DNA of 64,000 nucleotides, taken from IMG/VR virus record IMGVR_UViG_3300037583_000003, positions 29,183-93,182 of that record, one strand, 5' to 3'. Position 1 is the first letter of the stretch. The number at the start of each line of letters is the position of its first letter. The notes beneath the pieces were generated by a model, which worked only from the letters and a program-made list of their open reading frames with translations, ran no database searches and had not been told where the DNA came from. Below, in pieces: positions 1 through 64,000 of this stretch. The position numbers were made by a program, and so were the translations under genes. This DNA comes from a virus.

Positions 1-3
1 CTA

Positions 4-273
4 ATGGCAGAAGTATCCAAAAGTAAAGACCGCATAATTACTGAGGATATGGTAGAAGCTTTAGCTTACTCAGAGCACACAAAGTACATGCACCTATACG
101 TACCATTTTGGAATCCAATCGAGGATACGTTAGGTGTACTAAGTGCAGTAGCGAGTACTGACCACGTTTGTTTTATAGAAGCGTACTATGTGCAAACAAC
201 ACTACCTTATAGGTCTTATATGCATACTTTCATACCAGACGTAACCAATAGAAATAACAGATCTATGTCTTAA
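4..273 (+). CDS. hypothetical phage protein
   Basis: 89-aa ORF co-directional with the block; no recognisable motif. Confidence 0.6.
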   Translation: MAEVSKSKDRIITEDMVEALAYSEHTKYMHLYVPFWNPIEDTLGVLSAVASTDHVCFIEAYYVQTTLPYRSYMHTFIPDVTNRNNRSMS

Positions 274-292
274 CTCCATACAAGGAATCAAC

Positions 293-1303
293 ATGACACT
301 ACCTACTGCTAGTCAAACAGAGTCACCTACCACAGACAGCAAACTAATATCCCTAACCACAGCACAAGAAAACTACAGTAACATCATCTCAGAACTAAAC
401 GAAGTATCATCAGGTATCTCAGAATCAGTACTATTCTCCGAGACAGAATTTAGCCAAGCTAAGGCTGATCTACAAGACTTCGTAATCAAGTCACAACAGC
501 TAGCTAACCGTAGCACTATAAAAGAAAGAGCTATGAGAGGACTAGCTAAAGTACCTCTAATCGGCCAACATGCAGAAGAATCTCTTAGAAGTATCCAAAG
601 AGACAAGATGAACGATACCTCTATCTCAGAGATTGTAGATCAGTTATACAGTGGCATCGAAGCTAGAGGTGTATCTCTAACAAACACTATTAACCAATGG
701 TACAACCTAGTAGACAAGTCTACCTCATTAGTAGCCAACCTAAGTACACTAGACGCTCAACTAGACACAGTACTAGCTACTGAGCTAACTGGCAAGGAAC
801 GATTCAACCTAACTAGTGTGTCTTCCGAAACTAAGATGACCCTAGCAAGTAACCTAGGAACTATCCAGGAACTGCAAGTACTTACAACTGTAGGTGAAGG
901 TATTCTGAAACGTATCAAACAAACAATGCCAGCTAGCAGAGCAGTACTCCTCAACAGACTAGTTATGGACGCTGGTGTGTCTCAGATTAACAACATCCAT
1001 GATGAGATCCAAGACATCGTAGCAATTTCAGATGACATCAACAAAGTAATGCAACAAAACAGTCATACTGCTGTAATGAAAATGATCTCATCCCAAGTAA
1101 CTTCAGAAAAGGAAATCAAGAGTCTAACTCAAGGTTACGACAACAGAGTAAAACTGCATGAGGACGTTAACAGAGAAGTAGTGAAAATGATTGATAACAT
1201 GCAAACTACACACACAGCTATATCTGAATCTATGGCTAAAACCTCCAAGGCTCTAGCGGCTAATGCCTTAATAGACCTATCATCAAGAGAGACAGTACAA
1301 TGA
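293..1303 (+). CDS. coiled-coil protein, possibly TelA/KlaA (toxic anion resistance)-like
   Basis: 336 aa with helical heptad character and a KVPLIG segment; AAGGA RBS; family call is by resemblance only. Confidence 0.45.
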   Translation: MTLPTASQTESPTTDSKLISLTTAQENYSNIISELNEVSSGISESVLFSETEFSQAKADLQDFVIKSQQLANRSTIKERAMRGLAKVPLIGQHAEESLRSIQRDKMNDTSISEIVDQLYSGIEARGVSLTNTINQWYNLVDKSTSLVANLSTLDAQLDTVLATELTGKERFNLTSVSSETKMTLASNLGTIQELQVLTTVGEGILKRIKQTMPASRAVLLNRLVMDAGVSQINNIHDEIQDIVAISDDINKVMQQNSHTAVMKMISSQVTSEKEIKSLTQGYDNRVKLHEDVNREVVKMIDNMQTTHTAISESMAKTSKALAANALIDLSSRETVQ

Positions 1304-1767
1304 TCCAATCCACATTCACCGTAGAGACCACCAGTAATGTAGTCACCTTCGCGTTAGGAAACGTAGCTTTTATCTCTTTATCCGAAAGCCTAGGTAACAT
1401 TCGAGTTACCCTAAACAAGGAAGGTAACGACTCCGTAGTATTAATAAGTCTAATCCGAGATACAAAAAAGGTATTCAACGAATTCCAGACTGCACTATCC
1501 AAGTACAAATCTAAGTCACTAGAATCTGTACCTTCTAGGTTAGCAAAATCAGCTACTGAAATAGTAGAAACTCTTTCTTATATGAAAGAGAGTATGGCAG
1601 AAAACGCACGTATGGTAGATTCTATGGAGTGGAAAATACCTATGTTAGTAGAGAAAGGTATTGAAGAAAAACTAGCTCTAGTAGATCCACACCTCGATAA
1701 AATCCTACGAAAGCTAGATAACATTAACAAAGGCTTTACTGCACCTATTGTCATCAAAGGTTTATAA
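1300..1767 (+). CDS. hypothetical protein
   Basis: 155 aa; ATGA overlap with upstream stop. Confidence 0.7.
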   Translation: MIQSTFTVETTSNVVTFALGNVAFISLSESLGNIRVTLNKEGNDSVVLISLIRDTKKVFNEFQTALSKYKSKSLESVPSRLAKSATEIVETLSYMKESMAENARMVDSMEWKIPMLVEKGIEEKLALVDPHLDKILRKLDNINKGFTAPIVIKGL

Positions 1768-1793
1768 CCCTAACCTAAACAAGGAACTAACTA

Positions 1794-2195
1794 ATGGGCT
1801 TTAAAATAACAGAAGAACACTACACAACAAAGCTACTGCAAGCAAACCCAAACAACATCTACGTCTTTGGTGACAACCTATGTGGCTATGGTTTAGGGGG
1901 TCAAGCTTGTATCAGACTTGAACCTAACGCTTTCGGTTTACCAACTAAGGTGTACCCAAGCACTACAGTAACCTCATACTTCAATGAGGAGGACAAACAC
2001 CAGATTAAGCCACATCTAGCTGCCAAATTTAAGTACCTAGAGGAGCTAGCTACTACACACACAGTAGTATTCCCTTCTGCTGGCTTGGGTACTGGGCTAT
2101 CACAACTAGACGTCAGAGCACCTAGCATCCTCGAATTCATTGACGACTGGGTATTCTCAGTTACAGGAGAACACTATGAACAATACAGAAATTAA
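1794..2195 (+). CDS. macro-domain-like phage protein (YVFGDN...GGQA family)
   Basis: Motifs IYVFGDNL, GLGGQA, PNAFGLPTK, VFPSAGLGTGLS. Confidence 0.55.
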   Translation: MGFKITEEHYTTKLLQANPNNIYVFGDNLCGYGLGGQACIRLEPNAFGLPTKVYPSTTVTSYFNEEDKHQIKPHLAAKFKYLEELATTHTVVFPSAGLGTGLSQLDVRAPSILEFIDDWVFSVTGEHYEQYRN

Positions 2196-2631
2196 ACCAC
2201 TACCAACTACCAAAAGGGAACTACTCACTGCTCTCCTTGAAGATAGGAAATTCCTAACACTTGGTGGACACACTCTCTACTACGATGACTCAGCTCCTTG
2301 TTACCCTTTCAAGCAATCACTAAACCCTACTAAAAATCCCTCATCCTATGCCTCACTAGGTAGCTGGACTCCAAAAGACCTACTAGACTTAAAGGAAGTA
2401 CTGCCCCCCAAGTGGTATGAAAATATCCCATCAGATGGAGTACTCTGTGAGGTTTGGGATGAGGATACGGACACTAAAGTAACCACACTAATACATAAGT
2501 ACTCATCAAAACAGACCTACCCGTTCCAGACTAGCAATTACTCCTACTACCTTAATGCAACACCTCTGTCAAAAGAACGTATGGACGTACTAACAAACAA
2601 CACACTAGAGGCACTACTATGCGACAGTTAG
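2176..2631 (+). CDS. hypothetical phage protein
   Basis: ATG at 2176 follows AGGAGA, a better start than 2140; contains WYENIP-GVLCEVWD. Confidence 0.6.
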   Translation: MNNTEIKPLPTTKRELLTALLEDRKFLTLGGHTLYYDDSAPCYPFKQSLNPTKNPSSYASLGSWTPKDLLDLKEVLPPKWYENIPSDGVLCEVWDEDTDTKVTTLIHKYSSKQTYPFQTSNYSYYLNATPLSKERMDVLTNNTLEALLCDS

Positions 2632-3590
2632 CAACTACACAACAAATCGAAGAAGTAAGACCTATTGAGGGAGCAGACTTAATTGCTGCTTACAAGATAA
2701 AAGGTTGGTGGGTTGTAGCACGTTTAGGTGAATTCGAGGTAGGTGACTACTGTACTTACATCGAGATTGACTCATGGATTCCAACAGAAGTAGCACCATT
2801 CCTATCCAAAGGTAACGAACCTAGAGAGTACAACAAGATTAGAGGTGAGAGACTTAAAACTATCAAGTTAAAAGGTCAAATCTCACAAGGTCTAACCTTA
2901 CCTACAACCTTAAGAGTTGTTGGAGAAGACGTCACAGACTCTCTAGGTATTACCTTATGGGAAGCAACTATCCCTGCTCAACTAGCTGGTTTACAGAAAG
3001 GTAACTTCCCTTCATTCATCCCAAAAACTACACAAAGTAGAATCCAAAACCTACATAGACTACCAGAGGGTAAACTATTCGAAGTTACAGAAAAACTACA
3101 TGGGACTTCTTGCACTATATACAGTACAGACGGTGAGTGGGGAATATGTTCCAAAGACACGGAATTCAAACTCGACGGTAATGATAAAAACACCTTCGTT
3201 AACACATTACAGAAGCTACTACATAAGTTACCTCTAGATGGTCCAGATTTAGCTATACAAGGAGAGATCATAGGTTACGGTATCAATGGTAACCAGTACA
3301 AGATTGATGGCTCTAGGTTCCTAGTATTTGACATCTACAACATCACAACAGCTACCTACATGTTACCAGAAGAGAGACTACGTTATTGTCACAAGAACCA
3401 ACTTACACATGTACCTATAATTCACAAGGAACTATCCTTAGAGGGTGAAACAGTAGAATCACTACTCTTAACTGCTGACACGACTAGTACGCTACATACA
3501 TGCAAGGCTGAAGGACTAGTCTTCAAGTCTACAACAGACGACACCTCGTTTAAGGTGATTTCCAATAAATGGCTACTAAAGGAGAAATAA
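2619..3590 (+). CDS. ATP-dependent RNA ligase (DRB0094/Rnl2-like family)
   Basis: N-terminal PIEGADLI...YIEIDSW...LKGQISQGL; adenylation motif TEKLHGTS; QGEIIG; EGLVFK; FKVISNKWL. Confidence 0.9.
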   Translation: MRQLATTQQIEEVRPIEGADLIAAYKIKGWWVVARLGEFEVGDYCTYIEIDSWIPTEVAPFLSKGNEPREYNKIRGERLKTIKLKGQISQGLTLPTTLRVVGEDVTDSLGITLWEATIPAQLAGLQKGNFPSFIPKTTQSRIQNLHRLPEGKLFEVTEKLHGTSCTIYSTDGEWGICSKDTEFKLDGNDKNTFVNTLQKLLHKLPLDGPDLAIQGEIIGYGINGNQYKIDGSRFLVFDIYNITTATYMLPEERLRYCHKNQLTHVPIIHKELSLEGETVESLLLTADTTSTLHTCKAEGLVFKSTTDDTSFKVISNKWLLKEK

Positions 3591-3667
3591 CTAACATCTA
3601 GTATTTACAAATACAAATTAATACAATCAACAAGTAGGGGTACGCTACTATAAAACGTACCAACTTA

Positions 3668-3859
3668 TGGAAGTACTGGTGTTTGTGAATGTGGGTTCGA
3701 TTCCTACGCTGTAGCGTGTAGTACCTTAACTGGTATTGGGCGGTGCAGTCTTGTAGGCAAGTTAGAGACTCAATACTGAAGGTTCGATTCCTTCCACTTC
3801 CTAGAGTAATCTACCATTAACTAGCTATAACTAGTTAATGGATTATACCAGTACTTCCA
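3668..3859 (+). ncRNA. putative structured tRNA-like non-coding RNA
   Basis: Two T-arms (GTGGG-TTCGATT-CCTAC 3691-3707; GAAGG-TTCGATT-CCTTC 3778-3794), acceptor-like GGAAGT/ACTTCC, and a 15-bp inverted repeat 3668-3682/3845-3859; no ORF of 60 aa or more. Confidence 0.55.
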
Positions 3860-4017
3860 GGTTTATAGGCCTGTAAACTACGTCTCAGCATGAGTTGAGA
3901 GAATCCAGCCTAGCATGACTGGTACGACTTAACAGTTGTATAGTATAAAGGTTTTGGATTACTCTACCTAGAGAGCTTATCACCTGAGTACTCCAGATAG
4001 AGTAATTAACTAATCAC

Positions 4018-4093
4018 GGCTTCGTAGTTTAAAGGGTAAAACATTCCTCCCCTAAAGGAAAGCTTTCGGTTCGATACCAGAATGAGGCCACCA
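4018..4093 (+). tRNA. tRNA-Arg(CCT), atypical
   Basis: Acceptor GGCTTCG/TGAGGCC-A-CCA, D stem GTTT/AAAC, anticodon stem TTCCT/AGGAA with loop CC-CCT-AA, T loop TTCGATA; C at position 33 and a bulged T stem. Confidence 0.75.
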
Positions 4094-4112
4094 AACAACT
4101 AAAGGTAACACA

Positions 4113-4595
4113 ATGAAAATCCTAACTAGTCCATTACAAATGTTTCTAGCTACACTAAACCCATTCGTAACTACTTGTGAAACTACAGAGTTCCAGTTCG
4201 TAACCCACCCAGACTTCTACCTAGATGGCGTTAACAAGTTCTCTGTAGATCGTACAGAGTTTGAAAACATGAGATTGTTCTCTAGTACGCCTAGTACTGT
4301 AGCACTACCTATTACGGTGGAATACCCGAACACTAGAGTGGTCTTAACTCTAGAGTACGACCAAACAGACTTACTCGGTTTACGTAAAATCTCAGCAGGG
4401 AGAGCTAGTCCCAACAATCTAAGCTCCAGATTTCGCTACTTAAACGTACTAAGCCTAGTCATAGCCAAAGTAAACTCTCAAACAGAAGATGCAGTAGGTC
4501 TACATAGATTTGTAGATGAACTGCTTAAACCCTACCCTATTAACTGTACAAACCTAGTTATGGTATCAGTTAGTAGCCAAGAGACACAACCATAG
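4113..4595 (+). CDS. hypothetical protein
   Basis: 160 aa; AAGGT RBS. Confidence 0.7.
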   Translation: MKILTSPLQMFLATLNPFVTTCETTEFQFVTHPDFYLDGVNKFSVDRTEFENMRLFSSTPSTVALPITVEYPNTRVVLTLEYDQTDLLGLRKISAGRASPNNLSSRFRYLNVLSLVIAKVNSQTEDAVGLHRFVDELLKPYPINCTNLVMVSVSSQETQP

Positions 4596-4705
4596 TGATA
4601 GGATTAACAAAAAACGCCAGTATCGCTATAACCACTTGGGCAGGACACGACCCAGCAGTTACTGTACTACTACTAGTTTACCTAATACACAAAGCACTAT
4701 TCTAA
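4595..4705 (+). CDS. small putative membrane protein (36 aa)
   Basis: GTG overlaps upstream stop; MIGLTKNASIAITTWAGHDPAVTVLLLVYLIHKALF fills the gap before rIIA. Confidence 0.4.
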   Translation: MIGLTKNASIAITTWAGHDPAVTVLLLVYLIHKALF

Positions 4706-4727
4706 CCAAACAATTAAAGGACTACCA

Positions 4728-6956
4728 ATGCAACTTTCCACTGGACAAGAAGCAGTAAACAACACTGGACTAGCTTCTAACGAACTAACCATGCAACATT
4801 CAGCTAGTGCATTTGAGATTGTATTCAGTTCTCTCTACGAACGTAAGGAAGAGGCTGTACTAAGAGAACTAGCTTGTAACGCACTTGATGCACATATCGT
4901 AGCTGGTATCCCTAATGTACCTATCCACATCAAGTTACCTACAACACTAAACCCCAACTTAGTAGTTACAGACCAAGGTGATGGTATGTCTCTATCTACC
5001 GTAAACAAAGTGTACTTCGCTATGTTTGCATCAACTAAACGAGACAACAATAACGAGATTGGTGGTTACGGTATCGGATCTAAATCTCCATACGCTATCA
5101 CCGAATCATTCACAGTAAAAACGATCCACAAGGGTCTACGAACAGACATCATCATGTCATTAGACAAAGGTATCCCTAAGTCTCTAATTGTAGCTTCTGA
5201 AGTACCTACAGACGAACCTAATGGGACTACAGTAACCGTCCCAGTATCTTGTAGCTATAAACAAAGTAAACTAACACTTGTAGCCGAGAAATTATTCACC
5301 TACTGGGATACACTACCTGAGTGCAGTGAAGTAACTTTAAATAGTAAAACAAAAACTAAGCTATTCTCAACAAACCACTTCACGTACACATCACTTGGGT
5401 TTAGAACAATAGGAAGTATATTTGGGTACATACTAGTTGGTCCTGTAAAATACGCAGTACCTGACGAAATAATGAATTCACTAAAGTTTCCAAAGACAAT
5501 GAACTCATCAAGGCTTAGAGACTTACTAGGTAACGCTGTAAGGGTACTACTAACATCCGAGATTGGTAAAGTAAAAATAGCTCCATCAAGAGAGAGGATT
5601 GACGTAACCACGGAAAACAAAGACTACATTCAAAGTCTAGTGGACGAGGTTACAAGCTCTTTAGAGGAAGATTTCCGTGTCAGCTCGTTAGACGTTCACG
5701 AGATCATATACAAGCACGTTAAGGATGTACCACCGTCAGAAAACGGCTTAAGCTACAATCAGATAGCTGCCTTACAGACAGAATTACATAGTAAACACCT
5801 AGAAAGTACCTTACACCGCTTGTGTGTAGAAACACCTGAAGCCTTATCAAAAACAAAAAGAGATTACTTAATTGCTTTCTCTGATGCTACGTACTACGCT
5901 AGTTGTTATCAAAATAACAAAATCCCAGAAGTATTCGTGCTTAGTTTAAATGCTGGTTACATGCACAGACTAAATAGCTTAGGAAGTCTTAAACGATTCA
6001 CGAATGACCAAAGCAGCATCATTAGGAGGTACACTAGATTAAAACTTAACGCAGAGGATAAAGTCACTATACTTGTTGAAGCAGAAAGCCTAACCAACCA
6101 GCAAAAAAGCTTAATAACCTACAACAGGAGACTTGCTTACACAAGTGGTGATTCATCTACGTTCTTGGAACTGTACTCCTGCGAAGATATAGACCTATAC
6201 AAACAATTAGCCAAGGACTACTTGCCTTACGAGGTAGAGTTCTTAACCTTCAAGGAGCTGAGTAAAACATTAGTAGCTAAACCTAAAGTAAGCAGATCAA
6301 CTAGTGGTACAAACAAACCTAGAGGTACTCCCTCAATAGAGTCATGGAGTACTCACGAAGGTTGTGCAAATAAAAACCTAACACCAGAAGATGTATACTC
6401 TGATACTGAAGGTGTAAGGACTATCTTCATAGTGGAAGTTAAACCATCAGATGTGCACCACATTGTGAGAAATATATCAGACTTGGTAAGTAAGATACCT
6501 ACTAGAATTGTCTATATAACAGCAACAGAAAAACACACAGCTAGGTACAAAAACCACAACCTCAAGAACTTCACTACTTGTAGTAGTACATCATTGTCTA
6601 CAAAGAAACTCCAATGGGTGATTGGAAAAAACTATAAGTTACTAAAAGCACTAGCTACAACTTGGAAGCAATCATGGGCTTTTGATAAAGCAAACCTAAG
6701 TACTAGCTACGCTAAGGTAGAAGAAGCTTACGGCTTAGGGGAGGTATCTTGGGAATTCCGCAGTACCTTTAACAGACGCCCAGACACCTACCTAATACAT
6801 GAAATTTTTGGGGACGGTAACTACAAACAAATAGAAATAGCTCATGCTATAGTATCATCTAATAAACAAGCAGTAGCAATTGCTAACCTATACTCCAAAA
6901 CTACAGTATCCAAGGTATTAAATAAACTACTAAACCACGCAAAAGAAGAGGAATAA
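4728..6956 (+). CDS. rIIA: rIIA-like protein
   Basis: GHKL ATPase motifs LRELACNALDAH, DQGDGM, STKRDNNNEIGGYGIGSKSP, NGTTV; paired with rIIB. Confidence 0.9.
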   Translation: MQLSTGQEAVNNTGLASNELTMQHSASAFEIVFSSLYERKEEAVLRELACNALDAHIVAGIPNVPIHIKLPTTLNPNLVVTDQGDGMSLSTVNKVYFAMFASTKRDNNNEIGGYGIGSKSPYAITESFTVKTIHKGLRTDIIMSLDKGIPKSLIVASEVPTDEPNGTTVTVPVSCSYKQSKLTLVAEKLFTYWDTLPECSEVTLNSKTKTKLFSTNHFTYTSLGFRTIGSIFGYILVGPVKYAVPDEIMNSLKFPKTMNSSRLRDLLGNAVRVLLTSEIGKVKIAPSRERIDVTTENKDYIQSLVDEVTSSLEEDFRVSSLDVHEIIYKHVKDVPPSENGLSYNQIAALQTELHSKHLESTLHRLCVETPEALSKTKRDYLIAFSDATYYASCYQNNKIPEVFVLSLNAGYMHRLNSLGSLKRFTNDQSSIIRRYTRLKLNAEDKVTILVEAESLTNQQKSLITYNRRLAYTSGDSSTFLELYSCEDIDLYKQLAKDYLPYEVEFLTFKELSKTLVAKPKVSRSTSGTNKPRGTPSIESWSTHEGCANKNLTPEDVYSDTEGVRTIFIVEVKPSDVHHIVRNISDLVSKIPTRIVYITATEKHTARYKNHNLKNFTTCSSTSLSTKKLQWVIGKNYKLLKALATTWKQSWAFDKANLSTSYAKVEEAYGLGEVSWEFRSTFNRRPDTYLIHEIFGDGNYKQIEIAHAIVSSNKQAVAIANLYSKTTVSKVLNKLLNHAKEEE

Positions 6957-6958
6957 CC

Positions 6959-7909
6959 ATGTATCCACATATCGTCACAAACTCAACATTAACTATTATC
7001 CTAGATGGTGTACCTAACACTATTGAGGATAGCCATACAAACTACCTAGAGGCACTAGAGATTGCCCGTATAGAAACCCCATCTAAGGAATTAGACGAAC
7101 ACCTACTAGAACTAGTCAAACCAATCAAACAATTCACTCGTATCTTTGGCTCTGACGTTACTGGCTTCTACATGGTCAATGACGTCCTACAGTGCAAGGT
7201 ACAAGGGAAGGTTTTCACTTTACCAGAAACACTTTACGCTCAAGTACTAAGTATCTACAGAGAAGGTGGAAACTTACAACCACTCTACAACTTTGTAGTT
7301 AAGCTATCTAAAAACCCAAGACAAGAGGTAGTACGTGAGTTATGGGACTTTATCTACTCCTGTGGTCTAGCTCTAACCAAATCAGGAAACTTTCTAGCTT
7401 ACAAGAATGTTAATACCAACTTTAAGGACATCTACACTAACACTATGGACAATTCTCCAGGATCTACCCTCAAGATGGATAGATCAGAAGTAGAACACAA
7501 CCCTGATGTAACTTGTGCTAGAGGCTTACACTTTGCTGCTTGGGGTTACTTGAAACACTATGCACATGGAGGAAGAACAGTAATCTTGTCTATCTCCCCT
7601 AAAAATGTAGTATCTATTCCTACAGACTATAACAACATGAAAGGTAGAGCTTACAAATACAAGGTACTCCGTGAAGTAGAACAGCCAGAGGAGTTAAAAG
7701 CAAAGTCTGTATGGTCTGATTACCACACTAGGCTTGACGAATGGCAAGACAACATGGATGTTAAACCAGACTTCAATGGTTTAGTAGAGGTAGAATTTGT
7801 CAATGGCTATAGTATTAAGAGTGAAATAACCCCTCTTACTTGGGGTATTTGCCCAGATACCGAATGGGACGTTGCTAGGTTCAAACTCTTAGAACTCTAC
7901 AACGAATGA
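6959..7909 (+). CDS. rIIB: rIIB-like protein
   Basis: GNFLAYK, TCARGLH, NVVSIPTDYNNMKGR motifs. Confidence 0.9.
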   Translation: MYPHIVTNSTLTIILDGVPNTIEDSHTNYLEALEIARIETPSKELDEHLLELVKPIKQFTRIFGSDVTGFYMVNDVLQCKVQGKVFTLPETLYAQVLSIYREGGNLQPLYNFVVKLSKNPRQEVVRELWDFIYSCGLALTKSGNFLAYKNVNTNFKDIYTNTMDNSPGSTLKMDRSEVEHNPDVTCARGLHFAAWGYLKHYAHGGRTVILSISPKNVVSIPTDYNNMKGRAYKYKVLREVEQPEELKAKSVWSDYHTRLDEWQDNMDVKPDFNGLVEVEFVNGYSIKSEITPLTWGICPDTEWDVARFKLLELYNE

Positions 7910-8718
7910 TAGTCCAACCACTATCAGATCTACACTTAGATAGCTACTTCCCCTCGTTGACACCAACAGACGAGGAGTTAGCTTACTTCTGTAACCAAAA
8001 GCTTACCTCAACAGGCAACATCGACGTATTCACAATAGCTGGTGACTTAAGCCATTCTGACACTCTAACAGGTATATTCCTCAACTACCTAGTAAGGCAA
8101 TACAACGCTCATGTAGTTTTCACCTACGGTAACCATGATCTATACCTAATAGGTGAACACAAAGACCTAGCTGATTCTTGGGAACGTATCATCAATCTAC
8201 AGGTTATGTTCCACAAGTCACCTAAGATACATTTCCTAAATGGAGACTACGTAGATATTGATGGAATTAGATTCGGTGGACTATGCAACTGGTATGACGG
8301 TGGTTCTAGAAAGTACCATCCACTACTAGACTACTTCTGGAGACAAGAAATCAATGACTTCAGGTACATAAAGCTAGGTACTAGAGGAGACGTTAGCATT
8401 CAAGGTATTCGTACAGCTATGTCGCCCAAAGACCAACTAATGTCCTTACGCAACGCTAACTGTGACTACCTACTAGCTCACGTCTGTCCTATACAAGACA
8501 CAGATCTAGTAACTGAGGAATACAGAAGATCACTCACTAACGGATTCTTCTTCTCAGACGACCTAAACCTATTAGGCAACCCTAAGTTACGCTACCTACA
8601 GTTTGGACATACTCACAGTAGGGTATCAAAGCAATACGACAACTTCATAGCCTTTAATGCAGCCATCGGTTACAAGGGAGAGTGTCGTTTTCAACCACCC
8701 CAAACAATAACCCTTTAA
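7906..8718 (+). CDS. calcineurin-like metallophosphoesterase
   Basis: SDLH, AGD, GNHD and GHTH motifs. Confidence 0.9.
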   Translation: MIVQPLSDLHLDSYFPSLTPTDEELAYFCNQKLTSTGNIDVFTIAGDLSHSDTLTGIFLNYLVRQYNAHVVFTYGNHDLYLIGEHKDLADSWERIINLQVMFHKSPKIHFLNGDYVDIDGIRFGGLCNWYDGGSRKYHPLLDYFWRQEINDFRYIKLGTRGDVSIQGIRTAMSPKDQLMSLRNANCDYLLAHVCPIQDTDLVTEEYRRSLTNGFFFSDDLNLLGNPKLRYLQFGHTHSRVSKQYDNFIAFNAAIGYKGECRFQPPQTITL

Positions 8719-8728
8719 GGAGCATACT

Positions 8729-9247
8729 ATGGCAACTATTATAGCAGCAATGACATTAGATGGAGGTATAGGCTACAAAGGCAACCTACTAGTAGATGAC
8801 CCTATTGACATGTACCAATTCAGGCTACAAACCACTAATCAAGTAGTCATAATGGGACGTAACACCTATGAGTCGTTACCCAATGGATTTCTGCCTAACA
8901 GAGTAAACTTAATCGTAACATCCTGCAAGGAGCTACATAAGAAGTACCCTGATCAAACCTTTACCTCCCTAACTAAAGCCCTATACTACGCTGGAACTAT
9001 ACCTGAAAAGGAAACTTTCATCATAGGTGGGGGGCAACTATACAAAGAAGCAATCACATTACCTCACGCACACAAACTCATCCTAACTGAACACTACACA
9101 TACCCAGACAATAGTGATACATTCTTTCCGCCTATACCTAAGAACTTTAAACTAACCAAATCTATACCTTACTACCTAGCAGACGAAGACAATGGTTGTG
9201 GCATACACGCTAAGATAAACTTCTATACCCGTAGGTACAACGTATGA
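8729..9247 (+). CDS. folA: dihydrofolate reductase
   Basis: GGIG, VIMGRNTYESLP, LPNRVN, FIIGGGQLY, DTFFP. Confidence 0.92.
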   Translation: MATIIAAMTLDGGIGYKGNLLVDDPIDMYQFRLQTTNQVVIMGRNTYESLPNGFLPNRVNLIVTSCKELHKKYPDQTFTSLTKALYYAGTIPEKETFIIGGGQLYKEAITLPHAHKLILTEHYTYPDNSDTFFPPIPKNFKLTKSIPYYLADEDNGCGIHAKINFYTRRYNV

Positions 9248-9483
9248 CAGCTCATAACCATCTAACCCCTAGAACTCCTAGTAAACCATTCTTCGATGTA
9301 GGTAACTACGCTGTACTTTGGTACAACAAGGAGTTCAAGCACGTAGCTACAGAACTTAGTGAACTTAACCGTATTGACCTAATAGCTCAATCTAACGAGG
9401 TACTTAAGCGTTACTCTACAAGACATAGCTTTGTTATCGTCTTAGTATGCCACAGCTCTCTAACCTCACCTTGGTGTCCCTGA
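9244..9483 (+). CDS. hypothetical protein
   Basis: 79 aa; coupled to folA. Confidence 0.6.
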   Translation: MTAHNHLTPRTPSKPFFDVGNYAVLWYNKEFKHVATELSELNRIDLIAQSNEVLKRYSTRHSFVIVLVCHSSLTSPWCP

Positions 9484-9484
9484 T

Positions 9485-9730
9485 ATGCCTAAGCAAATTG
9501 GAACATTCCGTACAGAGATAACTGGGATACCTTGCCAAGTTAAGGTACTACACCACTTCCGTCAGCTACCTTGGACTGGACTAACTCCAGCACCTAGTGA
9601 CCTAGACTACACTGGTTTCGTAGAGTTCGACTACTACATACTAGATCGCCTAGGCTACAGAGCTGACTGGCTAAAGTCTAAGATCAACCCAGCAATCGAA
9701 CGGAGACTACTAGAGGAGTACGAATCATGA
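9485..9730 (+). CDS. hypothetical phage protein
   Basis: 81 aa; GIPC...SDLDY.G...LDRLGYRADWL pattern. Confidence 0.65.
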   Translation: MPKQIGTFRTEITGIPCQVKVLHHFRQLPWTGLTPAPSDLDYTGFVEFDYYILDRLGYRADWLKSKINPAIERRLLEEYES

Positions 9731-10218
9731 GTACAAATAAAGAATCTACTGCTGAACTAGCCTCAGAGTACATTATCGTAGACTACGTATCCTGTGCAGA
9801 ACCTGATGGTTGTCCTAGATCTAGCTACCTACACTTCGCCACACTAGAGGAATGTGAAGAATGGGTAGGCAGTAAGAAAGGTACTATGAACTCTAATGAC
9901 TTTCAGATAATGAAAGTACACCATCTAGAAAGTAGCACACCCTCTAGGAAACTAGTGACTTACGATCCAGTAGTAATCCTCGACGTAGAGAGTAACTTAA
10001 TTGGGTTTTCTATATTCACTAGGTTTGAAAACCAACAGGTACACTACTTAGATGACAATGTAAAAGGTGCTAGTACCACTAAGTACTGGCAGTACCTAGA
10101 CCACTGGGAGCTACAGCATACGGAGTTACTAAAGTCTACTAAGCCTAATAGGCATTGGGTACGACACGTAAGTGACACATTCAAAGGAGGAGACTTTAAT
10201 AAAATAGCTAGTTTATAG
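9727..10218 (+). CDS. hypothetical protein, paralogue of 10269-10769
   Basis: Shares EYxIxD, DGC, EECExW, RKLxxxDPVV with the next gene. Confidence 0.7.
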   Translation: MSTNKESTAELASEYIIVDYVSCAEPDGCPRSSYLHFATLEECEEWVGSKKGTMNSNDFQIMKVHHLESSTPSRKLVTYDPVVILDVESNLIGFSIFTRFENQQVHYLDDNVKGASTTKYWQYLDHWELQHTELLKSTKPNRHWVRHVSDTFKGGDFNKIASL

Positions 10219-10268
10219 TTACTAAGTCAGCCACACTTCCCCAAAGCCAAATCAAAAAGGAGCTATCT

Positions 10269-10769
10269 ATGGATCTTATAGAAGACAAATCAGAAACTAC
10301 TGAGTATCAAATACACGATTACACAGGGGTAGACTTTGATGGTTGCCAAGAAACCATAGTATCTTGCACTACTAAAGAGGAGTGTGAAGCTTGGATCAGA
10401 AGAAACAACGGTAGAGTTGGCGCACTAGACTACGACATTATCAAGCTAACTTGTATGTCAAGTAGTATTGAATGCAGGAAACTTGAAAGGTTTGATCCTG
10501 TAGTAGTACTGTTTTCTGATACTGATCTTGTTAAGTTCACTACTGCAATCGTAGTCGAGGGTGACTATCTATATTACGAGCATAATCCTGTTAACACCTG
10601 CTCTAGGTGTAGACTTAGGACTCGTACAAAAAACTGGGAGTTTATGGACGTATGGGAAGAAAACAACGTAGACAGACTACTTGACACAGCTGGAGACAGG
10701 GAGTTCATAAAAGCAGTGTCTAAAAGACGTAAAGTTATGAGTGGTAAACTATGCTCCGAACTAGTATAA
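10269..10769 (+). CDS. hypothetical protein, paralogue of 9727-10218
   Basis: AAGGAG RBS; same shared motifs. Confidence 0.7.
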   Translation: MDLIEDKSETTEYQIHDYTGVDFDGCQETIVSCTTKEECEAWIRRNNGRVGALDYDIIKLTCMSSSIECRKLERFDPVVVLFSDTDLVKFTTAIVVEGDYLYYEHNPVNTCSRCRLRTRTKNWEFMDVWEENNVDRLLDTAGDREFIKAVSKRRKVMSGKLCSELV

Positions 10770-11125
10770 CTAACAAAGTACTAACTCACGATAACTACAG
10801 CGACTGGGAAAACGTATGTCCTCATAAAAGTAGGTGGGTAGTTTCCTACTACAACAAGAACAACCCATACTGGACTTACCCTCAAGCACTAGTACTCGCC
10901 AAAAGTTTACACCTAAACTATACATTAGCTGAGTCTTGTTACAACGAGCTAGAGGAACTTAAACAATTCAACAACCCTGTCAAAGGATACTACCCCATAA
11001 GAGTAGTAGACTTTCTAGGTAACGAATACACAACCATAGCTGCTAGTCTTAACAACAACAGTAGAGCAGTCTACCTAAACCCCTTCACGATGGACATACC
11101 ACCGTCACTAGGAGAACTAATTTGA
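10751..11125 (+). CDS. hypothetical protein
   Basis: 124 aa; overlaps both neighbours by a few bases. Confidence 0.6.
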
Positions 11126-11955
11126 AACAATACCATGAACTACTAACAAACATCAAACTACACGGTACACCTAAAAGTGACCGTACTGGGACTGGAACTA
11201 CTTCTCTATTTGGGACTCAGATGAGGTTTGACTTATCTCTAGGATTCCCTCTAGTTACTACAAAGAAACTCCACTTCCCCTCCATCTTACACGAACTACT
11301 GTGGTTTCTTCGAGGAGACACTAACATCTCCTACTTGAAGGAAAACAAAGTACGTATCTGGAACGAGTGGGCTACAGAGAATGGTGACATAGGTCCACTA
11401 TACGGTAAGCAATGGACTTGTTGGGCTAACCCAGATGGATCTACAATCAACCAAATCCAGCAAGCAGTTGACCTAATCAAATCTAATCCTAACAGTAGAC
11501 GAATTATAGTAACAGCTTGGAATCCATCAGATCTACCAGACGAATCTATAAGCCCACAGGAGAACGTACACAACGGCAAGATGGCTTTAGCTACCTGTCA
11601 CTCATTCTTCCAGTTCTACGTATCCAACAATCAACTATCCTTACAACTGTACCAACGTAGTGGTGATGCATTTCTAGGTATCGCTTACAACCTAGCCTCA
11701 TACTCCATACTTCTACATATGATGGCACAACAAACTAACCTAGAGGTAGGTTGCTTCATACACACCATAGGTGATGCACACATCTACAATAACCACCAAG
11801 AACAGGTTGACCTACAACTATCTAGAACCCCAACAAAACTACCAACGTTAACAATCAATCGCAAACCTAATAGTATCTTCGACTACAAGTTTGAAGACTT
11901 CACATTACACGATTACAACCCTCATCCTCATATAGCAGGTAAGGTAGCAATCTAA
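11122..11955 (+). CDS. thyA: thymidylate synthase
   Basis: [26 protein letters not shown], catalytic CH (ALATCH), YQRSGD, NLASY, GDAHIY; TTG start after AGGAG. Confidence 0.97.
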
Positions 11956-11970
11956 CTACAGGAACAACTC

Positions 11971-14247
11971 ATGCTAGAAATACTAAGAGATGAGCTAACA
12001 ACCCTAGGTGCATTTAACTCACCCTCAAACAGGATAGTAGCTAGCTTAACAGACACAATAGCCGAAACTAACATCCCTGAGAAGGTTAAGATAACTATTG
12101 CACTATCCCACCTAACAAACTTTGCTGGGCAATTCAGACGTAACCTAGAGTTATGGGATGGAACTCCAGTACCTATTAACAGTATCTCTTTCATATTCCT
12201 AGGTTCTGGTGGAGGTAAAGACTTATGTAACGGAGCTATCAAGAAGTGTTTCTCAGATGCATACAAACACATCAACGAAGTATTAGAAGAAGAGACTAAA
12301 GCAGAAGCAATCTCCCTAGCTACTAAAGCAGGAGAGGATTCACCTAACCTTCCACAAGTCTACAACGACTACTTAACACCAATCCCTCCACTACGTACTA
12401 GCATCACTACAGGACCTGGACTAGTTCAACTAGCTAATGACGTAAGTAAACTCCCTCTAGGCAGTACATTCGTATACTCTGGTGAGTTTGCAGACGAACT
12501 AGCCCACAATGCTAATACAACAGAGAACATCAAGATACTATCAGAAGTCTACGATCTAGGTAACAAGGAAGCTACATACAACAAAGGTATAGAATCCAGA
12601 GCAGGTGAGATCAACGGAGCTTCTATGTCAGCACTCTTCGTTAGCTCACCTGACCAACTACTCTATGACGAGAATACAAGAAAACGTTTTATGGTTGCAT
12701 TCTCCTCAAAGCTAGCTAGACGTTCTTGGTTAGCCTTCCACCCAGAAGATGTACCAGCAGAGTCTTTCTCCTCCAGCAAGAAACTTATAGCTCATGTCTT
12801 TGAGACAGAGAAACGTTCACAAGTAGCTAGAGACAAAACTAAACTCTTAGTGGAGGACATTACTAACTTCGGTCTAGAGACTAACAACACACTCATAACT
12901 TTATCTGATGACATATTTGGTACATTCACCATATACAAAAGATACAACTACGAGCTAGTATCCAAACTACCTAACAAAGAATCTATCTACGCCCTAATCA
13001 GAACCCATCTCCAGTGGAAAGCCCTAAAACTAGCTGGAGCACTTGCATTCATGGATAGATCAGACGTTGTAGAACTAGAACACTACGTAGAAGCTATTAG
13101 ATTCTGTGAGCTACTAGACAGAGACATGGAGGCGTTTGAGACTGTACTAAACAAGTCACCTCACGAACAATTTGCAGACTACGCTAAAACAACTGTAGTA
13201 CTTCACGATGACTCATCACTGCCTTACTCAGTAATCACAGCACATGAGTTAAAAAAGAGAGGATTCCTGACAGGGGTAACAAAAACAAAACTACAAGAAC
13301 TAGTTAGTTTAGCTACAGGTTATAACTTAGATGGAGTATACACGTTACATAATAACGAGACCTCTATCAGATATGAGCCTATAGTAAAAACTGATGAACT
13401 AGTAGTCTCATTCAAACCTATAGACAACTCCAGACTAAACAAAGCAATCCTGGATAACGAGCCTACCGAAGTAGTATCCAAGATCAAGCAATCAATAGCT
13501 TCAACTACGTCTACAGGTTTAGTTACAGAAGAGAGTACTTTCTCAGAACTTATTTACCTACTTCAAGGTGACTACGCCTACTCCCCCTTTAAGTTCACTA
13601 ACGGTACTAGAGGTAAGGATAACGTAGTAGGTGGAACTAAGTGGTTAGTACTTGACGTAGACAAGTCTTCCTTATCTTACGAAGAAGTTCACTTCATGTT
13701 ATCTGACATTAACCACCACGTAGCACTGTCTAGTGATCCTGCTAACGAATACAAATTCAGAGTCCTAATAGAACTAGATGCTACCGTAGAGCTACCTAAT
13801 GTAGACTGGAAGATTTTCTACTCCCTAATAGCTAACGATCTAGCTATAGTAGTAGATCCATTACCCCAGTCACAGATATTCTTCAGTTACGCTGGTAGAC
13901 CAACCTTATCAGTTACAGATGCTACCCCATTAGCCGTTAGACCTTACCTAATAACCACTAGCGAAACTCTAGTAACTAAAGCTAAACCAACTGCTAGTCT
14001 ATCCACTAAACAACAGTCAGCTCTCCTACAAGACAGCTTAGAGACATTCCACTACGCTTTTAACGCAGAGAACGGTAGTGGCTCTAGAAACCTAATAAGA
14101 GCAGCTTACCACTCCCAGCACTTAGGAGCTTCACTAGACGAGACACTCACATTACTGCAAGACGTAAGTAACTACTGGACTGTCCCTATGGAGGAATCTA
14201 GACTGGACAAAATACTATCACAAGTTAGGAGATTCTATGACAACTGA
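11971..14247 (+). CDS. putative helicase-primase (N-terminal P-loop ATPase, C-terminal AEP-type primase)
   Basis: Walker A-like GSGGGKD near the N-terminus; C-terminal WLVLDVD, HHVALSS...KFRVLIEL and a PriCT-like GSRN helix. Confidence 0.65.
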   Translation: MLEILRDELTTLGAFNSPSNRIVASLTDTIAETNIPEKVKITIALSHLTNFAGQFRRNLELWDGTPVPINSISFIFLGSGGGKDLCNGAIKKCFSDAYKHINEVLEEETKAEAISLATKAGEDSPNLPQVYNDYLTPIPPLRTSITTGPGLVQLANDVSKLPLGSTFVYSGEFADELAHNANTTENIKILSEVYDLGNKEATYNKGIESRAGEINGASMSALFVSSPDQLLYDENTRKRFMVAFSSKLARRSWLAFHPEDVPAESFSSSKKLIAHVFETEKRSQVARDKTKLLVEDITNFGLETNNTLITLSDDIFGTFTIYKRYNYELVSKLPNKESIYALIRTHLQWKALKLAGALAFMDRSDVVELEHYVEAIRFCELLDRDMEAFETVLNKSPHEQFADYAKTTVVLHDDSSLPYSVITAHELKKRGFLTGVTKTKLQELVSLATGYNLDGVYTLHNNETSIRYEPIVKTDELVVSFKPIDNSRLNKAILDNEPTEVVSKIKQSIASTTSTGLVTEESTFSELIYLLQGDYAYSPFKFTNGTRGKDNVVGGTKWLVLDVDKSSLSYEEVHFMLSDINHHVALSSDPANEYKFRVLIELDATVELPNVDWKIFYSLIANDLAIVVDPLPQSQIFFSYAGRPTLSVTDATPLAVRPYLITTSETLVTKAKPTASLSTKQQSALLQDSLETFHYAFNAENGSGSRNLIRAAYHSQHLGASLDETLTLLQDVSNYWTVPMEESRLDKILSQVRRFYDN

Positions 14248-14457
14248 TTCACAAATAACCATCTACACTGGAAACAACCCTACTTTCAGGTTCACTGTCT
14301 TTCCTCTGACCCTAGTAACGTATTCACCATTAGTGATACAGGTGATTTTATCTCACAAGATCCATCACAAGACCTAGAACTACTAAACTCTGGTTTTAGT
14401 GAAGTAGTAGACAGAACTATAGCTCTAGGTTTAGGCACATATAAAGGAAAACAATGA
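14237..14457 (+). pseudogene. frameshifted small gene (pseudogene, recoding or sequence error)
   Basis: ATG 14237 has an AGGAGA RBS but its frame stops early; the -1 frame is open 14248-14457 and ends in an ATGA overlap with the next gene. Confidence 0.45.
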
Positions 14458-15281
14458 AAGAACATGACTATTTTGGCTACAACAGCGGCAAGGGTATTAT
14501 CCCTGAAGAAGACTTCCGAATCTCACCATCACAGGTATCTAGGTACTTCAGCGAAACAACTAACTGGTTTCGTGAATTCCTACTAGGTGAGGAGGGTTTC
14601 GTAGGTAACACAGCAAGCAACCTAGGTAACTGTGTACATGCAGGAGCAGAGATGTACGTTAGAGAAGGTGTTGTCCACCACAACCTAATTACAGACTTCA
14701 TCACTAACCTACCAGAGGACATAGACAAGCAACGTATCTTGACTAACTACCCTATCATGTTAGATACGCTGATCTCAGAATACCTACGTTACAACGTACC
14801 ATCACAAACTGAGTTATTCCTAACCCACAAGCTAGTTGAAGGTGTATGGGTTGCTGGATCTGTAGATGCTATCAGAGGGTCTAGAATCGTAGACTACAAG
14901 ACTACATCAGCACTAACAGCACCAACTAAGATCTCCAGACCCTACTGGTTTCAACAGTGTCTATACGTATGGCTAGCAAGGAAGAATGGTTATTCAATCG
15001 ACTCCTTTAGTCTAGTCTTCATAACAGCACCACAAGTGGGTAGGATATCAGAGAAAACTGGTAAGCCACTAAAGGACTACCCTTCTAAGGTAACAGTGTT
15101 AACTCACCTAGTTACAGACCTAGACATGGAGATCATAGATAACACAGTAAAACTCATAGCTGGATCTGTCAATGTATGGAAATCTAACCCTGAGCTACAC
15201 TACATTTTAGCTCAAGACTACCGTCTAAAACTTCCAGACAAACCAGTAAAATTCATAAGGAGAGCTAAATGCAAGGACTAA
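14454..15281 (+). CDS. PD-(D/E)XK exonuclease (Cas4/RecB-like)
   Basis: ISPSQ, GNCVH, GSVD...IVDYKT, QQCLY. Confidence 0.85.
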   Translation: MKEHDYFGYNSGKGIIPEEDFRISPSQVSRYFSETTNWFREFLLGEEGFVGNTASNLGNCVHAGAEMYVREGVVHHNLITDFITNLPEDIDKQRILTNYPIMLDTLISEYLRYNVPSQTELFLTHKLVEGVWVAGSVDAIRGSRIVDYKTTSALTAPTKISRPYWFQQCLYVWLARKNGYSIDSFSLVFITAPQVGRISEKTGKPLKDYPSKVTVLTHLVTDLDMEIIDNTVKLIAGSVNVWKSNPELHYILAQDYRLKLPDKPVKFIRRAKCKD

Positions 15282-15439
15282 CACACCACCCTAAAGGTTC
15301 AATGTGTATGGTTTGCTCAAACAACAAACTTGATGATTGTAAGCACCTAGATTTCCATAAGATGCCAGTCATAGAAAAGTATGACGACATAAAGGTAGTT
15401 AGGTGTACTAACTTCAAACAAGAAAAACCACACAGGTAA
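15269..15439 (+). CDS. small cysteine-rich phage protein (56 aa)
   Basis: AGGAG RBS; MQGLTHHPKGSMCMVC...C...VVRCTNF; below the ORF-track cut-off. Confidence 0.65.
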   Translation: MQGLTHHPKGSMCMVCSNNKLDDCKHLDFHKMPVIEKYDDIKVVRCTNFKQEKPHR

Positions 15440-15469
15440 ATTAACACAACCAACCAAAAGGAGTACTAT

Positions 15470-16135
15470 ATGGCAGTAAAACTGTTAATCTCAGGATTAT
15501 CCAATACTGGTAAAACAACCCTAACTAAGGACTTACAGAATGCCCTAGTTATTAACCACGATGGTAAGGACTACAGCCTTCCTATCCCACACGCTACTAT
15601 CAAGGAATTCTCACTAGCATCTGATATGGTTACATTCATTACAGACAAGATAGAAGCTTACAACAACAAGTTCGGGGATTACCCTGAAACAATTGTAATT
15701 GACTCAGCTAGTAGGGTCTTCAACAGCCTCTATGATGCATGTATTGGAAAATACTCAGGTTTTGACGTCTACACTACCCTAGACAAAGAAATAAAGGAGT
15801 TTATTAACTTCCTTGAGTTGTCTTTATTAGAATCAGACATCAACCTAGTTATCATTAGTCACGCAATATTTGACGATAAAACCAACAGGTTCATCCAAGT
15901 AGGTAAAGGTAACTTCAGTAAGACAGGTGGATTCACATCTATTGTAGACGAAGCTATATTCATTGATGTAAATGGTACTAAACGTACAATCTACTATCGT
16001 GAACCTAAGTACTCAGCTAGAACATTCATTGACGAATTACCTGATAAATGCAAGGCATCAGAATTCAACTTACAAAACCATTTAGACTTATTAACCAAAA
16101 GTAGCAATTCAGCTGCGGAATACGAACTTCAATAA
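15470..16135 (+). CDS. Sak4-like AAA ATPase / ssDNA annealing protein
   Basis: Walker A GLSNTGKTT, Walker B IVIDS, IISH; lies between exonuclease and SSB. Confidence 0.8.
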   Translation: MAVKLLISGLSNTGKTTLTKDLQNALVINHDGKDYSLPIPHATIKEFSLASDMVTFITDKIEAYNNKFGDYPETIVIDSASRVFNSLYDACIGKYSGFDVYTTLDKEIKEFINFLELSLLESDINLVIISHAIFDDKTNRFIQVGKGNFSKTGGFTSIVDEAIFIDVNGTKRTIYYREPKYSARTFIDELPDKCKASEFNLQNHLDLLTKSSNSAAEYELQ

Positions 16136-16148
16136 CAGGAATAACAAC

Positions 16149-16838
16149 ATGCAAACTAAAATCTCAACATCAGCAGACACAATCGAAGAAACAACAGGTG
16201 CTAACTTTATTGGTAGTTCTGGGGTATACCCAATCCATATTAACTTCGCCAACTTAACTCCTAGTAACACCAACGGTAGTAAAGCAGAGCAAGTAAACTT
16301 CAATATCGACTACAACGGAAACTCACAAGTACTGTACGGTCCATACGTACAGAAAAAAGATGGTAACGTTAACGAAATCGGATACGGTTTACTAGTAAAA
16401 CTAGGCGTTATCGCTGGGATGGTAGATGGTGATGACTTCCAATTCTCAGAAGAAACTCACCCTGTAGGGAAGGATAACAAACAAACAGACTTCACCGTTA
16501 TCGACCAATTGTCAGACTTTTCTGTGTACGTACACGTCCAAGAAGAATACTCACGATACGAAGGCAAAATCAGACAAAACTTAGTCATTAAGGCTTTCTT
16601 TGATGAAAATGGAGCTTCAGCTGAAGAGTTAGTAAATGACGCAGAAATCGGAGCAAGGTTTGCACTTGTAGAAGAGAAGTATGCCAACAACATCACCTAC
16701 AAAGATGACTTGACAGAAGATGACATCAAGAAGTGGATTGCAGGTGGTCGTGGTAAGAACTCAGCCACAGACACAGCTACAGCTACAGCCACAGCTAAAA
16801 AACCAGCACGAGCTAGCTTCAAGAGAAACACTAACTAG
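16149..16838 (+). CDS. putative single-stranded DNA-binding protein
   Basis: Follows Sak4-like gene; beta-rich with a low-complexity C-terminal tail; followed by a hairpin. Confidence 0.6.
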   Translation: MQTKISTSADTIEETTGANFIGSSGVYPIHINFANLTPSNTNGSKAEQVNFNIDYNGNSQVLYGPYVQKKDGNVNEIGYGLLVKLGVIAGMVDGDDFQFSEETHPVGKDNKQTDFTVIDQLSDFSVYVHVQEEYSRYEGKIRQNLVIKAFFDENGASAEELVNDAEIGARFALVEEKYANNITYKDDLTEDDIKKWIAGGRGKNSATDTATATATAKKPARASFKRNTN

Positions 16839-16848
16839 CAGTTAAACT

Positions 16849-16878
16849 AAGTCTACTTTAGCGAGTAGGCTTACCTTT
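16849..16878 (+). terminator. stem-loop after SSB gene
   Basis: AAGTCTACTT-TAGC-GAGTAGGCTT followed by ACCTTT. Confidence 0.5.
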
Positions 16879-16906
16879 AACAACTACATCAGGAACTAGT
16901 TTTAAC

Positions 16907-18340
16907 ATGAGCACAACTTCAGAACAACAAGCACCAATAGATTATCTACTAAAGCATGAAGGTCTAGTAATGGTTAACGCTATAGCTGGATCAGGAAAAA
17001 CCCACCTACTAGTAGAAGCATCTAAGCAACTCCCTGTACAGAAAGCGTTATACCTAGCATACACCAAGTCAATAGCTACGGAGGCATCACGAAAGTTCCC
17101 CTCAGCTACAGTAGAGTGTAGAACTACACACTCTCTAGCTTACCAAAGAACTGTGAACCTACTAGGCTTAAAGCTAGGCTACTTCAACTACAAGGCTATC
17201 AAAGACCGTATCACATACGAAGACAAACTTACAGTGATAAGCCACGTTGAGAAGTTTTGTCTATCAAAACACCTAGACTTCGACAGCTACACAGAAGAGT
17301 ACCAAATAGACCCAGGGTTAGCAGACATAGCAGTCAAACACCTTGACTACATGTACTCTGCTAAAATAGATTGTACTCACTACTTCTACCTGAAGGTATT
17401 CCACCAACTACTAGCATCTGGTCACATTGTATACGATGAACTAGACCTATTAATGTTAGACGAAGCTGGTGACCTAAACGAGGTAACTCTAGAGATCTTC
17501 CTACTACTACCCGCTAAACGTAAGATAGCTGTAGGTGACAAACATCAAAACATCTTTAGCTTCAACCACACAGTTAACGCTTTCAAACTACTAGAAGGTC
17601 AAGGAAAGGAGTTTAGCTTAACCAAATCTTGGAGAGTATCTTCACACATAGCTAACGACATCCAACGATTCTGTAGTACCTACATGGATTCCAACATGGA
17701 GTTCTCTGGTATCACCTATAGCAACCTTAATTTAATAGAGTCTAAAGGTTACATAACCAGAACTAACTCTGCCCTCATTGGTAAGATGATCGAGCTAAAC
17801 GCTAGCAACACACCTTATGCCCTAGTAAGACCAGCCTCAGCTATATTCAAAACAGCACTAATGGTTTGCTACTTCAAGAAAGGTGGCGAGATCAAGGACA
17901 AGGAATACAGTCACCTACAAGAAGAACTAAACGATTGGTACAAAACCAACCCAACAGGTTCTTATGGTAAGCTACTGACCTACTTAAAGATACAACACTC
18001 CGACGACATAGGGTTAACTACTGCATTATCCGTGGTACTAACCCATACCTCCAGTGCTGTAATCGAAGCACACAAAATAGCTAAGTCCCATGAGAAGTCT
18101 CACTGCAACTACATCCTAGCTACCGCTCACTCTGTCAAAGGACTAGAAATGGATGAAGTTTACATAGCAGATGACCTAAACAGCTCAGTAGAAGACCTTC
18201 TACCAGAACTCATTGGTAACCCAAACTACGTTAAGGATCAAGAGGAGATTGACTCACTTAATCTATACTACGTAGCTTGCTCAAGAGCACGTAAGAACCT
18301 AGTTAATGCAATCCACCTAACAAACTTAAAGGAACTCTAA
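16907..18340 (+). CDS. superfamily 1 (UvrD/Rep-like) DNA helicase
   Basis: AGSGKT, LDEAGD, VGDKHQNI, LTKSWR, TAHSVKGLE, YVACSRAR. Confidence 0.92.
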   Translation: MSTTSEQQAPIDYLLKHEGLVMVNAIAGSGKTHLLVEASKQLPVQKALYLAYTKSIATEASRKFPSATVECRTTHSLAYQRTVNLLGLKLGYFNYKAIKDRITYEDKLTVISHVEKFCLSKHLDFDSYTEEYQIDPGLADIAVKHLDYMYSAKIDCTHYFYLKVFHQLLASGHIVYDELDLLMLDEAGDLNEVTLEIFLLLPAKRKIAVGDKHQNIFSFNHTVNAFKLLEGQGKEFSLTKSWRVSSHIANDIQRFCSTYMDSNMEFSGITYSNLNLIESKGYITRTNSALIGKMIELNASNTPYALVRPASAIFKTALMVCYFKKGGEIKDKEYSHLQEELNDWYKTNPTGSYGKLLTYLKIQHSDDIGLTTALSVVLTHTSSAVIEAHKIAKSHEKSHCNYILATAHSVKGLEMDEVYIADDLNSSVEDLLPELIGNPNYVKDQEEIDSLNLYYVACSRARKNLVNAIHLTNLKEL

Positions 18341-18567
18341 TGAAAACTTGCAAACGTAAGTACCTAAAACATGAAAAGAGATGGGAGTACAAAGCCACCG
18401 ACAAGAATGGTTATACTTTCTACTACACAGAAAAACCAATTACTGTGTATTACAACCTAGGTGTATGGCACTGTGAAAATGGTATCTATTCCCCTATAGG
18501 TATTTCTAATAAAGTAGCTTCAGGTAAAAAAGATTGGGAAAAATCACTCAGAAAAATTAAGGACTAA
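18340..18567 (+). CDS. MKTCKRKY-family small protein, copy 1
   Basis: 75 aa; near-identical termini to copies 2 and 3. Confidence 0.85.
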   Translation: MKTCKRKYLKHEKRWEYKATDKNGYTFYYTEKPITVYYNLGVWHCENGIYSPIGISNKVASGKKDWEKSLRKIKD

Positions 18568-18569
18568 CT

Positions 18570-19232
18570 ATGGATCAACTAGTCAAAGTCAGCTACGAGA
18601 GTACTTCAGACCTAACTGTAGCTCGTAGGTGGTTAAAGGAACTAAACTCCTTCTCTACCATAGCTTGTGACTTAGAAACCTCTACAAGGTACTCAGACGA
18701 GGACAGAGTTGAGCTACTAGCTACATCGCTAGACGAGTCCCTACCCAAGCAAGTTAGACGTGCAGCTAAAGCTAAACTGCACTCTTCAGCACTAAGCCAT
18801 CCAATGCACACAGTACTAACTCACTTCCAAGTAGCATGGAACGAAGAAGAAGCAAAAGTATTCATACTCGACAGTGTAGAAATCACAGAACTAATCCTAA
18901 ACTTCATAGTCACAACTAAAGTAAAACAGATATGGCATAACTACTCTTTTGATGGTAAGCATATCTATTTCTATACACTAAGACACCCTATAGACTTCGA
19001 GGATAGCCAGATACTAGCTAAAACACTAGCTAACCACGTAGACATACAACATGCTACAACAGGGCTAAAGGAACTAGCTGGTTGTGCTTATGGAGCTTGG
19101 AGTGTGTCTGATGAGTTATTCCACTTCGATAACCTAAATGACCCTAAGCTACTACTCTACGCTGCAACAGACCCATGTGCAACTATGTGGATATGGAATG
19201 TAATGCAACACAACTTAAAGGAATCACAATGA
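18570..19232 (+). CDS. 3'-5' exonuclease domain of family A DNA polymerase, as a separate ORF
   Basis: Exo I CDLET, Exo II WHNYSFD, Exo III YAATD. Confidence 0.85.
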   Translation: MDQLVKVSYESTSDLTVARRWLKELNSFSTIACDLETSTRYSDEDRVELLATSLDESLPKQVRRAAKAKLHSSALSHPMHTVLTHFQVAWNEEEAKVFILDSVEITELILNFIVTTKVKQIWHNYSFDGKHIYFYTLRHPIDFEDSQILAKTLANHVDIQHATTGLKELAGCAYGAWSVSDELFHFDNLNDPKLLLYAATDPCATMWIWNVMQHNLKESQ

Positions 19233-19480
19233 AAACTTGCAAACGTAAATACCACAAACATGAGTTAGTGTGGAATTACAAGTCTACTGATAAGGATGGT
19301 AGCGTTTTCTACTTTAAAGAAAAACCACATATAGCCACTTGCGCTTCAAGATTTTGGAGTAGTGAGTTTTCTTCCCACTTTCCTTCAGGTTTCATTGACT
19401 CCATCCGTGTAGGTTTATCCTACAAGGTAGTGTCAGGTAAGAAAGATTGGAAGAAATCATTAAGAAAAATTAAGGACTAG
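19229..19480 (+). CDS. MKTCKRKY-family small protein, copy 2
   Basis: True start is ATG 19229 (AAGGA RBS, ATGA overlap with exonuclease stop); 83 aa. Confidence 0.85.
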   Translation: MKTCKRKYHKHELVWNYKSTDKDGSVFYFKEKPHIATCASRFWSSEFSSHFPSGFIDSIRVGLSYKVVSGKKDWKKSLRKIKD

Positions 19481-19482
19481 TT

Positions 19483-19710
19483 ATGAAAACTTGCAAACGC
19501 AAATATTTAAAACAAGAGACTATCTGGAACTACAAAGCTACTGATCCCAACGGTTACATTTTCTACTACGTGAGAGAACCAGTCATTACTGATTACGATC
19601 CGGATATATGGGATTGTGGGTTTGGTAGCTATTCCTCTGCAGGCTTGTCCAAGAAAGTAGCTTCAGGTAAGAAAGACTGGACTGAATCACTCAGGAGAAT
19701 TGTAGACTAA
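19483..19710 (+). CDS. MKTCKRKY-family small protein, copy 3
   Basis: 75 aa; same conserved termini. Confidence 0.85.
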   Translation: MKTCKRKYLKQETIWNYKATDPNGYIFYYVREPVITDYDPDIWDCGFGSYSSAGLSKKVASGKKDWTESLRRIVD

Positions 19711-19712
19711 CT

Positions 19713-22700
19713 ATGAAACCTAAATACCTTAACCCTACAACATCAGACCCTCATTCACCTTGGGACTTACTACCTGCTCCTAACCCAAAGGACTCAACCT
19801 ATCCAGATGACTTCTTCTACAAACAAGTAGCTAAGCACCTACTTAAGGACACTGTACGTATGATGGACAATGGTCTACATATAGACATGGACAAGGTTGA
19901 GGCACTAGAGGAAACCTTAATCGAGGTACTAGCTTCAGTATCTACTAGATTAGAAGATAACAAGACCATTCGTAATTTCCTTGTACTTCGTCATGCAGAT
20001 CTAAAACTAGACTACGTAGCTGACAGAAAAACTAAACTAAGAGAACCTAGCTACTACACTAAAGAGTTTAAACACAAGGATATGGTACACCGTAGCTACT
20101 TTATGAGAGAGTTCCTATTAAGAACTAGTATAGACCCTCCAGAAGAACTACTACCTACTGGTATACCTAAGTGGTCAGCTAACGAGGTAAAGAAACTCCA
20201 AGGAAAATACCCAATACTACAGAAGCTACTACTTGGAACATTACCCCTAACAAACGTTGACGTTATAACAGCTATGTCCAGGTTAGACAAAGATAAGTCT
20301 GACATGTACAACGTAAAGTACCTAGAGCAGATCAAACAGTTACCTGTAGAATTCCCTAAGTTCAATCCAGGTAGCACACTTCAACTACAAAAACTATTTA
20401 ACTACCTAGGCATTGAGTCAGAGTCATTCTCCAAGAAGACTGGTTTAGCTAGTTGGGACAGAAAGCAAGTTGAGCGAGTTAACAAACTAACCAACAAACC
20501 AGATGTAACTAACTTCACTCAAGCCTTCATAGATCACTCATATGCAGCCATAGTTAAGAATAACTTCATAGAGGGATTCTACAACTACAGCATAGACGGT
20601 AGATTGTACGGGACTGTAAAACTCCTAGGAGCTAAGTCAGGTAGACCTACATCAGCTAACCCTAACATGTTGAATTTCCCTTCATCAGGATCTATATTCT
20701 CCAAACCTATAAAGGAGTGTTTCACAGCACCACATGGTTTTGTTATAGGAGCTATAGATTACGCCGCCCTTAATATATCGGGGGTCTTACCTAGTAACAG
20801 GTGAGTAATAATGGAATTTAATTGCTGGAACGCTAAGGGGAAACCTAAGCCAATCAGCAGCGAAAGATAGTTAATTTAATAGTCCCGTAATCGTACTTAG
20901 ACTATACTTTAATCAATAAAGGAGACTGTATGAAAATGTACAATTACGCTTACATAGAATGTAAGGATTACATGAAAATAGTTATCACAAAGTTAGACGA
21001 CGACTCTTTCTACAAAGAGGGTTACTGTGATAACGACGTAAAACCACAAGTAAAAGCTACTGGTGTAAGATACGCAAATACTGGGTACTTATACCTGGCA
21101 CGAAAAATTAACTGGACGCGTTCAGAGACTATCTACGCACGTAGAGTAGGCTTCAAGTGAAGTCGAAACAGTTCCTACCCTATCCTACACGGAGGGTAAA
21201 GATATAGTCCGATACCACAATAAATTGTGGAGTAGTCTAACGAACTACATAACATATAAGCGAAGATCGTGTAATAGCTAACCTATCTGGTGACAAAAAC
21301 AAACTTGGTATATTCACTCAAGGGCTAGATGGTCATTCACTAGCTGCCTGTTACTATGTACCAGACAGAGTAGCCGTTATTCTAGGTATTACAACCAAAG
21401 AACTACTAGATGACATAACTAAGGCATCTAGATTACTAAAGAAGCTTGTAGACGACAAAGTACCTGCTGCTGTAAAAATCAGAGGGTTCTTTAAAGCAAC
21501 AAGCTTCGCATTAGCGTAGACGTACATGCGCCTTTATGGAGTAATCCATATCGAACAACTATATAAATGCTGGGACTTCCAGTTAAACTAACCTATAACC
21601 TATTACAGGCCATGAACAAGCGGTTAGTTATGGAAAATCAGCAGGTTAAACTTTTATATTTATCTAAGTAAGCAACCTGGTACACTATAACAAACAAAGG
21701 AATCTTATATGATAAAGGTAATAGAAAATTTCCCGAACTACACAATAAGCACAGAGGGTAGTGTAACAATGACAGTATCAAACGTAACTAAGAAGCTCTG
21801 GGTTGGTGCTAATGGCTACTTGCACGTAGACCTAAGTTCTAATGGTTTTACTAAGAAAGTTTCACTCCATAGACTACTAGCAAAACACTTCTTACCAAAT
21901 TCTGGTAACAAACGTACTGTAAACCACATAGATGGTAATAAGTTAAATAACAGCTTGTGTAACTTAGAGTGGTCTACTGACTCAGAAAACCTAAAGCACG
22001 CTTACGACACAGGTTTAAGATCTTGTCAGGCTACTTACACGAATTGCCAACTAGAGGACATACTCACTAACATGTACCTTAAAGGTATAACCTTAGTAGA
22101 CATTTCTTTCTACGTTGGTCTAAAGTGTTCAGCACTTAGTGTGTCACTTCGTAAAGCAGCTGCAAGACTTGGTCTAACAGAGGAATACAAAAGTTCCTCT
22201 GCCGACAATATAAAGGCTAGGCATAAACTTGTAGGCGTACTCAACACCAAAACCATCAGGTTACAGATGATAAATGAGCCTACTGGTGACGTGGTAAGAA
22301 CGTTTAGATCTCTTAAAGAGGCTAAAGATTTTCTTGGTGTTAGCTCATCAGGTCCTATAAGTAATGTACTTTCAGGTAGGCAGAAAAGAGCTTACAAGTA
22401 TTTGTGGAAAAAGGTTTAACCCCAACGACTATCCCGTAAGGGAGTACACTCAAGTGAGTGGAAACGTATAGTACCCTGAAAAGGGTAATGATATAGTCTA
22501 CTCTGTTTAGAGATAAGCAGAAGTTCATAAGCGAACTGGTACTACTTAACGACTAGTATTGAATACAACGATGGCTCATTCCCACCAAACATAGCAGCTA
22601 CAGCAGGTATACCACTTGCGGATGCAGAGAGAATTTTCAATGCTTACCACAACGACATGTATCCTGGCATTACTCGCTACAGGGAAGAGTATGTGCTACC

Positions 22701-23118
22701 AACTGCCATAGAACACGGCAAACTTCATCTAGCACTAGGATTCTCTATATGGACTGACAACCCCTCTAAAGACATCCGAACACTAGCTAACGCAACCTGT
22801 CAGGTATGGTCAATACTTACACAGATTGCAATCAACAAAATACACCAACTAATCGACCAAGCTGGTTACCAAGATGACATCAAAGTAACCTCTACCATCT
22901 ACGACTCTATCTACTTTGAGATAAGAGATGACCCTAAGATCATACAATGGCTTAACAACCGTATAGTACCAATCTTAGAGAAAGACTTTATGGAAGACCA
23001 GGTAGTACCTAACAGTGCTGACCTAGAGCTAGGTTCTGATTGGGCTACTCTCCACACGTTAACGCACAACGCTAGCATTAGAGAGATTACAGGTGTACTT
23101 AATAAACTAGAAAGGTAA
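19713..23118 (+). CDS. family A DNA polymerase, polymerase domain; exons 19713-20770, 21261-21517, 22571-23118 (620 aa spliced)
   Basis: Joined exons give 1863 nt in frame and restore motif A (IDYAAL/EDR) and motif B (RGFFKATSFALAY/G); also SGRPTSANPNMLNFP and motif C IYDSIYFE. Confidence 0.93.
20771..21260 (+). mobile_element. group I intron 1 in DNA polymerase motif A (490 nt)
   Basis: Exon ends in T, intron ends in G; P1 GCCCT/GGGGT; core AATTGCTGGAA, AATCAGCAG, GTTCAGAGACTA, AAGATATAGTCC; removal restores the frame. Confidence 0.93.
20930..21160 (+). pseudogene. probable remnant of an intron-encoded homing endonuclease
   Basis: 76-aa ORF with AAGGAG RBS in the same intron loop that holds the HNH gene in intron 2; no nuclease motif; runs into the ribozyme core. 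Confidence 0.5.
21518..22570 (+). mobile_element. group I intron 2 in DNA polymerase motif B (1053 nt)
   Basis: Splits the Tyr codon T/AT; P1 GCGT/GCGC, P10 CAT/ATG; core AAATGCTGGGA, AATCAGCAG, CAACGACTA, ATGATATAGTCTA; terminal G. Confidence 0.93.
21709..22419 (+). CDS. intron-encoded HNH homing endonuclease (NUMOD4-HNH-NUMOD1, I-HmuI-like architecture)
   Basis: YTISTEG; HRLLAKHF...VNHIDGNKLNNSLCNLEW...EN; C-terminal FRSLKEAKDFL...ISNVL...YKYLWK. Confidence 0.92.
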   Translation: MIKVIENFPNYTISTEGSVTMTVSNVTKKLWVGANGYLHVDLSSNGFTKKVSLHRLLAKHFLPNSGNKRTVNHIDGNKLNNSLCNLEWSTDSENLKHAYDTGLRSCQATYTNCQLEDILTNMYLKGITLVDISFYVGLKCSALSVSLRKAAARLGLTEEYKSSSADNIKARHKLVGVLNTKTIRLQMINEPTGDVVRTFRSLKEAKDFLGVSSSGPISNVLSGRQKRAYKYLWKKV

Positions 23119-23122
23119 AACT

Positions 23123-23362
23123 ATGGCAAGACTTACAACTAAGCAACTAGCAGATGCACTAGTAAACAATGGCTCATTTCCAACCAGAGCAGCAGCTCGT
23201 TACGCATTAGACGAAGTAAATCAAGCAATCATCGAAACTTTAGAGAATGGCTCTGCTGTATCTATTGTAGGCTTCGGTAGATTTGAACCATTCACTCTAC
23301 ACAGTGGAAAAATCAAAGCTAAGTTTACTGCTTTTAAAGCATTCAAAGACGCTATCAACTAA
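23123..23362 (+). CDS. HU/IHF-like DNA-binding protein
   Basis: LTTKQLADAL...VSIVGFGRF...KFTAFKAFKDAIN with a shortened arm. Confidence 0.85.
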   Translation: MARLTTKQLADALVNNGSFPTRAAARYALDEVNQAIIETLENGSAVSIVGFGRFEPFTLHSGKIKAKFTAFKAFKDAIN

Positions 23363-23371
23363 GGGTTACCT

Positions 23372-23743
23372 ATGGAAGAACCACAACCACTCCCACAAGA
23401 TTCAGTAAAAGAAACTCTAGATCAACGTGGGAAAAGGTATGGGTCATTCGAGAAGCAAGCTGAGTTATCTCAAGCACTATCTCAGACAATGATCCGTCAC
23501 TATTTCAATAACCACCAACAACCAACTACGCCCTTACCACCCTTCATAGTCGAAGCAATCAACAACATCTGCCACAAGCTAGCTCGTATAGCTAATGGTG
23601 ACCCACTCTACGTAGATTCATGGAGAGATATTGCAGGTTACTCATCGTTAGTAGCTGAGATCTTAAAGACTACAGAGGGTGCTACAGACGCTAAGGTTAC
23701 CAACACTAAGTTCACAGACGGTAAGTGGACTGATACTACCTAA
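23372..23743 (+). CDS. DUF6378-like all-alpha protein (nucleotide-metabolism associated)
   Basis: TLDQRGKRYG...KLARIANGDP...DSWRDIAGY. Confidence 0.7.
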   Translation: MEEPQPLPQDSVKETLDQRGKRYGSFEKQAELSQALSQTMIRHYFNNHQQPTTPLPPFIVEAINNICHKLARIANGDPLYVDSWRDIAGYSSLVAEILKTTEGATDAKVTNTKFTDGKWTDTT

Positions 23744-23759
23744 ATACAAGGACTACCTA

Positions 23760-24362
23760 ATGTCAGATCTACAATTTGAGTTACCAAAAGAACCAACACG
23801 GGTATGGGACTTGTATGTACCTGTAGTTGTGAGAGGTAAGTTCACTACTGGACTTAACTACTGTCCTGATAGGAAGTACGTGAACATCTACATTACAGAT
23901 ACCATCGTAGAACCCCACCTGTACAATGAACTCCAGTACACTCTATCTCAGTGTAACGAAGGTGATGATGTAAAAATGCACATAAACACCCCTGGTGGTG
24001 ACCTAGATACTACAATAGCCGTTATGGACTCTATGAAAAAGTGTAAGGCTAACATAACTGGTTACATCACTGGTACAGTTGGTTCAGCTGGAACTATGAT
24101 AGCTATGTGTTGTACCTCAATAGAAGTATCAGATCACTCTAGTTTTATGGTACACACCTATAGCACGATTATCCAAGGTAAGGGTAATGAGGTCAAAGCA
24201 CAACAAGACTTCTCTGACGTAGCAACTGATCGCCTAATAAGAGATGTATACAAGGACTTTATGACACCAGAAGAACTAACCCTCTTAATCGAAGGTAAGG
24301 ATTACTGGTTCAATAAAGAACAACTACTTACTAGGTGGGAGAATAAAACTAATGTCAACTAA
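23760..24362 (+). CDS. clpP: ClpP-like serine protease
   Basis: INTPGG, GSAG (Ser), FMVH (His), KDYWF (Asp); ATG 23760 after AAGGA. Confidence 0.8.
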   Translation: MSDLQFELPKEPTRVWDLYVPVVVRGKFTTGLNYCPDRKYVNIYITDTIVEPHLYNELQYTLSQCNEGDDVKMHINTPGGDLDTTIAVMDSMKKCKANITGYITGTVGSAGTMIAMCCTSIEVSDHSSFMVHTYSTIIQGKGNEVKAQQDFSDVATDRLIRDVYKDFMTPEELTLLIEGKDYWFNKEQLLTRWENKTNVN

Positions 24363-24750
24363 CATAGACAAGTTTATATGCCAACACCAGCTAGATACAG
24401 ACCAACTAAAGGCAATAGCTCTAGGCAGGTACTTAGAACTAGAACCTGAAGTGTTATTACTAAGTGAAGAGTTTACTACAAACGGTAACGAGTTCCACTA
24501 TGGTACTCAAACCTATCTCGTACTACTTGAACATGAGCTGTTTGAAGTACTAGAGAAAAGGCTAGATAGTTGCATTGATGATATTATGTTACACGACATA
24601 CCTAAAGGGTTACACGACTACTTTGATGAAGAGAAGTGGAAGTCAACCGCTAAACTAAAAGGAGCTGGTCATTTTATAGCCAACTACGATGGTGAGGAAC
24701 ATAAGTACTACTCTGGCTATCAAGAGTTTCTAATATACAGAATTAACTAA
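24352..24750 (+). CDS. acidic phage protein with an ArdA-C-terminus-like motif
   Basis: DIPKGLHDYFDEEKW...GHFIANYDGEE. Confidence 0.45.
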   Translation: MSTNIDKFICQHQLDTDQLKAIALGRYLELEPEVLLLSEEFTTNGNEFHYGTQTYLVLLEHELFEVLEKRLDSCIDDIMLHDIPKGLHDYFDEEKWKSTAKLKGAGHFIANYDGEEHKYYSGYQEFLIYRIN

Positions 24751-24767
24751 CAATAAAGGATTTACAA

Positions 24768-24992
24768 ATGGAAAATAATAAAGAACTACCAGAAATGGAT
24801 GACCTATTCGGAGCACTTAAAGGAATGATGGGTAAATCAGAAGAAACAGCAAGTTCAAAGGAACGTGGAGAACTTATCGACTCTATTACACACAAAGTCT
24901 TAACATCACTAGAAGACTTACCTGTATCAGATCTAGCCTCTCACTACGTGCTAGTTAAGGTACTCGCACAACTCAACAAAGGAGTCCGTTAG
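24768..24992 (+). CDS. hypothetical protein
   Basis: 74 aa; AAGGA RBS. Confidence 0.65.
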   Translation: MENNKELPEMDDLFGALKGMMGKSEETASSKERGELIDSITHKVLTSLEDLPVSDLASHYVLVKVLAQLNKGVR

Positions 24993-25435
24993 TGCAAAAC
25001 CCAATCAAACAGATTCACAAGTTCAATCTTGATGCTGGACTCATCACTAAAGGTTACGATGACTTCTTAGAATCTAGCTTCCAAATTGAGGAAGCATTAG
25101 AGGATTTTAACCTAGCTGAACTAGCTCACGCAGTTGGTTCAGAGTCTACATCAGCTAAGGACGTATCAAGAGCTATCTTAGACCTAGCTCCTGGTGAGTT
25201 AACTGATGTACAGCGTCTAGACAAGGCTTGTGATGCATTAATCTTCTCAGTAGGCTCTATGGCAAAGTTAGGACTAAACCCTAACCAAATCACTAAAGCT
25301 GTTAACCTAGTTATGCAGGCTAATAACCAAAAACTAGTAAACAAAAAATTTGACTCTCTAGGTAAACTAATCAAAGATCCGTCTTTCATTGGTCCTGAAG
25401 CCAAACTACAACTAATCTTAGACGAGAGAACTTGA
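24992..25435 (+). CDS. MazG-like NTP pyrophosphohydrolase
   Basis: IEEALE...LDKACD...VMQANNQK...GKLIKDPSFIGPE. Confidence 0.75.
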   Translation: MQNPIKQIHKFNLDAGLITKGYDDFLESSFQIEEALEDFNLAELAHAVGSESTSAKDVSRAILDLAPGELTDVQRLDKACDALIFSVGSMAKLGLNPNQITKAVNLVMQANNQKLVNKKFDSLGKLIKDPSFIGPEAKLQLILDERT

Positions 25436-25436
25436 C

Positions 25437-25682
25437 ATGGATCTAATCCCATTCATCATAGTGGGGTTGGCTGTTGCATTCAACTTCTGGATAATCAAGG
25501 TTAAGTTTGAGCGTAAGAGATACTTAGATGCACTACTAGATCTATTTGTCCTTACCTTTATATCATTTCTATTTGCAGGATCATTTGGTGGTCTAATAGT
25601 AGCTACTGTAGCATCAGCTATCATAAGTGTACTACTCTACATTTTCCCACCAAAACTACCTAAACTTAGTGACTACATCTAG
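25437..25682 (+). CDS. small membrane protein
   Basis: 81 aa with about three hydrophobic segments. Confidence 0.7.
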   Translation: MDLIPFIIVGLAVAFNFWIIKVKFERKRYLDALLDLFVLTFISFLFAGSFGGLIVATVASAIISVLLYIFPPKLPKLSDYI

Positions 25683-25759
25683 GTAATCTTACCCTTGATA
25701 ATACAATTACAAACCTATACAGTAGTTGACCCTAAAAAACTTAACTACTAGAGGAACAC

Positions 25760-28444
25760 ATGACTAAACACATCCAAGTAACCAAACGAGATGGTAATAC
25801 AGAACCACTAGACCTAGACAAAATCCACAGAGTTATATCTTGGGCTGTAAAAGGACTAGAGGGAGTATCTGTATCAACAATAGAGCTACAGTCACGTATC
25901 CAGTTCTACGATGGCATAACGACTTCAGATATCCACGAAACAATCATAAAGTCTGCTGCTGATCTCATATCTACGGAATCACCAGATTACCAGTACGTAG
26001 CTGCTAGGTTAGCTATGTACCACTTACGTAAACGAGCATTTGGCAGTTTTACTCCTCCATCATTAGAATTACACATAAACACCTTAGTAAAGTCTAACCA
26101 CTACGACAAGCACATACTTGAGGACTACTCTAGTGCAGAGCTATCAGAGTTAGAGGACTCTATTAACCATGCACGTGACTTCACCTTCAGTTACGCTGGA
26201 GTTAAACAACTTGAGGGCAAGTACCTCCTACAGAACAGGGTAACAGGTCAAATATATGAGTCTCCACAGTTCATCTACATGCTAGTTTCCCTGTGCTTAT
26301 TCGCTAGCTACCCTAGAGAAACTAGACTACAGTATGTAAAGGATTTCTATGAAGCAACATCTACATTCAAACTATCTTTACCTACACCAATACTAGGTGG
26401 AGTCAGAACACCATCTAGGCAGTTCAGCTCTTGTGTACTCTTAGACACTGATGACTCACTTGACTCTATCAACTCGGTATCATCAGCCATAGTTAACTAT
26501 ATCTCCCAACGTGCAGGTATAGGCGTAAACGTAGGACGTATTCGTGCTTTAGGTAGTGAGATACGTGGAGGTGAAGCTAAACATACAGGATTAATTCCCT
26601 TCATCAAACTATTTCAAGCCTCAGTAAAATCTTGCTCTCAAGGTGCTATTAGAGGTGGAGCTGCTACCTTATTCTATCCGCTATGGCACTTAGAGGTTGA
26701 GTCACTTCTAGTACTTAAGAACAACCGTGGTGTAGAAGAGAACCGAGTTAGACACCTAGACTACGGTGTACAAATCAACAAGCTTATGTACCAACGTATG
26801 ATTGAGGGTGGGACTATTACCCTATTTAGTCCATCTGATGTACCTAACCTATATGACTCCTTCTTCTCAGACCAAGACGAGTTCGAGAGACTATACAAGA
26901 TCTACGAATCTGATCCTAGTATCCGTAAAAAGTCTATACCAGCAATTGATCTATTTGTGCAACTAGCACAGGAACGAGCACAGACTGGACGTATCTACAT
27001 ACAGAACGTAGACCATTGCAACACCCATAGCCCATTTGACCCAAATGTAGCACCTATCAGACAATCAAATTTATGTGTTGCTCCAGAAACCCAAGTACTA
27101 ACTACTAACGGTTACATACCTATAGCTGAGTTAGATGGTACAAAAGTACAAGTATGGAATGGTATAGAATGGTCTAGTGTACACGTACATAAGACAGGAA
27201 CTAACCAAAAGTTACTTAAAGTTACTACCTCTAGTGGGCAGACTTTAGAGTGTACTGAGTACCATAAGTGGTACATATATGACGAGTACTCTGGCTTACT
27301 GAAAGTTAAGCGAACGGTTAACCTAGAAGCTGGTGATAAACTAATCAAGGCTAGTCTACCATCAGGGGAGCTAGTACCTGAAGAGTTCAATAAAGTCATC
27401 AGTGTCACAGACGAAGGTAGAACAGATGACACCTATTGTTTTACTGAGCCTAAACGAGGTATGGGTATGTTTAACGGCATACTAACTGGTAACTGTTTAG
27501 AAATAGCTTTACCAACTACTCCACTGGGTCGAACTGAATACGAAGGTGAGATTGCTTTATGTACACTATCTGCTTTCAACCTAGGAGCTATAGATTCTCT
27601 AGATGAACTAGAACACCTATCTAACCTAATCGTTAGAGCTTTAGATAACCTATTAGACTACCAGAACTACCCTGTATCAGCTGCTGTAAAGTCTGGACAA
27701 GGACGTAGACCTCTTGGTGTTGGTGTAACTAACCTAGCCTATTACCTAGCTAAGAACGGTGTTTACTACTCTAACGGTTCAGCTAACAACCTAGTCCATA
27801 GAACCTTTGAGGCAGTACAGTTCTACCTTTTAAGGGCATCTAACAAACTAGCTCGTGAAACAGAACCTTGTGAGTACTTTCATGAGACTACTTATGCTAC
27901 TGGTGTGCTACCTATCGACACTTACAAGTCTGATGTAGACACCGTATGTAATCAACCACTTCTACTAGACTGGGAGAGTTTACGCTCTGACATAACGGAG
28001 CATGGTTTACGTAACAGTACACTAAGTTCACTAATGCCCTGTGAAAGTAGTTCGATCTTGTCTAACTCCACTAACGGTATAGAACCTCCTAGAGGCTACG
28101 TATCTGTGAAGTCTAGTAAGGATGGTGTCCTAAAACAAGTAGTCCCAGAATACCTCAAACTAAAGCAAAACTATGAGCTTCTATGGGACATACCAAACAA
28201 CACTGGATACCTAGAGTTAGTAGCTATTATGCAAAAGTTTGTAGATCAAGCTATCTCAGCTAACACTAACTATGACCCTACTAAGTTTATAGACTCTAAA
28301 GTACCAATTAAGCAAGTACTTCAAGACATCCTATACAGCTACAAGCTAGGTCTTAAGACACTCTACTACCACAATACTAGAGATGGTGCTTCAGACCAAG
28401 CAGAAGTAGATGACGGATGTGCTAGTGGTGCATGTAAACTTTAA
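25760..28444 (+). CDS. nrdA: class Ia ribonucleotide reductase alpha subunit, intein-containing
   Basis: ATP cone VTKRDG, QFSSC, CSQGAIRGG, SNL-[intein]-CLEI, KTLYY, C-terminal CASGAC. Confidence 0.97.
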   Translation: MTKHIQVTKRDGNTEPLDLDKIHRVISWAVKGLEGVSVSTIELQSRIQFYDGITTSDIHETIIKSAADLISTESPDYQYVAARLAMYHLRKRAFGSFTPPSLELHINTLVKSNHYDKHILEDYSSAELSELEDSINHARDFTFSYAGVKQLEGKYLLQNRVTGQIYESPQFIYMLVSLCLFASYPRETRLQYVKDFYEATSTFKLSLPTPILGGVRTPSRQFSSCVLLDTDDSLDSINSVSSAIVNYISQRAGIGVNVGRIRALGSEIRGGEAKHTGLIPFIKLFQASVKSCSQGAIRGGAATLFYPLWHLEVESLLVLKNNRGVEENRVRHLDYGVQINKLMYQRMIEGGTITLFSPSDVPNLYDSFFSDQDEFERLYKIYESDPSIRKKSIPAIDLFVQLAQERAQTGRIYIQNVDHCNTHSPFDPNVAPIRQSNLCVAPETQVLTTNGYIPIAELDGTKVQVWNGIEWSSVHVHKTGTNQKLLKVTTSSGQTLECTEYHKWYIYDEYSGLLKVKRTVNLEAGDKLIKASLPSGELVPEEFNKVISVTDEGRTDDTYCFTEPKRGMGMFNGILTGNCLEIALPTTPLGRTEYEGEIALCTLSAFNLGAIDSLDELEHLSNLIVRALDNLLDYQNYPVSAAVKSGQGRRPLGVGVTNLAYYLAKNGVYYSNGSANNLVHRTFEAVQFYLLRASNKLARETEPCEYFHETTYATGVLPIDTYKSDVDTVCNQPLLLDWESLRSDITEHGLRNSTLSSLMPCESSSILSNSTNGIEPPRGYVSVKSSKDGVLKQVVPEYLKLKQNYELLWDIPNNTGYLELVAIMQKFVDQAISANTNYDPTKFIDSKVPIKQVLQDILYSYKLGLKTLYYHNTRDGASDQAEVDDGCASGACKL
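27074..27493 (+). mobile_element. mini-intein in NrdA (140 aa)
   Basis: CVAPETQVLT...LECTEYHKW...TYCF...FNGILTGN followed by +1 Cys; no endonuclease domain. Confidence 0.93.
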
Positions 28445-28481
28445 CTAACCCGTGGGCTAATAACCCACACAGGAGTAACAA

Positions 28482-29603
28482 GTGACAAACACTTACTCAA
28501 CTTTTAACAGTACTAAGAACAACCAACTACTAGAGCCAATGTTCTTTGGTCAGAATGTGAACATAGCTAGGTATGATCAACAAAAGTACCCTGTATTTGA
28601 GTCTCTTACTGAGAAACAACTATCGTTCTTCTGGAGACCAGAGGAGATTGACCTATCTAATGATAGAGCTGAATTCGCTAACCTACCAGAGAATGAGAAG
28701 CATATCTTCCTTAGTAACCTTAAGTACCAGATACTACTAGATTCTGTTCAAGGTAGATCACCTAATGTAGCATTCCTACCTATTGTATCTATCCCTGAAC
28801 TAGAGTCTTGGATCGAAACTTGGTCATTCTCTGAGGGTATACACTCTAGATCATACACTCACATCATTCGTAACATCGTAGCTGATCCATCTATCATCTT
28901 CGACTCAATACTAGATAATGACGAGATCATCAAAAGAGCTGAGAGTGTCACTAAGTACTACGACAAACTCATAGCTCTAACAAACCATATGTATGCTAAC
29001 CACATAGACATTAGCCTAGATGCTCCATTCCGTAAGGAGATCAAGACTGCACTATATCTAACAATGGTATCAGTTAATGTACTAGAGGCTATTAGATTCT
29101 ACGTATCATTCGCTTGTAGTTTTGCCTTTGCTGAACGAGGTGTTATGGAAGGTAATGCTAAAGTAATCAAGCTTATAGCTAAGGATGAAGCAATCCACCT
29201 ATCAGGTACTCAGCACATACTCAGCATCATGTCTGAAGGTACTGATGATCCTGAGATGGCTGAGATTGCCTTAGAACAGCGTGAAGCTACTTACTTTATA
29301 TTTATGGATGCAGCTGTACAAGAGAAGCAATGGGCTGACTACCTCTTTAAGGATGGCTCTATGATAGGACTTAACAGTGTCATACTGAAGAACTACATAG
29401 AGTACATCACTAACGTCAGACTGAAGGCACTTAAACTAGACCCAATATTCCCTAAGACAGTTAATCCCTTACCTTGGATGAACCATTGGTTAGTTAGTGA
29501 CAACGTACAGGTTGCACCACAAGAGTCTGAAATCACCTCCTATCTAACTGGTCAAATCGACTCTAGTGTCAACGTTAGTGATTTCAGTGATATGTCTATC
29601 TAA
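28482..29603 (+). CDS. nrdB: class Ia ribonucleotide reductase beta subunit
   Basis: [45 protein letters not shown]. Confidence 0.97.
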
Positions 29604-32600
29604 TAGGATAAGTTAATGCCTCCAATCCAGATGGAGTTATAGCCCTAACTAAGGTCTCGAATGGGTTGTACACCATACCTCCTAGGTTCTTAGTTATCAT
29701 TGACTGGTCTGTTACATCCTCTACGTCACCTACAATATACTCTTGGCCAAGTATAGCTATCAGTAGTTTAGCTGGATGACCCTTAGCTAGTTCGGCTATA
29801 GCTTTCTGTATCCTTGTAAAGTACTTAGTGAACATAATGAACCCCATCTGGTTAAACCACTCTACCAACCTACTATTAGGCTTGTTATAGTTAATAAATG
29901 CATCCCTAACAGTTTTTAAAGCCTTGTCCTTACTTATACCTTTCCTAAGCATTAAGTGGTACTGGGCATACCTAGCTACAAAATCCGAGTACTGTGTAGC
30001 TGTACTCATCATCTTAAATACACTCGTCTTCTCATTCAAATACAACAAGTTAACACCATCCCTAACAATAGTAGGTGCTCCTTTCAGCCTATCATCTAAG
30101 ATGTCTGTAAACATACTAGAGTTGTCACCTTCCCCAATATCAAGTTCTTCCACTATAGAAGTGTAGAACCCCCCGTCTATCAAATCCTTAACTGGACTAC
30201 TCTTAATATCCCCTTCTAACGCACTCAATCTCCTAATCTCAACACTACTAGCTAACCCAGCTTTTTCCTTTCCCTTTAACCTTATAACTTCTTTCTGGCT
30301 ACTAATAAAGTCATTCAAGTCCCTAACCCCTTGCAACTGCAACTTAGCTATCTCTACTGGTGAATGTCCAGTCATTACTGAATACATCAGGTTTGACACT
30401 ACATTACCTACAAGAACAGTTGGTGTTCTTAATATCACATCTACCTTAGCTACTTTAACTATCTCTTTCCACACTTTCTCAGCTACTCTTAGACCATAGT
30501 TCATACCTTCAGGCAATATCTTACCTCCAGGCACATCACTTAATCCTAACTCTCGGTAACCCATAATACTATGTAACATATCTCGTCTCAGTGTGATCCC
30601 GTCTTTAAACTCTAACTTTATCTCAGTAGGTACTAATCCCCACAACTCATTCAACTCTTTATCATTAGATTTACCATCAAGTGTCACATACTCCATAGAG
30701 TTAAGTTTACCCATCATGTGTTTCTTACTCTTATTCTTATCTGCGTCCTCTTTAACATACTTCAGTAACTCTTTATTGAACGTACTAGACTCCATCTTGT
30801 CATAGGTACTCGCGTACATACTTCCTATAACATTAGACACTCTCCTATCCATCTTCAGTATCTTCACTTTGTTCTTCTTACTCATATTATAACTATACCC
30901 AACAATCCTACCACTATTGTTCAGCTTAGGTGACAGCAGCTTATCATCAGCAGTTGCTACATAAGTACCTGCTTCCATTTCCCTTACAATCTCTTCTGCC
31001 CTAACATTTATAGCCCTAATCAACTTATCAGCTTTAACTCGTTCCACTACATTGTCACCATCTAGTCCTACCTTACCAGTAACCGATGTACCTCTTGTAT
31101 TCTTACCAGTAGTTCTCAGTGCCACCCTATGGAATGTCTGTGTTACCTGTAAACTAGACACATAGTAACCTAGCTCACCTTCTGAGGCATCCAAACTGTA
31201 TCTAGGTACTTTGTGTGACAACTTGTAACCTAGACGCTTCATACGCTTCTCATCAGCTATTGGTGCTGTAGTTCCCTCTATATTCTGATCTAGTACTGGC
31301 TTACTGTAACCCTTAATAATCCTCCTCTTATCCGCATGTGTAGTGAATAACTCTTTCTCAGACATCTCTTTATGTGCAACTTGATAAGCTACTACCTGTT
31401 CTACTCCTGACTTCTCATTCTCCATCAAGTCTAGGAATATGTCCTTATCTGTTTTACTACTCACTTGCAACCCTCTTAGAGTAGCTAACGTATCCACTAT
31501 ATCCACTAACTCCTTAGTATTATCAGGATACCTAACCCCTTCAACACTTACTCTATCTACTATATTCTTAGCATTGGTCATCTGAACTATTCCACCATCA
31601 CCATCCACCATGTACCTAGCTAAACCATCTATTTGTGCTATGTAGTAGTTATACGATCTCTTATCCGTTTCACCCTTAAGCTTATCCTCTAAATTCTTAA
31701 TCTCTTGCTTCAACCTGTTAGGATACTTTATTAGATCAACCACATCATAGTCATAGGCTATAGTACCTAGATCAATATCTACAACTATAGACGTTAAACT
31801 ATTCTCTTCATCTACGTCTAACTTCCTTGTAAACCCAGACTTTATCATCTGTATCTTATCTAACCTAGTTAGTGCTCTATGCTGATCTATTTGGTTACTG
31901 TAGTACCCTAGTTGCTCTATCATATCCTGATAGTCGTCACTCTCTGACATATCCCTTATAGTAGACCATAGTGTACCTTCAGGCTTCAATGACTTAACTC
32001 CAGTAGTACTAGATAGAAACTGTATTGTTCTTTTAGCCTCCTGACTAACTAACGACTTAGCTATGGTTGCCACTATGTGGTAACCTTGTTTCACTACACC
32101 ACCTCCCACAAGTTTACTAGTATCTTGTCGCTTACCCGCTTTATCCTTCATCTTATCTATTCTAGTCGCTAGGTTATCTTCAGCTTTATTGAACTGACCT
32201 ATAAGCTTACCTAGTATACCCTCTCTTTTACGTACTACTTGCTTCTTGTTAGTCTCTGCTAACCTAGCTACTAACCACGCCATCTCTTGGTAGTCACTAC
32301 CAGTAGGTATCTTCCTATTCCATACCACTAACCTATCAAACAACTCCCTCACATACCCTATAAGCTTAGTTACCAGATTAGTCTCATCAGTAGTCACCCT
32401 ATTAGTCCTACGATCAGCCAAGGCTTTCATAGTAGCTTTATTAGTCCTTGCAAACGCTATGAACTCATGTAGTCCTACAGCAGTATCTGCGAAGTAGTCC
32501 AAGTCAGCTTGAGCTTGCACCAAGTCAGGCTTATCCATGTACTTTGATAGCTCCTCTGGTGTCATACTAAGGAAACTATTCTTTATAGCTACTATTCTCC

Positions 32601-33504
32601 TTCTTACGCTTGCTATGGCTGGGTCTCTACTGTTAAGTGCATACGCTGTTACTACATGGTACAACTCATGTGTATAAGCTTCTAGTGCTGACCTATTAGT
32701 ATCTCTCGGTCCTAAACCAACATACACATCTGCTTTGTTACCGTCAAACTTAACCATACCACCATTCCTGGTTGTCCTACCTAGATGTACAGTTACATCA
32801 GGCATTAAGCTAACTAGAGGTGCTACTATACCTGATAGGTTATCTAGCAGTGTAGCCTTATGCCACTCACCAGTATCTGTTGGATCTAACTTATCTACTT
32901 CCTCAGCTAACTCCATGATCTTATCAGGGTTACTTATCAAGTCTCTAGCTACTACCTCGTACTCCTCGTAACCCCTATTCAGAAAGTCCTTATCAGACCC
33001 TAGGTTATCTAACTCTTCACTCGTTACTTGGAAGTCTACACCATCTAGCTGTATAAACGCTTTACCTCTTAACTTTCTAGTGACAGTCCTACCTGTAGTA
33101 CTACGGGTAAACCTAACACTGTAACCATCATCCACTTTAACTATGTCCTCAACTACTACACTAACCCCGTCAACAGTAGGACTATTAGCATTTATCATAT
33201 CTTTAGTTGCTGCAACTACACTCCCTAACTTACTCTCAGGAGACCTACCCTCATCTACACCCCCTTCATCCACTTTAGTTTCTTTAACTTCCTTAGCTTT
33301 AACTATGGGTTTAACGTCTACCATACCTTCTTTAGGTGGTTGCAGTTGTCTTAGATTATATGCAAACTTATCTACGGTATCCTTTACTTCCTTAGTGGTA
33401 GTTCCCTTCTTACCCTTAACTAACGCACCTAGCTTACCTTTTACAACAGGAGAACTTAAGAACCCCTCCATTTCTTTTTTGAACACATCTACATTACAGC
33501 TCAT
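29596..33504 (-). CDS. virion RNA polymerase C-terminal part (N4 vRNAP CTD-like) as a separate gene
   Basis: ATG 33504 has an AGGAGA RBS and ATGA overlap; HELYH zincin-like motif; end QYSDFVARY...FINY...[12 protein letters not shown] resembles the N4-type vRNAP C-terminus. Confidence 0.8.
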
Positions 33505-36500
33505 AAACAATCTCCTGCCTTATCCAATTTCTTTTTCAGTACACTAGAGTCAAATAACTTCCTTATAGCTATACCGTCTTCTTTACTACCAAGCTTAACC
33601 AAGCTTTCTACCAGTGCATTATACTCTTTCTTTACAGCTTTCCTATTACGATCTCTTATAACGTCAGGAGTAACCTCGTAGGCAGACCCTATCGGACCTA
33701 CAAACTGACCAGCCCTAGCGGTAGTACTAAATAGCTCCTTACGTCTTGCTCTAACGTCATCAACAAATACCTCAAGTTTACCTACAGCTTCTTGCAGTTT
33801 CTCACTACCACTTAGTTCATAAGCTTTCGTTCCCATGTCTAGTAGTGCTTCTGCTGGTGTGTACTGTCTAACATCCTCATACCAATTCTTATTCAGTATG
33901 TTTATCTCTCCCATCTGACCTATACCTAGTACTGCTGCATCATGTACAGACAGGAATCCCTTATCACTATCCACCAACGACTGTCCCATAGTATTACCGT
34001 CACTGGTCTGTACAGGTAGAACTAACGCAGATGCTCCAGGAGATCTAAACCCTCTAGCTAATAGTGATGTAGTTAGGAACTCTCTATCACCAGTTAGCTC
34101 TATCTTAGAGGTTTCTGTGTGTACATCTTTATCTAACGCTCTCTGGTACAGAAACAGTTTATCCTTAGCTGACGTACTAGATGCTGTATCTATTGCAGGA
34201 GCTAACCCACTCTCTATTAACTTCTTAACTATACCATTCTTATCAGAACTTGTTACTTTCAATCCAATCTTGTCTACCTCCTTATCATACTCCTTCTTGA
34301 ACACAGCAAATACTTGCTCTGACAACTCAGACATAGCCTTGTTCATTATCAGGTAGTCTCCAAATACCTCATCAAGTGTCTCTATAAACTCTACCTTATA
34401 CTTAGCTTCTAGGTAGTTAGTTAGAACTGCATCAAGCTCACTCAAGCTATCCAAGGACTTCTCAGTTAACTCAGCTCTAGCTTCTACTATCCAGTTAGTG
34501 TCCTCCTGCTGTGTGCTACCACCACCAGCTACCTCTCTTAGTTGCTTGTCAGTTACAACGTAATTACCATCTCTACCTACTTCAAGCAATCCAGCAACCA
34601 TAACTTCCTTCTCTCCAGATATTACATCATCTACAATCTTGAACAATCCAGCACCATAGTTGAATATCATTACAGGAGTCTTCATTATATTACGTAAACC
34701 CTTAGATACTGTGAGATCCGAGGTTAGTCCTAATCTATCCCAAGCTACATCTATCGGTGACACATCAACCTCTATTGATTTTTCAGGGTCATTAGGATTT
34801 ACTGTAGACTTCATACCAACCTCACTAAGCTGACCTACTTTACTAGCTAGTACAGACCCACCTTCTAGATAGACATCGTTTTCTTTAGCTCTATCCATCT
34901 CATTCATACTCATGTGGCTAATTTTATCCTCAGCTATTAGACCTACTTTAAACAACCATTTCTTAGCATTACCTGTAGGTGTCTGCATAACTTTGTAAGA
35001 GAAACCATTAGTTAATCCATCTATCTCCACAACCATAGTAGACCCAAACTCTTCATTCCCATCTAGTAGCTTCTCTATATTGGCTATAGCTAGCGCAGCA
35101 TGTCCTAGATGATCTGATACTAATGCAGCTTCTTGCTGATCTTCTATAGAACTACCTATAATTTTCCTAGCCTGTGCAAGTATCTTAGACTGGTTATTCT
35201 TATCTATAGCTATGCCATCAGCTAACTTACTTCCATCGAATGCTTGGACTATACCATATAGGAACATCACATCTTCATCACTAAGATTACTAGTATTACC
35301 ATCAGACATAAACTCATTAATAGTAGACTTGCTTAACTGTACTCTAGTAGCAGATGCGGTAACTAACCACCTAGCTAACTGTTTATCGTTCTGTGGGTTA
35401 ACCTTACTGCTATCAAGCTGATACCTACCAGCCTTAGTCAAGAACCACTCAAAGAACACTTCAGTATCTCCATCGTTAGTTAGGAGTTCCAACATAGCCT
35501 CCACGTTATTTTTTATTTCTATGTTCCTGCTACGTTGAGCATCCCTTTCATCATACGATACTGATTTGTCACCCTCAGCGTACTCTTTATAACCTATAGC
35601 TTTCATCAAACTACTCTTTGTAGCCTCACCAAGGATACCTCTTAGAGCTTGTACGCCATCGTTCACCTTATAACCTATAGACTCTAACTTGTTCAAGGCT
35701 TTAACCTGTCTAGGGTTAGCTACAGTATACGGATTATTCTTCACGGGAGCTTTAGTCTTCTCTTTAGGTTTAACTACCTTATAGTTCCTAGAGGAGTCTA
35801 TACTTATACTGAACTGATTCTCCAACTCAATCATCCTTGTAAGTGTAGCTTTCCTACTCTCGAAGTACTGGTCTGTTGGCTTAATAAGTACACTACCAGA
35901 AGTATCACTTGCATCGTTACCCATAGGTAGCTTTGTTATTTGCTCACCTACTACTTGTTGCTGTGTGAAGTCATGTATAAGTCCAGCCTTTGCTGCATAA
36001 ACCAGACCTATATTACCAAAGCTAGTTACCAACATAGCCATCTCAGTATCTGTGGTTTCCTCACCCTTAGTTATACCAAGATTCTTCACTATAACAGCAC
36101 CAAGACTATCAGCTTCAAACTTCATTAGTCCTCCACCATGCTTAAGTACGTAAGCTGCAATAGGTGCTCCAGCATCATCATCCTTAGTTACCCCTAACAA
36201 CTCAGTGGCCTCATCCAGAGTTCTACGCTTAACCAGATTCACTGCGTTCTCTGACATGTACTGCAATACGCCAGCTTCTATAGCTACTACAGTGTTAGCA
36301 TTCATCTCATCAGCAACACTAGTATTCGAGTAGTCACCTGAGTTTCTCTCCTTCAGCTTCTTACTTACAACTACCTTAGAGTCATCACCGAAGTCTACAG
36401 TAGGTTTGTATAGATAAGCTAGTGCTGGATTCTTCTTCAGATCAGCAATACCTATAACACCTTGTCCATCATAACCAGTTTTCCTATTAGGTACTTTGAT

Positions 36501-39500
36501 TGCTTCAAACAATGTATTAGCTACCTTAGTAACAGCAGGTGTGAACTCTGCCTTTATAAGGTTCAATCCTGTAGGCATGCTCACTCTATACACGTCACCT
36601 AGTGGTCTAGCCTTCTCACCTCTTACATTGTGAACCAGTAACGGTATACCTTTCTGTGCTACATCGTTATACAACCTAAAGCTAGCAACCTCACTTACTG
36701 CTGCATGCAGTTCCTCAACTTCTTCCTTAGTCAGTTTAACTCCACCTTCCTCGCTAAGCTTAGCCTTAGTCCCTAAGTCCTTCAACCTAGCTAGTAGAGA
36801 CTCTACTTCTACAACAGTGTCAGACTTAACCTTATCTGGTAACCTAGTTGAGCTATCTCCAGTGACTTCATCCATCGCTTCTTGATCCAACTGTAGCTGA
36901 TCTACATCAGAGGTATCAAAGTCATCCATACCAAAGTCTTCTGGATTAAACGTCTCAAAACTACTCATTATGTCAGCTATACTCTCACCATTAGTTTCAG
37001 TGGTAGGTACATCTTCATCTACTTCAAATACATCACCTAACTCACTAGCGTCAAAACTCATATTCCTAAAGTCATCTAGGTTTATTTCTCCACTATCTTC
37101 ACTGTTATCTACTTCATCATCAACAGTAGCCTCACTAACTTCAGTAGCCACTTCTTGCTCAACTTCCTTGTTAGCTTCCTGTGTACTCTCCTCTTTAACC
37201 TCAGTATCTACCTTCTCAGTAGTACTCTTAACTTCTTCCTTACCTACTCCTACTTCAGGTTCTTTATCCCCTTTAACAACAGCTCCTGCTTCTTTCCTTG
37301 CAGACTGCATCTTTCTTAGTTCTTTCTGGACATCAGCTATATTCTGGCCTTGCTCTGAGTCGTTAGTAGCTCCCTCTCTATACCCAGCTAACCTAGTAGA
37401 CAGTAGCTCCATAGACCTTACTTCACCAGCTATAGCTAGCACAGTACCATAGACACCGTAACCTACTTCTGGTTGGTTGTCTTCACTAAGTGCATTACCA
37501 GTTTTCAACATAGTCTCTATTACAGTATCGTACGCTACATAGTTCTTATTACCCGCATGTTCAAACTTATGTACTTTCTTCTTTGCAAGACTCTTGTAAC
37601 TTGCTTGTACTACCTTTAGTGCTCCTTCTCTATCTAACTCTTTTCTGTCCATTACCTCTGCTACTTGGCTATTTACCTCAGCCTCAACTTCCCTTATAGC
37701 AGACACGTACGATGCCAGTTTACCTTCCTGCATTGCTTGAAACCTAACTAGCTTCACAACACTCTCATTAAACAATCCTTCGTCAGCACTCTCAATTCCT
37801 TCCATCGCGCTATCATAGTATGTAAGGAATCCTTTACTACCTTTAGCAACATCATTAGAGACCTCAGACATACTCTTCCTAACCTCTCCAGCTTCTCTAG
37901 CCATAGATAGAGACAACTCACCAATACCTAAGTCCATGTCATCAGCCATGTCTGGTACTTGAGCCTTAGCAGTATCCACAATAGCTTTAAACTCAGTATC
38001 TGTTAGCCCATTAGCTGCTAACAGTTCTATAGTACTAGCTACTTTCCTTGCTTTATCTACATCAGCCATAGACGAACCGTATATAGCTCCTTCTTGCTCT
38101 TGTAGAACTTCTTTCAACCTGTTTATTGCAGCTACTTTAATTCTCTCTGAAGGTGCATTATCAATAAGATGCCTAAGCTTAGACTCTAGCGTAGGTACTT
38201 CACCACTAGTCTCAAACTCCTTAACTACCTCTTCTGAGGACTCTTGACTTCGTTTAACACTTACCTCTTGATCTTCTTTAGCTTCCCTATTCACTGACCT
38301 TTCTGTCTCTACACTAGACTTCTTATCCTTGTACTCTCTTAGTTGCTCTATAGCACCACTAGTAGACACACCAGTAACCTTCAAACCAGCACCTACAGCA
38401 GAGAATTGTAGTGAACCACCTGCACCTAGTCCTGCACCAGTGATACCCTTGATTACAGTCTCTTCATCTACTAACAGCTCTCCAGCTTCGTCTAGTACAC
38501 TAACAACAGTACCATTATCATCTATGTTTAGTTGCACATTAAGTACCTCTCCCATAGCTTGTATATACTCTTGTCCAGCTTCCTTACCCATGTTACCTGC
38601 TAGACCTGCTGCTACACCTAACCCCTTAACTACTAGCCCTACTCTTCCTTCTCTTGGTAGTGAAGGTATAGGTATTGCTTTCATAGCGCCAACTAGCTCC
38701 TGTACTGCTAGTGGAGACTTTATAATACTAGTCATAGCTAACCTGTCCAATCCACCCATAGCTACGTTAGTTATCATTATGGTAGACACTTTCATAATAG
38801 ACGGGTCAGAGTTATGAACTTCTTTATATTCATCTACCTCATTGTTAGTCTGTCCAGCTGCCCACTGAAGTAACCCAGCTGACTTCTGCAACACTTCCGT
38901 ACCTTTCTTGAACGTACTAATAGCTTCATGTCCAGTTTTAGCTGCTTTAGTTACTCCTAACCAAGGAATAAACATAGCAGCTACTGTTGCAATACTCTCA
39001 GCACCTAGCTCTGGGGTTACACCTTCCCACACCAACTTAGCTACATCAGCTAACTTGACTTCTGAATCATCATCGTTCATACCCTTATATATACGTTCAG
39101 CTAGTATCCCAGCCTTCCTGCTGGCCTCTTCACTAAATCTAGGATTATAGCTAAACGTATCGTTAACCATTTTAGCTTTCTCTTCTTTAGTACCTATGTC
39201 CCATAACCCTGTAGCGTCACCTACCCAATCAGCGAAATCAACCACAGCTACCTTAGCGAGTGTACCTACTGCTGCTTTACCAGTGTTCAATGCTCTTCCT
39301 AGTACTCCCATAGTCTCTAACTCAGCTTCATGCCTCTGATCTCTATAGTAGTCACCACTAGAGACTTCCTTACTGCCAGCTGTACCACTAGACCCATTAC
39401 CTAGAGCTAGTACATCTTTCATCTCACTACTATACCTATTGGCAGCACTAGTAGAGTCCATAAACTCACTAGCGTAGTCCAACCTAGACTGGTAGATTGC

Positions 39501-40829
39501 TCTTACCTGTTCTTCTACACTTGCGTCATTACCTAAACCATTTAGTGCTTTACTCAGTATTTGCCTGTTACCCTTATAACTATGTTGCACTGACTGTGAC
39601 CATAGAGCTTCTTGTATCATTCTGTCACTAGTATCTAACCCTAGAGACTCACCTAACTGCTTAACTGGCTCATAGTGAGACTCTGCTATAAACTCCTTCT
39701 GAGCTACTTCTAGCTTATCTCCAAACTTACCTACTACCTTGTTGTACTGCGTATTAAACTCATCAGATCCAGGTTTCATACCCTTGAAGAACTTAGAGAA
39801 CCTACTACCTTGGTCAGACTCTAAGAACTTACTCATAGTCCCTGCATCACTAGCTATCTGGTAGTTACCGTAACTAACACCTCCAGCATCACCAATACCA
39901 CTACTGATAGTACCTACCCCACCAGTACCACTTTCATACTTATTAGCTATAGAGCCTAGTTCGCTGGTCTTGTTTCTAACTTTAGAGTATCCAGATAACC
40001 CTAGGAACTCCTTATACAGTTCACCCTTATTGAATTCTGGGTCATCCCTAGAGTCACCGAAAAATCCCTCAGTGCTCTTATACATTTCAGTTGGGCTAGA
40101 TCCAAGTAACGCTTTTAACCTATTGTACTCACCACTATTACCAACCTCTCTACGAGCAACCCTATCAGCTAGTGCTGAGTCCCTACCATGACCTAGTTTC
40201 TCTAGAGTCTTAGCTACACCCTTAGGTAGGAATAGCTCGAACTGCTTGTCATTCAGATCTACACCACCAACTCCTGGAGCTTCACCATAAGATCTACCTC
40301 CTTTCCACAGGTTATCTACACCCTCGTTCAATGCTCTCTTAGGTTGATACCTGTAATCAGAGTCTCCTAGGTCAGCTCTAGATATTCCAGGTTTAATCCA
40401 GTCATCACCACCTTTACCTCCATAACCGTAGAATATAGAGTAGTCATCCATATCCCCAGTGAACTCTTCCATCTCACCTTTACTATTCTTTGTAACAAAC
40501 TTATCCCCAGACTTGTACACACCTAGGTCGTTAACAGACTGCCCTAACAGATACTGGTACTGGTTATCTTCCAATGAGTTAGCTATCTTATTTCCATAAT
40601 GGTCTTCAAACCTACCGTCATCAGATACTAACCTTTCATTCTCGCCATTAGGCTTAGTCTCATCTACCCAACTAGGGGTAACTACATTACCTAACCTCTC
40701 AAGCTTCCTCTGCTTAGCACTAGCAAGTGTATCTACCTTTGTAGGTGTAGTTGTAGGAGTGAAGTCAGGAGTGTAGTTAAACTGGTCTTCTGTAAGTCCT
40801 AGGTCGTTAGCTGTAAATTCTCTGCTCAT
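33501..40829 (-). CDS. virion-encapsidated RNA polymerase (N4 gp50-like): N-terminal and polymerase domains
   Basis: 2442 aa; GRYQLD...NPQNDK, motif A EIDGLTNG, motif B RNIMKTPVMIFNYG, motif C SVHDA; lysozyme-like insert near the N-terminus. Confidence 0.88.
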   Translation of the reverse strand: MSREFTANDLGLTEDQFNYTPDFTPTTTPTKVDTLASAKQRKLERLGNVVTPSWVDETKPNGENERLVSDDGRFEDHYGNKIANSLEDNQYQYLLGQSVNDLGVYKSGDKFVTKNSKGEMEEFTGDMDDYSIFYGYGGKGGDDWIKPGISRADLGDSDYRYQPKRALNEGVDNLWKGGRSYGEAPGVGGVDLNDKQFELFLPKGVAKTLEKLGHGRDSALADRVARREVGNSGEYNRLKALLGSSPTEMYKSTEGFFGDSRDDPEFNKGELYKEFLGLSGYSKVRNKTSELGSIANKYESGTGGVGTISSGIGDAGGVSYGNYQIASDAGTMSKFLESDQGSRFSKFFKGMKPGSDEFNTQYNKVVGKFGDKLEVAQKEFIAESHYEPVKQLGESLGLDTSDRMIQEALWSQSVQHSYKGNRQILSKALNGLGNDASVEEQVRAIYQSRLDYASEFMDSTSAANRYSSEMKDVLALGNGSSGTAGSKEVSSGDYYRDQRHEAELETMGVLGRALNTGKAAVGTLAKVAVVDFADWVGDATGLWDIGTKEEKAKMVNDTFSYNPRFSEEASRKAGILAERIYKGMNDDDSEVKLADVAKLVWEGVTPELGAESIATVAAMFIPWLGVTKAAKTGHEAISTFKKGTEVLQKSAGLLQWAAGQTNNEVDEYKEVHNSDPSIMKVSTIMITNVAMGGLDRLAMTSIIKSPLAVQELVGAMKAIPIPSLPREGRVGLVVKGLGVAAGLAGNMGKEAGQEYIQAMGEVLNVQLNIDDNGTVVSVLDEAGELLVDEETVIKGITGAGLGAGGSLQFSAVGAGLKVTGVSTSGAIEQLREYKDKKSSVETERSVNREAKEDQEVSVKRSQESSEEVVKEFETSGEVPTLESKLRHLIDNAPSERIKVAAINRLKEVLQEQEGAIYGSSMADVDKARKVASTIELLAANGLTDTEFKAIVDTAKAQVPDMADDMDLGIGELSLSMAREAGEVRKSMSEVSNDVAKGSKGFLTYYDSAMEGIESADEGLFNESVVKLVRFQAMQEGKLASYVSAIREVEAEVNSQVAEVMDRKELDREGALKVVQASYKSLAKKKVHKFEHAGNKNYVAYDTVIETMLKTGNALSEDNQPEVGYGVYGTVLAIAGEVRSMELLSTRLAGYREGATNDSEQGQNIADVQKELRKMQSARKEAGAVVKGDKEPEVGVGKEEVKSTTEKVDTEVKEESTQEANKEVEQEVATEVSEATVDDEVDNSEDSGEINLDDFRNMSFDASELGDVFEVDEDVPTTETNGESIADIMSSFETFNPEDFGMDDFDTSDVDQLQLDQEAMDEVTGDSSTRLPDKVKSDTVVEVESLLARLKDLGTKAKLSEEGGVKLTKEEVEELHAAVSEVASFRLYNDVAQKGIPLLVHNVRGEKARPLGDVYRVSMPTGLNLIKAEFTPAVTKVANTLFEAIKVPNRKTGYDGQGVIGIADLKKNPALAYLYKPTVDFGDDSKVVVSKKLKERNSGDYSNTSVADEMNANTVVAIEAGVLQYMSENAVNLVKRRTLDEATELLGVTKDDDAGAPIAAYVLKHGGGLMKFEADSLGAVIVKNLGITKGEETTDTEMAMLVTSFGNIGLVYAAKAGLIHDFTQQQVVGEQITKLPMGNDASDTSGSVLIKPTDQYFESRKATLTRMIELENQFSISIDSSRNYKVVKPKEKTKAPVKNNPYTVANPRQVKALNKLESIGYKVNDGVQALRGILGEATKSSLMKAIGYKEYAEGDKSVSYDERDAQRSRNIEIKNNVEAMLELLTNDGDTEVFFEWFLTKAGRYQLDSSKVNPQNDKQLARWLVTASATRVQLSKSTINEFMSDGNTSNLSDEDVMFLYGIVQAFDGSKLADGIAIDKNNQSKILAQARKIIGSSIEDQQEAALVSDHLGHAALAIANIEKLLDGNEEFGSTMVVEIDGLTNGFSYKVMQTPTGNAKKWLFKVGLIAEDKISHMSMNEMDRAKENDVYLEGGSVLASKVGQLSEVGMKSTVNPNDPEKSIEVDVSPIDVAWDRLGLTSDLTVSKGLRNIMKTPVMIFNYGAGLFKIVDDVISGEKEVMVAGLLEVGRDGNYVVTDKQLREVAGGGSTQQEDTNWIVEARAELTEKSLDSLSELDAVLTNYLEAKYKVEFIETLDEVFGDYLIMNKAMSELSEQVFAVFKKEYDKEVDKIGLKVTSSDKNGIVKKLIESGLAPAIDTASSTSAKDKLFLYQRALDKDVHTETSKIELTGDREFLTTSLLARGFRSPGASALVLPVQTSDGNTMGQSLVDSDKGFLSVHDAAVLGIGQMGEINILNKNWYEDVRQYTPAEALLDMGTKAYELSGSEKLQEAVGKLEVFVDDVRARRKELFSTTARAGQFVGPIGSAYEVTPDVIRDRNRKAVKKEYNALVESLVKLGSKEDGIAIRKLFDSSVLKKKLDKAGDCL

Positions 40830-40862
40830 GGTAGGTATCCGTATATTATTTGTATCTGTTTA

Positions 40863-40871
40863 ATTTTAACA
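40863..40871 (-). promoter_or_regulatory. extended -10 promoter upstream of vRNAP
   Basis: TGTTAAAAT about 35 nt before the ATG. Confidence 0.5.
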
Positions 40872-40872
40872 C

Positions 40873-40906
40873 AAAAAAGCACCTAGTACCCTAGGGTAGT
40901 AGATGC
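40873..40906 (-). terminator. rho-independent terminator
   Basis: GCATCTACTACC-CTAG-GGTACTAGGTGC-TTTTTT. Confidence 0.75.
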
Positions 40907-40937
40907 AATTGCCTATACTTATGTAACTTTACTTTAA

Positions 40938-42443
40938 CTACTGGTATAACCTACCGAAGTACAGCTTAACTAGGTCAGGTCTAATAGGTGCTAGTACTTG
41001 CATGGCTATTTCAACCATTCTCTTATCACCAGAGTTAACAGCATTAATAGCTAGTTCAGTAGCTTCCTTACTACCTAGACTAGCATAGTCAACCATATCA
41101 GTGTACACGTCTTTATCGGACTGTACTGGCTCTTCTTGTACTCTAGGTCTAGGTACACTAGTAGTAACTTGAGAAGCAACTTGAGGAGCAACCAGCTTAC
41201 CGACATCAGACATAGTATCTACTTCAGGTACTAGCTCCCTAGCAGGGACATTGTAACTACCCATAGCTTCCCTTCCCATATCAGACAGTAGCTCACTAGT
41301 GTTTCTAGACTTAACATTTTTCATACCAGTTATAGCTTTTAACAGCTTAGGGTCATTTATCTTAGCTTGCATACCTTCTAGTGTTTTTCTGGCTGAGGTA
41401 TTGTACTTTTTAGGACTCTTACGCATGTCTTCTATAATTACCGATAGTTCATCTGCTGTCTCAAAGTTCATATCGTTATCCCATGAACCTAGAGTGAAGG
41501 AGTTCTGTAACGCTCTAAGAATCTCTTTAGGTGTAGGCTTTGATTTAGTACCATCAGGGTTACGTATTGTAGTTTCAGCTACAGAATTAACAGCACTAAT
41601 AGTCTCACCCCTATCCCAGTCTAGACTCCATGATTCATCAGGTAGTACCTTGTTGATGTACTCGTTAATATCACTCTTAGTAGTCTTATCGCCTTTATCT
41701 GAGATCTTCTTATCAAACTGCTTAGATACAGCTAGAGCGTCTTTAAACTGCTCTTTGAACACCTTACGTGTATACTTTAGATTATCTACTCTCTGCTTAA
41801 GTTCCGTATTCACTTCCTTAACACCAGCTCTTTCGTCAGTTACCATTTCCTTCTTGGTGGTATACGGCTCAGAATAATTATCAGCCATAGCTTTAGCTTG
41901 TTTAGCATCACCAGTTTTCTCCATAACATCAGAGTACACTTGACTATAAGCACTCCCTTTAGTAGGTTCTAATCTACCCATCCCTTCTGACACTTTAACA
42001 GTCAGATTCTTCATATCTTGATTGAACTGGCCTAGTATCTTAGGGTTAGCTTCAAGCTCAGACAGACTAATACCATCAGACTTATCTGTCTTTAACCCAT
42101 ACGAACTCATCAGATCCCTTATCGGGTCACTAGCAGCTTCTGAGAAGGCTTTAAGTGCAGGAGTATCTATACCTTGACCACCTAGCTTACCGAACTCAGG
42201 TGTATAGTTTCTCTGGAACTCTGTAGCTATCTGCTCACCCTCGAACTGTGTAGCCCTTTGATCTGCTGCAACTTGAGCACGATCATTGGTTAACTCCCAC
42301 CTTCTGTCTGCTTCAGCCTGAGTTACTTTCCTATCCTCACCATCTAAGTACTTCAAGTAAAGACTACCTGCGTTGTCTAAACCTTTCTGTAACCCAGCTA
42401 AAGGATTTACTATAGAACCTACGTTAACCTTAGTACGTGACAT
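40938..42443 (-). CDS. putative ejection/internal virion protein (N4 gp51 position)
   Basis: 501 aa, cysteine-free, helical; directly upstream of vRNAP. Confidence 0.6.
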   Translation of the reverse strand: MSRTKVNVGSIVNPLAGLQKGLDNAGSLYLKYLDGEDRKVTQAEADRRWELTNDRAQVAADQRATQFEGEQIATEFQRNYTPEFGKLGGQGIDTPALKAFSEAASDPIRDLMSSYGLKTDKSDGISLSELEANPKILGQFNQDMKNLTVKVSEGMGRLEPTKGSAYSQVYSDVMEKTGDAKQAKAMADNYSEPYTTKKEMVTDERAGVKEVNTELKQRVDNLKYTRKVFKEQFKDALAVSKQFDKKISDKGDKTTKSDINEYINKVLPDESWSLDWDRGETISAVNSVAETTIRNPDGTKSKPTPKEILRALQNSFTLGSWDNDMNFETADELSVIIEDMRKSPKKYNTSARKTLEGMQAKINDPKLLKAITGMKNVKSRNTSELLSDMGREAMGSYNVPARELVPEVDTMSDVGKLVAPQVASQVTTSVPRPRVQEEPVQSDKDVYTDMVDYASLGSKEATELAINAVNSGDKRMVEIAMQVLAPIRPDLVKLYFGRLYQ

Positions 42444-42452
42444 AATCCATCC

Positions 42453-42788
42453 TTATACGTTAGCTACAGGTGCTTTAAATGCAGCACTTATATTCCTACG
42501 ATTCTGCATAGTCTCAGCAGCAAACTTACGATTCTGTTTAAGACCCTTAAGCTGTTCTTCCATCACTGGCTTCTGTTGTAGGTAACTAGCAAGACCTAAT
42601 CCTAGTTGACCTAACCCTAGAGCACCACTAACAAAACCCTTATTAGTTAAGGTATCTTTATTCTGATCCCACCAACTTAACTCAGCTTTAGGCTCAACAG
42701 CACTATAACCGGGTTTGAATGGTACAGTAGCCTGACTACTAGTTAACAAGCTACCTAGTCCTAGTTGTCCCATATAATCTTCTGACAT
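42453..42788 (-). CDS. small internal virion protein (N4 gp52 position)
   Basis: Gly-rich hydrophobic segment GALGLGQLGLGLASY followed by a Q/N helix. Confidence 0.6.
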   Translation of the reverse strand: MSEDYMGQLGLGSLLTSSQATVPFKPGYSAVEPKAELSWWDQNKDTLTNKGFVSGALGLGQLGLGLASYLQQKPVMEEQLKGLKQNRKFAAETMQNRRNISAAFKAPVANV

Positions 42789-42808
42789 ATATTTCTCCTA
42801 TTTACTCT

Positions 42809-42817
42809 ATTATAACA
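42809..42817 (-). promoter_or_regulatory. extended -10 promoter
   Basis: TGTTATAAT followed by AGGAG RBS. Confidence 0.6.
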
Positions 42818-42822
42818 TAACC

Positions 42823-44661
42823 TTAACTATTATCAGCTAGCCTTAATGCACTTACAGTACTAGCTTGTATATTGCCTGAGTGGAACTTAGTTGCCCACCT
42901 CTCATAAGGCCTATCAAACTGACCAGCATATATAGACCAATCAGCTTGCATGGGTCTAAAGTTAGCAACATTTATATTCATCAGTAAATCATTAACCTTA
43001 GTTTGTTCCCTAGTGTATTCAGCGTTATCCCGTTTGAGATCTTTTATCTCACTAGCTAGAGACCTTAGCTCATTCTTCTGGTAAGAGTCAAACACATAAC
43101 CAACCATCTTTATTATTTGCTGGGAACTTATGTCAGTAACCTTACTACTAAGTAACTCAGTGAAGTTACCTTTAACTCCTTCCCATACCATACGATTAAA
43201 CTCTTTCTCTACTAGGTCTATAGCCACATCATTAACCATGTCACTCATAACTTCCGTAGTTACGTTAGTAGCTGATTCCTCTAGTGCTGCCTTGATTGAT
43301 GACTTAGCTACTGTCCTACCTCCCTCAAGAGCAGTCCTACCTATAGCTGAGTATATACTACCTACTATAGATACAATACCTGCTATCTGGATAAGAGGAT
43401 TCATACCCTTTAGGAACTTACTGAACCCCATAGCTGCTTCCTCATAACCCATACTGTATAGAGCAGCTGTTGCTGTTGACATTACAAGTGTAGCTACCGT
43501 AACAGCCGTAGCTAAAGCCGTAATAGCTGTATACGCACCAGCTCCTACTTTTGCACCCCAACCCCATGTAACTATAACTACTATAACGAATACTATAAAC
43601 GCTACTATCTTCCAAGATCCTGAATCCTTCTCTCTGTAACCTGAGTCTATAGCACTACTTATTAGTTGTATCCTATCCTTTAGTTTAACGTCTCCATTTG
43701 TTAGGGCAGATACTTTCATGTAGTACTTTCTATCACTTACAGTCCATATACTTCCATCTATAGACGTAGGGTGAGGAGTGTACACAGGACCACTTATGAA
43801 GTTACCTGAAGTCACTACTGAAGCTAGACTACCTCTAACGTCTACTACGTTACTATTAGTCGAACTACTATTAAAGTCTGTAGCTATCCGTTCGACTACG
43901 TCTGTAGTTGCACTAAAATTCGTATAAGGTACTGTTATGTAAGCTGTGTAACCTTTCGTTAGTATACCTACGTCTACGGTCTCAAGCGACAGAGAGTCTT
44001 GAATGAACCTATCTATAGTTCCTGGTACTTCAACTAGTGTAGTAACTACCCTATCTATAGTGTATGGTACATCTGTACTACCTAGTATGTACTTAGTTAG
44101 TGCATCCTTATATACATCAGAGGGATTACCACTAGTAACCCTTTCTGTATTCCACATTGACGAGTATCTACCAGCAAACTCAGCTATAAGTCCTGCTTGA
44201 TCACTTACAGGCGAAGTAAACACTACAGGTGTAACACTAGGTTTCTCCCATTGTCGTATTTTAGGGTCAATTGCACCCATTACGGTTAACTCAAGCTGGA
44301 TGCTATGTCCTGCTGGTACAGATCCTGTACTATCCCACATAAGTTTATCTAAGTTACTAGACACAATACCTGCTGTCATACCACTAGTACTAGCCTTTAC
44401 AGGGTTTAACCATAACCATGCGCTCTTAACTCCCTTCATCCTAGGGTTTTTTAACTGATCCCATGACTTCAGTAACATAGCTAACCTTTTGAAATTAGCT
44501 CTTTGTCTATAAGTCTTAAAGAAATAGTTCCTGTGTATTAGAACTGTATGACCATTCACAGTAGTTGTACCCCAGTACTTTATAAACTTCCTGATGTAAG
44601 CTAGCTCTGTTAGGTACTTACCTACTATGAGAGGTTCTAAGTCTGGGTGAGGTTTCTTCAT
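42823..44661 (-). CDS. virion structural protein (N4 gp53 position)
   Basis: 612 aa; strong hydrophobic segment WKIVAFIVFVIVVIVTW followed by Ala/Thr-rich helices; synteny. Confidence 0.6.
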   Translation of the reverse strand: MKKPHPDLEPLIVGKYLTELAYIRKFIKYWGTTTVNGHTVLIHRNYFFKTYRQRANFKRLAMLLKSWDQLKNPRMKGVKSAWLWLNPVKASTSGMTAGIVSSNLDKLMWDSTGSVPAGHSIQLELTVMGAIDPKIRQWEKPSVTPVVFTSPVSDQAGLIAEFAGRYSSMWNTERVTSGNPSDVYKDALTKYILGSTDVPYTIDRVVTTLVEVPGTIDRFIQDSLSLETVDVGILTKGYTAYITVPYTNFSATTDVVERIATDFNSSSTNSNVVDVRGSLASVVTSGNFISGPVYTPHPTSIDGSIWTVSDRKYYMKVSALTNGDVKLKDRIQLISSAIDSGYREKDSGSWKIVAFIVFVIVVIVTWGWGAKVGAGAYTAITALATAVTVATLVMSTATAALYSMGYEEAAMGFSKFLKGMNPLIQIAGIVSIVGSIYSAIGRTALEGGRTVAKSSIKAALEESATNVTTEVMSDMVNDVAIDLVEKEFNRMVWEGVKGNFTELLSSKVTDISSQQIIKMVGYVFDSYQKNELRSLASEIKDLKRDNAEYTREQTKVNDLLMNINVANFRPMQADWSIYAGQFDRPYERWATKFHSGNIQASTVSALRLADNS

Positions 44662-45512
44662 CAGTAAGGCTTAGATGCTAAGTTTAGCTTGTTTGCAGCT
44701 GAGTTTATTGTACCTAACAACTGGTCACCAGTACCTCCACCGCCGAATGGGTCATACTCACCTGCTAACGCTGTACCTAACATACTAGCTGCTCCACTAA
44801 GAGCACTAGCCCAAGCGTTATATGAGTAACCGTTAGCTTGTTCCTTAGCTATAATCTCTTGTACATCACTTAGTGTAGGAGTACTACCATGGGTCTTAGA
44901 TACACCACTCAACCCACCATCAGCTAGTGTGAACGTGTAACTACCGTAGTTCCTATAGGTATCAGCTACGACCTTGTGTATAGCTGCTTGACTCTCAGTC
45001 TTCTTAGAATCCAACAGTATACCTTCTTTACCAGCGTTAGTTATACCCACACCTAGCAGTCTAGTCTCCTCATACATCTTACCTGTATCAGTCAAACTAG
45101 CGAGCTTACCGTTCAGTATTGTAGGTGTACCATATGTCCTAACTACTTGTGCTTGCATAGCTATAACTTCTTCAAGCATCTTGTTCACTTGTGCTTCTTT
45201 AAGTAGTACTTCGTGATCTAGTATATCTAGTTTTCTAGCTAGTTCCAGCTTAGCTAGTGCTACATCTTTCTCTTTAGCTGCCCATTGTAGAGCTGTAGAC
45301 ATACTAGCTGTAACAACTGATTGGTTAGCTGCTGTAAGTACACCACTTATGATTTTAGTCTTATCAGTGGAGCTTAAGCTATGCTCTTTGAATAACTCGT
45401 CTAGAGTTTCTTTCGTCCTTATGTACAAGCTTTCACTACCTAGAGACTCTTTGATTAGTGCTCTATACTTACTCGTTACGTCTAGCTCTGTTTCTACTGT
45501 AATTGTTGCCAT
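44661..45512 (-). CDS. virion tail protein (N4 gp54 position)
   Basis: 283 aa helical protein; TALQW and IIAKEQANGY segments; synteny. Confidence 0.55.
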   Translation of the reverse strand: MATITVETELDVTSKYRALIKESLGSESLYIRTKETLDELFKEHSLSSTDKTKIISGVLTAANQSVVTASMSTALQWAAKEKDVALAKLELARKLDILDHEVLLKEAQVNKMLEEVIAMQAQVVRTYGTPTILNGKLASLTDTGKMYEETRLLGVGITNAGKEGILLDSKKTESQAAIHKVVADTYRNYGSYTFTLADGGLSGVSKTHGSTPTLSDVQEIIAKEQANGYSYNAWASALSGAASMLGTALAGEYDPFGGGGTGDQLLGTINSAANKLNLASKPY

Positions 45513-45527
45513 GTTAATTTCCTATTG

Positions 45528-46784
45528 TTAATCCAACTGTTTATACACAAACAAAGTACACAAAGTAGTAGGAGTACTGCTGAGCGATCCATTTACAGCT
45601 ACTACCTTAAACGTGAATGTGCTACCAACCTTAGCCAAGTACGCGTGTGCTCCAACTACCGAAGACCCTACTGTTGGGAATACTTTAGCCAAAAACAGCC
45701 CAATTGTGTAGTTGTTGTCTGCAGATGTACTAGGTATAAACTCAAAACTAGGTAACGTAGGCATAAAGTCTGTATCAGTAAAGGCAGAGACTACAATACT
45801 ATACTTACCACTCAGTGTTATACTCTGGTCTACCGATAGTACATGTTTACTCACGTAGTGTGAGGCGTAGCTTCTTGTAGTATTCGGTGAAGTACCAGCT
45901 ACAAGCGTACCTTTTACAGACGTGCTAGTACTCTCAGTTATACCATAAGCTGTAACATGGTGCTCTTCGTGTACACCAGCTGACATAGGCCATACCATGT
46001 TACTTACCGTAAACACTTCAGTACTTATGTAGGTGTACTGCCCAACGTAGTCTATATTTAGTATGTTACTAGTCATCATATGGTAGTTGTCTATAGCTGG
46101 GCTGTATGCCTGATCTGCTCCACCATAAGTTAGCACTTTGTTATTTGTTATATCCTGCCCATTTACCGTTATACCATCCGCTAGCGTTATATCATTAGAG
46201 TTTGGAGTTCCTGCTGCAATAATTGCTGTATTAGCACTAGAGTACTCTACGTCAAACCACGTGATAAGTACCCTTAACCCACTACGTATACTGTGCAGGT
46301 AACTGGCTGTACTCTCACTTAGATCAAAACCTATGTACATTCCTATGTAGGGTGCTGTTAGTCCTGCTATGCACACACTTTGCCCTATAGCCGTAATGTT
46401 GGCAGATGTTGTGCCATTTGCTCCACCATAGGTTACAGCTTTACCAGATAGAGTGAGAGAACCTCCTAGAGATGGCTTGTACAATGATACAGTCAGTGGT
46501 CTGTTACCTTTGGCTGTGTAACTAGCAGTAGACAGCCCAGGTATTGCTGTAAACTTCCTTGGGTAATCTATTTGTCCAAACAGTGGGTCGTTGTCTAGTG
46601 AATCGTTACCTAGTGTAGCCTCAAACGTACTGTGTACAGATATCTTGTTACCCACTGTGCTGTTGAAAGCACTACTGTTAAGTAGACTGGTAGTACGAAG
46701 TGAAGCCTTATCAACGTTAGTAGTAGTAAAGTGCATAATACCATCACCTTTAGTACTGCTATATGAATCTATTAACGCACTCAT
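45528..46784 (-). CDS. putative tail appendage protein
   Basis: 418 aa, Ser/Thr/Gly-rich beta character; coupled to 46781-48625. Confidence 0.5.
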   Translation of the reverse strand: MSALIDSYSSTKGDGIMHFTTTNVDKASLRTTSLLNSSAFNSTVGNKISVHSTFEATLGNDSLDNDPLFGQIDYPRKFTAIPGLSTASYTAKGNRPLTVSLYKPSLGGSLTLSGKAVTYGGANGTTSANITAIGQSVCIAGLTAPYIGMYIGFDLSESTASYLHSIRSGLRVLITWFDVEYSSANTAIIAAGTPNSNDITLADGITVNGQDITNNKVLTYGGADQAYSPAIDNYHMMTSNILNIDYVGQYTYISTEVFTVSNMVWPMSAGVHEEHHVTAYGITESTSTSVKGTLVAGTSPNTTRSYASHYVSKHVLSVDQSITLSGKYSIVVSAFTDTDFMPTLPSFEFIPSTSADNNYTIGLFLAKVFPTVGSSVVGAHAYLAKVGSTFTFKVVAVNGSLSSTPTTLCTLFVYKQLD

Positions 46785-48625
46785 CTTATGTATATACCTC
46801 CGTTATCTAGGTCTATCTTCATCTTATACGTAGTACCATTCCAGGATGAGTCGTATATTACACCAGCTGTAACAGCACCTAGGTTTGCACTTAACGCACT
46901 AAGAGACCCTGTAACTATACTGCCTCCATCTATCTTTGTTGTACTGCCGTCATTTATAGCAGTTACTACATCTTGTGCTGATGCACCTAACGTAGGTACG
47001 TCTGTTAAGTTACTAAAGCTAACTACACCATTGAAACTAACTTGTGGAGTAGTACCACTAGCATCTATAGTGAATGGAGCTACTTGCCCTGTTTGAGCAC
47101 TGTTAGTAAACTTAAACTTCTCTGCATCAATCCAAAACTCACTATCATACGGGTCTGCTTCTGTACCTACACCACCAGTTAATAACGAAGTTAGTCCGAA
47201 CGAACTACTGTAGTATGTCCCATTAATACCTATAGTAGAATCGTAAGCAAACTTACTTTCAACTGTAGCCACACCGTTAGTTATATCTGCGGTTAACGTC
47301 TGCATTAGATTACTATCACCACTAACCCTAGCTATAACTTCAGCACCTAAATCATTTGTAATTTGATTAACATCCCCAGTAAGAGATACATCCAGGTTTG
47401 TCACGTTCTGTGCTATAGCAACTATCCTCTTGTCGGAGGAGTCTACCCAAGAAGTTCCATCCCATACGAACAGTAGGTCATCGTTACTGCTATCGAACCA
47501 TAGGTCACCTTCCCCTTCTGCTACAGGTGGTGTACTTTGCTTAAACGTAGTTATCTTACCATCAGCTAGTGCATAAGCGTTTAACGCTTCCTCATAGGCT
47601 GCTTGTGCTACTTGATCTACAATTAAAGCCCAAGTATAACCTTCTGTGTCTGTACTAAAGGGTGACGTAGAATCAACAGCAACCTTTAGGAACTTGTAAC
47701 TAGCTATGTACGATTTTGTTCCGTTACTATTAGTCGTATACTGTACGTAAACGTCACCTACTTTAGCTTTTCTAACTAAGTCATTACCAGCAGCAGTGTC
47801 TGCTGCTTTCCACGTAACATACGGTTCTGCTGTCTGCACTAACTCTGCTTGTGAGGAACTGCTTGCGTTTACTATAACTACATGCTCTCCAGTAATTGTA
47901 TCCTGTATACCATCAATAGCCCCTAAACCAGCCAGCAATCCTGTACCATCGGGTAGTCCATCAGAGCCTAGGCCTACATAAGTATTTAAGTTGTGTGTTA
48001 CATCTGCTGTAGCTCCTAGTCCAGTGATTGGATCACCTATAACGCTAGACAAAGCTTCCACAGATATAGCATTAGCATTAGAGGTATTCACTACAGCTTG
48101 TTGCAATTGCAGTATCCTGGAGCTAATCTCACCACCCGTGGTAGACGCTGTAACGTAATCAGCTACTATTGTAGTTACTCCACTTTCAGTTACACTTACG
48201 TTATTGAGGTTAGTTATGTTACCCTCGTTATCATTTACACGCCCATTCAACTGCTGTAGTCTAGTAGCTATAATACCTTCTATAGTAGTCTCTATGTTTA
48301 TAAGCTCCGCATAACTATTCTTAGCTATTTGTACTTCGTCTATTGCGGTTACTACACTATTCTTTAGTGATTCTACGTCAAGTAAACTAGTGCCTAGTGA
48401 ACTAACCATTACCTCATCTATCAAACCTAGCAACCAAGGTGGGGCATCATCAGCTGACACACTAGCGTATAGGTTATCACCTACTACCGTGTACTCTTGC
48501 TTGGACACCTCAACAGCTAGTTCACTAGGTACATCGGTAACAATAGAAGGATCTGCTTTAACCTCAACTACAGCTACTGGTGTTACATTTACTTCAGGAG
48601 AAGCTTCAATAGCTGTATCAGTCAA
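46781..48625 (-). CDS. putative tail fibre/tip protein
   Basis: Coiled coil; PPVAEGEGDLWFDS...WDGTSW motif; C-terminal SEFWIDAEKF...IDGGSIVTGSLSALSANLG as seen in tail-tip proteins. Confidence 0.6.
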   Translation of the reverse strand: MTDTAIEASPEVNVTPVAVVEVKADPSIVTDVPSELAVEVSKQEYTVVGDNLYASVSADDAPPWLLGLIDEVMVSSLGTSLLDVESLKNSVVTAIDEVQIAKNSYAELINIETTIEGIIATRLQQLNGRVNDNEGNITNLNNVSVTESGVTTIVADYVTASTTGGEISSRILQLQQAVVNTSNANAISVEALSSVIGDPITGLGATADVTHNLNTYVGLGSDGLPDGTGLLAGLGAIDGIQDTITGEHVVIVNASSSSQAELVQTAEPYVTWKAADTAAGNDLVRKAKVGDVYVQYTTNSNGTKSYIASYKFLKVAVDSTSPFSTDTEGYTWALIVDQVAQAAYEEALNAYALADGKITTFKQSTPPVAEGEGDLWFDSSNDDLLFVWDGTSWVDSSDKRIVAIAQNVTNLDVSLTGDVNQITNDLGAEVIARVSGDSNLMQTLTADITNGVATVESKFAYDSTIGINGTYYSSSFGLTSLLTGGVGTEADPYDSEFWIDAEKFKFTNSAQTGQVAPFTIDASGTTPQVSFNGVVSFSNLTDVPTLGASAQDVVTAINDGSTTKIDGGSIVTGSLSALSANLGAVTAGVIYDSSWNGTTYKMKIDLDNGGIYIR

Positions 48626-48980
48626 CGTACACCTCCTCTACCTTAAACAGGAAGTTACCACTGTTCACAGTAACACAGTCAACTACGATCTTATACAGTG
48701 GTCTACTGTAGTACCTATCAGCTTTAGACCCTTTATCTACTTCTAGTCCAGCTAGTTCAGCTTCTGTTAACGTAAGCTCTACCTTACCACTTAGTAAGTC
48801 TATAGCAACCATAGGCTTAGTGAGTACTTCTGAGCTATCACTTAGTAATAGTAACGACATAGTGAACGTGTCACCAGCTACTATTTCCATAGGTAGTGTA
48901 GAGTCATTCTGTTTGATTACAAACGTATACACGTTGTCTCTACCCCTAGTCAGAGTAAACTTATTTAGATTACAGCTCAT
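48618..48980 (-). CDS. BppU-like tail adaptor domain protein
   Basis: LTRGRDNVYTFVIK...GKVELTLTEAE pattern. Confidence 0.45.
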   Translation of the reverse strand: MSCNLNKFTLTRGRDNVYTFVIKQNDSTLPMEIVAGDTFTMSLLLLSDSSEVLTKPMVAIDLLSGKVELTLTEAELAGLEVDKGSKADRYYSRPLYKIVVDCVTVNSGNFLFKVEEVYVD

Positions 48981-49037
48981 GTTACACCTCAGTAGTTATA
49001 GTGAAAGACTCACCTTAGTAAGCCTTTCGTATACCCA

Positions 49038-49541
49038 CTATCGTACGTAGGAGATTGTGTAACGTCTACGCATTACACTCTTATTGAGCCCAGTCTTATG
49101 ATCTACTAAGTGTTGCAAGATCATAATCTCTTTAAGGGTGTCTATGTGTCCTTGCATAACAGAAACAGGGATGTTCAACGGTAGTACCACTGTACCTAAG
49201 TCGAAGTACAAGTTACCACAACTTGGCTCACAAGTAGTTGTCATTGTATTCATTGTAGGGTCGTTATCTGTAATTTCCACTACAACAGTAGTCCTAGCTG
49301 CTTTCTCTGCAATCCTAGCTCGTTCACGTATAGTACGCTTAACCTTAGCTGCTTTGTTGTCCTGAGCTTTGAATAACGCAGTACCTTCTAAGTTAATATC
49401 AGAGATAGCAACCTCATCTTTGTTTTCTTCAGCTTCGTACTTAGCTTCAATCTTCTCTTTCAATTTAGCAGCACTAATATTGGGTGAGTGTGATATTCCT
49501 AAGTCTTTTGCTTCTTTCTTTAAATCTTTTAAATCTTCCAT
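49038..49541 (-). CDS. N4 gp55-like protein
   Basis: LKKEAKDLGISHSPNISAAKLKEKI helical N-terminus; directly downstream of the capsid gene. Confidence 0.7.
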   Translation of the reverse strand: MEDLKDLKKEAKDLGISHSPNISAAKLKEKIEAKYEAEENKDEVAISDINLEGTALFKAQDNKAAKVKRTIRERARIAEKAARTTVVVEITDNDPTMNTMTTTCEPSCGNLYFDLGTVVLPLNIPVSVMQGHIDTLKEIMILQHLVDHKTGLNKSVMRRRYTISYVR

Positions 49542-49583
49542 CGTCTAAGCCTTTATAGGTTATTTAGTTTGTGTTCGTTTTGT

Positions 49584-49592
49584 ATTATATCA
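49584..49592 (-). promoter_or_regulatory. extended -10 promoter
   Basis: TGATATAAT just downstream of the capsid terminator. Confidence 0.55.
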
Positions 49593-49621
49593 CCGTATAG
49601 GATTTCTTACACCCTTAACGT

Positions 49622-49650
49622 AAAAAGTCCCAGTATTTCTACTAGGACTT
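49622..49650 (-). terminator. rho-independent terminator after major capsid gene
   Basis: AAGTCCTAGTA-GAAA-TACTGGGAC-TTTTT. Confidence 0.85.
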
Positions 49651-49670
49651 CTATGGTTTACCTAACTAGC

Positions 49671-50897
49671 TTACTTTTCAGCAGCTACTAAGACTTTTAA
49701 CAGCTTCTCAGGCTCTAAGATAATCCCAGCATAAAACATATTATACGAGAAGAATCCTTGGTTAGCATAAGGGTTATTACGATCAACTTCTTGTGGGGAC
49801 ATAGAGTTGAAAGCGATTTTACCTCTACCTTTAAGACCTAGGGTAGCAAATGCACCTTGAGTCGGGAAAAGGATGGGATGTACATCAAAGTAACTACCAG
49901 CAGTTGAACTAGTACCACGTCCCTCAGTTGCAGCAACGTCTGTACCAAAAGTAGTAAACGCTAAGTTACCGTTGTAACCAACAGGAACTTCTGCACCTTC
50001 ACCAGCGTACACGACTGCTCGTGGAGACTCGATGAAACGTACCTTGTGCAATGAACCAATCTCACCTTCCATCAACGTAGAAGCATTTGCATACTCTTCA
50101 GGTTGCTTGAATGCGAATTGACGCTCATAACTAGTACCACGAGTAATAGTCTCAAGGGTAGCCGTTACAGCTTCACCTACGATAGCACAGTAAGAAGGAG
50201 CAATAGGCTGAGTTCCAACCTTAGTAGAACCTACAACCATCTCTTTATTCTTCTTAGCTCGGTTACGAACCAACTTACGTGATGCTTTACGTATTAGGTC
50301 ATAAGATACCACCCAGTCATCATCTTCAGTACCATCAGCAGCGATACCATCAGCCATTGTTGCCTTACTAGATCCAGTACCAGCGTACTGAACAGTAGGA
50401 GTTTCTAACATGTTCATCTGAATTAAATCTTCATAACGAACGTTAGCCAACTCACCTAACTTCATACGATACTCTACCTGCATCAAGTCTTCAGAGAACA
50501 ACAATACTTCATCAGAATACTTAATCAACTCACCGTAGCGAACCAACTTAGTACTTACTGTGACTTTCTCTAAAGTCTGATGGTTAACGTCACCTGCTCC
50601 TTCGTCTAACTTAGCAGTAAGCAACGAAGCAGACACATCCATAGCTGTACGGTTAGTGATATAGCCTTTTTCCCTGAACTCCTGGTTTGACTCTAACCCT
50701 TTACGATCATAAATATTCAAGATCTTAGAGGTCTTAAACTCTTTACCAGTCTGGTTTAGCATAGATCGCTTATCTGCGAATTGTTGATAAATATTCACTT
50801 CTGTTGCAGCTTTAATACCTGCAATATCGTAGTAGTGAACTTTAGTGTTCTCACCAATTGAAGCGTTAGTGCCTTCATTGTACATTTGAGTAGCCAT
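49671..50897 (-). CDS. major capsid protein (N4 gp56 family)
   Basis: 408 aa; LDEGAGDVN, GSTKVGT, GEIGSLHKVRFI, DVHPIL, NPYANQGFFSY. Confidence 0.9.
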   Translation of the reverse strand: MATQMYNEGTNASIGENTKVHYYDIAGIKAATEVNIYQQFADKRSMLNQTGKEFKTSKILNIYDRKGLESNQEFREKGYITNRTAMDVSASLLTAKLDEGAGDVNHQTLEKVTVSTKLVRYGELIKYSDEVLLFSEDLMQVEYRMKLGELANVRYEDLIQMNMLETPTVQYAGTGSSKATMADGIAADGTEDDDWVVSYDLIRKASRKLVRNRAKKNKEMVVGSTKVGTQPIAPSYCAIVGEAVTATLETITRGTSYERQFAFKQPEEYANASTLMEGEIGSLHKVRFIESPRAVVYAGEGAEVPVGYNGNLAFTTFGTDVAATEGRGTSSTAGSYFDVHPILFPTQGAFATLGLKGRGKIAFNSMSPQEVDRNNPYANQGFFSYNMFYAGIILEPEKLLKVLVAAEK

Positions 50898-50933
50898 GTT
50901 ATTTCCTTTTATCTAATCAGTTTAGTTTATACA

Positions 50934-52148
50934 TCATAGACCTAACCCTGCAAACCATTCATCGAACCCTTCTTCAGAGTCGTCTGGTAGGTCGTAAGTA
51001 GACTTGCCAGTAGCTGCCGTTTTAGTTGTGACAGCTGCCTTGCGTTTAGCCGAAGCTTTCTTCTTACTTTCCCTAGTCGCTTCTTGAGCTTTTAACTCCT
51101 TAGCTTTAGTATCACTAGCAACCTTGTCAGCTTCTAGTTTATCCTTAGCTTTTTCAGCAACTACTCTTGCAGCTTGTTCGGTCTTTAATAGTCCTTCAGA
51201 GTATTCCCTAGCTGCCATACCATAGTATTCTAGGTCAGACTTGTCATTTCCACCGAAAACTTTTAACTTATCTGCGATAGGTTGTAGTTTCCCATATAGA
51301 CCACTTTTCACATCATTGTGTAACAGTCTAATAGTATCTGGATCTGCACTCATAGTTTCCCATGATTTGTCATCCCACTTACTAGATAAGACAGATTCGG
51401 TAATACCGTACTCTGGGTCATGTTTGATACCTTCAATAATATCTTTAACATCCAGAGCTTTATCGTCTCTACCATACTCCTTGGCTTCATACTTGCTGTC
51501 TTCTGCATCTAAATCGAGAGCATCTACGCCTGTTCTCCTCAGTACCTCTGACATCGCATCTTTGTTACCCTTCAGCACATCAATCATTAAGTTCATATCT
51601 TTTGGTGTTAGCTTCTCAGTTTCCATTGCATCAATGATTTTACGCCAAGGCTTAATCACCTGCATCTTCTTCGTATAGTCCACTGCTTTACCGAAGACTT
51701 CTGGAAACTTCTCCATAATCTCCTCTTCAGTGAACTCGTAGTCAACACCACTAGCTCTAACTTTAATGTTACTTGCTGGTTGTACTTCTTCATCCTTAGT
51801 GTCCGCTTCGTCTTCTGAGCTACCTTCCTCTTCGTTGGTGTCTCCGTCAAGATCACCATCTTCAGTATCAGACTCTGATTCTTCAGCATCCACTTCGTCT
51901 TCTGTAGTACTGGAACTATGGGTAGAGTCCTCTTCAGGTTGTTCTACTGAACCGCTAGATCCTGGACTTTCATCCGCTTCTTCTGTACCTAAGTCATCAT
52001 TAACTTCAGTACCTAAATCTTCACCACTTTCAGCTTCGGTATCTTCTACCTCACTGTTGTTTGACCCTTCTCTTTGCATAGCACTAAATGCTGCATCGTA
52101 CTCAGAGTCACTCATGTCGTATAACTCATCTGCTGTAGGAGCACTCAT
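50934..52148 (-). CDS. N4 gp57-like protein (putative scaffold)
   Basis: Acidic disordered N-terminus; VRASG...DYTKKMQVIKPWRK; upstream of the capsid gene. Confidence 0.75.
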   Translation of the reverse strand: MSAPTADELYDMSDSEYDAAFSAMQREGSNNSEVEDTEAESGEDLGTEVNDDLGTEEADESPGSSGSVEQPEEDSTHSSSTTEDEVDAEESESDTEDGDLDGDTNEEEGSSEDEADTKDEEVQPASNIKVRASGVDYEFTEEEIMEKFPEVFGKAVDYTKKMQVIKPWRKIIDAMETEKLTPKDMNLMIDVLKGNKDAMSEVLRRTGVDALDLDAEDSKYEAKEYGRDDKALDVKDIIEGIKHDPEYGITESVLSSKWDDKSWETMSADPDTIRLLHNDVKSGLYGKLQPIADKLKVFGGNDKSDLEYYGMAAREYSEGLLKTEQAARVVAEKAKDKLEADKVASDTKAKELKAQEATRESKKKASAKRKAAVTTKTAATGKSTYDLPDDSEEGFDEWFAGLGL

Positions 52149-52151
52149 AGG

Positions 52152-52475
52152 TTAACTCCCAGCTGGACTTGCAATAGACTCATCTAAGTCTTCAAATCCT
52201 GTTTCTTCATCGTCTACCTGAGCACCCATAGCATGGATAGTTAACAAGTACTGTTGGAATCCACTGATACCTACTAGTACCTCAAATAACTCGTTACGTG
52301 TACCAGCTTTCTTTACATGAGCCGTTGACAACATACTAGTCACATTAGCTGCTCTATCCCTTAAGTACCCATCTATAATAACTCGCTTAAACGCTGGGTT
52401 ATTATTTAGTGAATCTAAGTCACTTGACATCTGCTTGAAATATTGTGCTTGTTCATCTGCTTCTCGGTTGCTCAT
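52152..52475 (-). CDS. N4 gp58-like protein
   Basis: LNNNPAFKRVIIDGYL motif; synteny. Confidence 0.7.
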   Translation of the reverse strand: MSNREADEQAQYFKQMSSDLDSLNNNPAFKRVIIDGYLRDRAANVTSMLSTAHVKKAGTRNELFEVLVGISGFQQYLLTIHAMGAQVDDEETGFEDLDESIASPAGS

Positions 52476-52546
52476 ATTCGAGTCCCTTACATTAGTTAAT
52501 TTATTAGTTTGTTACTTTCGTCATAACCCTATCGGTTACATCCCGT

Positions 52547-52576
52547 AGTATAACTAACTACCTATATAGCTGTCAA
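52547..52576 (-). promoter_or_regulatory. sigma70-type promoter for the capsid operon
   Basis: TTGACA-18 nt-TATACT. Confidence 0.7.
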
Positions 52577-52837
52577 CTATACCATCATTGATTCAGCTAG
52601 TCCTGCTGGTTGTTGTGGTTGTCCTTGTTGAGCTACTAGCAACTCTATAGCTTGCTGGATAAGTTCAACTGGGATACCTTGCTCCACTAGCTCTTCTGGT
52701 GATGCTCCTTGAAGTAACATATCAGCTACAGCTTCTACTGTTATCTCTGTTCTGCCAGTTGGTTGTCCTGCCATCTTACCAGCTAAACCTTGACCCATAC
52801 CATCCATCATATTAGTATCCTCTACCGTTACTTTCAC
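52577..52837 (-). CDS. hypothetical protein
   Basis: 86 aa in the head module. Confidence 0.6.
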   Translation of the reverse strand: MKVTVEDTNMMDGMGQGLAGKMAGQPTGRTEITVEAVADMLLQGASPEELVEQGIPVELIQQAIELLVAQQGQPQQPAGLAESMMV

Positions 52838-53102
52838 TATAACCTTTTAAATCATCTACAGCACCTAACCTCTCAGCTTCTGACAGTCCTTGTAGCTCCT
52901 GTTCTCTACTCATTCTACCTCTTGGTTGCACTAGGCTAGAAGCTAGCCCTTGTGGGGACTCTAGGTCACCGTACTTAGACATAAGTGTTTTAAACCTCTG
53001 CTCTATACCAACCTTCCTAGCATTAGCTTCTAGACTTGCAGCTAATCCATCTTGTCTCTTTCTAGTCAGACCACTAACTACACTCTCATCATACAACCCC
53101 AT
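52812..53102 (-). CDS. hypothetical protein
   Basis: 96 aa; coupled to portal stop. Confidence 0.6.
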   Translation of the reverse strand: MGLYDESVVSGLTRKRQDGLAASLEANARKVGIEQRFKTLMSKYGDLESPQGLASSLVQPRGRMSREQELQGLSEAERLGAVDDLKGYSESNGRGY

Positions 53103-55066
53103 TAGTCTAGTACTCCAAGTTGTTCATTAGGTCCACCATACATCTTTTGGAAAGCTAGAGCATCTAGTTCAGTACTCCTCTTCAGTTCAGCTAACTCTAG
53201 CTTCTCTTTATGTGCCATACCTTCATCTTCTTTTATAAAGTTTAGGTCAGCTAAGTCACTATCACTTTCTAGTTTTCTAGCTTTACCTATCTCTACAGCA
53301 GTCTTAGCATCTTTAAGTCTACTATCTGCTTCATCTTCACTAGCTCTTCCCATATTCCTAGCTATCTCAGATGCAAGCTTCTTATTCTCTAGCTCTAGCT
53401 TCTGAATCTCTAACTCTTTAACCTTCTCCTCTAATGGATCTGGTTTACTCTCATAAGACCTCATCCGTTTAGCTTGTTCAGGTAAACCTTTCAAGTCCAT
53501 AATCTCTGCCATTAACTCTCTACGTATCTCAGGGTCTTCACTAGGACCTAATGTTTGTAGTAAGAAACTTAACTCTTGGCTCTTAACATTGTTGTCTTCA
53601 GCAGTAGATACTTGTATAGCTATGTCTATTTGCCCGCTAAGATCATCCCTTCTAATAGGTATGAACTCATCATTAGTAACCCTAACTACTTCCTCATCGC
53701 TAAGGAACTCAGCATTGTAAGCCATCCACTTACGCATAATAGGTTTAATTAAATTCTCAGCTATACTCCTAACTATATTCATACGTCTGGTGGATGTAGC
53801 ATCTAACACTCCTCTCACACCAGTAGCACTGCCAGCTAGTGATCCACCATTAATACCATCACTGAACGATTTAGTAGCTGTGATACTCTCTATCTCGTTA
53901 TTCATCAAACCTAGCATATCGAATGCACTTCTAGGCATTTGGTTATATTGTCCGTACCAGAAGTCAGCAGGAGAACCATTAAACTCAAAGTTCTTACCTG
54001 CTAACCACCTCTTCGTATTAATAGCATCTAGAGCACCTTTCTTAACTCCAACTTGTCCATTGTTAGACTGTGCCATATCATCTATCATTCCACGAATAAT
54101 AGCAGTTTTAATCTTCTGGTTATCCCCTATGAACTCAGCGTTAGCCTCTCCATACAGGTGGAAAGGTATAGCATTAAACGGAGCAGCTACGAAAGGTATA
54201 CCACCTCCAGGGTAAGGGTTAGCTTCCATACGTATAATAGTATCATTGACCCATATACAAACTATAGGTTCAGCTATGCCATCCTCGTTAACATCGTAGT
54301 TACCCCAGTACTCATGTACAATTAACTTCTTACGTGACTTGTCAGAGAATTTAAACTCTGTTGTATCCTCGGAGAAGTAATCAGATGCATTTATATCACC
54401 TGAGTCTTTTACTTTATCTAAATTCTTGTTACGCTTATCTTGTCTAAGTGTAGATAGATCTGATTCATACCTACAAACAACAAACTGAGCTTTATTAATA
54501 TCACCTTGACAAGTAGGATCTACGTAGATGTCTTCGTTTCTACGGATTACTGCTGTAGGATGATTCTTCTTAACTACTATCTCATCTACTTCTTGCATTT
54601 CAAAGTAGTAAGTACCGTTGTCATCAGAGACTACAACCTCTTTCTCTACCTTAGTTACCTCTTCTTGATATTCCCAACCAGTTTGCACAACTACTGTTCC
54701 CTCTATGTCTAGTATCTTAACTGCATTAGTCATAAAGTTAAATCTATCAAACTGTCTAGTGAACTGTGTATTTAATAGAAGTTCATTCTGCCTAGCTGCT
54801 TTAACATCCTCGAAGGTTACAGGACTACACTTTACAATGTCATCAGAACTAACAAACGTAGCTACGATAGTTGCATGTTGCCACTCACTCTGTTTCTTTA
54901 TATCCCTAGATACTATAGAGGATTTACCTACTTCCTCATTACCATAAGGTCTACCATCGTATGCAGCCTTCCACTCTCTAATCTTAGCGTCCTGCTGGAG
55001 CTTAAGGGGTTCTGCTGCTTTTATGTCGGCTTTCAATGCCTGTAACAATTTACCTTTACTTACCAT
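53102..55066 (-). CDS. portal protein (N4 gp59 family)
   Basis: SSIVSRDIKKQSEW, EDVKAARQNELLLN, EYWG, IDDMAQSNNGQ, STAEDNNVKSQELSFLLQTLGP. Confidence 0.9.
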   Translation of the reverse strand: MVSKGKLLQALKADIKAAEPLKLQQDAKIREWKAAYDGRPYGNEEVGKSSIVSRDIKKQSEWQHATIVATFVSSDDIVKCSPVTFEDVKAARQNELLLNTQFTRQFDRFNFMTNAVKILDIEGTVVVQTGWEYQEEVTKVEKEVVVSDDNGTYYFEMQEVDEIVVKKNHPTAVIRRNEDIYVDPTCQGDINKAQFVVCRYESDLSTLRQDKRNKNLDKVKDSGDINASDYFSEDTTEFKFSDKSRKKLIVHEYWGNYDVNEDGIAEPIVCIWVNDTIIRMEANPYPGGGIPFVAAPFNAIPFHLYGEANAEFIGDNQKIKTAIIRGMIDDMAQSNNGQVGVKKGALDAINTKRWLAGKNFEFNGSPADFWYGQYNQMPRSAFDMLGLMNNEIESITATKSFSDGINGGSLAGSATGVRGVLDATSTRRMNIVRSIAENLIKPIMRKWMAYNAEFLSDEEVVRVTNDEFIPIRRDDLSGQIDIAIQVSTAEDNNVKSQELSFLLQTLGPSEDPEIRRELMAEIMDLKGLPEQAKRMRSYESKPDPLEEKVKELEIQKLELENKKLASEIARNMGRASEDEADSRLKDAKTAVEIGKARKLESDSDLADLNFIKEDEGMAHKEKLELAELKRSTELDALAFQKMYGGPNEQLGVLD

Positions 55067-55077
55067 ATAAGACCTAT

Positions 55078-55458
55078 TTATCTATTAAAGAAGTATGCAC
55101 TAGCACCAACTGCTGCTGTTATGATGGCTGTAATAACTGACCATCCTACCTTACTAGCAATATTTGCAGCTACTGCGTTCTTACTTATTACTTTTTCTAG
55201 GTCTGTTAGTCTATTACCTTGACCTTCTTGTCGTGACGACATTAACTCTATTGCTTTAGTATTACCTGAAACCAGTGCTCTAGTTGTTTCTTCACCATGA
55301 GCCATATTGTTCTTTAACAACTTGTGATCTGTTTGCATATCTACTAAGTTACTTGTAGCCCTACTTAGCTCACCTATAGACTTAACTACGGTCTTCAAGT
55401 CCATCTCTAGTTGTACAGCTAATCGCTCTATTCTGTCTAAACGTTCTGTTTGTGGCAT
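55078..55458 (-). CDS. coiled-coil protein with C-terminal membrane anchor
   Basis: 126 aa; heptads followed by a hydrophobic C-terminus; next to lysis genes. Confidence 0.6.
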   Translation of the reverse strand: MPQTERLDRIERLAVQLEMDLKTVVKSIGELSRATSNLVDMQTDHKLLKNNMAHGEETTRALVSGNTKAIELMSSRQEGQGNRLTDLEKVISKNAVAANIASKVGWSVITAIITAAVGASAYFFNR

Positions 55459-55487
55459 GTTAAAGTCCTAAGTTACATTATACGAAG

Positions 55488-55496
55488 ATTATACCA
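55488..55496 (-). promoter_or_regulatory. extended -10 promoter
   Basis: TGGTATAAT upstream of the 55458 gene and portal. Confidence 0.6.
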
Positions 55497-55505
55497 AACC
55501 ACCTA

Positions 55506-55775
55506 TCAGTTAGCTATATACTCTTGCAAATCTTTTATTACACTTACTAATGCCTCTTGTTTGCTGCTACACACCCTGTAGTATTGTACTGTGTATCCAA
55601 GCTCACCTACTATAGTAGAGAAGCTACCGTCTACTGGTGGTGTCAACTCTTTACAAGGACTTAGTAGGTACTCACTCACACTAGGTGGTGTTTTATTTAT
55701 ATAGATCGGAGAGCTTGAGCAACCCACTATCAGTGAGAGTGCAGCTACTACGATCAATCCCTTTAGTACTAACAT
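55506..55775 (-). CDS. o-spanin (Rz1-like lipoprotein)
   Basis: Signal peptide with lipobox LIVG-C; LLSPC...YRVCSSKQEAL; overlaps i-spanin. Confidence 0.8.
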   Translation of the reverse strand: MLVLKGLIVVAALSLIVGCSSSPIYINKTPPSVSEYLLSPCKELTPPVDGSFSTIVGELGYTVQYYRVCSSKQEALVSVIKDLQEYIAN

Positions 55776-56034
55776 ACTTTATAACCTCTTTAACCCTAGG
55801 TACGTATACAATCTCTACCTCTAGTACTTCTTCCATTAACTGTAGCTCTGTGTTACTAAGCTTAGTCTGGACTACTTTAAGTTGTTCCATACCTTCTTCT
55901 ACAGCTTCTTGTACTAGAGCTTCCTGTACTACCTTCTGCTCATTAGTTCCAGCCTTGTATCCATACAAGTAGACTATTACAACTGTAACAACTACTGCTG
56001 CGTACTTTATAGCCTTTACATACTTATGTAACAT
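55693..56034 (-). CDS. i-spanin (Rz-like)
   Basis: N-terminal transmembrane helix, coiled coil, C-terminal Cys. Confidence 0.75.
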   Translation of the reverse strand: MLHKYVKAIKYAAVVVTVVIVYLYGYKAGTNEQKVVQEALVQEAVEEGMEQLKVVQTKLSNTELQLMEEVLEVEIVYVPRVKEVIKYVSTKGIDRSSCTLTDSGLLKLSDLYK

Positions 56035-56260
56035 TACTTCTATCTCCGCCTGTTTGGAAGTAGAATTTCCATAGTCCTACGTACACACCTACAACTGAAG
56101 CGTAACCTAGTATATGCCACTCACTCATCTCTAATATACTGTGAGTGTTATCTCCAGTGAACCACATATGAAACATGTAGAACATATAGGCCATATACGC
56201 CATACCTAGTCTAGGGAACACCCTCCAGTTGTTAAACAACGTATGGTACATAATCTTCAC
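56024..56260 (-). CDS. putative holin
   Basis: WRVFPR followed by two hydrophobic segments; between endolysin and spanins. Confidence 0.55.
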   Translation of the reverse strand: MKIMYHTLFNNWRVFPRLGMAYMAYMFYMFHMWFTGDNTHSILEMSEWHILGYASVVGVYVGLWKFYFQTGGDRSNVT

Positions 56261-56669
56261 TTACTAAACTGTGTACCAATGGTGTAGGGTCTATCCTATG
56301 ACCACCTATGTTCCATACCTCTACATGTACGTGCTCTGTTATACCCTTATAGTACACACCTAAATCCTGAGACTTACCTACTACGCTAGTGGTCGATACT
56401 TTGTCACCTACCTGTACTAGTGGGTCAACGTACATAAGTCGATACCTATAACCCATATTAGTAACCTCTACATACCTTAGATTACTCTTGTTTGGATCAG
56501 CATAAGGCCAACCTATCTTAGTTACAACACCAGATACTACAGACACAACTTCCTCACCTGGAGTAAACTCAACATCTACACCTTCATGTTTACGTCTACC
56601 TCTAGGTGCTTGCCAATGACCTTGACCTTGTGAGTCTGAATCTCTTATCTTACGTCCTTTCCAGCACAT
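56232..56669 (-). CDS. M23-family peptidase, putative endolysin
   Basis: HEGVD (HxxxD) and HVH (HxH) zinc motifs; VQVGDKV. Confidence 0.85.
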   Translation of the reverse strand: MCWKGRKIRDSDSQGQGHWQAPRGRRKHEGVDVEFTPGEEVVSVVSGVVTKIGWPYADPNKSNLRYVEVTNMGYRYRLMYVDPLVQVGDKVSTTSVVGKSQDLGVYYKGITEHVHVEVWNIGGHRIDPTPLVHSLVSEDYVPYVV

Positions 56670-56670
56670 G

Positions 56671-57027
56671 TTAATACCCTTTAAAGTTTATATAGTCCAT
56701 AGGTTTAACCAACCTTCCATATAGTGTAGCGAATGTATAGATAAAGTTAGTTGCTAAGGTACTAACCCCATACTCAACCATAGCCTCGTAGAACTTGTTA
56801 TCACAGTACTTCCTGTTACGTCCAGCGGCTAGTAAGTAGTCATGTAGTAATGCTGCTTCAAGGTAACTAGACACTGGAGGAACTAACCACCAGAATAGTC
56901 TAGGTACAGTACCAAAGTCAGTCACAAAACCTCTCTTAACTACATGGTCAAGAATAACCTCGTCCTCTAAAAGTTCATATCGAGCTTTGCCCCAGATACT
57001 AGAGGGCTTGGTTATTTTAACTTTCAT
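56671..57027 (-). CDS. DUF1353 family protein
   Basis: GFVTDFGTVPR...AALLHDYL...DNKFYEAM. Confidence 0.85.
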   Translation of the reverse strand: MKVKITKPSSIWGKARYELLEDEVILDHVVKRGFVTDFGTVPRLFWWLVPPVSSYLEAALLHDYLLAAGRNRKYCDNKFYEAMVEYGVSTLATNFIYTFATLYGRLVKPMDYINFKGY

Positions 57028-57028
57028 G

Positions 57029-57457
57029 TTACTCCTCCAGTGCGTCTGCTACTGTAGTAAAGATCTTCTGTACTGGCAGGAACAAGTTTATGTACTGGTG
57101 TAATGTCAAGTACCAGCACAAATTATCTGCTACTTGTGTCATGTCCTTCCCTGCCAATAAGACACCGTCAGTCGTAAGTAACGCTTTGAAAGAATCAGGT
57201 TCATTATCCAGATCAGAGAACTCGACAAACATGGTGATGTATCGACCGTCCTCCGAACGCGGGAACTGATAGCCACCGAATACCTCATGCTCTCGCATTG
57301 TTCGATAAGCGATTGTGCCGTCCTCTTTTTCGTACTTAAGGAATTCGGCAGCTAGTGACATGTCTAATACTTCGACTTCATTACCACCAATGGTGACTCT
57401 TTGTGGGCAGACAACTACCCAACTATAATATGCATTGTTTCTATTTTGTCTTTGCAT
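57029..57457 (-). CDS. hypothetical protein (possible chaperone or partner of the upstream receptor-binding protein)
   Basis: 142 aa; abuts 57458-59341 and shares its atypical composition. Confidence 0.6.
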   Translation of the reverse strand: MQRQNRNNAYYSWVVVCPQRVTIGGNEVEVLDMSLAAEFLKYEKEDGTIAYRTMREHEVFGGYQFPRSEDGRYITMFVEFSDLDNEPDSFKALLTTDGVLLAGKDMTQVADNLCWYLTLHQYINLFLPVQKIFTTVADALEE

Positions 57458-59341
57458 TTATACTACTCCATGTTTAAGTTTTAACTTACTAACGATAGCG
57501 TCTCGCTGTGCATCTGTCCGAGTACCTAACTCTACCGCAAAGCTACCAATATTATGATTAGAAAATAAACCTTTAGCTGAGTCGCTTGCGAGCGTGTGTA
57601 ATTGTACTTTTGCTGGTACATTAGCAGATGTCTCTTTAACGACTTGACCTTCATCGTAAGCTCTAATAAAACCGTTGCTAACTTCTATCGATATTACAGC
57701 AGATGTTTTTTCTAGGATAGAAGTTACGCCCCCGATTCTTATTTTAAGACGGCCTCCGATTGGATCTACAAATATTTCTGTGTCTGGCAAAGCTAAAGCT
57801 GCCCCGTCAAAACTTTTTAGTATTACGCTACGTCGAAAAGGTGTTGCATCAGAAGACGCATCTACAAATACATCTAAGAACCAATCCCCTACAACCTCTT
57901 TACTGAGTAGATCAACGTAAGATTTACCATCGAATTCCATTAAGCCATTTTTCGGTAAACCAATCGGTACTCCGAAACCGTCTTTGACTACTGCAAGTTG
58001 CTGTAACCCTTCAGTTAGCGACTTTGCGTTGTCTCTCATAGCTGAGTTGTTGTAGTTAACTATTAACGACAAAGCTCCTGATACAGTCACTTCGTAAACT
58101 TTATATGCGCTTACAGAAGTTTCTACAAGCCCTACATTACCAATAAGCAGCAATCTTCTTGGCGCACCTAAGTCACTAAACACCGCTCTGTTCCACCCAG
58201 CGTTTGTTACAGTGACTTTTTTAGTCCCCTCTTGTTCAGGCTGTACTACTAAACTCCCGTCAATACTATCAAACAACACGTCTACGATATACGTTTTAGA
58301 CGTACTCATAGTAAAGTCGGTTAAGTACAAGCCTGTCCACCCAACAGGGTTTTCAAGCTTCCAGACTCCATTACTCCAATTCCACCTTATCACACTACCG
58401 ATGTTACCAGTGGCTAAAGAGCTATCCACAAAATCAGGATTAGAGTTTAAAACAGTGGGAGTAACGCATAAGTTTCTTACCCATGCACCAGCTGAGTTGT
58501 TTTCGCCAAGTAAATAACAAAACCCTACTCCTGCTTTCATGGAATCAAGAGTGGTTTGATTCAAAAATGCTGACTTAAGAGTAGCACCTTCATAGTAAAT
58601 CGTTTCTTCGGGTCTTTGGTAATGAGCGGCTATCTCTGCATTAGTCAACGCTTGTGGTATTAAACACACTCCGCTTAGAGTGCCATTCAGATAGTCAGGT
58701 TGAATATGTCTACCACCAAGCGTGAAAGGCTCATTTGGGCTGACGGGATTCTCTGCTGTAGTTAACGCATCAACCTTAACACCATTTTTATAAGTTGTAT
58801 AAGTATGAGTAAGTGCCGTAGCATCAAACGTGTGTACAACTGCGTAGCTACCATTTAGCTTATCCGTAGATTCAAACGGGACTGCTAAAAGATTAGCCCC
58901 AGTCCATATAGAAAAATCTCCGCCTAGGACTGACAAGTGGCTGTTCCCAAACCATATTTTATAAGCAGTAGATGCAACTGTTTCTGCATCTACAAAAGCA
59001 AGTGTCCAGTCGTCGTTTTTAAACTGCTCTTGCGTTAAAGGTGCGCCTACATCAATAAATTGTGTACCATCGAAAGCCAGTCCTTGCCCTGAGAAAATTT
59101 CAGGCTGGTAAGGTACTAAATCATACCCTTTGTTTACCACATAACGAGTACCACCTACTTTAGTTGCAAACTCTGAACCTAGTTGGATTAGTGCTGATGG
59201 TATACTGTCAACTACAGCACCTATACCTCCGTTAGTACTTGCTCCACCGATCTGTGTACCACTAACTAGGTTACCTTCAGCAGACCCTATATACTTAGCA
59301 GGGACACTGTGCTCTCCTGAGCCAAGTATAGCCATACTCAT
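57458..59341 (-). CDS. putative receptor-binding protein with LamG/concanavalin A-like domains
   Basis: GLAFDGTQFID...TYKNGV...LGGR...LNGTLS...ALTNAEIAAHY; second FDGKSYVD module. Confidence 0.7.
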   Translation of the reverse strand: MSMAILGSGEHSVPAKYIGSAEGNLVSGTQIGGASTNGGIGAVVDSIPSALIQLGSEFATKVGGTRYVVNKGYDLVPYQPEIFSGQGLAFDGTQFIDVGAPLTQEQFKNDDWTLAFVDAETVASTAYKIWFGNSHLSVLGGDFSIWTGANLLAVPFESTDKLNGSYAVVHTFDATALTHTYTTYKNGVKVDALTTAENPVSPNEPFTLGGRHIQPDYLNGTLSGVCLIPQALTNAEIAAHYQRPEETIYYEGATLKSAFLNQTTLDSMKAGVGFCYLLGENNSAGAWVRNLCVTPTVLNSNPDFVDSSLATGNIGSVIRWNWSNGVWKLENPVGWTGLYLTDFTMSTSKTYIVDVLFDSIDGSLVVQPEQEGTKKVTVTNAGWNRAVFSDLGAPRRLLLIGNVGLVETSVSAYKVYEVTVSGALSLIVNYNNSAMRDNAKSLTEGLQQLAVVKDGFGVPIGLPKNGLMEFDGKSYVDLLSKEVVGDWFLDVFVDASSDATPFRRSVILKSFDGAALALPDTEIFVDPIGGRLKIRIGGVTSILEKTSAVISIEVSNGFIRAYDEGQVVKETSANVPAKVQLHTLASDSAKGLFSNHNIGSFAVELGTRTDAQRDAIVSKLKLKHGVV

Positions 59342-59637
59342 ACCATTACACCTACAACTGCTGGCTTGTTCAAGTAAGCTCTAGCATAGATACTCTCATC
59401 ACCACTAGGAGCTGCTCTAACAGAGTCTTGTTCAGATTGTACATAATCCTTACTTAAGAACCTCTTAGGGTATAATATAAGCCCAGCATCGCCTAATCCA
59501 GGAGTTACTGAGTCTTTGAACACAGCAACCTCTAGTGGGTCTTCACCCCTACACTGAACAGTCTTAGCACTCTTATCTGATACATCAGTAACTAACTTTA
59601 CCCATCCTTCTGAAGCTTGAATAGTCTTAATTGACAT
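59338..59637 (-). CDS. small tail accessory protein
   Basis: 99 aa, beta-rich; ends IYARA...VVGV. Confidence 0.55.
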   Translation of the reverse strand: MSIKTIQASEGWVKLVTDVSDKSAKTVQCRGEDPLEVAVFKDSVTPGLGDAGLILYPKRFLSKDYVQSEQDSVRAAPSGDESIYARAYLNKPAVVGVMV

Positions 59638-59665
59638 GGTCTTATCCTTATGTTGGTTTTATCGC

Positions 59666-59674
59666 ATTATAACA
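59666..59674 (-). promoter_or_regulatory. extended -10 promoter
   Basis: TGTTATAAT followed by AAGGA RBS. Confidence 0.6.
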
Positions 59675-60238
59675 CTACCAGACTATACCGTCTAGCTCTG
59701 ATTGGTCTACAGCTGAGTCTACTTCTTCCTTTAGTAACTCGTGCTTAGCAAACAACACTTGGTTACGGTTGTATATACTGTTAGCTAGAGTCTTCAATTC
59801 AGCTATATCCATTGGCACTTTAACTTTAGAAGAGTCTAGCCAGTAGAAGCTTGCATCTAATGCACCATCTGATGTTACTAGCACGTTACTTAACGTTTCC
59901 AGTCTAGCTTTAGTCGTAGTGAACATGTTACCACTTACTTCTATGTCTGCTTGTGTACCTAGTTTGTAGTCTACAGATAACTCGTTTACTTTAGTTACTT
60001 TACCAGCTTCCAGTAACTCACCTTCACTAGACCCTTCTACCCAACCACTACCTCCCCATTTAGGAGCTGTTAGTCCAGGTTGTACTTGTACAAATGTGTA
60101 ACCATCTAGTAGGTCTAGTTCCAACCCACCACTTGTAACGCCGTCATCATCTACCATTACTGGTGAGTACTCAGTTACATAGATTTCATCAGCTAGAAAC
60201 ATAAGAGTTGTTGTGTCATATTTTCGTACTAGTTTCAT
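59675..60238 (-). CDS. tail fibre assembly chaperone-like protein (DUF4376-like)
   Basis: PKWGGSGWVE; YWLDSSKVKVPM...ELDGIVW end; follows the fibre gene. Confidence 0.7.
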   Translation of the reverse strand: MKLVRKYDTTTLMFLADEIYVTEYSPVMVDDDGVTSGGLELDLLDGYTFVQVQPGLTAPKWGGSGWVEGSSEGELLEAGKVTKVNELSVDYKLGTQADIEVSGNMFTTTKARLETLSNVLVTSDGALDASFYWLDSSKVKVPMDIAELKTLANSIYNRNQVLFAKHELLKEEVDSAVDQSELDGIVW

Positions 60239-60239
60239 A

Positions 60240-62588
60240 CTATTGCTCCGCCATAAAAGTAAAGTTAACAGTTAACCAGATGTTGGAGTAGGGTGCTCTG
60301 GCAGTTATAAACCCAGACGGCCGTACGTCTACTCTCCCCAGTAAACTATTACTGAACTGGACAGTGAGTACACTGTTTACTGGCCTAAATCCAACAGGTA
60401 GACTCGCTACATCAGCAGATGCACCGCTAAAAACTACACCCTGCACTTCCACTAAACCGTTTGGGTACCTTTTGTACCTAACGCCATCAGAGCCATAGCC
60501 GTTATTGTAAGCAACCCATCCATTAAGCAGCGTAGGCACTAACCATCCTGTGTCTTGTCCTGCGTGGTGTATTAAATTACCTCCGATTGTTCTACCAACT
60601 TGATCTGCGTCAACTACTGCCGTCTCCGCTTCAAACGCCGTAGTCTCTAGACCAATATCCCAGCCTTGACGATAGCTAGCTGGGTTGGATGACTGTAGTC
60701 CTACCGTTACCTTGTCAAGATTGACTTGTAAATAAGACCAAGTTGAGTTTAGCTCACCGATATAAAAGCAAGTTTTACCGCCACTATAGCCAAATCTAAC
60801 TTTGAATTGTCTATTGACATCGGGAGCTCCAGTACTTATAGCTGTTACATTCCGCCAATTCGGAGAAACGCTATAGTCATACCCGGCAACAAACATCTTA
60901 AAAGACTCCCCAGCTACCAAATCAAAAATAGATAGCTCAAATGTCATCATACGAGATTGCCACGTATTTGGTAATGTAACTTTAATTGCACCAGTTTGGA
61001 GTGGGGTATCAGATCTGTAATTACCACCAGCAGGATTAACAACAGTAACTGCTCCCGTGTCGTATTTAGTAACATGACCCAGTGAGTCTATATCGGTGAG
61101 TATTTCTGTTAAGTGTTTACCATCCAATAAGTCCGCATCTAAACCAGAACCAACTCCATCTACAGTCTTTAACTTAGTTAAAACATCGGCTGCTGTGTAA
61201 GAAACACTAGGTAACTTAGCAGCTATATCTGATTCCAGCTCTGAAAGCTCCTTACCGTCTAACGTGTCTGCATCCAATCCTGACCCTGAACCAGTGTTAC
61301 CCGCATGGTATACAGTGTTACCTAGTACTTTAGCACCATTCGTAGTAAGGCTAAGCACTGTAGTAAGGGCAGTACTAGTGCCTTCCAAACTGTTGTTACC
61401 TAGCTGTATATCCACAACGCTAGTACTAGCGTCTGTTGAAGCTCGTATTCTAGCAGAAGATCCATCTCTAACTGGTACACCATCCGCATGGTTAAAGGTA
61501 AGGTTAGCGTTACCACTACCGTCATTTATAGTTAAGCCTACTTTACCCCTGCCAGCTTGGACTCTACCACTAGTTGTGTAGTTTCCAGATGCTTGCCCAG
61601 TGTTGCTCCATATAGCTGTGGAACTTACACCACCTACTTTATCTGCGTCTAACCCTGAACCAGTACCATCAACTGTCTTAAGTTTGCTTAATACGTCACT
61701 AGCTGTATACACACTAGCGTCTAACTTACTGGTACTTAGCTGTGCTACTGTACTGTTAGTCCCGTTAGCACTAACCTGTAGCTCCTCTAAGGCACTTTGT
61801 ACGTTTGTACTACTTAGGTTACCTACAGGTGTTACCGCTACCTCAGAAGCTACCTGATCACCTTTAGCACCACTCTCTATCGTATCCAGTTTAGTACCAT
61901 CTGTAGCTACGTCTCTACCATCTATAGTTGATGTTGTTTCTAATGCTCCAGTAAGGTTACCACCTGTCTTATCTAACTTTAACGCTACCTTAGTGTCTAC
62001 TTCAGATTCTATAGTAGTTAGTTGCTTACCATCTAGTAGATCAGCATTTAAACCACTACCTGAACCATCTACAGTCTTAACCTTAGCTAGTACATTACTA
62101 GCTGTGTATACACTACTATCTAGCTTAGTACTCAGTTCTGTAGCTACTGGGTTACTTACAGGTTTACTAACATCTGAAGTGTTATCCACATTACTGGTTC
62201 TGTTGTTTAACTGCTGTACTGTATTGTTAGTGTTATCACTACTAGTTTGGAGTTCTACTAGCGCACTCTGTACATCAGTACTAGCTAGGTTACCTACTGG
62301 CGTTACTGGTACTTCAGATGCCAGTTGGTCATCCTTAGCGTTAGTCTCTATAGTATCTAGTTTAGTATTGATCGTATCCAGCTTTGTCTGTGTAGCACCT
62401 GACACCTCTTTATCTGCATCTGAAGTATTGTCTACACTACCTAAGCCTAGTTGTGCTTTAGTGACACTATGGGGATTTTCTAAACTCTTTATATGGGACA
62501 CTATAGTGTTCAACTCTGCTAGGTTGTCTCCTGACGGACTATCACCTGCATTCATTTGTTCAGCTATACTCGAAGACCTTGTTACCAT
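60240..62588 (-). CDS. tail fibre protein
   Basis: NPHSVTKAQLGLGSVDNTSD, repeated GSGLDADxLDG, C-terminal DTGW...LLNGW...GLVEVQG...LPVGFRP. Confidence 0.9.
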   Translation of the reverse strand: MVTRSSSIAEQMNAGDSPSGDNLAELNTIVSHIKSLENPHSVTKAQLGLGSVDNTSDADKEVSGATQTKLDTINTKLDTIETNAKDDQLASEVPVTPVGNLASTDVQSALVELQTSSDNTNNTVQQLNNRTSNVDNTSDVSKPVSNPVATELSTKLDSSVYTASNVLAKVKTVDGSGSGLNADLLDGKQLTTIESEVDTKVALKLDKTGGNLTGALETTSTIDGRDVATDGTKLDTIESGAKGDQVASEVAVTPVGNLSSTNVQSALEELQVSANGTNSTVAQLSTSKLDASVYTASDVLSKLKTVDGTGSGLDADKVGGVSSTAIWSNTGQASGNYTTSGRVQAGRGKVGLTINDGSGNANLTFNHADGVPVRDGSSARIRASTDASTSVVDIQLGNNSLEGTSTALTTVLSLTTNGAKVLGNTVYHAGNTGSGSGLDADTLDGKELSELESDIAAKLPSVSYTAADVLTKLKTVDGVGSGLDADLLDGKHLTEILTDIDSLGHVTKYDTGAVTVVNPAGGNYRSDTPLQTGAIKVTLPNTWQSRMMTFELSIFDLVAGESFKMFVAGYDYSVSPNWRNVTAISTGAPDVNRQFKVRFGYSGGKTCFYIGELNSTWSYLQVNLDKVTVGLQSSNPASYRQGWDIGLETTAFEAETAVVDADQVGRTIGGNLIHHAGQDTGWLVPTLLNGWVAYNNGYGSDGVRYKRYPNGLVEVQGVVFSGASADVASLPVGFRPVNSVLTVQFSNSLLGRVDVRPSGFITARAPYSNIWLTVNFTFMAEQ
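61115..62450 (-). repeat. internal repeats of the tail fibre
   Basis: Four GSGL(D/N)ADxxxG units, three of them preceded by VLxKxKTVDG; two ~40-aa TKLDTIE...VTPVGNLxSTxVQSALxELQ units; two VDNTSD units. Confidence 0.85.
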
Positions 62589-63202
62589 TATACGAACCCT
62601 CTGTTACTTAACCTGTTAGAAGTATCTAAGTCATCTGGAGTAAACATACCATGTAACTCCACTCTCCTACAGCTAGCTTCAAATCTCTGATAGTGTGTGT
62701 TGTTCTCTGTGTTTATCTTACCATCTAATGCACCATGTGCTCTGTAACCTATGTAGTTTAACAGTGCTTCAACTAGTTGTGTTGGTAGATCTATTACCTT
62801 ACCTAAGTCAGCTACAGTATAAGTATCAGGTGAAGCTATATATACCAAGCTTATATCTCCTGCTGCTACACCGCTACTAACCTGGATCTTGTTCCAACTA
62901 ACAGTGTTAACACTAAGCGTGTTATTTTCCTCATTTATAGCTAACCTAGACAGACTCAACTTTCCATCTACCATTACCGTTCCATGAGCTGTTTGTATCC
63001 ACATCAGGTTACTGGGCATTGTGTAGAACTCAGTACCTATAGTCCTCTCGAACAAGTACTCTTCCGTCTTCAGAGGGAATCGTTTGTACAACTCTATCAT
63101 ACCTAGGTTCATGTAACCTAGAGTCCTAGAGTCATCATCCTTGATACCTAAAGTACTTAGCTCTCCCTCTTTAGCCATGTTAACTACATCTTGTACTAGC
63201 AT
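62588..63202 (-). CDS. head-tail adaptor (N4 gp67-like)
   Basis: GELS...NLGMIELYKRFPL...EALLNYIGYRAH...RFEASC...NRGFV. Confidence 0.8.
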   Translation of the reverse strand: MLVQDVVNMAKEGELSTLGIKDDDSRTLGYMNLGMIELYKRFPLKTEEYLFERTIGTEFYTMPSNLMWIQTAHGTVMVDGKLSLSRLAINEENNTLSVNTVSWNKIQVSSGVAAGDISLVYIASPDTYTVADLGKVIDLPTQLVEALLNYIGYRAHGALDGKINTENNTHYQRFEASCRRVELHGMFTPDDLDTSNRLSNRGFV

Positions 63203-63226
63203 ATACTACCCTTAGTGTTTTTCACT

Positions 63227-63235
63227 ATTATACCA
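63227..63235 (-). promoter_or_regulatory. extended -10 promoter
   Basis: TGGTATAAT between terL and the adaptor gene. Confidence 0.6.
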
Positions 63236-63248
63236 CATACCTGCCTGC

Positions 63249-64000
63249 TTAGAACACAGTACTTCCACCAAAGTCATCTATGTCATCACCTAATCCACCT
63301 ATCCATATATCAGATCGTCTACCTTCATTTAGGTCACTACTTTCTATAGTTACTTCTGTGCTGGGCAGGAATACTTCCATCTCGCTGAGCTGGTTAAGAA
63401 GATCTATACAATTGTGTACCACTACACCGTTAGCTATGAAGTTGTGTACCTCTTTTACTTCCAGGTTGTATGTCAGACTTTGTCTTCTGTCCTTTCTTCC
63501 TAAGAGAGATACTGTGACTACATTCTTTGGAACATCCTGCTTTACTACAGCACCAGTTGAGCGTACATCTACATCGCTTGTCAGTGACTTAACTCTCTCT
63601 AGTAACATCTGCTTGTGTTGCCTAGAACCCACATCACCTGTTGTGTTAGGTAACCCTGTTGTAGTATTTAGCTTTAGCTCTCTTACAGTACTAGCTATCT
63701 TGATACTGTTACACTTAATTACCTCATCATCTTCCGTAAGAAGCTCTGCTGGTATATACCCCATAGTAGTCAGTACTGGATGATTACTCGTCATGTTAAG
63801 CTCAGTACCATCAGAGAACGCATACGTCATAACCTCTTTTGTTCCTGTGGCTATAACATCTTCAACTAACTGCGGCAAGAAGTCTACATCAAAAGTCATA
63901 ACTTTATCGCCTATAGCTACATCCTTTATACACTTAGTGCTAAGGTCTGCCATTGTAACTAACGTATCCCCTGTCAGACAATCATCATGTTTAAGAGCTT
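63249..64000 (-). CDS. terL: terminase large subunit, 3' end (truncated by window edge), intein-containing
   Basis: Frame is open to the window edge: ALKHDD-[intein]-CIDLLNQL restores the nuclease HDDxxD motif; N4 gp68 position. Confidence 0.8.
   Translation of the reverse strand, partial: ALKHDDCLTGDTLVTMADLSTKCIKDVAIGDKVMTFDVDFLPQLVEDVIATGTKEVMTYAFSDGTELNMTSNHPVLTTMGYIPAELLTEDDEVIKCNSIKIASTVRELKLNTTTGLPNTTGDVGSRQHKQMLLERVKSLTSDVDVRSTGAVVKQDVPKNVVTVSLLGRKDRRQSLTYNLEVKEVHNFIANGVVVHNCIDLLNQLSEMEVFLPSTEVTIESSDLNEGRRSDIWIGGLGDDIDDFGGSTVF
63411..63980 (-). mobile_element. mini-intein in TerL (190 aa)
   Basis: CLTGDTLVTMAD...IGDKV...MTSNHPVLT...TYNLEVKEVHNFIANGVVVHN followed by +1 Cys. Confidence 0.92.

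Follow-up and report, generated by a model that had tools for sequence, protein, structure and literature searches.

A family A DNA polymerase divided between two genes in an uncultured marine podophage: a probably inherited split and a probable later arrival of MKT mini-genes

Introduction

How does a phage come to encode the proofreading exonuclease and the polymerase of what appears to be one family A DNA polymerase in two separate genes, and would the two products still act as a single enzyme? The exonuclease domain is reportedly required for the stability of family A polymerases (PMC10201439). The question is raised by a replication locus in a 64,000-nucleotide stretch of virus record IMGVR_UViG_3300037583_000003 (hereafter the window), whose coordinates are used throughout and on whose + strand all the genes described below are encoded. 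The original prediction attributed the division to insertion of repeated small genes, the MKTCKRKY (MKT) cassettes, into a formerly continuous polymerase gene.

The locus is best explained as the replication module of a marine podophage, uncultured, whose kin are the Alteromonas AD45 phages and, at a greater distance, the N4-like phages. Its nearest polymerases are those of AD45-type and N4-like phages (VEc25, JWAlpha, Pokken, and phiCB2047-B), not those of T7-like phages. A UvrD-like SF1 helicase (16907..18340; Pfam UvrD-helicase, AAA_19, and UvrD_C) opens the locus, its TAA stop sharing 1 nt with the start of the first MKT gene, and the order helicase, exonuclease, polymerase is kept in the relatives.

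The polymerase gene and its introns

The polymerase is encoded in three exons, as had been predicted. Exon 1 (19713..20770) carries the N-terminal region, the thumb, and the palm as far as motif A (DYAAL), and was assigned by Pfam (DNA_pol_A, 41.5 bits, exceeding the cut-off of 34.3), PHROG (phrog_23226 ‘DNA polymerase’, E=1e-109), and comparison with the intron-less AD45 polymerase, by which its splice point was also placed. Exon 2 (21261..21517) runs from the motif A glutamate to the FALAY of motif B, with the frame restored in alignment to the same AD45 protein, and exon 3 (22571..23118; phrog_23226, E=9e-69), aligned with the polymerases of AD45, R22Y, and PT11-V19, supplies the rest of motif B, the YDS of motif C, and the C-terminus. 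Joined together, the exons give 1863 nt and an unbroken protein of 620 aa, in which DYAALEDRV and FALAYGSF are restored. By the family A patterns for motifs A (DYxxLE), B (RxxxKxxxFxxxYG), and C (xxDS/HDE), the spliced product contains DYAALEDRV, RGFFKATSFALAYG, and STIYDSIYFE in one palm/fingers domain.

Both interruptions have the character of group I introns and are separated by 257 nt. The first, of 490 nt within motif A (20771..21260), scored 61.1 bits against Rfam RF00028, above the gathering score of 50; its splice sites, CT/T...AAG/C (slashes marking the splice points), leave a 5′ exon ending in U and an intron ending in G, with the frame restored, and its 76-aa ORF (20930-21160) had no match in Pfam or PHROG. 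The second, of 1053 nt within motif B (21518..22570), scored 34.9 bits (E=2.8e-6), below that gathering score, and its splice sites, GCGT/...AACG/AT, fit the same U/G rule, excision again restoring the frame. It contains an HNH/NUMOD homing endonuclease ORF (21709-22419; Pfam HNH_3 32.7 bits, I-HmuI_NUMOD-like, and the HNH endonuclease family phrog_59). Relatives carry introns at the same site and at a third site, the latter in L027 and at the point where the ORFs of P0007, P0009, and P0010 end.

Group I introns bearing HNH endonucleases are familiar in phage DNA polymerase genes, be it the I-HmuI type of SPO1 and SP82 or the introns of T7-like phages. The introns of the window resemble these as self-splicing introns within the most conserved polymerase motifs, and the ORF of the second matches both HNH_3 and the I-HmuI NUMOD-like domain; the window differs from the SPO1/SP82 and T7-like types in having two introns in one gene.

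The stand-alone exonuclease

Upstream of the polymerase lies a 220-aa DEDDy 3′-5′ proofreading exonuclease (18570..19232), identified by its motifs, PHROG, an AlphaFold (AF2) model, Foldseek, and its fused orthologues. It displays the DxE of Exo I (D34, E36), the NxxxD of Exo II (N124, D128), and the YxxxD of Exo III (Y197, D201) on an RNase H-like fold, and D34, E36, D128, Y197, and D201 do not vary in 34 stand-alone homologues. The model (pLDDT 95.9) retrieved the exonucleases of Klenow, apPOL, RNase D, WRN, and NrnC in Foldseek at E about 1e-6 to 1e-7. The protein scored 21 bits against Pfam PF01612, under the cut-off of 23.6, and matched phrog_25155 (E=5e-54) and phrog_17 ‘DNA polymerase’ (E=1.8e-8), the phrog_17 columns aligned to it lying immediately ahead of those aligned to the polymerase.

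A search for fused orthologues, suggested with the original prediction, found polymerases of about 830 aa in P0008, P0017, and P0124, of whose N-terminal domain the exonuclease is an orthologue. The model of P0008 (pLDDT 90.8) matches the Klenow fragment across both domains, with a TM score of 0.78-0.84 normalised to the target, and has a single low-confidence internal block at residues 221-230 (pLDDT 60). It is at these residues that the split forms end and begin, and the cut falls in the linker between exonuclease and polymerase. The exonuclease ends in NLKESQ before its stop codon and the polymerase begins with MKPKYLN, both of them ordinary tails and neither showing the intein blocks expected of halves joined by trans-splicing.

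The interval between the two genes was also as first described, in that neither an intron core nor an intein occupies it: Rfam returned no intron at E<=1, and a Pfam search of the exonuclease, each MKT gene, and exon 1 of the polymerase yielded no intein family. No sigma-70-type promoter and no intrinsic terminator were matched on its + strand. An assembly artefact as the source of the gap was ruled out because the gap contains two intact conserved genes.

The MKT mini-genes

Those two genes are MKT2 (19229..19480, 83 aa), whose start overlaps the exonuclease stop as ATGA, and MKT3 (19483..19710, 75 aa), 2 nt past the stop of which the polymerase ATG is found. They are paralogues of MKT1 (18340..18567), which encodes a small basic protein of 75 aa between helicase and exonuclease and shares 53-61% amino acid identity with them. 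The pair following the exonuclease had been noted in the original prediction, as had the exonuclease motifs. No MKT copies beyond these three were found in the window; outside it, the same genome has a fourth, divergent version of the domain as part of a larger ORF. With dS about 1 and dN/dS of 0.25-0.37, the copies are, on sequence grounds, old paralogues and real genes under purifying selection.

For the MKT proteins, Pfam gave no family at E<=0.01, the E<=10 search adding a sub-threshold match of MKT1 to DUF5026 (E=0.037); PHROG gave weak matches only, to families of unknown function (phrog_1972 for MKT1); and the protein atlas returned unnamed phage clusters alone, with every score below 0.9. 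Across IMG/VR, the JGI metagenomes, GenBank phages, and an index of 5.8 billion proteins, the only relatives besides the window's own copies reduce to P0004, the sole outside homologue, on a JGI contig of 1638 bp. None of 59 related loci contains an MKT homologue.

The MKT proteins might be functional accessory parts of a split replicase, serving as adaptors or regulators of exonuclease–polymerase assembly or stoichiometry, and not passengers or selfish elements. The presence of three copies, the purifying selection upon them, their translationally coupled position right where the exonuclease and polymerase genes start, and the distant fused copy all speak in favour of such a role. Against it, split polymerases in the 59 loci evidently function without MKT, neither family nor function could be assigned from Pfam, PHROG, or the protein atlas, and the same junction in relatives hosts either small ORFs unrelated to MKT or endonuclease-like genes with an AP2 domain, which suggests no more than a permissive place for genes to land. 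On balance the accessory role is considered unlikely.

The original prediction also envisaged that recombination between MKT copies flanking the exonuclease could delete or amplify it. This proposal is weakened: the longest identical stretch is 21 bases between MKT1 and MKT2 and 17 bases between MKT1 and MKT3, which makes the copies, at a dS of about 1, poor recombination substrates, and the exonuclease is the very domain reportedly needed for stability.

Split and fused forms among relatives

Separate exonuclease and polymerase ORFs, cut in the same linker, were found in all 52 related loci with both halves (49 of them IMG/VR contigs, the other 3 Alteromonas phages in GenBank), and not one of these carries an MKT gene. 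The exonuclease loci were found with an alignment as the query, a single-protein query having matched none. By a simple ORF rule, 19 of the pairs overlap by 4-38 nt and five are spaced by 14-21 nt, the remainder being up to about 1.4 kb apart with 0-5 unrelated small ORFs between the halves. Split forms make up 41 of the 49 ingroup rows in the tree of exonuclease plus polymerase; in the exonuclease set they account for 78 of the 105 classified rows, with fused and split forms interleaved in the window's polymerase lineage.

These observations bear directly on the claim that a fused polymerase was cut in this very lineage by MKT insertion, the cassette furnishing the stop at which the exonuclease ends and the start from which the polymerase is read, independently of the splits in relatives. 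That cassette-free relatives are split as well (52/52) had been set in advance as the result that would speak against it. In the exonuclease plus polymerase tree, moreover, the window is sister to the split, cassette-free L027, with SH-aLRT values from quick IQ-TREE searches of 96 (LG+G4) and 88 (C20). The outgroup-rooted C20 tree places the window in a split-dominated clade of 17 rows (SH-aLRT 95) whose earliest branches are all split. The junction DNA of L027 (...ATAAAGGAGAACACTAATGACTAA) and that of the window (...CTTAAAGGAATCACAATGA) are of the same design, both having a Shine-Dalgarno sequence within the exonuclease tail and a stop/start overlap, and the polymerase starts of the two agree to within one residue when counted from the conserved SPWD motif. 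In-silico removal of 19229-19712 joins exonuclease to polymerase through ATGA as a normal coupled gene pair.

There is nevertheless some evidence on the side of cassette fission. The exonuclease tree puts fused orthologues near the window, among them P0005 (52% identity), and the window's small clade there consists mainly of fused forms; pairing of the window with the fused P0008 was not rejected by the AU test (p=0.25); the family has undergone at least five changes between split and fused states; and the stop of the exonuclease shares bases with the ATG of MKT2, the polymerase ATG in turn following the MKT3 stop. Taken with the tree and the junction of L027, fission by the cassette is judged improbable. 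A shared 12-mer, AACTTAAAGGAA, ahead of MKT1 and MKT2 was tried and rejected as a mark of the cassette flank, since the similar TAAAGGA of L027 at both junctions indicates that it is at least partly an ancestral ribosome-binding site.

We consider it probable that the split was inherited from an ancestor common to many relatives and not made in this genome, that the MKT genes came later, and that the polymerase works as two subunits. The MKT genes are best read as later arrivals, peculiar to this phage, at an already split locus; the timing of their insertion is a coarse estimate because the closest relative at the locus is just 59% identical. The hypothesis that every split form goes back to one origin was rejected (p about 1e-4), and a topology with the split forms in one clade and the fused ones outside it was not (AU test, p=0.13). 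Re-fusion in P0008 and the P0005 group, which the maximum-likelihood trees suggest, is not claimed because the AU test retains the latter topology. It is conceivable, as a tentative wider scheme that we hold to be somewhat doubtful, that the AD45/N4-related clade has had its polymerase cut at the linker, and possibly re-fused, several times, with the junction as a landing pad for small genes and homing-endonuclease-like genes, and MKT as an undescribed mini-gene that lands precisely at the start codons of genes for replication.

Proposed enzyme and its history

The proofreading domain is most likely made as a protein in its own right and the enzyme assembled from two subunits, an association that we infer; this part of the original prediction stands, and cassette insertion as its cause does not. 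The 220-aa exonuclease and the 620-aa polymerase would together constitute one family A DNA polymerase, most probably reassembled non-covalently into a Klenow-like enzyme once the polymerase mRNA had lost the two self-splicing introns in motifs A and B. A free nuclease decoupled from the polymerase, for instance of the NrnC/RNase D type for nucleotide recycling, is highly improbable: stand-alone NrnC, RNase D, and WRN exonucleases are among the best Foldseek matches, and a PDB profile search gave diDNase and RNase D alone, as weak matches, but the protein has its orthologue in the N-terminal part of the fused polymerases, precedes the polymerase gene in 52/52 loci with both halves, and is placed by phrog_17 directly before the polymerase-matched columns.

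Historically, fission would have taken place in the flexible linker in an ancestor of many relatives. The MKT genes would then have arrived exactly where the start codons of exonuclease and polymerase lie, taking over the old ribosome-binding sites and keeping translational coupling from helicase to polymerase. The split in this genome would be inherited and ordinary for its clade, the MKT genes alone being peculiar to the phage.

Comparison with known systems and significance

A polymerase and its proofreader on separate polypeptides within one complex are well known from the E. coli Pol III core, in which alpha is the polymerase and epsilon (DnaQ) the proofreader. In the window, likewise, polymerase and DEDD-type proofreader are encoded as two chains; Pol III, however, belongs to the unrelated family C, whereas the proofreader here is a former domain of the same chain.

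A closely similar arrangement is that of the Alteromonas phages vB_AmaP_AD45-P1..P4, in which the helicase is followed by a 223-aa homologue of the exonuclease and then by a 611-aa polymerase, with identities to the window of 42% for the exonuclease and about 50% for the polymerase. AD45 differs in being devoid of MKT genes and introns, and its two ORFs overlap by 20 nt as annotated or 35 nt by the longest-ORF rule. The table of Garcia-Heredia et al. 2013 places a 672-nt ‘exonuclease’ beside a 1851-nt ‘DNA polymerase’ (PMC3821669), and the available parts of that description contain no discussion of the pair as a polymerase fission.

Fission of exonuclease and polymerase was reported by Czernecki et al. 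2023 (NAR) in S-SBP1-like, T7-like cyanophages as the first for family A polymerases (PMC10201439). There too the two are encoded by neighbouring genes, the break falling in the interdomain linker, neither intein nor intron connects the halves, and a non-covalent complex is predicted that superimposes on fused relatives (PMC10201439); the window correspondingly has separate adjacent genes, a linker cut, and fused close homologues. The S-SBP1 fission, however, arose by frameshift in T7-like PolA cluster #5, whereas the window's polymerase is of the AD45/N4-like lineage; because its nearest polymerases are AD45-type and N4-like, its fission is taken to be independent of that one. The window further differs in the two extra genes between the halves, and its lineage in a far more widespread split with fused forms interleaved.

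Family A exonuclease–polymerase gene fission is thus already known, having been published in 2023, and a separate AD45 ‘exonuclease’ has been annotated since 2013. What the present locus contributes is that such fission is not confined to a few cyanophages and is the majority state in a second, large marine phage lineage, where fused and split forms side by side provide natural matched pairs for relating separation of the proofreader to fidelity and regulation.

Organisation of the replication module

The plus strand from 16907 to 23362 carries a single tightly packed run of genes on a virus contig of 93,182 bp, the window being its 3' 64 kb. A UvrD-like helicase (16907-18340) is followed by MKT1 (18340-18567), the exonuclease (18570-19232), MKT2 (19229-19480), MKT3 (19483-19710), and the polymerase, which starts at 19713, the MKT genes being three small "MKTCKRKY" paralogues. 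Each junction in the run leading from the helicase up to the start of the polymerase is an overlap (TAATG, ATGA) or a 2-nt gap, and a search for sigma-70-type promoters and intrinsic terminators on the plus strand of 18340-19713 returned zero matches. An HU-like DNA-binding protein gene (23123-23362) lies directly 3' of the polymerase gene, and a PD-(D/E)XK nuclease and an AAA_24 (Sak4-like) ATPase (14454-16135) also belong to the module, the gene order of which is the same as in Alteromonas phage AD45-P1. The large subunit of a class I ribonucleotide reductase is encoded at 25760-28444, with ATP-cone, all-alpha, and barrel domains. Its barrel appears to hold a mini-intein of ~130-175 aa, beginning at about NLC/VAPETQVL and finishing at about GILTGN/C; the Pfam Intein_splicing match is weak and under the cut-off (E=9.5e-4).

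The exonuclease and the interrupted polymerase

The 220-aa exonuclease bears Exo I (D34/E36), Exo II (N124/D128), and Exo III (Y197/D201) motifs, its five catalytic residues being invariant among the 34 stand-alone homologues compared. Pfam DNA_pol_A_exo1 scores 21 bits, slightly below its 23.6 cut-off, and the AlphaFold model (pLDDT 95.9) matches the exonucleases of Klenow, apPOL, RNase D, WRN, RRP6, and NrnC. In the phrog_17 'DNA polymerase' profile, the exonuclease occupies columns 652-828 and polymerase exon 1 columns 843-1015; since these ranges adjoin, the two genes cover successive stretches of a single polymerase profile.

Comparison with the polymerase of AD45-P1, which lacks introns, placed the exons at 19713-20770, 21261-21517, and 22571-23118 on the plus strand. 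The originally noted layout of exonuclease, two MKT genes, and three-exon polymerase was confirmed. U terminates both 5' exons and G both introns, and the joined message of 1863 nt encodes 620 aa with motifs A (DYAAL/EDRV) and B (FALAY/GSF) restored. Rfam detected a group I intron at 20761-21231 (61.1 bits) and a candidate second one at 22253-22520 (34.9 bits, under the gathering score of 50). At E<=1 it gave nothing else across 18000-23500, so that the noted lack of an intron between exonuclease and polymerase also held. Intron 2 harbours an HNH/NUMOD (I-HmuI-like) endonuclease ORF (21709-22419); the 76-aa ORF of intron 1 matched no Pfam or PHROG family.

The polymerase gene of the nearest relative, locus L027 (7600-9550), likewise holds two HNH-bearing intervening sequences. 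The first shares the window's motif-A site, and the second occupies a third position, past GAKSGRxTS at about query residue 317. Three fused relatives (P0007, P0009, and P0010) have ORFs that stop at this third position, which suggests that they too contain introns there. In locus L035 (4639-6279), ~1 kb interrupts the exonuclease gene itself, between query residues 139 and 126, while the exonuclease match of L034 (6001-6631) comprises two segments separated by 4 nt, possibly reflecting a frameshift or sequencing error.

Split and fused relatives

AD45-P1 encodes, in order, a helicase, a 223-aa product annotated as 'hypothetical protein' that shares 42% identity with the exonuclease of the window, and a 611-aa DNA polymerase, the latter two ORFs overlapping with nothing between them. 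Small unrelated ORFs separate the halves in PT11-V19 (five) and R22Y (three). A profile scan of IMG/VR added 56 loci. Exonuclease and polymerase were separate ORFs in all 52 related loci with both halves, made up of the 3 GenBank Alteromonas phages and 49 IMG/VR contigs; applying a simple ORF rule gives overlaps of 4-38 nt in 19 pairs, spacings of 14-21 nt in 5, and spacings of up to ~1.4 kb in the others. Both halves are present in every related locus whose contig spans both regions. AP2-domain ORFs (233-246 aa) lie between the two genes at L025:6656-7396 and L038:6678-7379; this domain is typical of free-standing homing endonucleases, which these ORFs probably are.

An exhaustive HMMER search also recovered full-length fused orthologues of ~830 aa (P0008, P0017, P0073, P0090, P0091, and the P0005/P0124 cluster), as sought by the original prediction, together with a group of longer forms (870-930 aa) that are more distantly related. 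A different form is seen in P0006 (307 aa) and its cluster, where an exonuclease orthologue with 50% identity runs on into ~90 aa of unrelated sequence instead of meeting a stop or a polymerase domain.

Age of the split

The exonuclease-polymerase tree (63 rows, 829 columns) was rooted on the distant 870-930-aa rows, all of which are fused; its 49-row ingroup comprises 41 split and 8 fused forms. The window is sister to L027, which is split and cassette-free (SH-aLRT 96; 88 under the C20 mixture model), and falls in the outgroup-rooted C20 tree within a split-dominated clade of 17 rows (SH-aLRT 95), whose earliest branches are split rows only. At least five changes of state are required. A single clade of all split forms was rejected (p about 1e-4), whereas neither a single split clade on the side of the tree that includes the window, with fused forms excluded from it (p=0.13), nor a pairing of the window with the fused P0008 (p=0.25) was. 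The number of changes and the topology tests thus show that the state changed repeatedly, but do not show re-fusion.

The window and L027 have the same junction design: the tail of the exonuclease gene contains a Shine-Dalgarno sequence (AAAGGA), and the stop codon overlaps the ATG that follows. The polymerase begins 13 (L027) or 14 (window) residues ahead of the conserved SPWD motif. Removal in silico of 19229-19712 yields exo-ATGA-pol, and that of 18340-18569 yields helicase-TAATG-exo. Taken together, the cassette-free split relatives, the fused orthologues, the phylogeny, and the junction design indicate that the split predates the cassettes. The proposal that cassette insertion caused the fission is accordingly unsupported: cassette-free relatives are split, and none of the 52 loci with both halves contains an MKT homologue.

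The MKT genes and recombination

MKT1, MKT2, and MKT3 share 48-61% protein identity, and no further copy was found in the window. Values of dN/dS of 0.25-0.37 at dS of about 1 mark the three as old paralogues subject to purifying selection, their conserved ends being kept at the protein level and not through recent gene conversion. Recombination between copies, by which the exonuclease had been envisaged to be lost or amplified, would have poor substrates, the longest identical DNA stretches being 21 nt (MKT1/MKT2) and 17 nt (MKT1/MKT3).

Searches of Pfam, PHROGs, and a protein atlas yielded no functional assignment. The 80-aa protein P0004 was the sole MKT homologue found beyond this genome, scans of IMG/VR, JGI metagenomes, and GenBank phages being negative outside it. 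Beyond the window, 28 kb upstream, a 259-aa ORF (G000:C1:19530-20309; L063:913-1692) carries at its C-terminus a fourth and distant version of the MKT domain (~65 aa, E=1.7e-6 against the MKT profile, with a weak phrog_1972 match), and the N-terminal 190 aa of this ORF matched no family.

A probable two-subunit enzyme and known systems

The model of the fused P0008 (pLDDT 90.8) shows an enzyme of two domains that resembles Klenow (TM 0.78-0.84 normalised to target), its only weak internal block being a coil at residues 221-230 (pLDDT 60), past the last exonuclease helix, at the point where all split forms end and restart. Given this fold and a breakpoint in the weak coil, the separate exonuclease and polymerase would be expected to form a non-covalent complex, and the predicted two-subunit polymerase is plausible, although the causal story attached to it found no support. 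Such a complex has likewise been proposed for S-SBP1-like cyanophages, and the exonuclease domain is said to be needed for the stability of family A polymerases (PMC10201439).

Fission of the exonuclease and polymerase genes in T7-like cyanophages was reported by Czernecki et al. (2023, PMC10201439) as the first case among family A polymerases. In the portion consulted, the 2013 paper on the AD45 phages (PMC3821669) lists an 'exonuclease' of 672 nt adjoining a polymerase of 1851 nt, and the adjacency carries no comment there. The window's polymerase is nearest to those of AD45 and N4-like phages, unlike the T7-like enzymes of the cyanophage case, and the split family A polymerase described here is therefore a second, independent, and much larger example of an already described arrangement.

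Follow-up and report, generated by a model that had tools for sequence, protein, structure and literature searches.

A virion RNA polymerase encoded in two pieces with single cysteines at the facing ends, and a candidate terminal disulfide between them

The split polymerase genes and their neighbourhood

The window analysed here is a 64,000-nucleotide stretch (positions 29,183 to 93,182) of IMG/VR record IMGVR_UViG_3300037583_000003, a metagenome-derived virus, and all coordinates are given in window numbering. Two adjoining genes on the minus strand encode a virion RNA polymerase (vRNAP) as two proteins. The features of the locus are as follows.

29596–33504, minus strand: vRNAP piece 2, 1302 aa, C-terminal domain (CTD); from translation, PHROG 2206, HMM and PDB matches
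32656–32670, minus strand: HELYH (HExxH) motif, CTD aa 279–283, kept family-wide; from alignment and codon check
33496–33498, minus strand: TGT codon for Cys3 of piece 2 (MSCN..); from codon check
33501–33504, minus strand: ATGA stop/start overlap coupling the two genes; from codon check
33507–33509, minus strand: TGT codon for Cys2441, the penultimate residue of piece 1 (..AGDCL-stop); from codon check
33511–33516, minus strand: AGGAGA ribosome-binding site, 6 nt 5' of the piece 2 ATG; from codon check
33501–40829, minus strand: vRNAP piece 1, 2442 aa, N-terminal (membrane/ejection) and T7-like polymerase domains; from translation, PHROG 2206 and HMM matches
33939–33941, minus strand: catalytic Asp2297 in polymerase motif C (SVHDAAV) of piece 1; from codon check and alignment of N-pieces
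39447–39959, minus strand: VgrG3-like C-terminal domain (peptidoglycan hydrolase-type), aa 291–461 of piece 1; Pfam PF21277, E=2.7e-36, and PDB 4NOO/4NSO
40938–42443, minus strand: Cys-free 501-aa protein directly upstream of piece 1, in the position of the N4 ejection protein gp51; from Cys count and N4 gene order
42453–42788, minus strand: Cys-free 111-aa protein in the position of the N4 ejection protein gp52; from Cys count and N4 gene order

The first-pass annotation had read this region as a split vRNAP with ATGA-coupled genes, an AGGAGA site and a single cysteine at each facing end, next to a 501-aa protein without cysteine. Every one of these readings agrees with our data: translation, cysteine count and codon check give the same result for Cys2441, the sole cysteine of piece 1, and for Cys3, the sole cysteine of piece 2; the piece 1 stop codon TGA (33501–33503) and the piece 2 ATG (33502–33504) overlap as described; and the cysteine count of the 501-aa neighbour is zero. 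At the rate of 0.65% found across the window proteome, about 24 cysteines would be expected in 3744 residues, compared with the two seen, and, given one cysteine per piece, the chance that both fall this near the facing ends is about 2e-6. Methionine aminopeptidase removes Met before small residues such as S, A and G. Since Met precedes Ser in piece 2, Cys3 is expected to become residue 2 of the mature protein.

The vRNAP genes sit in a virion gene block together with portal, major head and tail genes. No family match was found for the 501-aa protein (in Pfam and PHROG) or for the 111-aa protein, and no phage thiol oxidase or thioredoxin was found among the subset of window proteins that was scanned. 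The DNA of the junction region matched none of 50,697 phage records, and thus the phage is new at the DNA level. A search of IMG/VR for close relatives with a single protein gave none, and a word-index protein search returned only the query itself; relatives were reached only by exhaustive HMMER search and alignment-based locus search.

Identity and domains of the two proteins

The two proteins match successive stretches of the 3406 profile positions of PHROG 2206, the virion RNA polymerase family: aa 938–2341 of piece 1 on positions 651–1885 (E=7e-50), and aa 198–1281 of piece 2 on positions 2266–3387 (E=7e-156). The window thus encodes a genuine split vRNAP. With an HMM built from 25 unsplit vRNAPs, piece 1 (aa 382–2384) aligns to approximately residues 131–2064 of the N4 enzyme and piece 2 (aa 99–1298) to approximately residues 2258–3496. 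Piece 2 also matches the N4 vRNAP CTD in PDB 9PNR/11GP (PDB N4 vRNAP match, E=4e-37).

Piece 1 contains both catalytic motifs of single-subunit RNA polymerases, namely motif B (K..P.M...YG; here KTPVMIFNYG), located near aa 2045–2058 and ending at 2058, and the HD of motif C. When the C-terminal 400 aa of 11 N-pieces are aligned, no residue is invariant apart from the terminal cysteine and the catalytic Asp. Over its first ~110 aa, piece 2 is rich in Lys, Val and Gly and has few hydrophobic residues, a composition as expected for a linker.

The cysteine pair across the vRNAP family

Using HMMER against 1.84 billion representatives, and clustering the homologues at 50% identity, we obtained 126 split-size CTD homologues. 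A cysteine lies within the first seven residues in 118 of them, at position 3 in 85 and at position 4 in 24, and it is the only cysteine in 116/126; cysteines elsewhere number only four in 174,757 residues. An alignment of 60 homologues, with a mean column identity of 25%, has C3 in every sequence. Residue 2 is S, A or G in 57 of the 85 C-pieces with Cys at position 3, and therefore removal of Met would put the cysteine beside the mature N-terminus. The upstream partner, at all 25 IMG/VR junctions where both partners could be read, has a cysteine 1–6 residues from its C-terminus and no other. The first-pass annotation had asked whether split vRNAPs keep terminal cysteine pairs that unsplit ones lack, and the answer is strongly affirmative, in that N4 gp50 and 24 other unsplit vRNAPs contain no cysteine at all. 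In vRNAPs from 191 Schitoviridae the cysteine content is 0.00075% (PMC11445570).

The pair is found at two distinct split sites, which HMM mapping places at linker 2 (RNAP|CTD) and linker 1 (NTD|RNAP) of N4 (linker coordinates from PMC13434306 and PMC13492108). Middle pieces, comprising SF1 helicases of 816–1010 aa and a 408-aa protein, have cysteines at both tips and nowhere else. The pair is also retained where one to three unrelated genes lie between the pieces (loci L057, L063 and L082), and it persists at intergenic gaps from –8 to +26 nt. In the CTD tree the split and fused states switch at least 7–10 times, and the cysteine follows the split in about seven of eight independent contrasts, never in the reverse direction (p ~0.016).

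Eight of the 126 split-size homologues have no N-terminal cysteine (P0041, P0055, P0078, P0109, P0111, P0116, P0130 and P0134). Each may reflect a miscalled start, a fragmentary sequence or a genuine exception; single-protein locus searches with P0055 and P0078 gave no loci. A further group of breaks without cysteine falls inside conserved domains and shows a frameshift at a homopolymer, a TGA that interrupts a conserved motif in frame, frames that overlap, or N in the sequence; these look like sequencing errors. Such breaks in related loci, and the metagenomic origin of the window, might suggest that the present split is itself an artefact of assembly or sequencing that broke one gene, with cysteines there by chance, but this has a negligible probability, because the break carries a proper ribosome-binding site and an ATGA overlap, the cysteine positions would be a ~2e-6 coincidence, error-like breaks never carry the cysteines, the equivalent break in AltAD45 phages was resequenced by PCR (PMC3821669), and the conservation of the same architecture in >100 clusters already refutes it. 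Taken as a whole, the comparative data show a terminal cysteine pair that is selected wherever the vRNAP is split, and leave its chemistry unspecified.

Comparison with described phages

The two proteins are homologous to N4 gp50 and other Schitoviridae vRNAPs (e.g. Pseudomonas phage DEV gp71; PDB 9PNR, 11GP and 2PO4) across the NTD, polymerase domain and CTD, although identity to described phages is only ~25%. As in N4, the vRNAP follows two small Cys-free genes in the gp52 and gp51 positions, cysteine is avoided, and the architecture is that of beads on a string with two flexible linkers. Typical N4-like vRNAPs are single polypeptides of ~3000–3900 aa that lack cysteine completely, and N4 gp50 is indeed the ~3500-aa Cys-free chain named in the first-pass annotation (3500 aa, 0 Cys). 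In contrast, the present enzyme is encoded by two genes (2442 + 1302 aa), is cut at linker 2, and has one cysteine at each cut end, both at the junction and none elsewhere.

The vRNAP of Alteromonas phages AltAD45-P1 to P4 (ORF127/ORF126) is cut at the same linker into proteins of 2495 and 1409 aa (PMC3821669). The sole cysteines lie three residues from the C-terminus and at position 4, AD45-P1 and AD45-P3 reading ..HCKQ-stop and MTIC. The genome size is similar (93–104 kb), and genes for a ClpP-like protein and a class Ia RNR adjoin the polymerase, but identity is only ~23%. PCR resequencing upheld this split, and the two polypeptides ran on gels as separate bands of 270 and 175 kDa, the conditions, reducing or not, being left unstated (PMC3821669). 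Garcia-Heredia et al. (2013) took the presence of cysteine to mean that the protein is not injected, and did not remark on the terminal positions or the pairing (PMC3821669).

Another parallel for the cysteines comes from cyanophage A4 (Anabaena phage A-4L), which has adjacent genes for two large internal/ejection proteins, gp27 and then gp26. The sequences, which we checked, have sole cysteines at 1715 of 1717 aa (gp27) and at 5 of 1114 aa (gp26), and an inter-chain disulfide between Cys1715 and Cys5 has been seen by cryo-EM in the pre-ejectosome (PNAS 2025, PMC12002296). The window has the same arrangement, with sole cysteines at 2441 of 2442 aa upstream and 3 of 1302 aa downstream; the bond itself has been seen in A4 only. 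It was described as stabilizing a docked helix in the pre-ejectosome and not as a threading device, and it was reported as one structural detail rather than as a rule tied to gene splitting (PMC12002296). Unlike the present phage, A4 is a T7-like phage of 42 kb, and RNA polymerase is not mentioned in the A4 paper (PMC12002296). The vRNAP HMM matched neither gp26 nor gp27. The likeness to A4 is not one of family but, probably, of mechanism.

Proposed role of the facing cysteines

The comparative sequence data and the bond seen in A4 support the reading of the first-pass annotation that the facing cysteines may form an inter-chain disulfide. In N4, the CTD of the vRNAP packs on the polymerase. 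We consider it probable that the split pieces are joined tip to tip for packaging and ejection and then released by reduction. The vRNAP is divided within the flexible stretch that separates its polymerase domain from its CTD, and the cysteine at the C-terminal end of piece 1 would form a disulfide in the virion with that at the N-terminal end of piece 2. This bond would stand in for the missing peptide linker, so that the two proteins act as a single linear beads-on-a-string chain whose joint is almost unbranched, because no more than a few residues separate either cysteine from the end of its chain. Piece 1 would then be packaged together with the CTD, the bearer of the encapsidation function in N4, and both pieces would be drawn in succession through the ~35 Å tail and the ejectosome channel, after which the reducing host cytoplasm would cut the bond and free the CTD from the polymerase. 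For this uncultured phage we infer the disulfide, its role in packaging and threading, and its reductive release; the split chain would presumably also need covalent continuity. The N4 literature holds that release of the CTD is needed and that passage is of the beads-on-a-string type, but for a single chain only.

Some observations weigh against such a disulfide. Virions assemble in the reducing cytoplasm, and the scanned subset of window proteins includes no phage thiol oxidase; therefore oxidation would have to take place inside the capsid or after lysis. If the AltAD45 gel with its 270- and 175-kDa bands was non-reducing, this would argue against a stable bond. The eight split-size homologues without an N-terminal cysteine also count against it.

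Alternatively, the cysteines might join the pieces in another way: through a bridging metal ion, through bonds to a third virion protein, or through a disulfide that serves solely to recruit piece 1 to the capsid via the CTD. The comparative data, which point to selection of the pair at splits yet are silent on its chemistry, are compatible with these possibilities, as are the role of the N4 CTD as encapsidation determinant, as cited in PMC3821669, and the helix-stabilizing function described for the A4 bond (PMC12002296). However, neither the alignment of N-pieces nor the listed termini show a conserved His, Asp or further Cys near the tips, on which ground we rejected a metal site; exactly one cysteine per tip of the middle pieces fits a chain rather than a common hub; and placement as extreme as 1–6 residues from the ends would be unnecessary for recruitment alone. 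We regard this group of explanations as unlikely.

It is very improbable that the pieces act as separate, unlinked proteins, the terminal cysteines having another conserved role, such as a modification or processing signal, or being tolerated at disordered ends alone. The two polypeptides on the AltAD45 gels, for which reducing conditions are unstated (PMC3821669), would fit this, and the termini might be the sole tolerated places in ejected proteins that avoid cysteine. Tolerance cannot, however, explain near-invariance (118/126, and C3 throughout 60 sequences whose columns average 25% identity), nor the strict pairing across junctions, the two-tipped middle pieces and the loss of both cysteines whenever the genes are fused. 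As to a signal, no signal peptide or lipobox precedes the N-terminal cysteine, and lipoprotein-type modification was rejected for lack of the former. An intein or trans-splicing was likewise rejected, since one residue after Cys2441 and two before Cys3 leave no room for a Hint domain, and no Hint family was found in Pfam. Split inteins do resemble the present case in making one protein from two genes, the downstream part beginning with Cys, but here only 0–5 residues lie beyond each cysteine, and AltAD45 virions hold two polypeptides and not a spliced one (PMC3821669). A nucleotide-level or translational-coupling signal is excluded because the pair recurs at the other split site, in loci with inserted middle pieces and in loci whose piece genes do not adjoin, and it is kept at gaps of –8 to +26 nt.

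Novelty and wider significance of the tip-to-tip disulfide

The first-pass annotation presented the proposed linker as a candidate for an undescribed mechanism, which holds only in part. The split itself has been published for AltAD45 (PMC3821669), as has, for A4, a single terminal disulfide that joins two ejection proteins (PMC12002296), but in the library searched we found no paper that states a family-wide terminal-cysteine rule for vRNAPs or links split vRNAPs to terminal disulfides.

How a protein of ~400 kDa passes through a 35 Å phage tail is an open question, raised by both 2026 N4 structure papers. If pieces from separate genes have to be covalently rejoined at their very tips, it would follow that the ejection machinery requires a continuous chain rather than a folded complex. 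The proposed tip-to-tip disulfide would be a rare redox-cleavable linker that delivers enzymes into bacteria, would explain the avoidance of cysteine elsewhere in ejected proteins, and would offer a clean experimental handle: a bond that can be reduced, cysteines that can be mutated to Ser and an Alteromonas phage that is in culture.

More tentatively, terminal cysteine clasps may serve short-tailed phages as a general and modular device, by which separate cargo proteins are strung into one ordered, unbranched chain, threaded whole, and fall apart in the reducing cytoplasm to free the enzymes; we hold this to be possible, at somewhat less than even chances. Delivery would then survive the splitting, fusion, insertion or separation of genes, and a route would exist for adding cargo, such as a helicase, to the injected chain. 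The cargo among the Cys-tipped pieces comprises polymerase domains, SF1 helicase and modules without assigned function.

Two consecutive genes and their cysteines

In this phage the virion RNA polymerase (vRNAP) is encoded in two pieces, whose ORFs and main features are as follows.

33501-40829, minus strand, piece 1 gene, translated as a 2442-aa ORF
29596-33504, minus strand, piece 2 gene, translated as a 1302-aa ORF, directly after piece 1
39447-39959, minus strand, VgrG3-like C-terminal domain in the NTD of piece 1, near its N-terminus (PF21277, E=2.7e-36; PDB 4NOO/4NSO)
32656-32670, minus strand, HELYH, an HExxH motif of the CTD that is fully or almost fully conserved across 60 homologues

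The first-pass annotation claimed that each protein has a sole cysteine at the terminus facing the other, and residue counts bear this out: it is residue 2441 (..AGDCL-stop) in piece 1 and residue 3 (MSCN..) in piece 2. The claimed coupling of the genes is also present in the sequence, the stop codon of piece 1 and the start codon of piece 2 overlapping as ATGA, with AGGAGA as ribosome-binding site 6 nt upstream of the ATG. Positions 33496-33509 span exactly the distance from Cys codon to Cys codon. The next two upstream proteins, of 501 aa (correctly described as cysteine-free) and 111 aa, contain no cysteine. The predicted proteome of the window is 0.65% cysteine, a frequency at which about 24 are expected in the 3744 aa of the two pieces. 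Another protein in the virion gene block (120 aa; 48618-48980, minus strand), matching PHROG 1084, a family of unknown function, also starts MSCN and has cysteines at positions 3 and 102.

Site of the break

Both pieces match PHROG 2206 (virion RNA polymerase), piece 1 covering positions 651-1885 of the profile and piece 2 positions 2266-3387. With an HMM of 25 unsplit vRNAPs (N4 gp50 among them), piece 1 was mapped to approximately N4 131-2064 and piece 2 to approximately N4 2258-3496. Polymerase motifs B and C are present in piece 1, and in the solved N4 vRNAP structure it is the CTD that piece 2 matches. The polymerase-CTD linker of N4 comprises residues 2102-2123 (PMC13434306), or about 2105-2122 as taken from domain limits (PMC13492108). 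Because the aligned part of piece 1 ends near N4 2064 and that of piece 2 starts near 2258, the break lies at or near this flexible linker. The VgrG3-like domain is a module of the peptidoglycan-hydrolase type, which would suit an ejection protein crossing the cell wall. A putative zinc-binding motif has been described in the DEV paper in the region matching the HExxH of the CTD.

Cysteines in split and unsplit relatives

An exhaustive HMMER search with piece 2 against 1.84 billion cluster representatives gave 1744 hits, the best 150 of which are mostly proteins of 1.2-1.8 kaa whose start coincides with that of piece 2. Among the 126 split-size hits, 118 carry a cysteine somewhere in residues 1-7 (85 at position 3, 24 at position 4) and eight lack it; it is the only cysteine in 116, and just four cysteines occur elsewhere in 174,757 residues. 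An alignment of 60 homologues has a mean column identity of 25% and 15 invariant columns, Cys3 among them. Upstream genes were read in 80 IMG/VR loci with 10-kb flanks. At all 25 junctions with both partners present, the upstream piece has a cysteine 1-6 residues from its C-terminus and no other. Across 11 N-pieces, aligned over their C-terminal 400 aa, nothing is invariant except the terminal Cys and the catalytic Asp, and the tail between these two varies freely in length and sequence. In contrast, N4 gp50 and 24 other unsplit vRNAPs contain no cysteine, in agreement with the 0.00075% reported for vRNAPs of 191 Schitoviridae (PMC11445570). Terminal pairs in split vRNAPs and none in unsplit ones is the pattern for which the first-pass annotation had proposed to look.

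Cysteine-less breaks (L054, L049 piece 1/2, L045 and L040, all IMG/VR loci) fall inside conserved domains and, from their sequences, look like errors. In L054 the frame is restored by a 1-nt slip within an A5GA4 run; at L045 the frames overlap in the HExxH region; and L040 has an N in the sequence. L049 has an in-frame TGA within the conserved polymerase motif IDGAxM (L049:1060-1150), due either to a sequencing error or to stop-codon recoding.

On FastTree phylogenies of 165-173 CTDs, the split or fused state requires 10 changes, and well-supported branches force at least seven of these. The fused homologues P0039, P0042, P0050, P0066 and P0069, which nest within split ones, have no cysteine. 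With the eight cysteine-less split-size proteins scored as exceptions, the N-terminal Cys tracks the split in about seven of eight phylogenetically independent contrasts, and the reverse never occurs (median p 0.016).

Variants of the split

Five loci have three-piece vRNAPs, in which the middle piece has exactly two cysteines, one at each tip, and three others are cut at the other linker.

L005:3370-5997, L006:6916-9855, L007:3370-5820 and L014:4397-7429, SF1 helicase middle pieces (AAA_30 + UvrD_C_2)
L011:8517-9743, middle piece of 408 aa, no known family, cysteines at both tips
L057:2090-13447, L063:1306-13489 and L082:427-12061, vRNAPs split at the NTD linker

The helicases (816-1010 aa), from four related phages, lie between the polymerase and CTD pieces and, with cysteines only at their two tips, look like additional cargo injected as part of the chain. 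In the last three loci HMM mapping places the cut, between NTD and polymerase+CTD, at about N4 934-999; linker 1 of N4 is 907-1007 (PMC13434306). These pieces are set apart by one to three unrelated genes, yet the terminal pair is retained, as ..ECK or ..GCALK at the end of the N-piece and M-x4-C at the start of the polymerase-CTD piece. Where the genes are adjacent, gaps at the split range from -8 to +26 nt. The inserted middle pieces, the separated pieces, the second split site and the varied gaps thus place the signal in the proteins and not in a translational-coupling sequence. In L078 a 2438-aa piece starts MSTDAC; its partner is not seen on the locus.

Known split and disulfide-linked ejection proteins

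The vRNAP of the cultured Alteromonas phages AltAD45-P1 to P4 has the same architecture (2495 + 1409 aa). Its break was PCR-resequenced and both polypeptides were visible on gels, the conditions of which are not given in the paper; the authors took the cysteines to mean that the protein is not injected (PMC3821669). In the cyanopodophage A4, cryo-EM revealed a disulfide between gp27 Cys1715 and gp26 Cys5 in the outer layer of the pre-ejectosome, where gp27 docks into a gp26 cleft through its C-terminal helix (PMC12002296). In the A-4L genome we found gp27 (1717 aa) next to gp26 (1114 aa), and each protein has the bonded residue as its sole cysteine, at facing termini as in the vRNAP pieces. 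Neither protein has similarity to the vRNAP HMM; therefore, the likeness is one of mechanism. A4 shows that the terminal-cysteine signature can be a real virion bond, and disulfides are also documented in other parts of phage particles, such as the crassvirus tail (PMC10172136).

A possible disulfide linker

The N4 vRNAP consists of three folded units joined by two flexible linkers, and is proposed to pass a channel of roughly 35 A as beads on a string, NTD first (PMC13434306). Its CTD is packed on the polymerase, which is autoinhibited, and must detach for initiation (PMC13492108). The cuts of the split forms coincide with the two N4 linkers, with one cysteine per cut end. Judged from the sequences, a disulfide most likely substitutes for the peptide linker in split vRNAPs; here the bond would join the C-tip of piece 1 to the N-tip of piece 2. 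With both cysteines at the very ends, the chain formed by joining would be nearly linear. Methionine aminopeptidase removes Met before Ser, Ala and Gly; residue 2 of the C-pieces is usually one of these, so Met removal would put the cysteine beside the mature N-terminus. Nearby positive charge favours the thiolate, and Lys often follows the C-terminal Cys in the IMG/VR loci. Piece 2 opens with ~110 residues that are rich in Lys, Val and Gly, poor in hydrophobic residues and linker-like. Such a bond would allow piece 1 to be packaged along with the CTD and the pieces to trail one another in ejection; once reduced in the cytoplasm, it would release the CTD here, and the helicase or NTD in other phages.

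The first-pass annotation put this forward as a candidate for an undescribed mechanism, which is partly upheld. The split was published for AltAD45 in 2013 and one terminal disulfide linking ejection proteins for A4 in 2025, and the avoidance of cysteine by vRNAPs is also in print, whereas our literature search found no paper that connects the three or states the vRNAP rule. The idea is directly testable in a cultured system.

The phage and its gene neighbourhood

The window belongs to a 93-kb IMG/VR virus record. A DNA search with the junction region found no match in 50,697 phage records, and protein identity to described Schitoviridae is only ~25%. Genes around the split vRNAP (portal, major head protein, tail proteins) are N4-like. 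A ClpP-like protease (PF00574) and class Ia ribonucleotide reductase subunits (23679-29603, plus strand) adjoin the end of the polymerase genes, the same neighbourhood as in AltAD45 phages, which supports assigning the phage to these N4-like phages of ~100 kb. The phage-encoded class Ia reductase is aerobic and fits an oxic habitat where virion thiols would oxidise; no thiol oxidase was found among the window proteins scanned, a subset of ORFs.

Outside the window, four tandem overlapping paralogous genes (154-176 aa; G000:C1:24371-26368, plus strand) were observed; three of the proteins end GKGC plus two residues, in one case the sole cysteine, resembling the C-tips of relatives' vRNAP pieces (..KGCK). 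The family A DNA polymerase gene (19752-23109, plus strand), located by tblastn with the AltAD45 polymerase, has two group I introns, which divide its coding sequence into three pieces (19752-20771, 21262-21516 and 22573-23109). The Rfam model RF00028 scores 61 bits at 20761-21231, over the gathering threshold, and 35 bits at 22253-22520, under it (E=1e-6), and an HNH endonuclease ORF (21709-22419) is located in the second gap.
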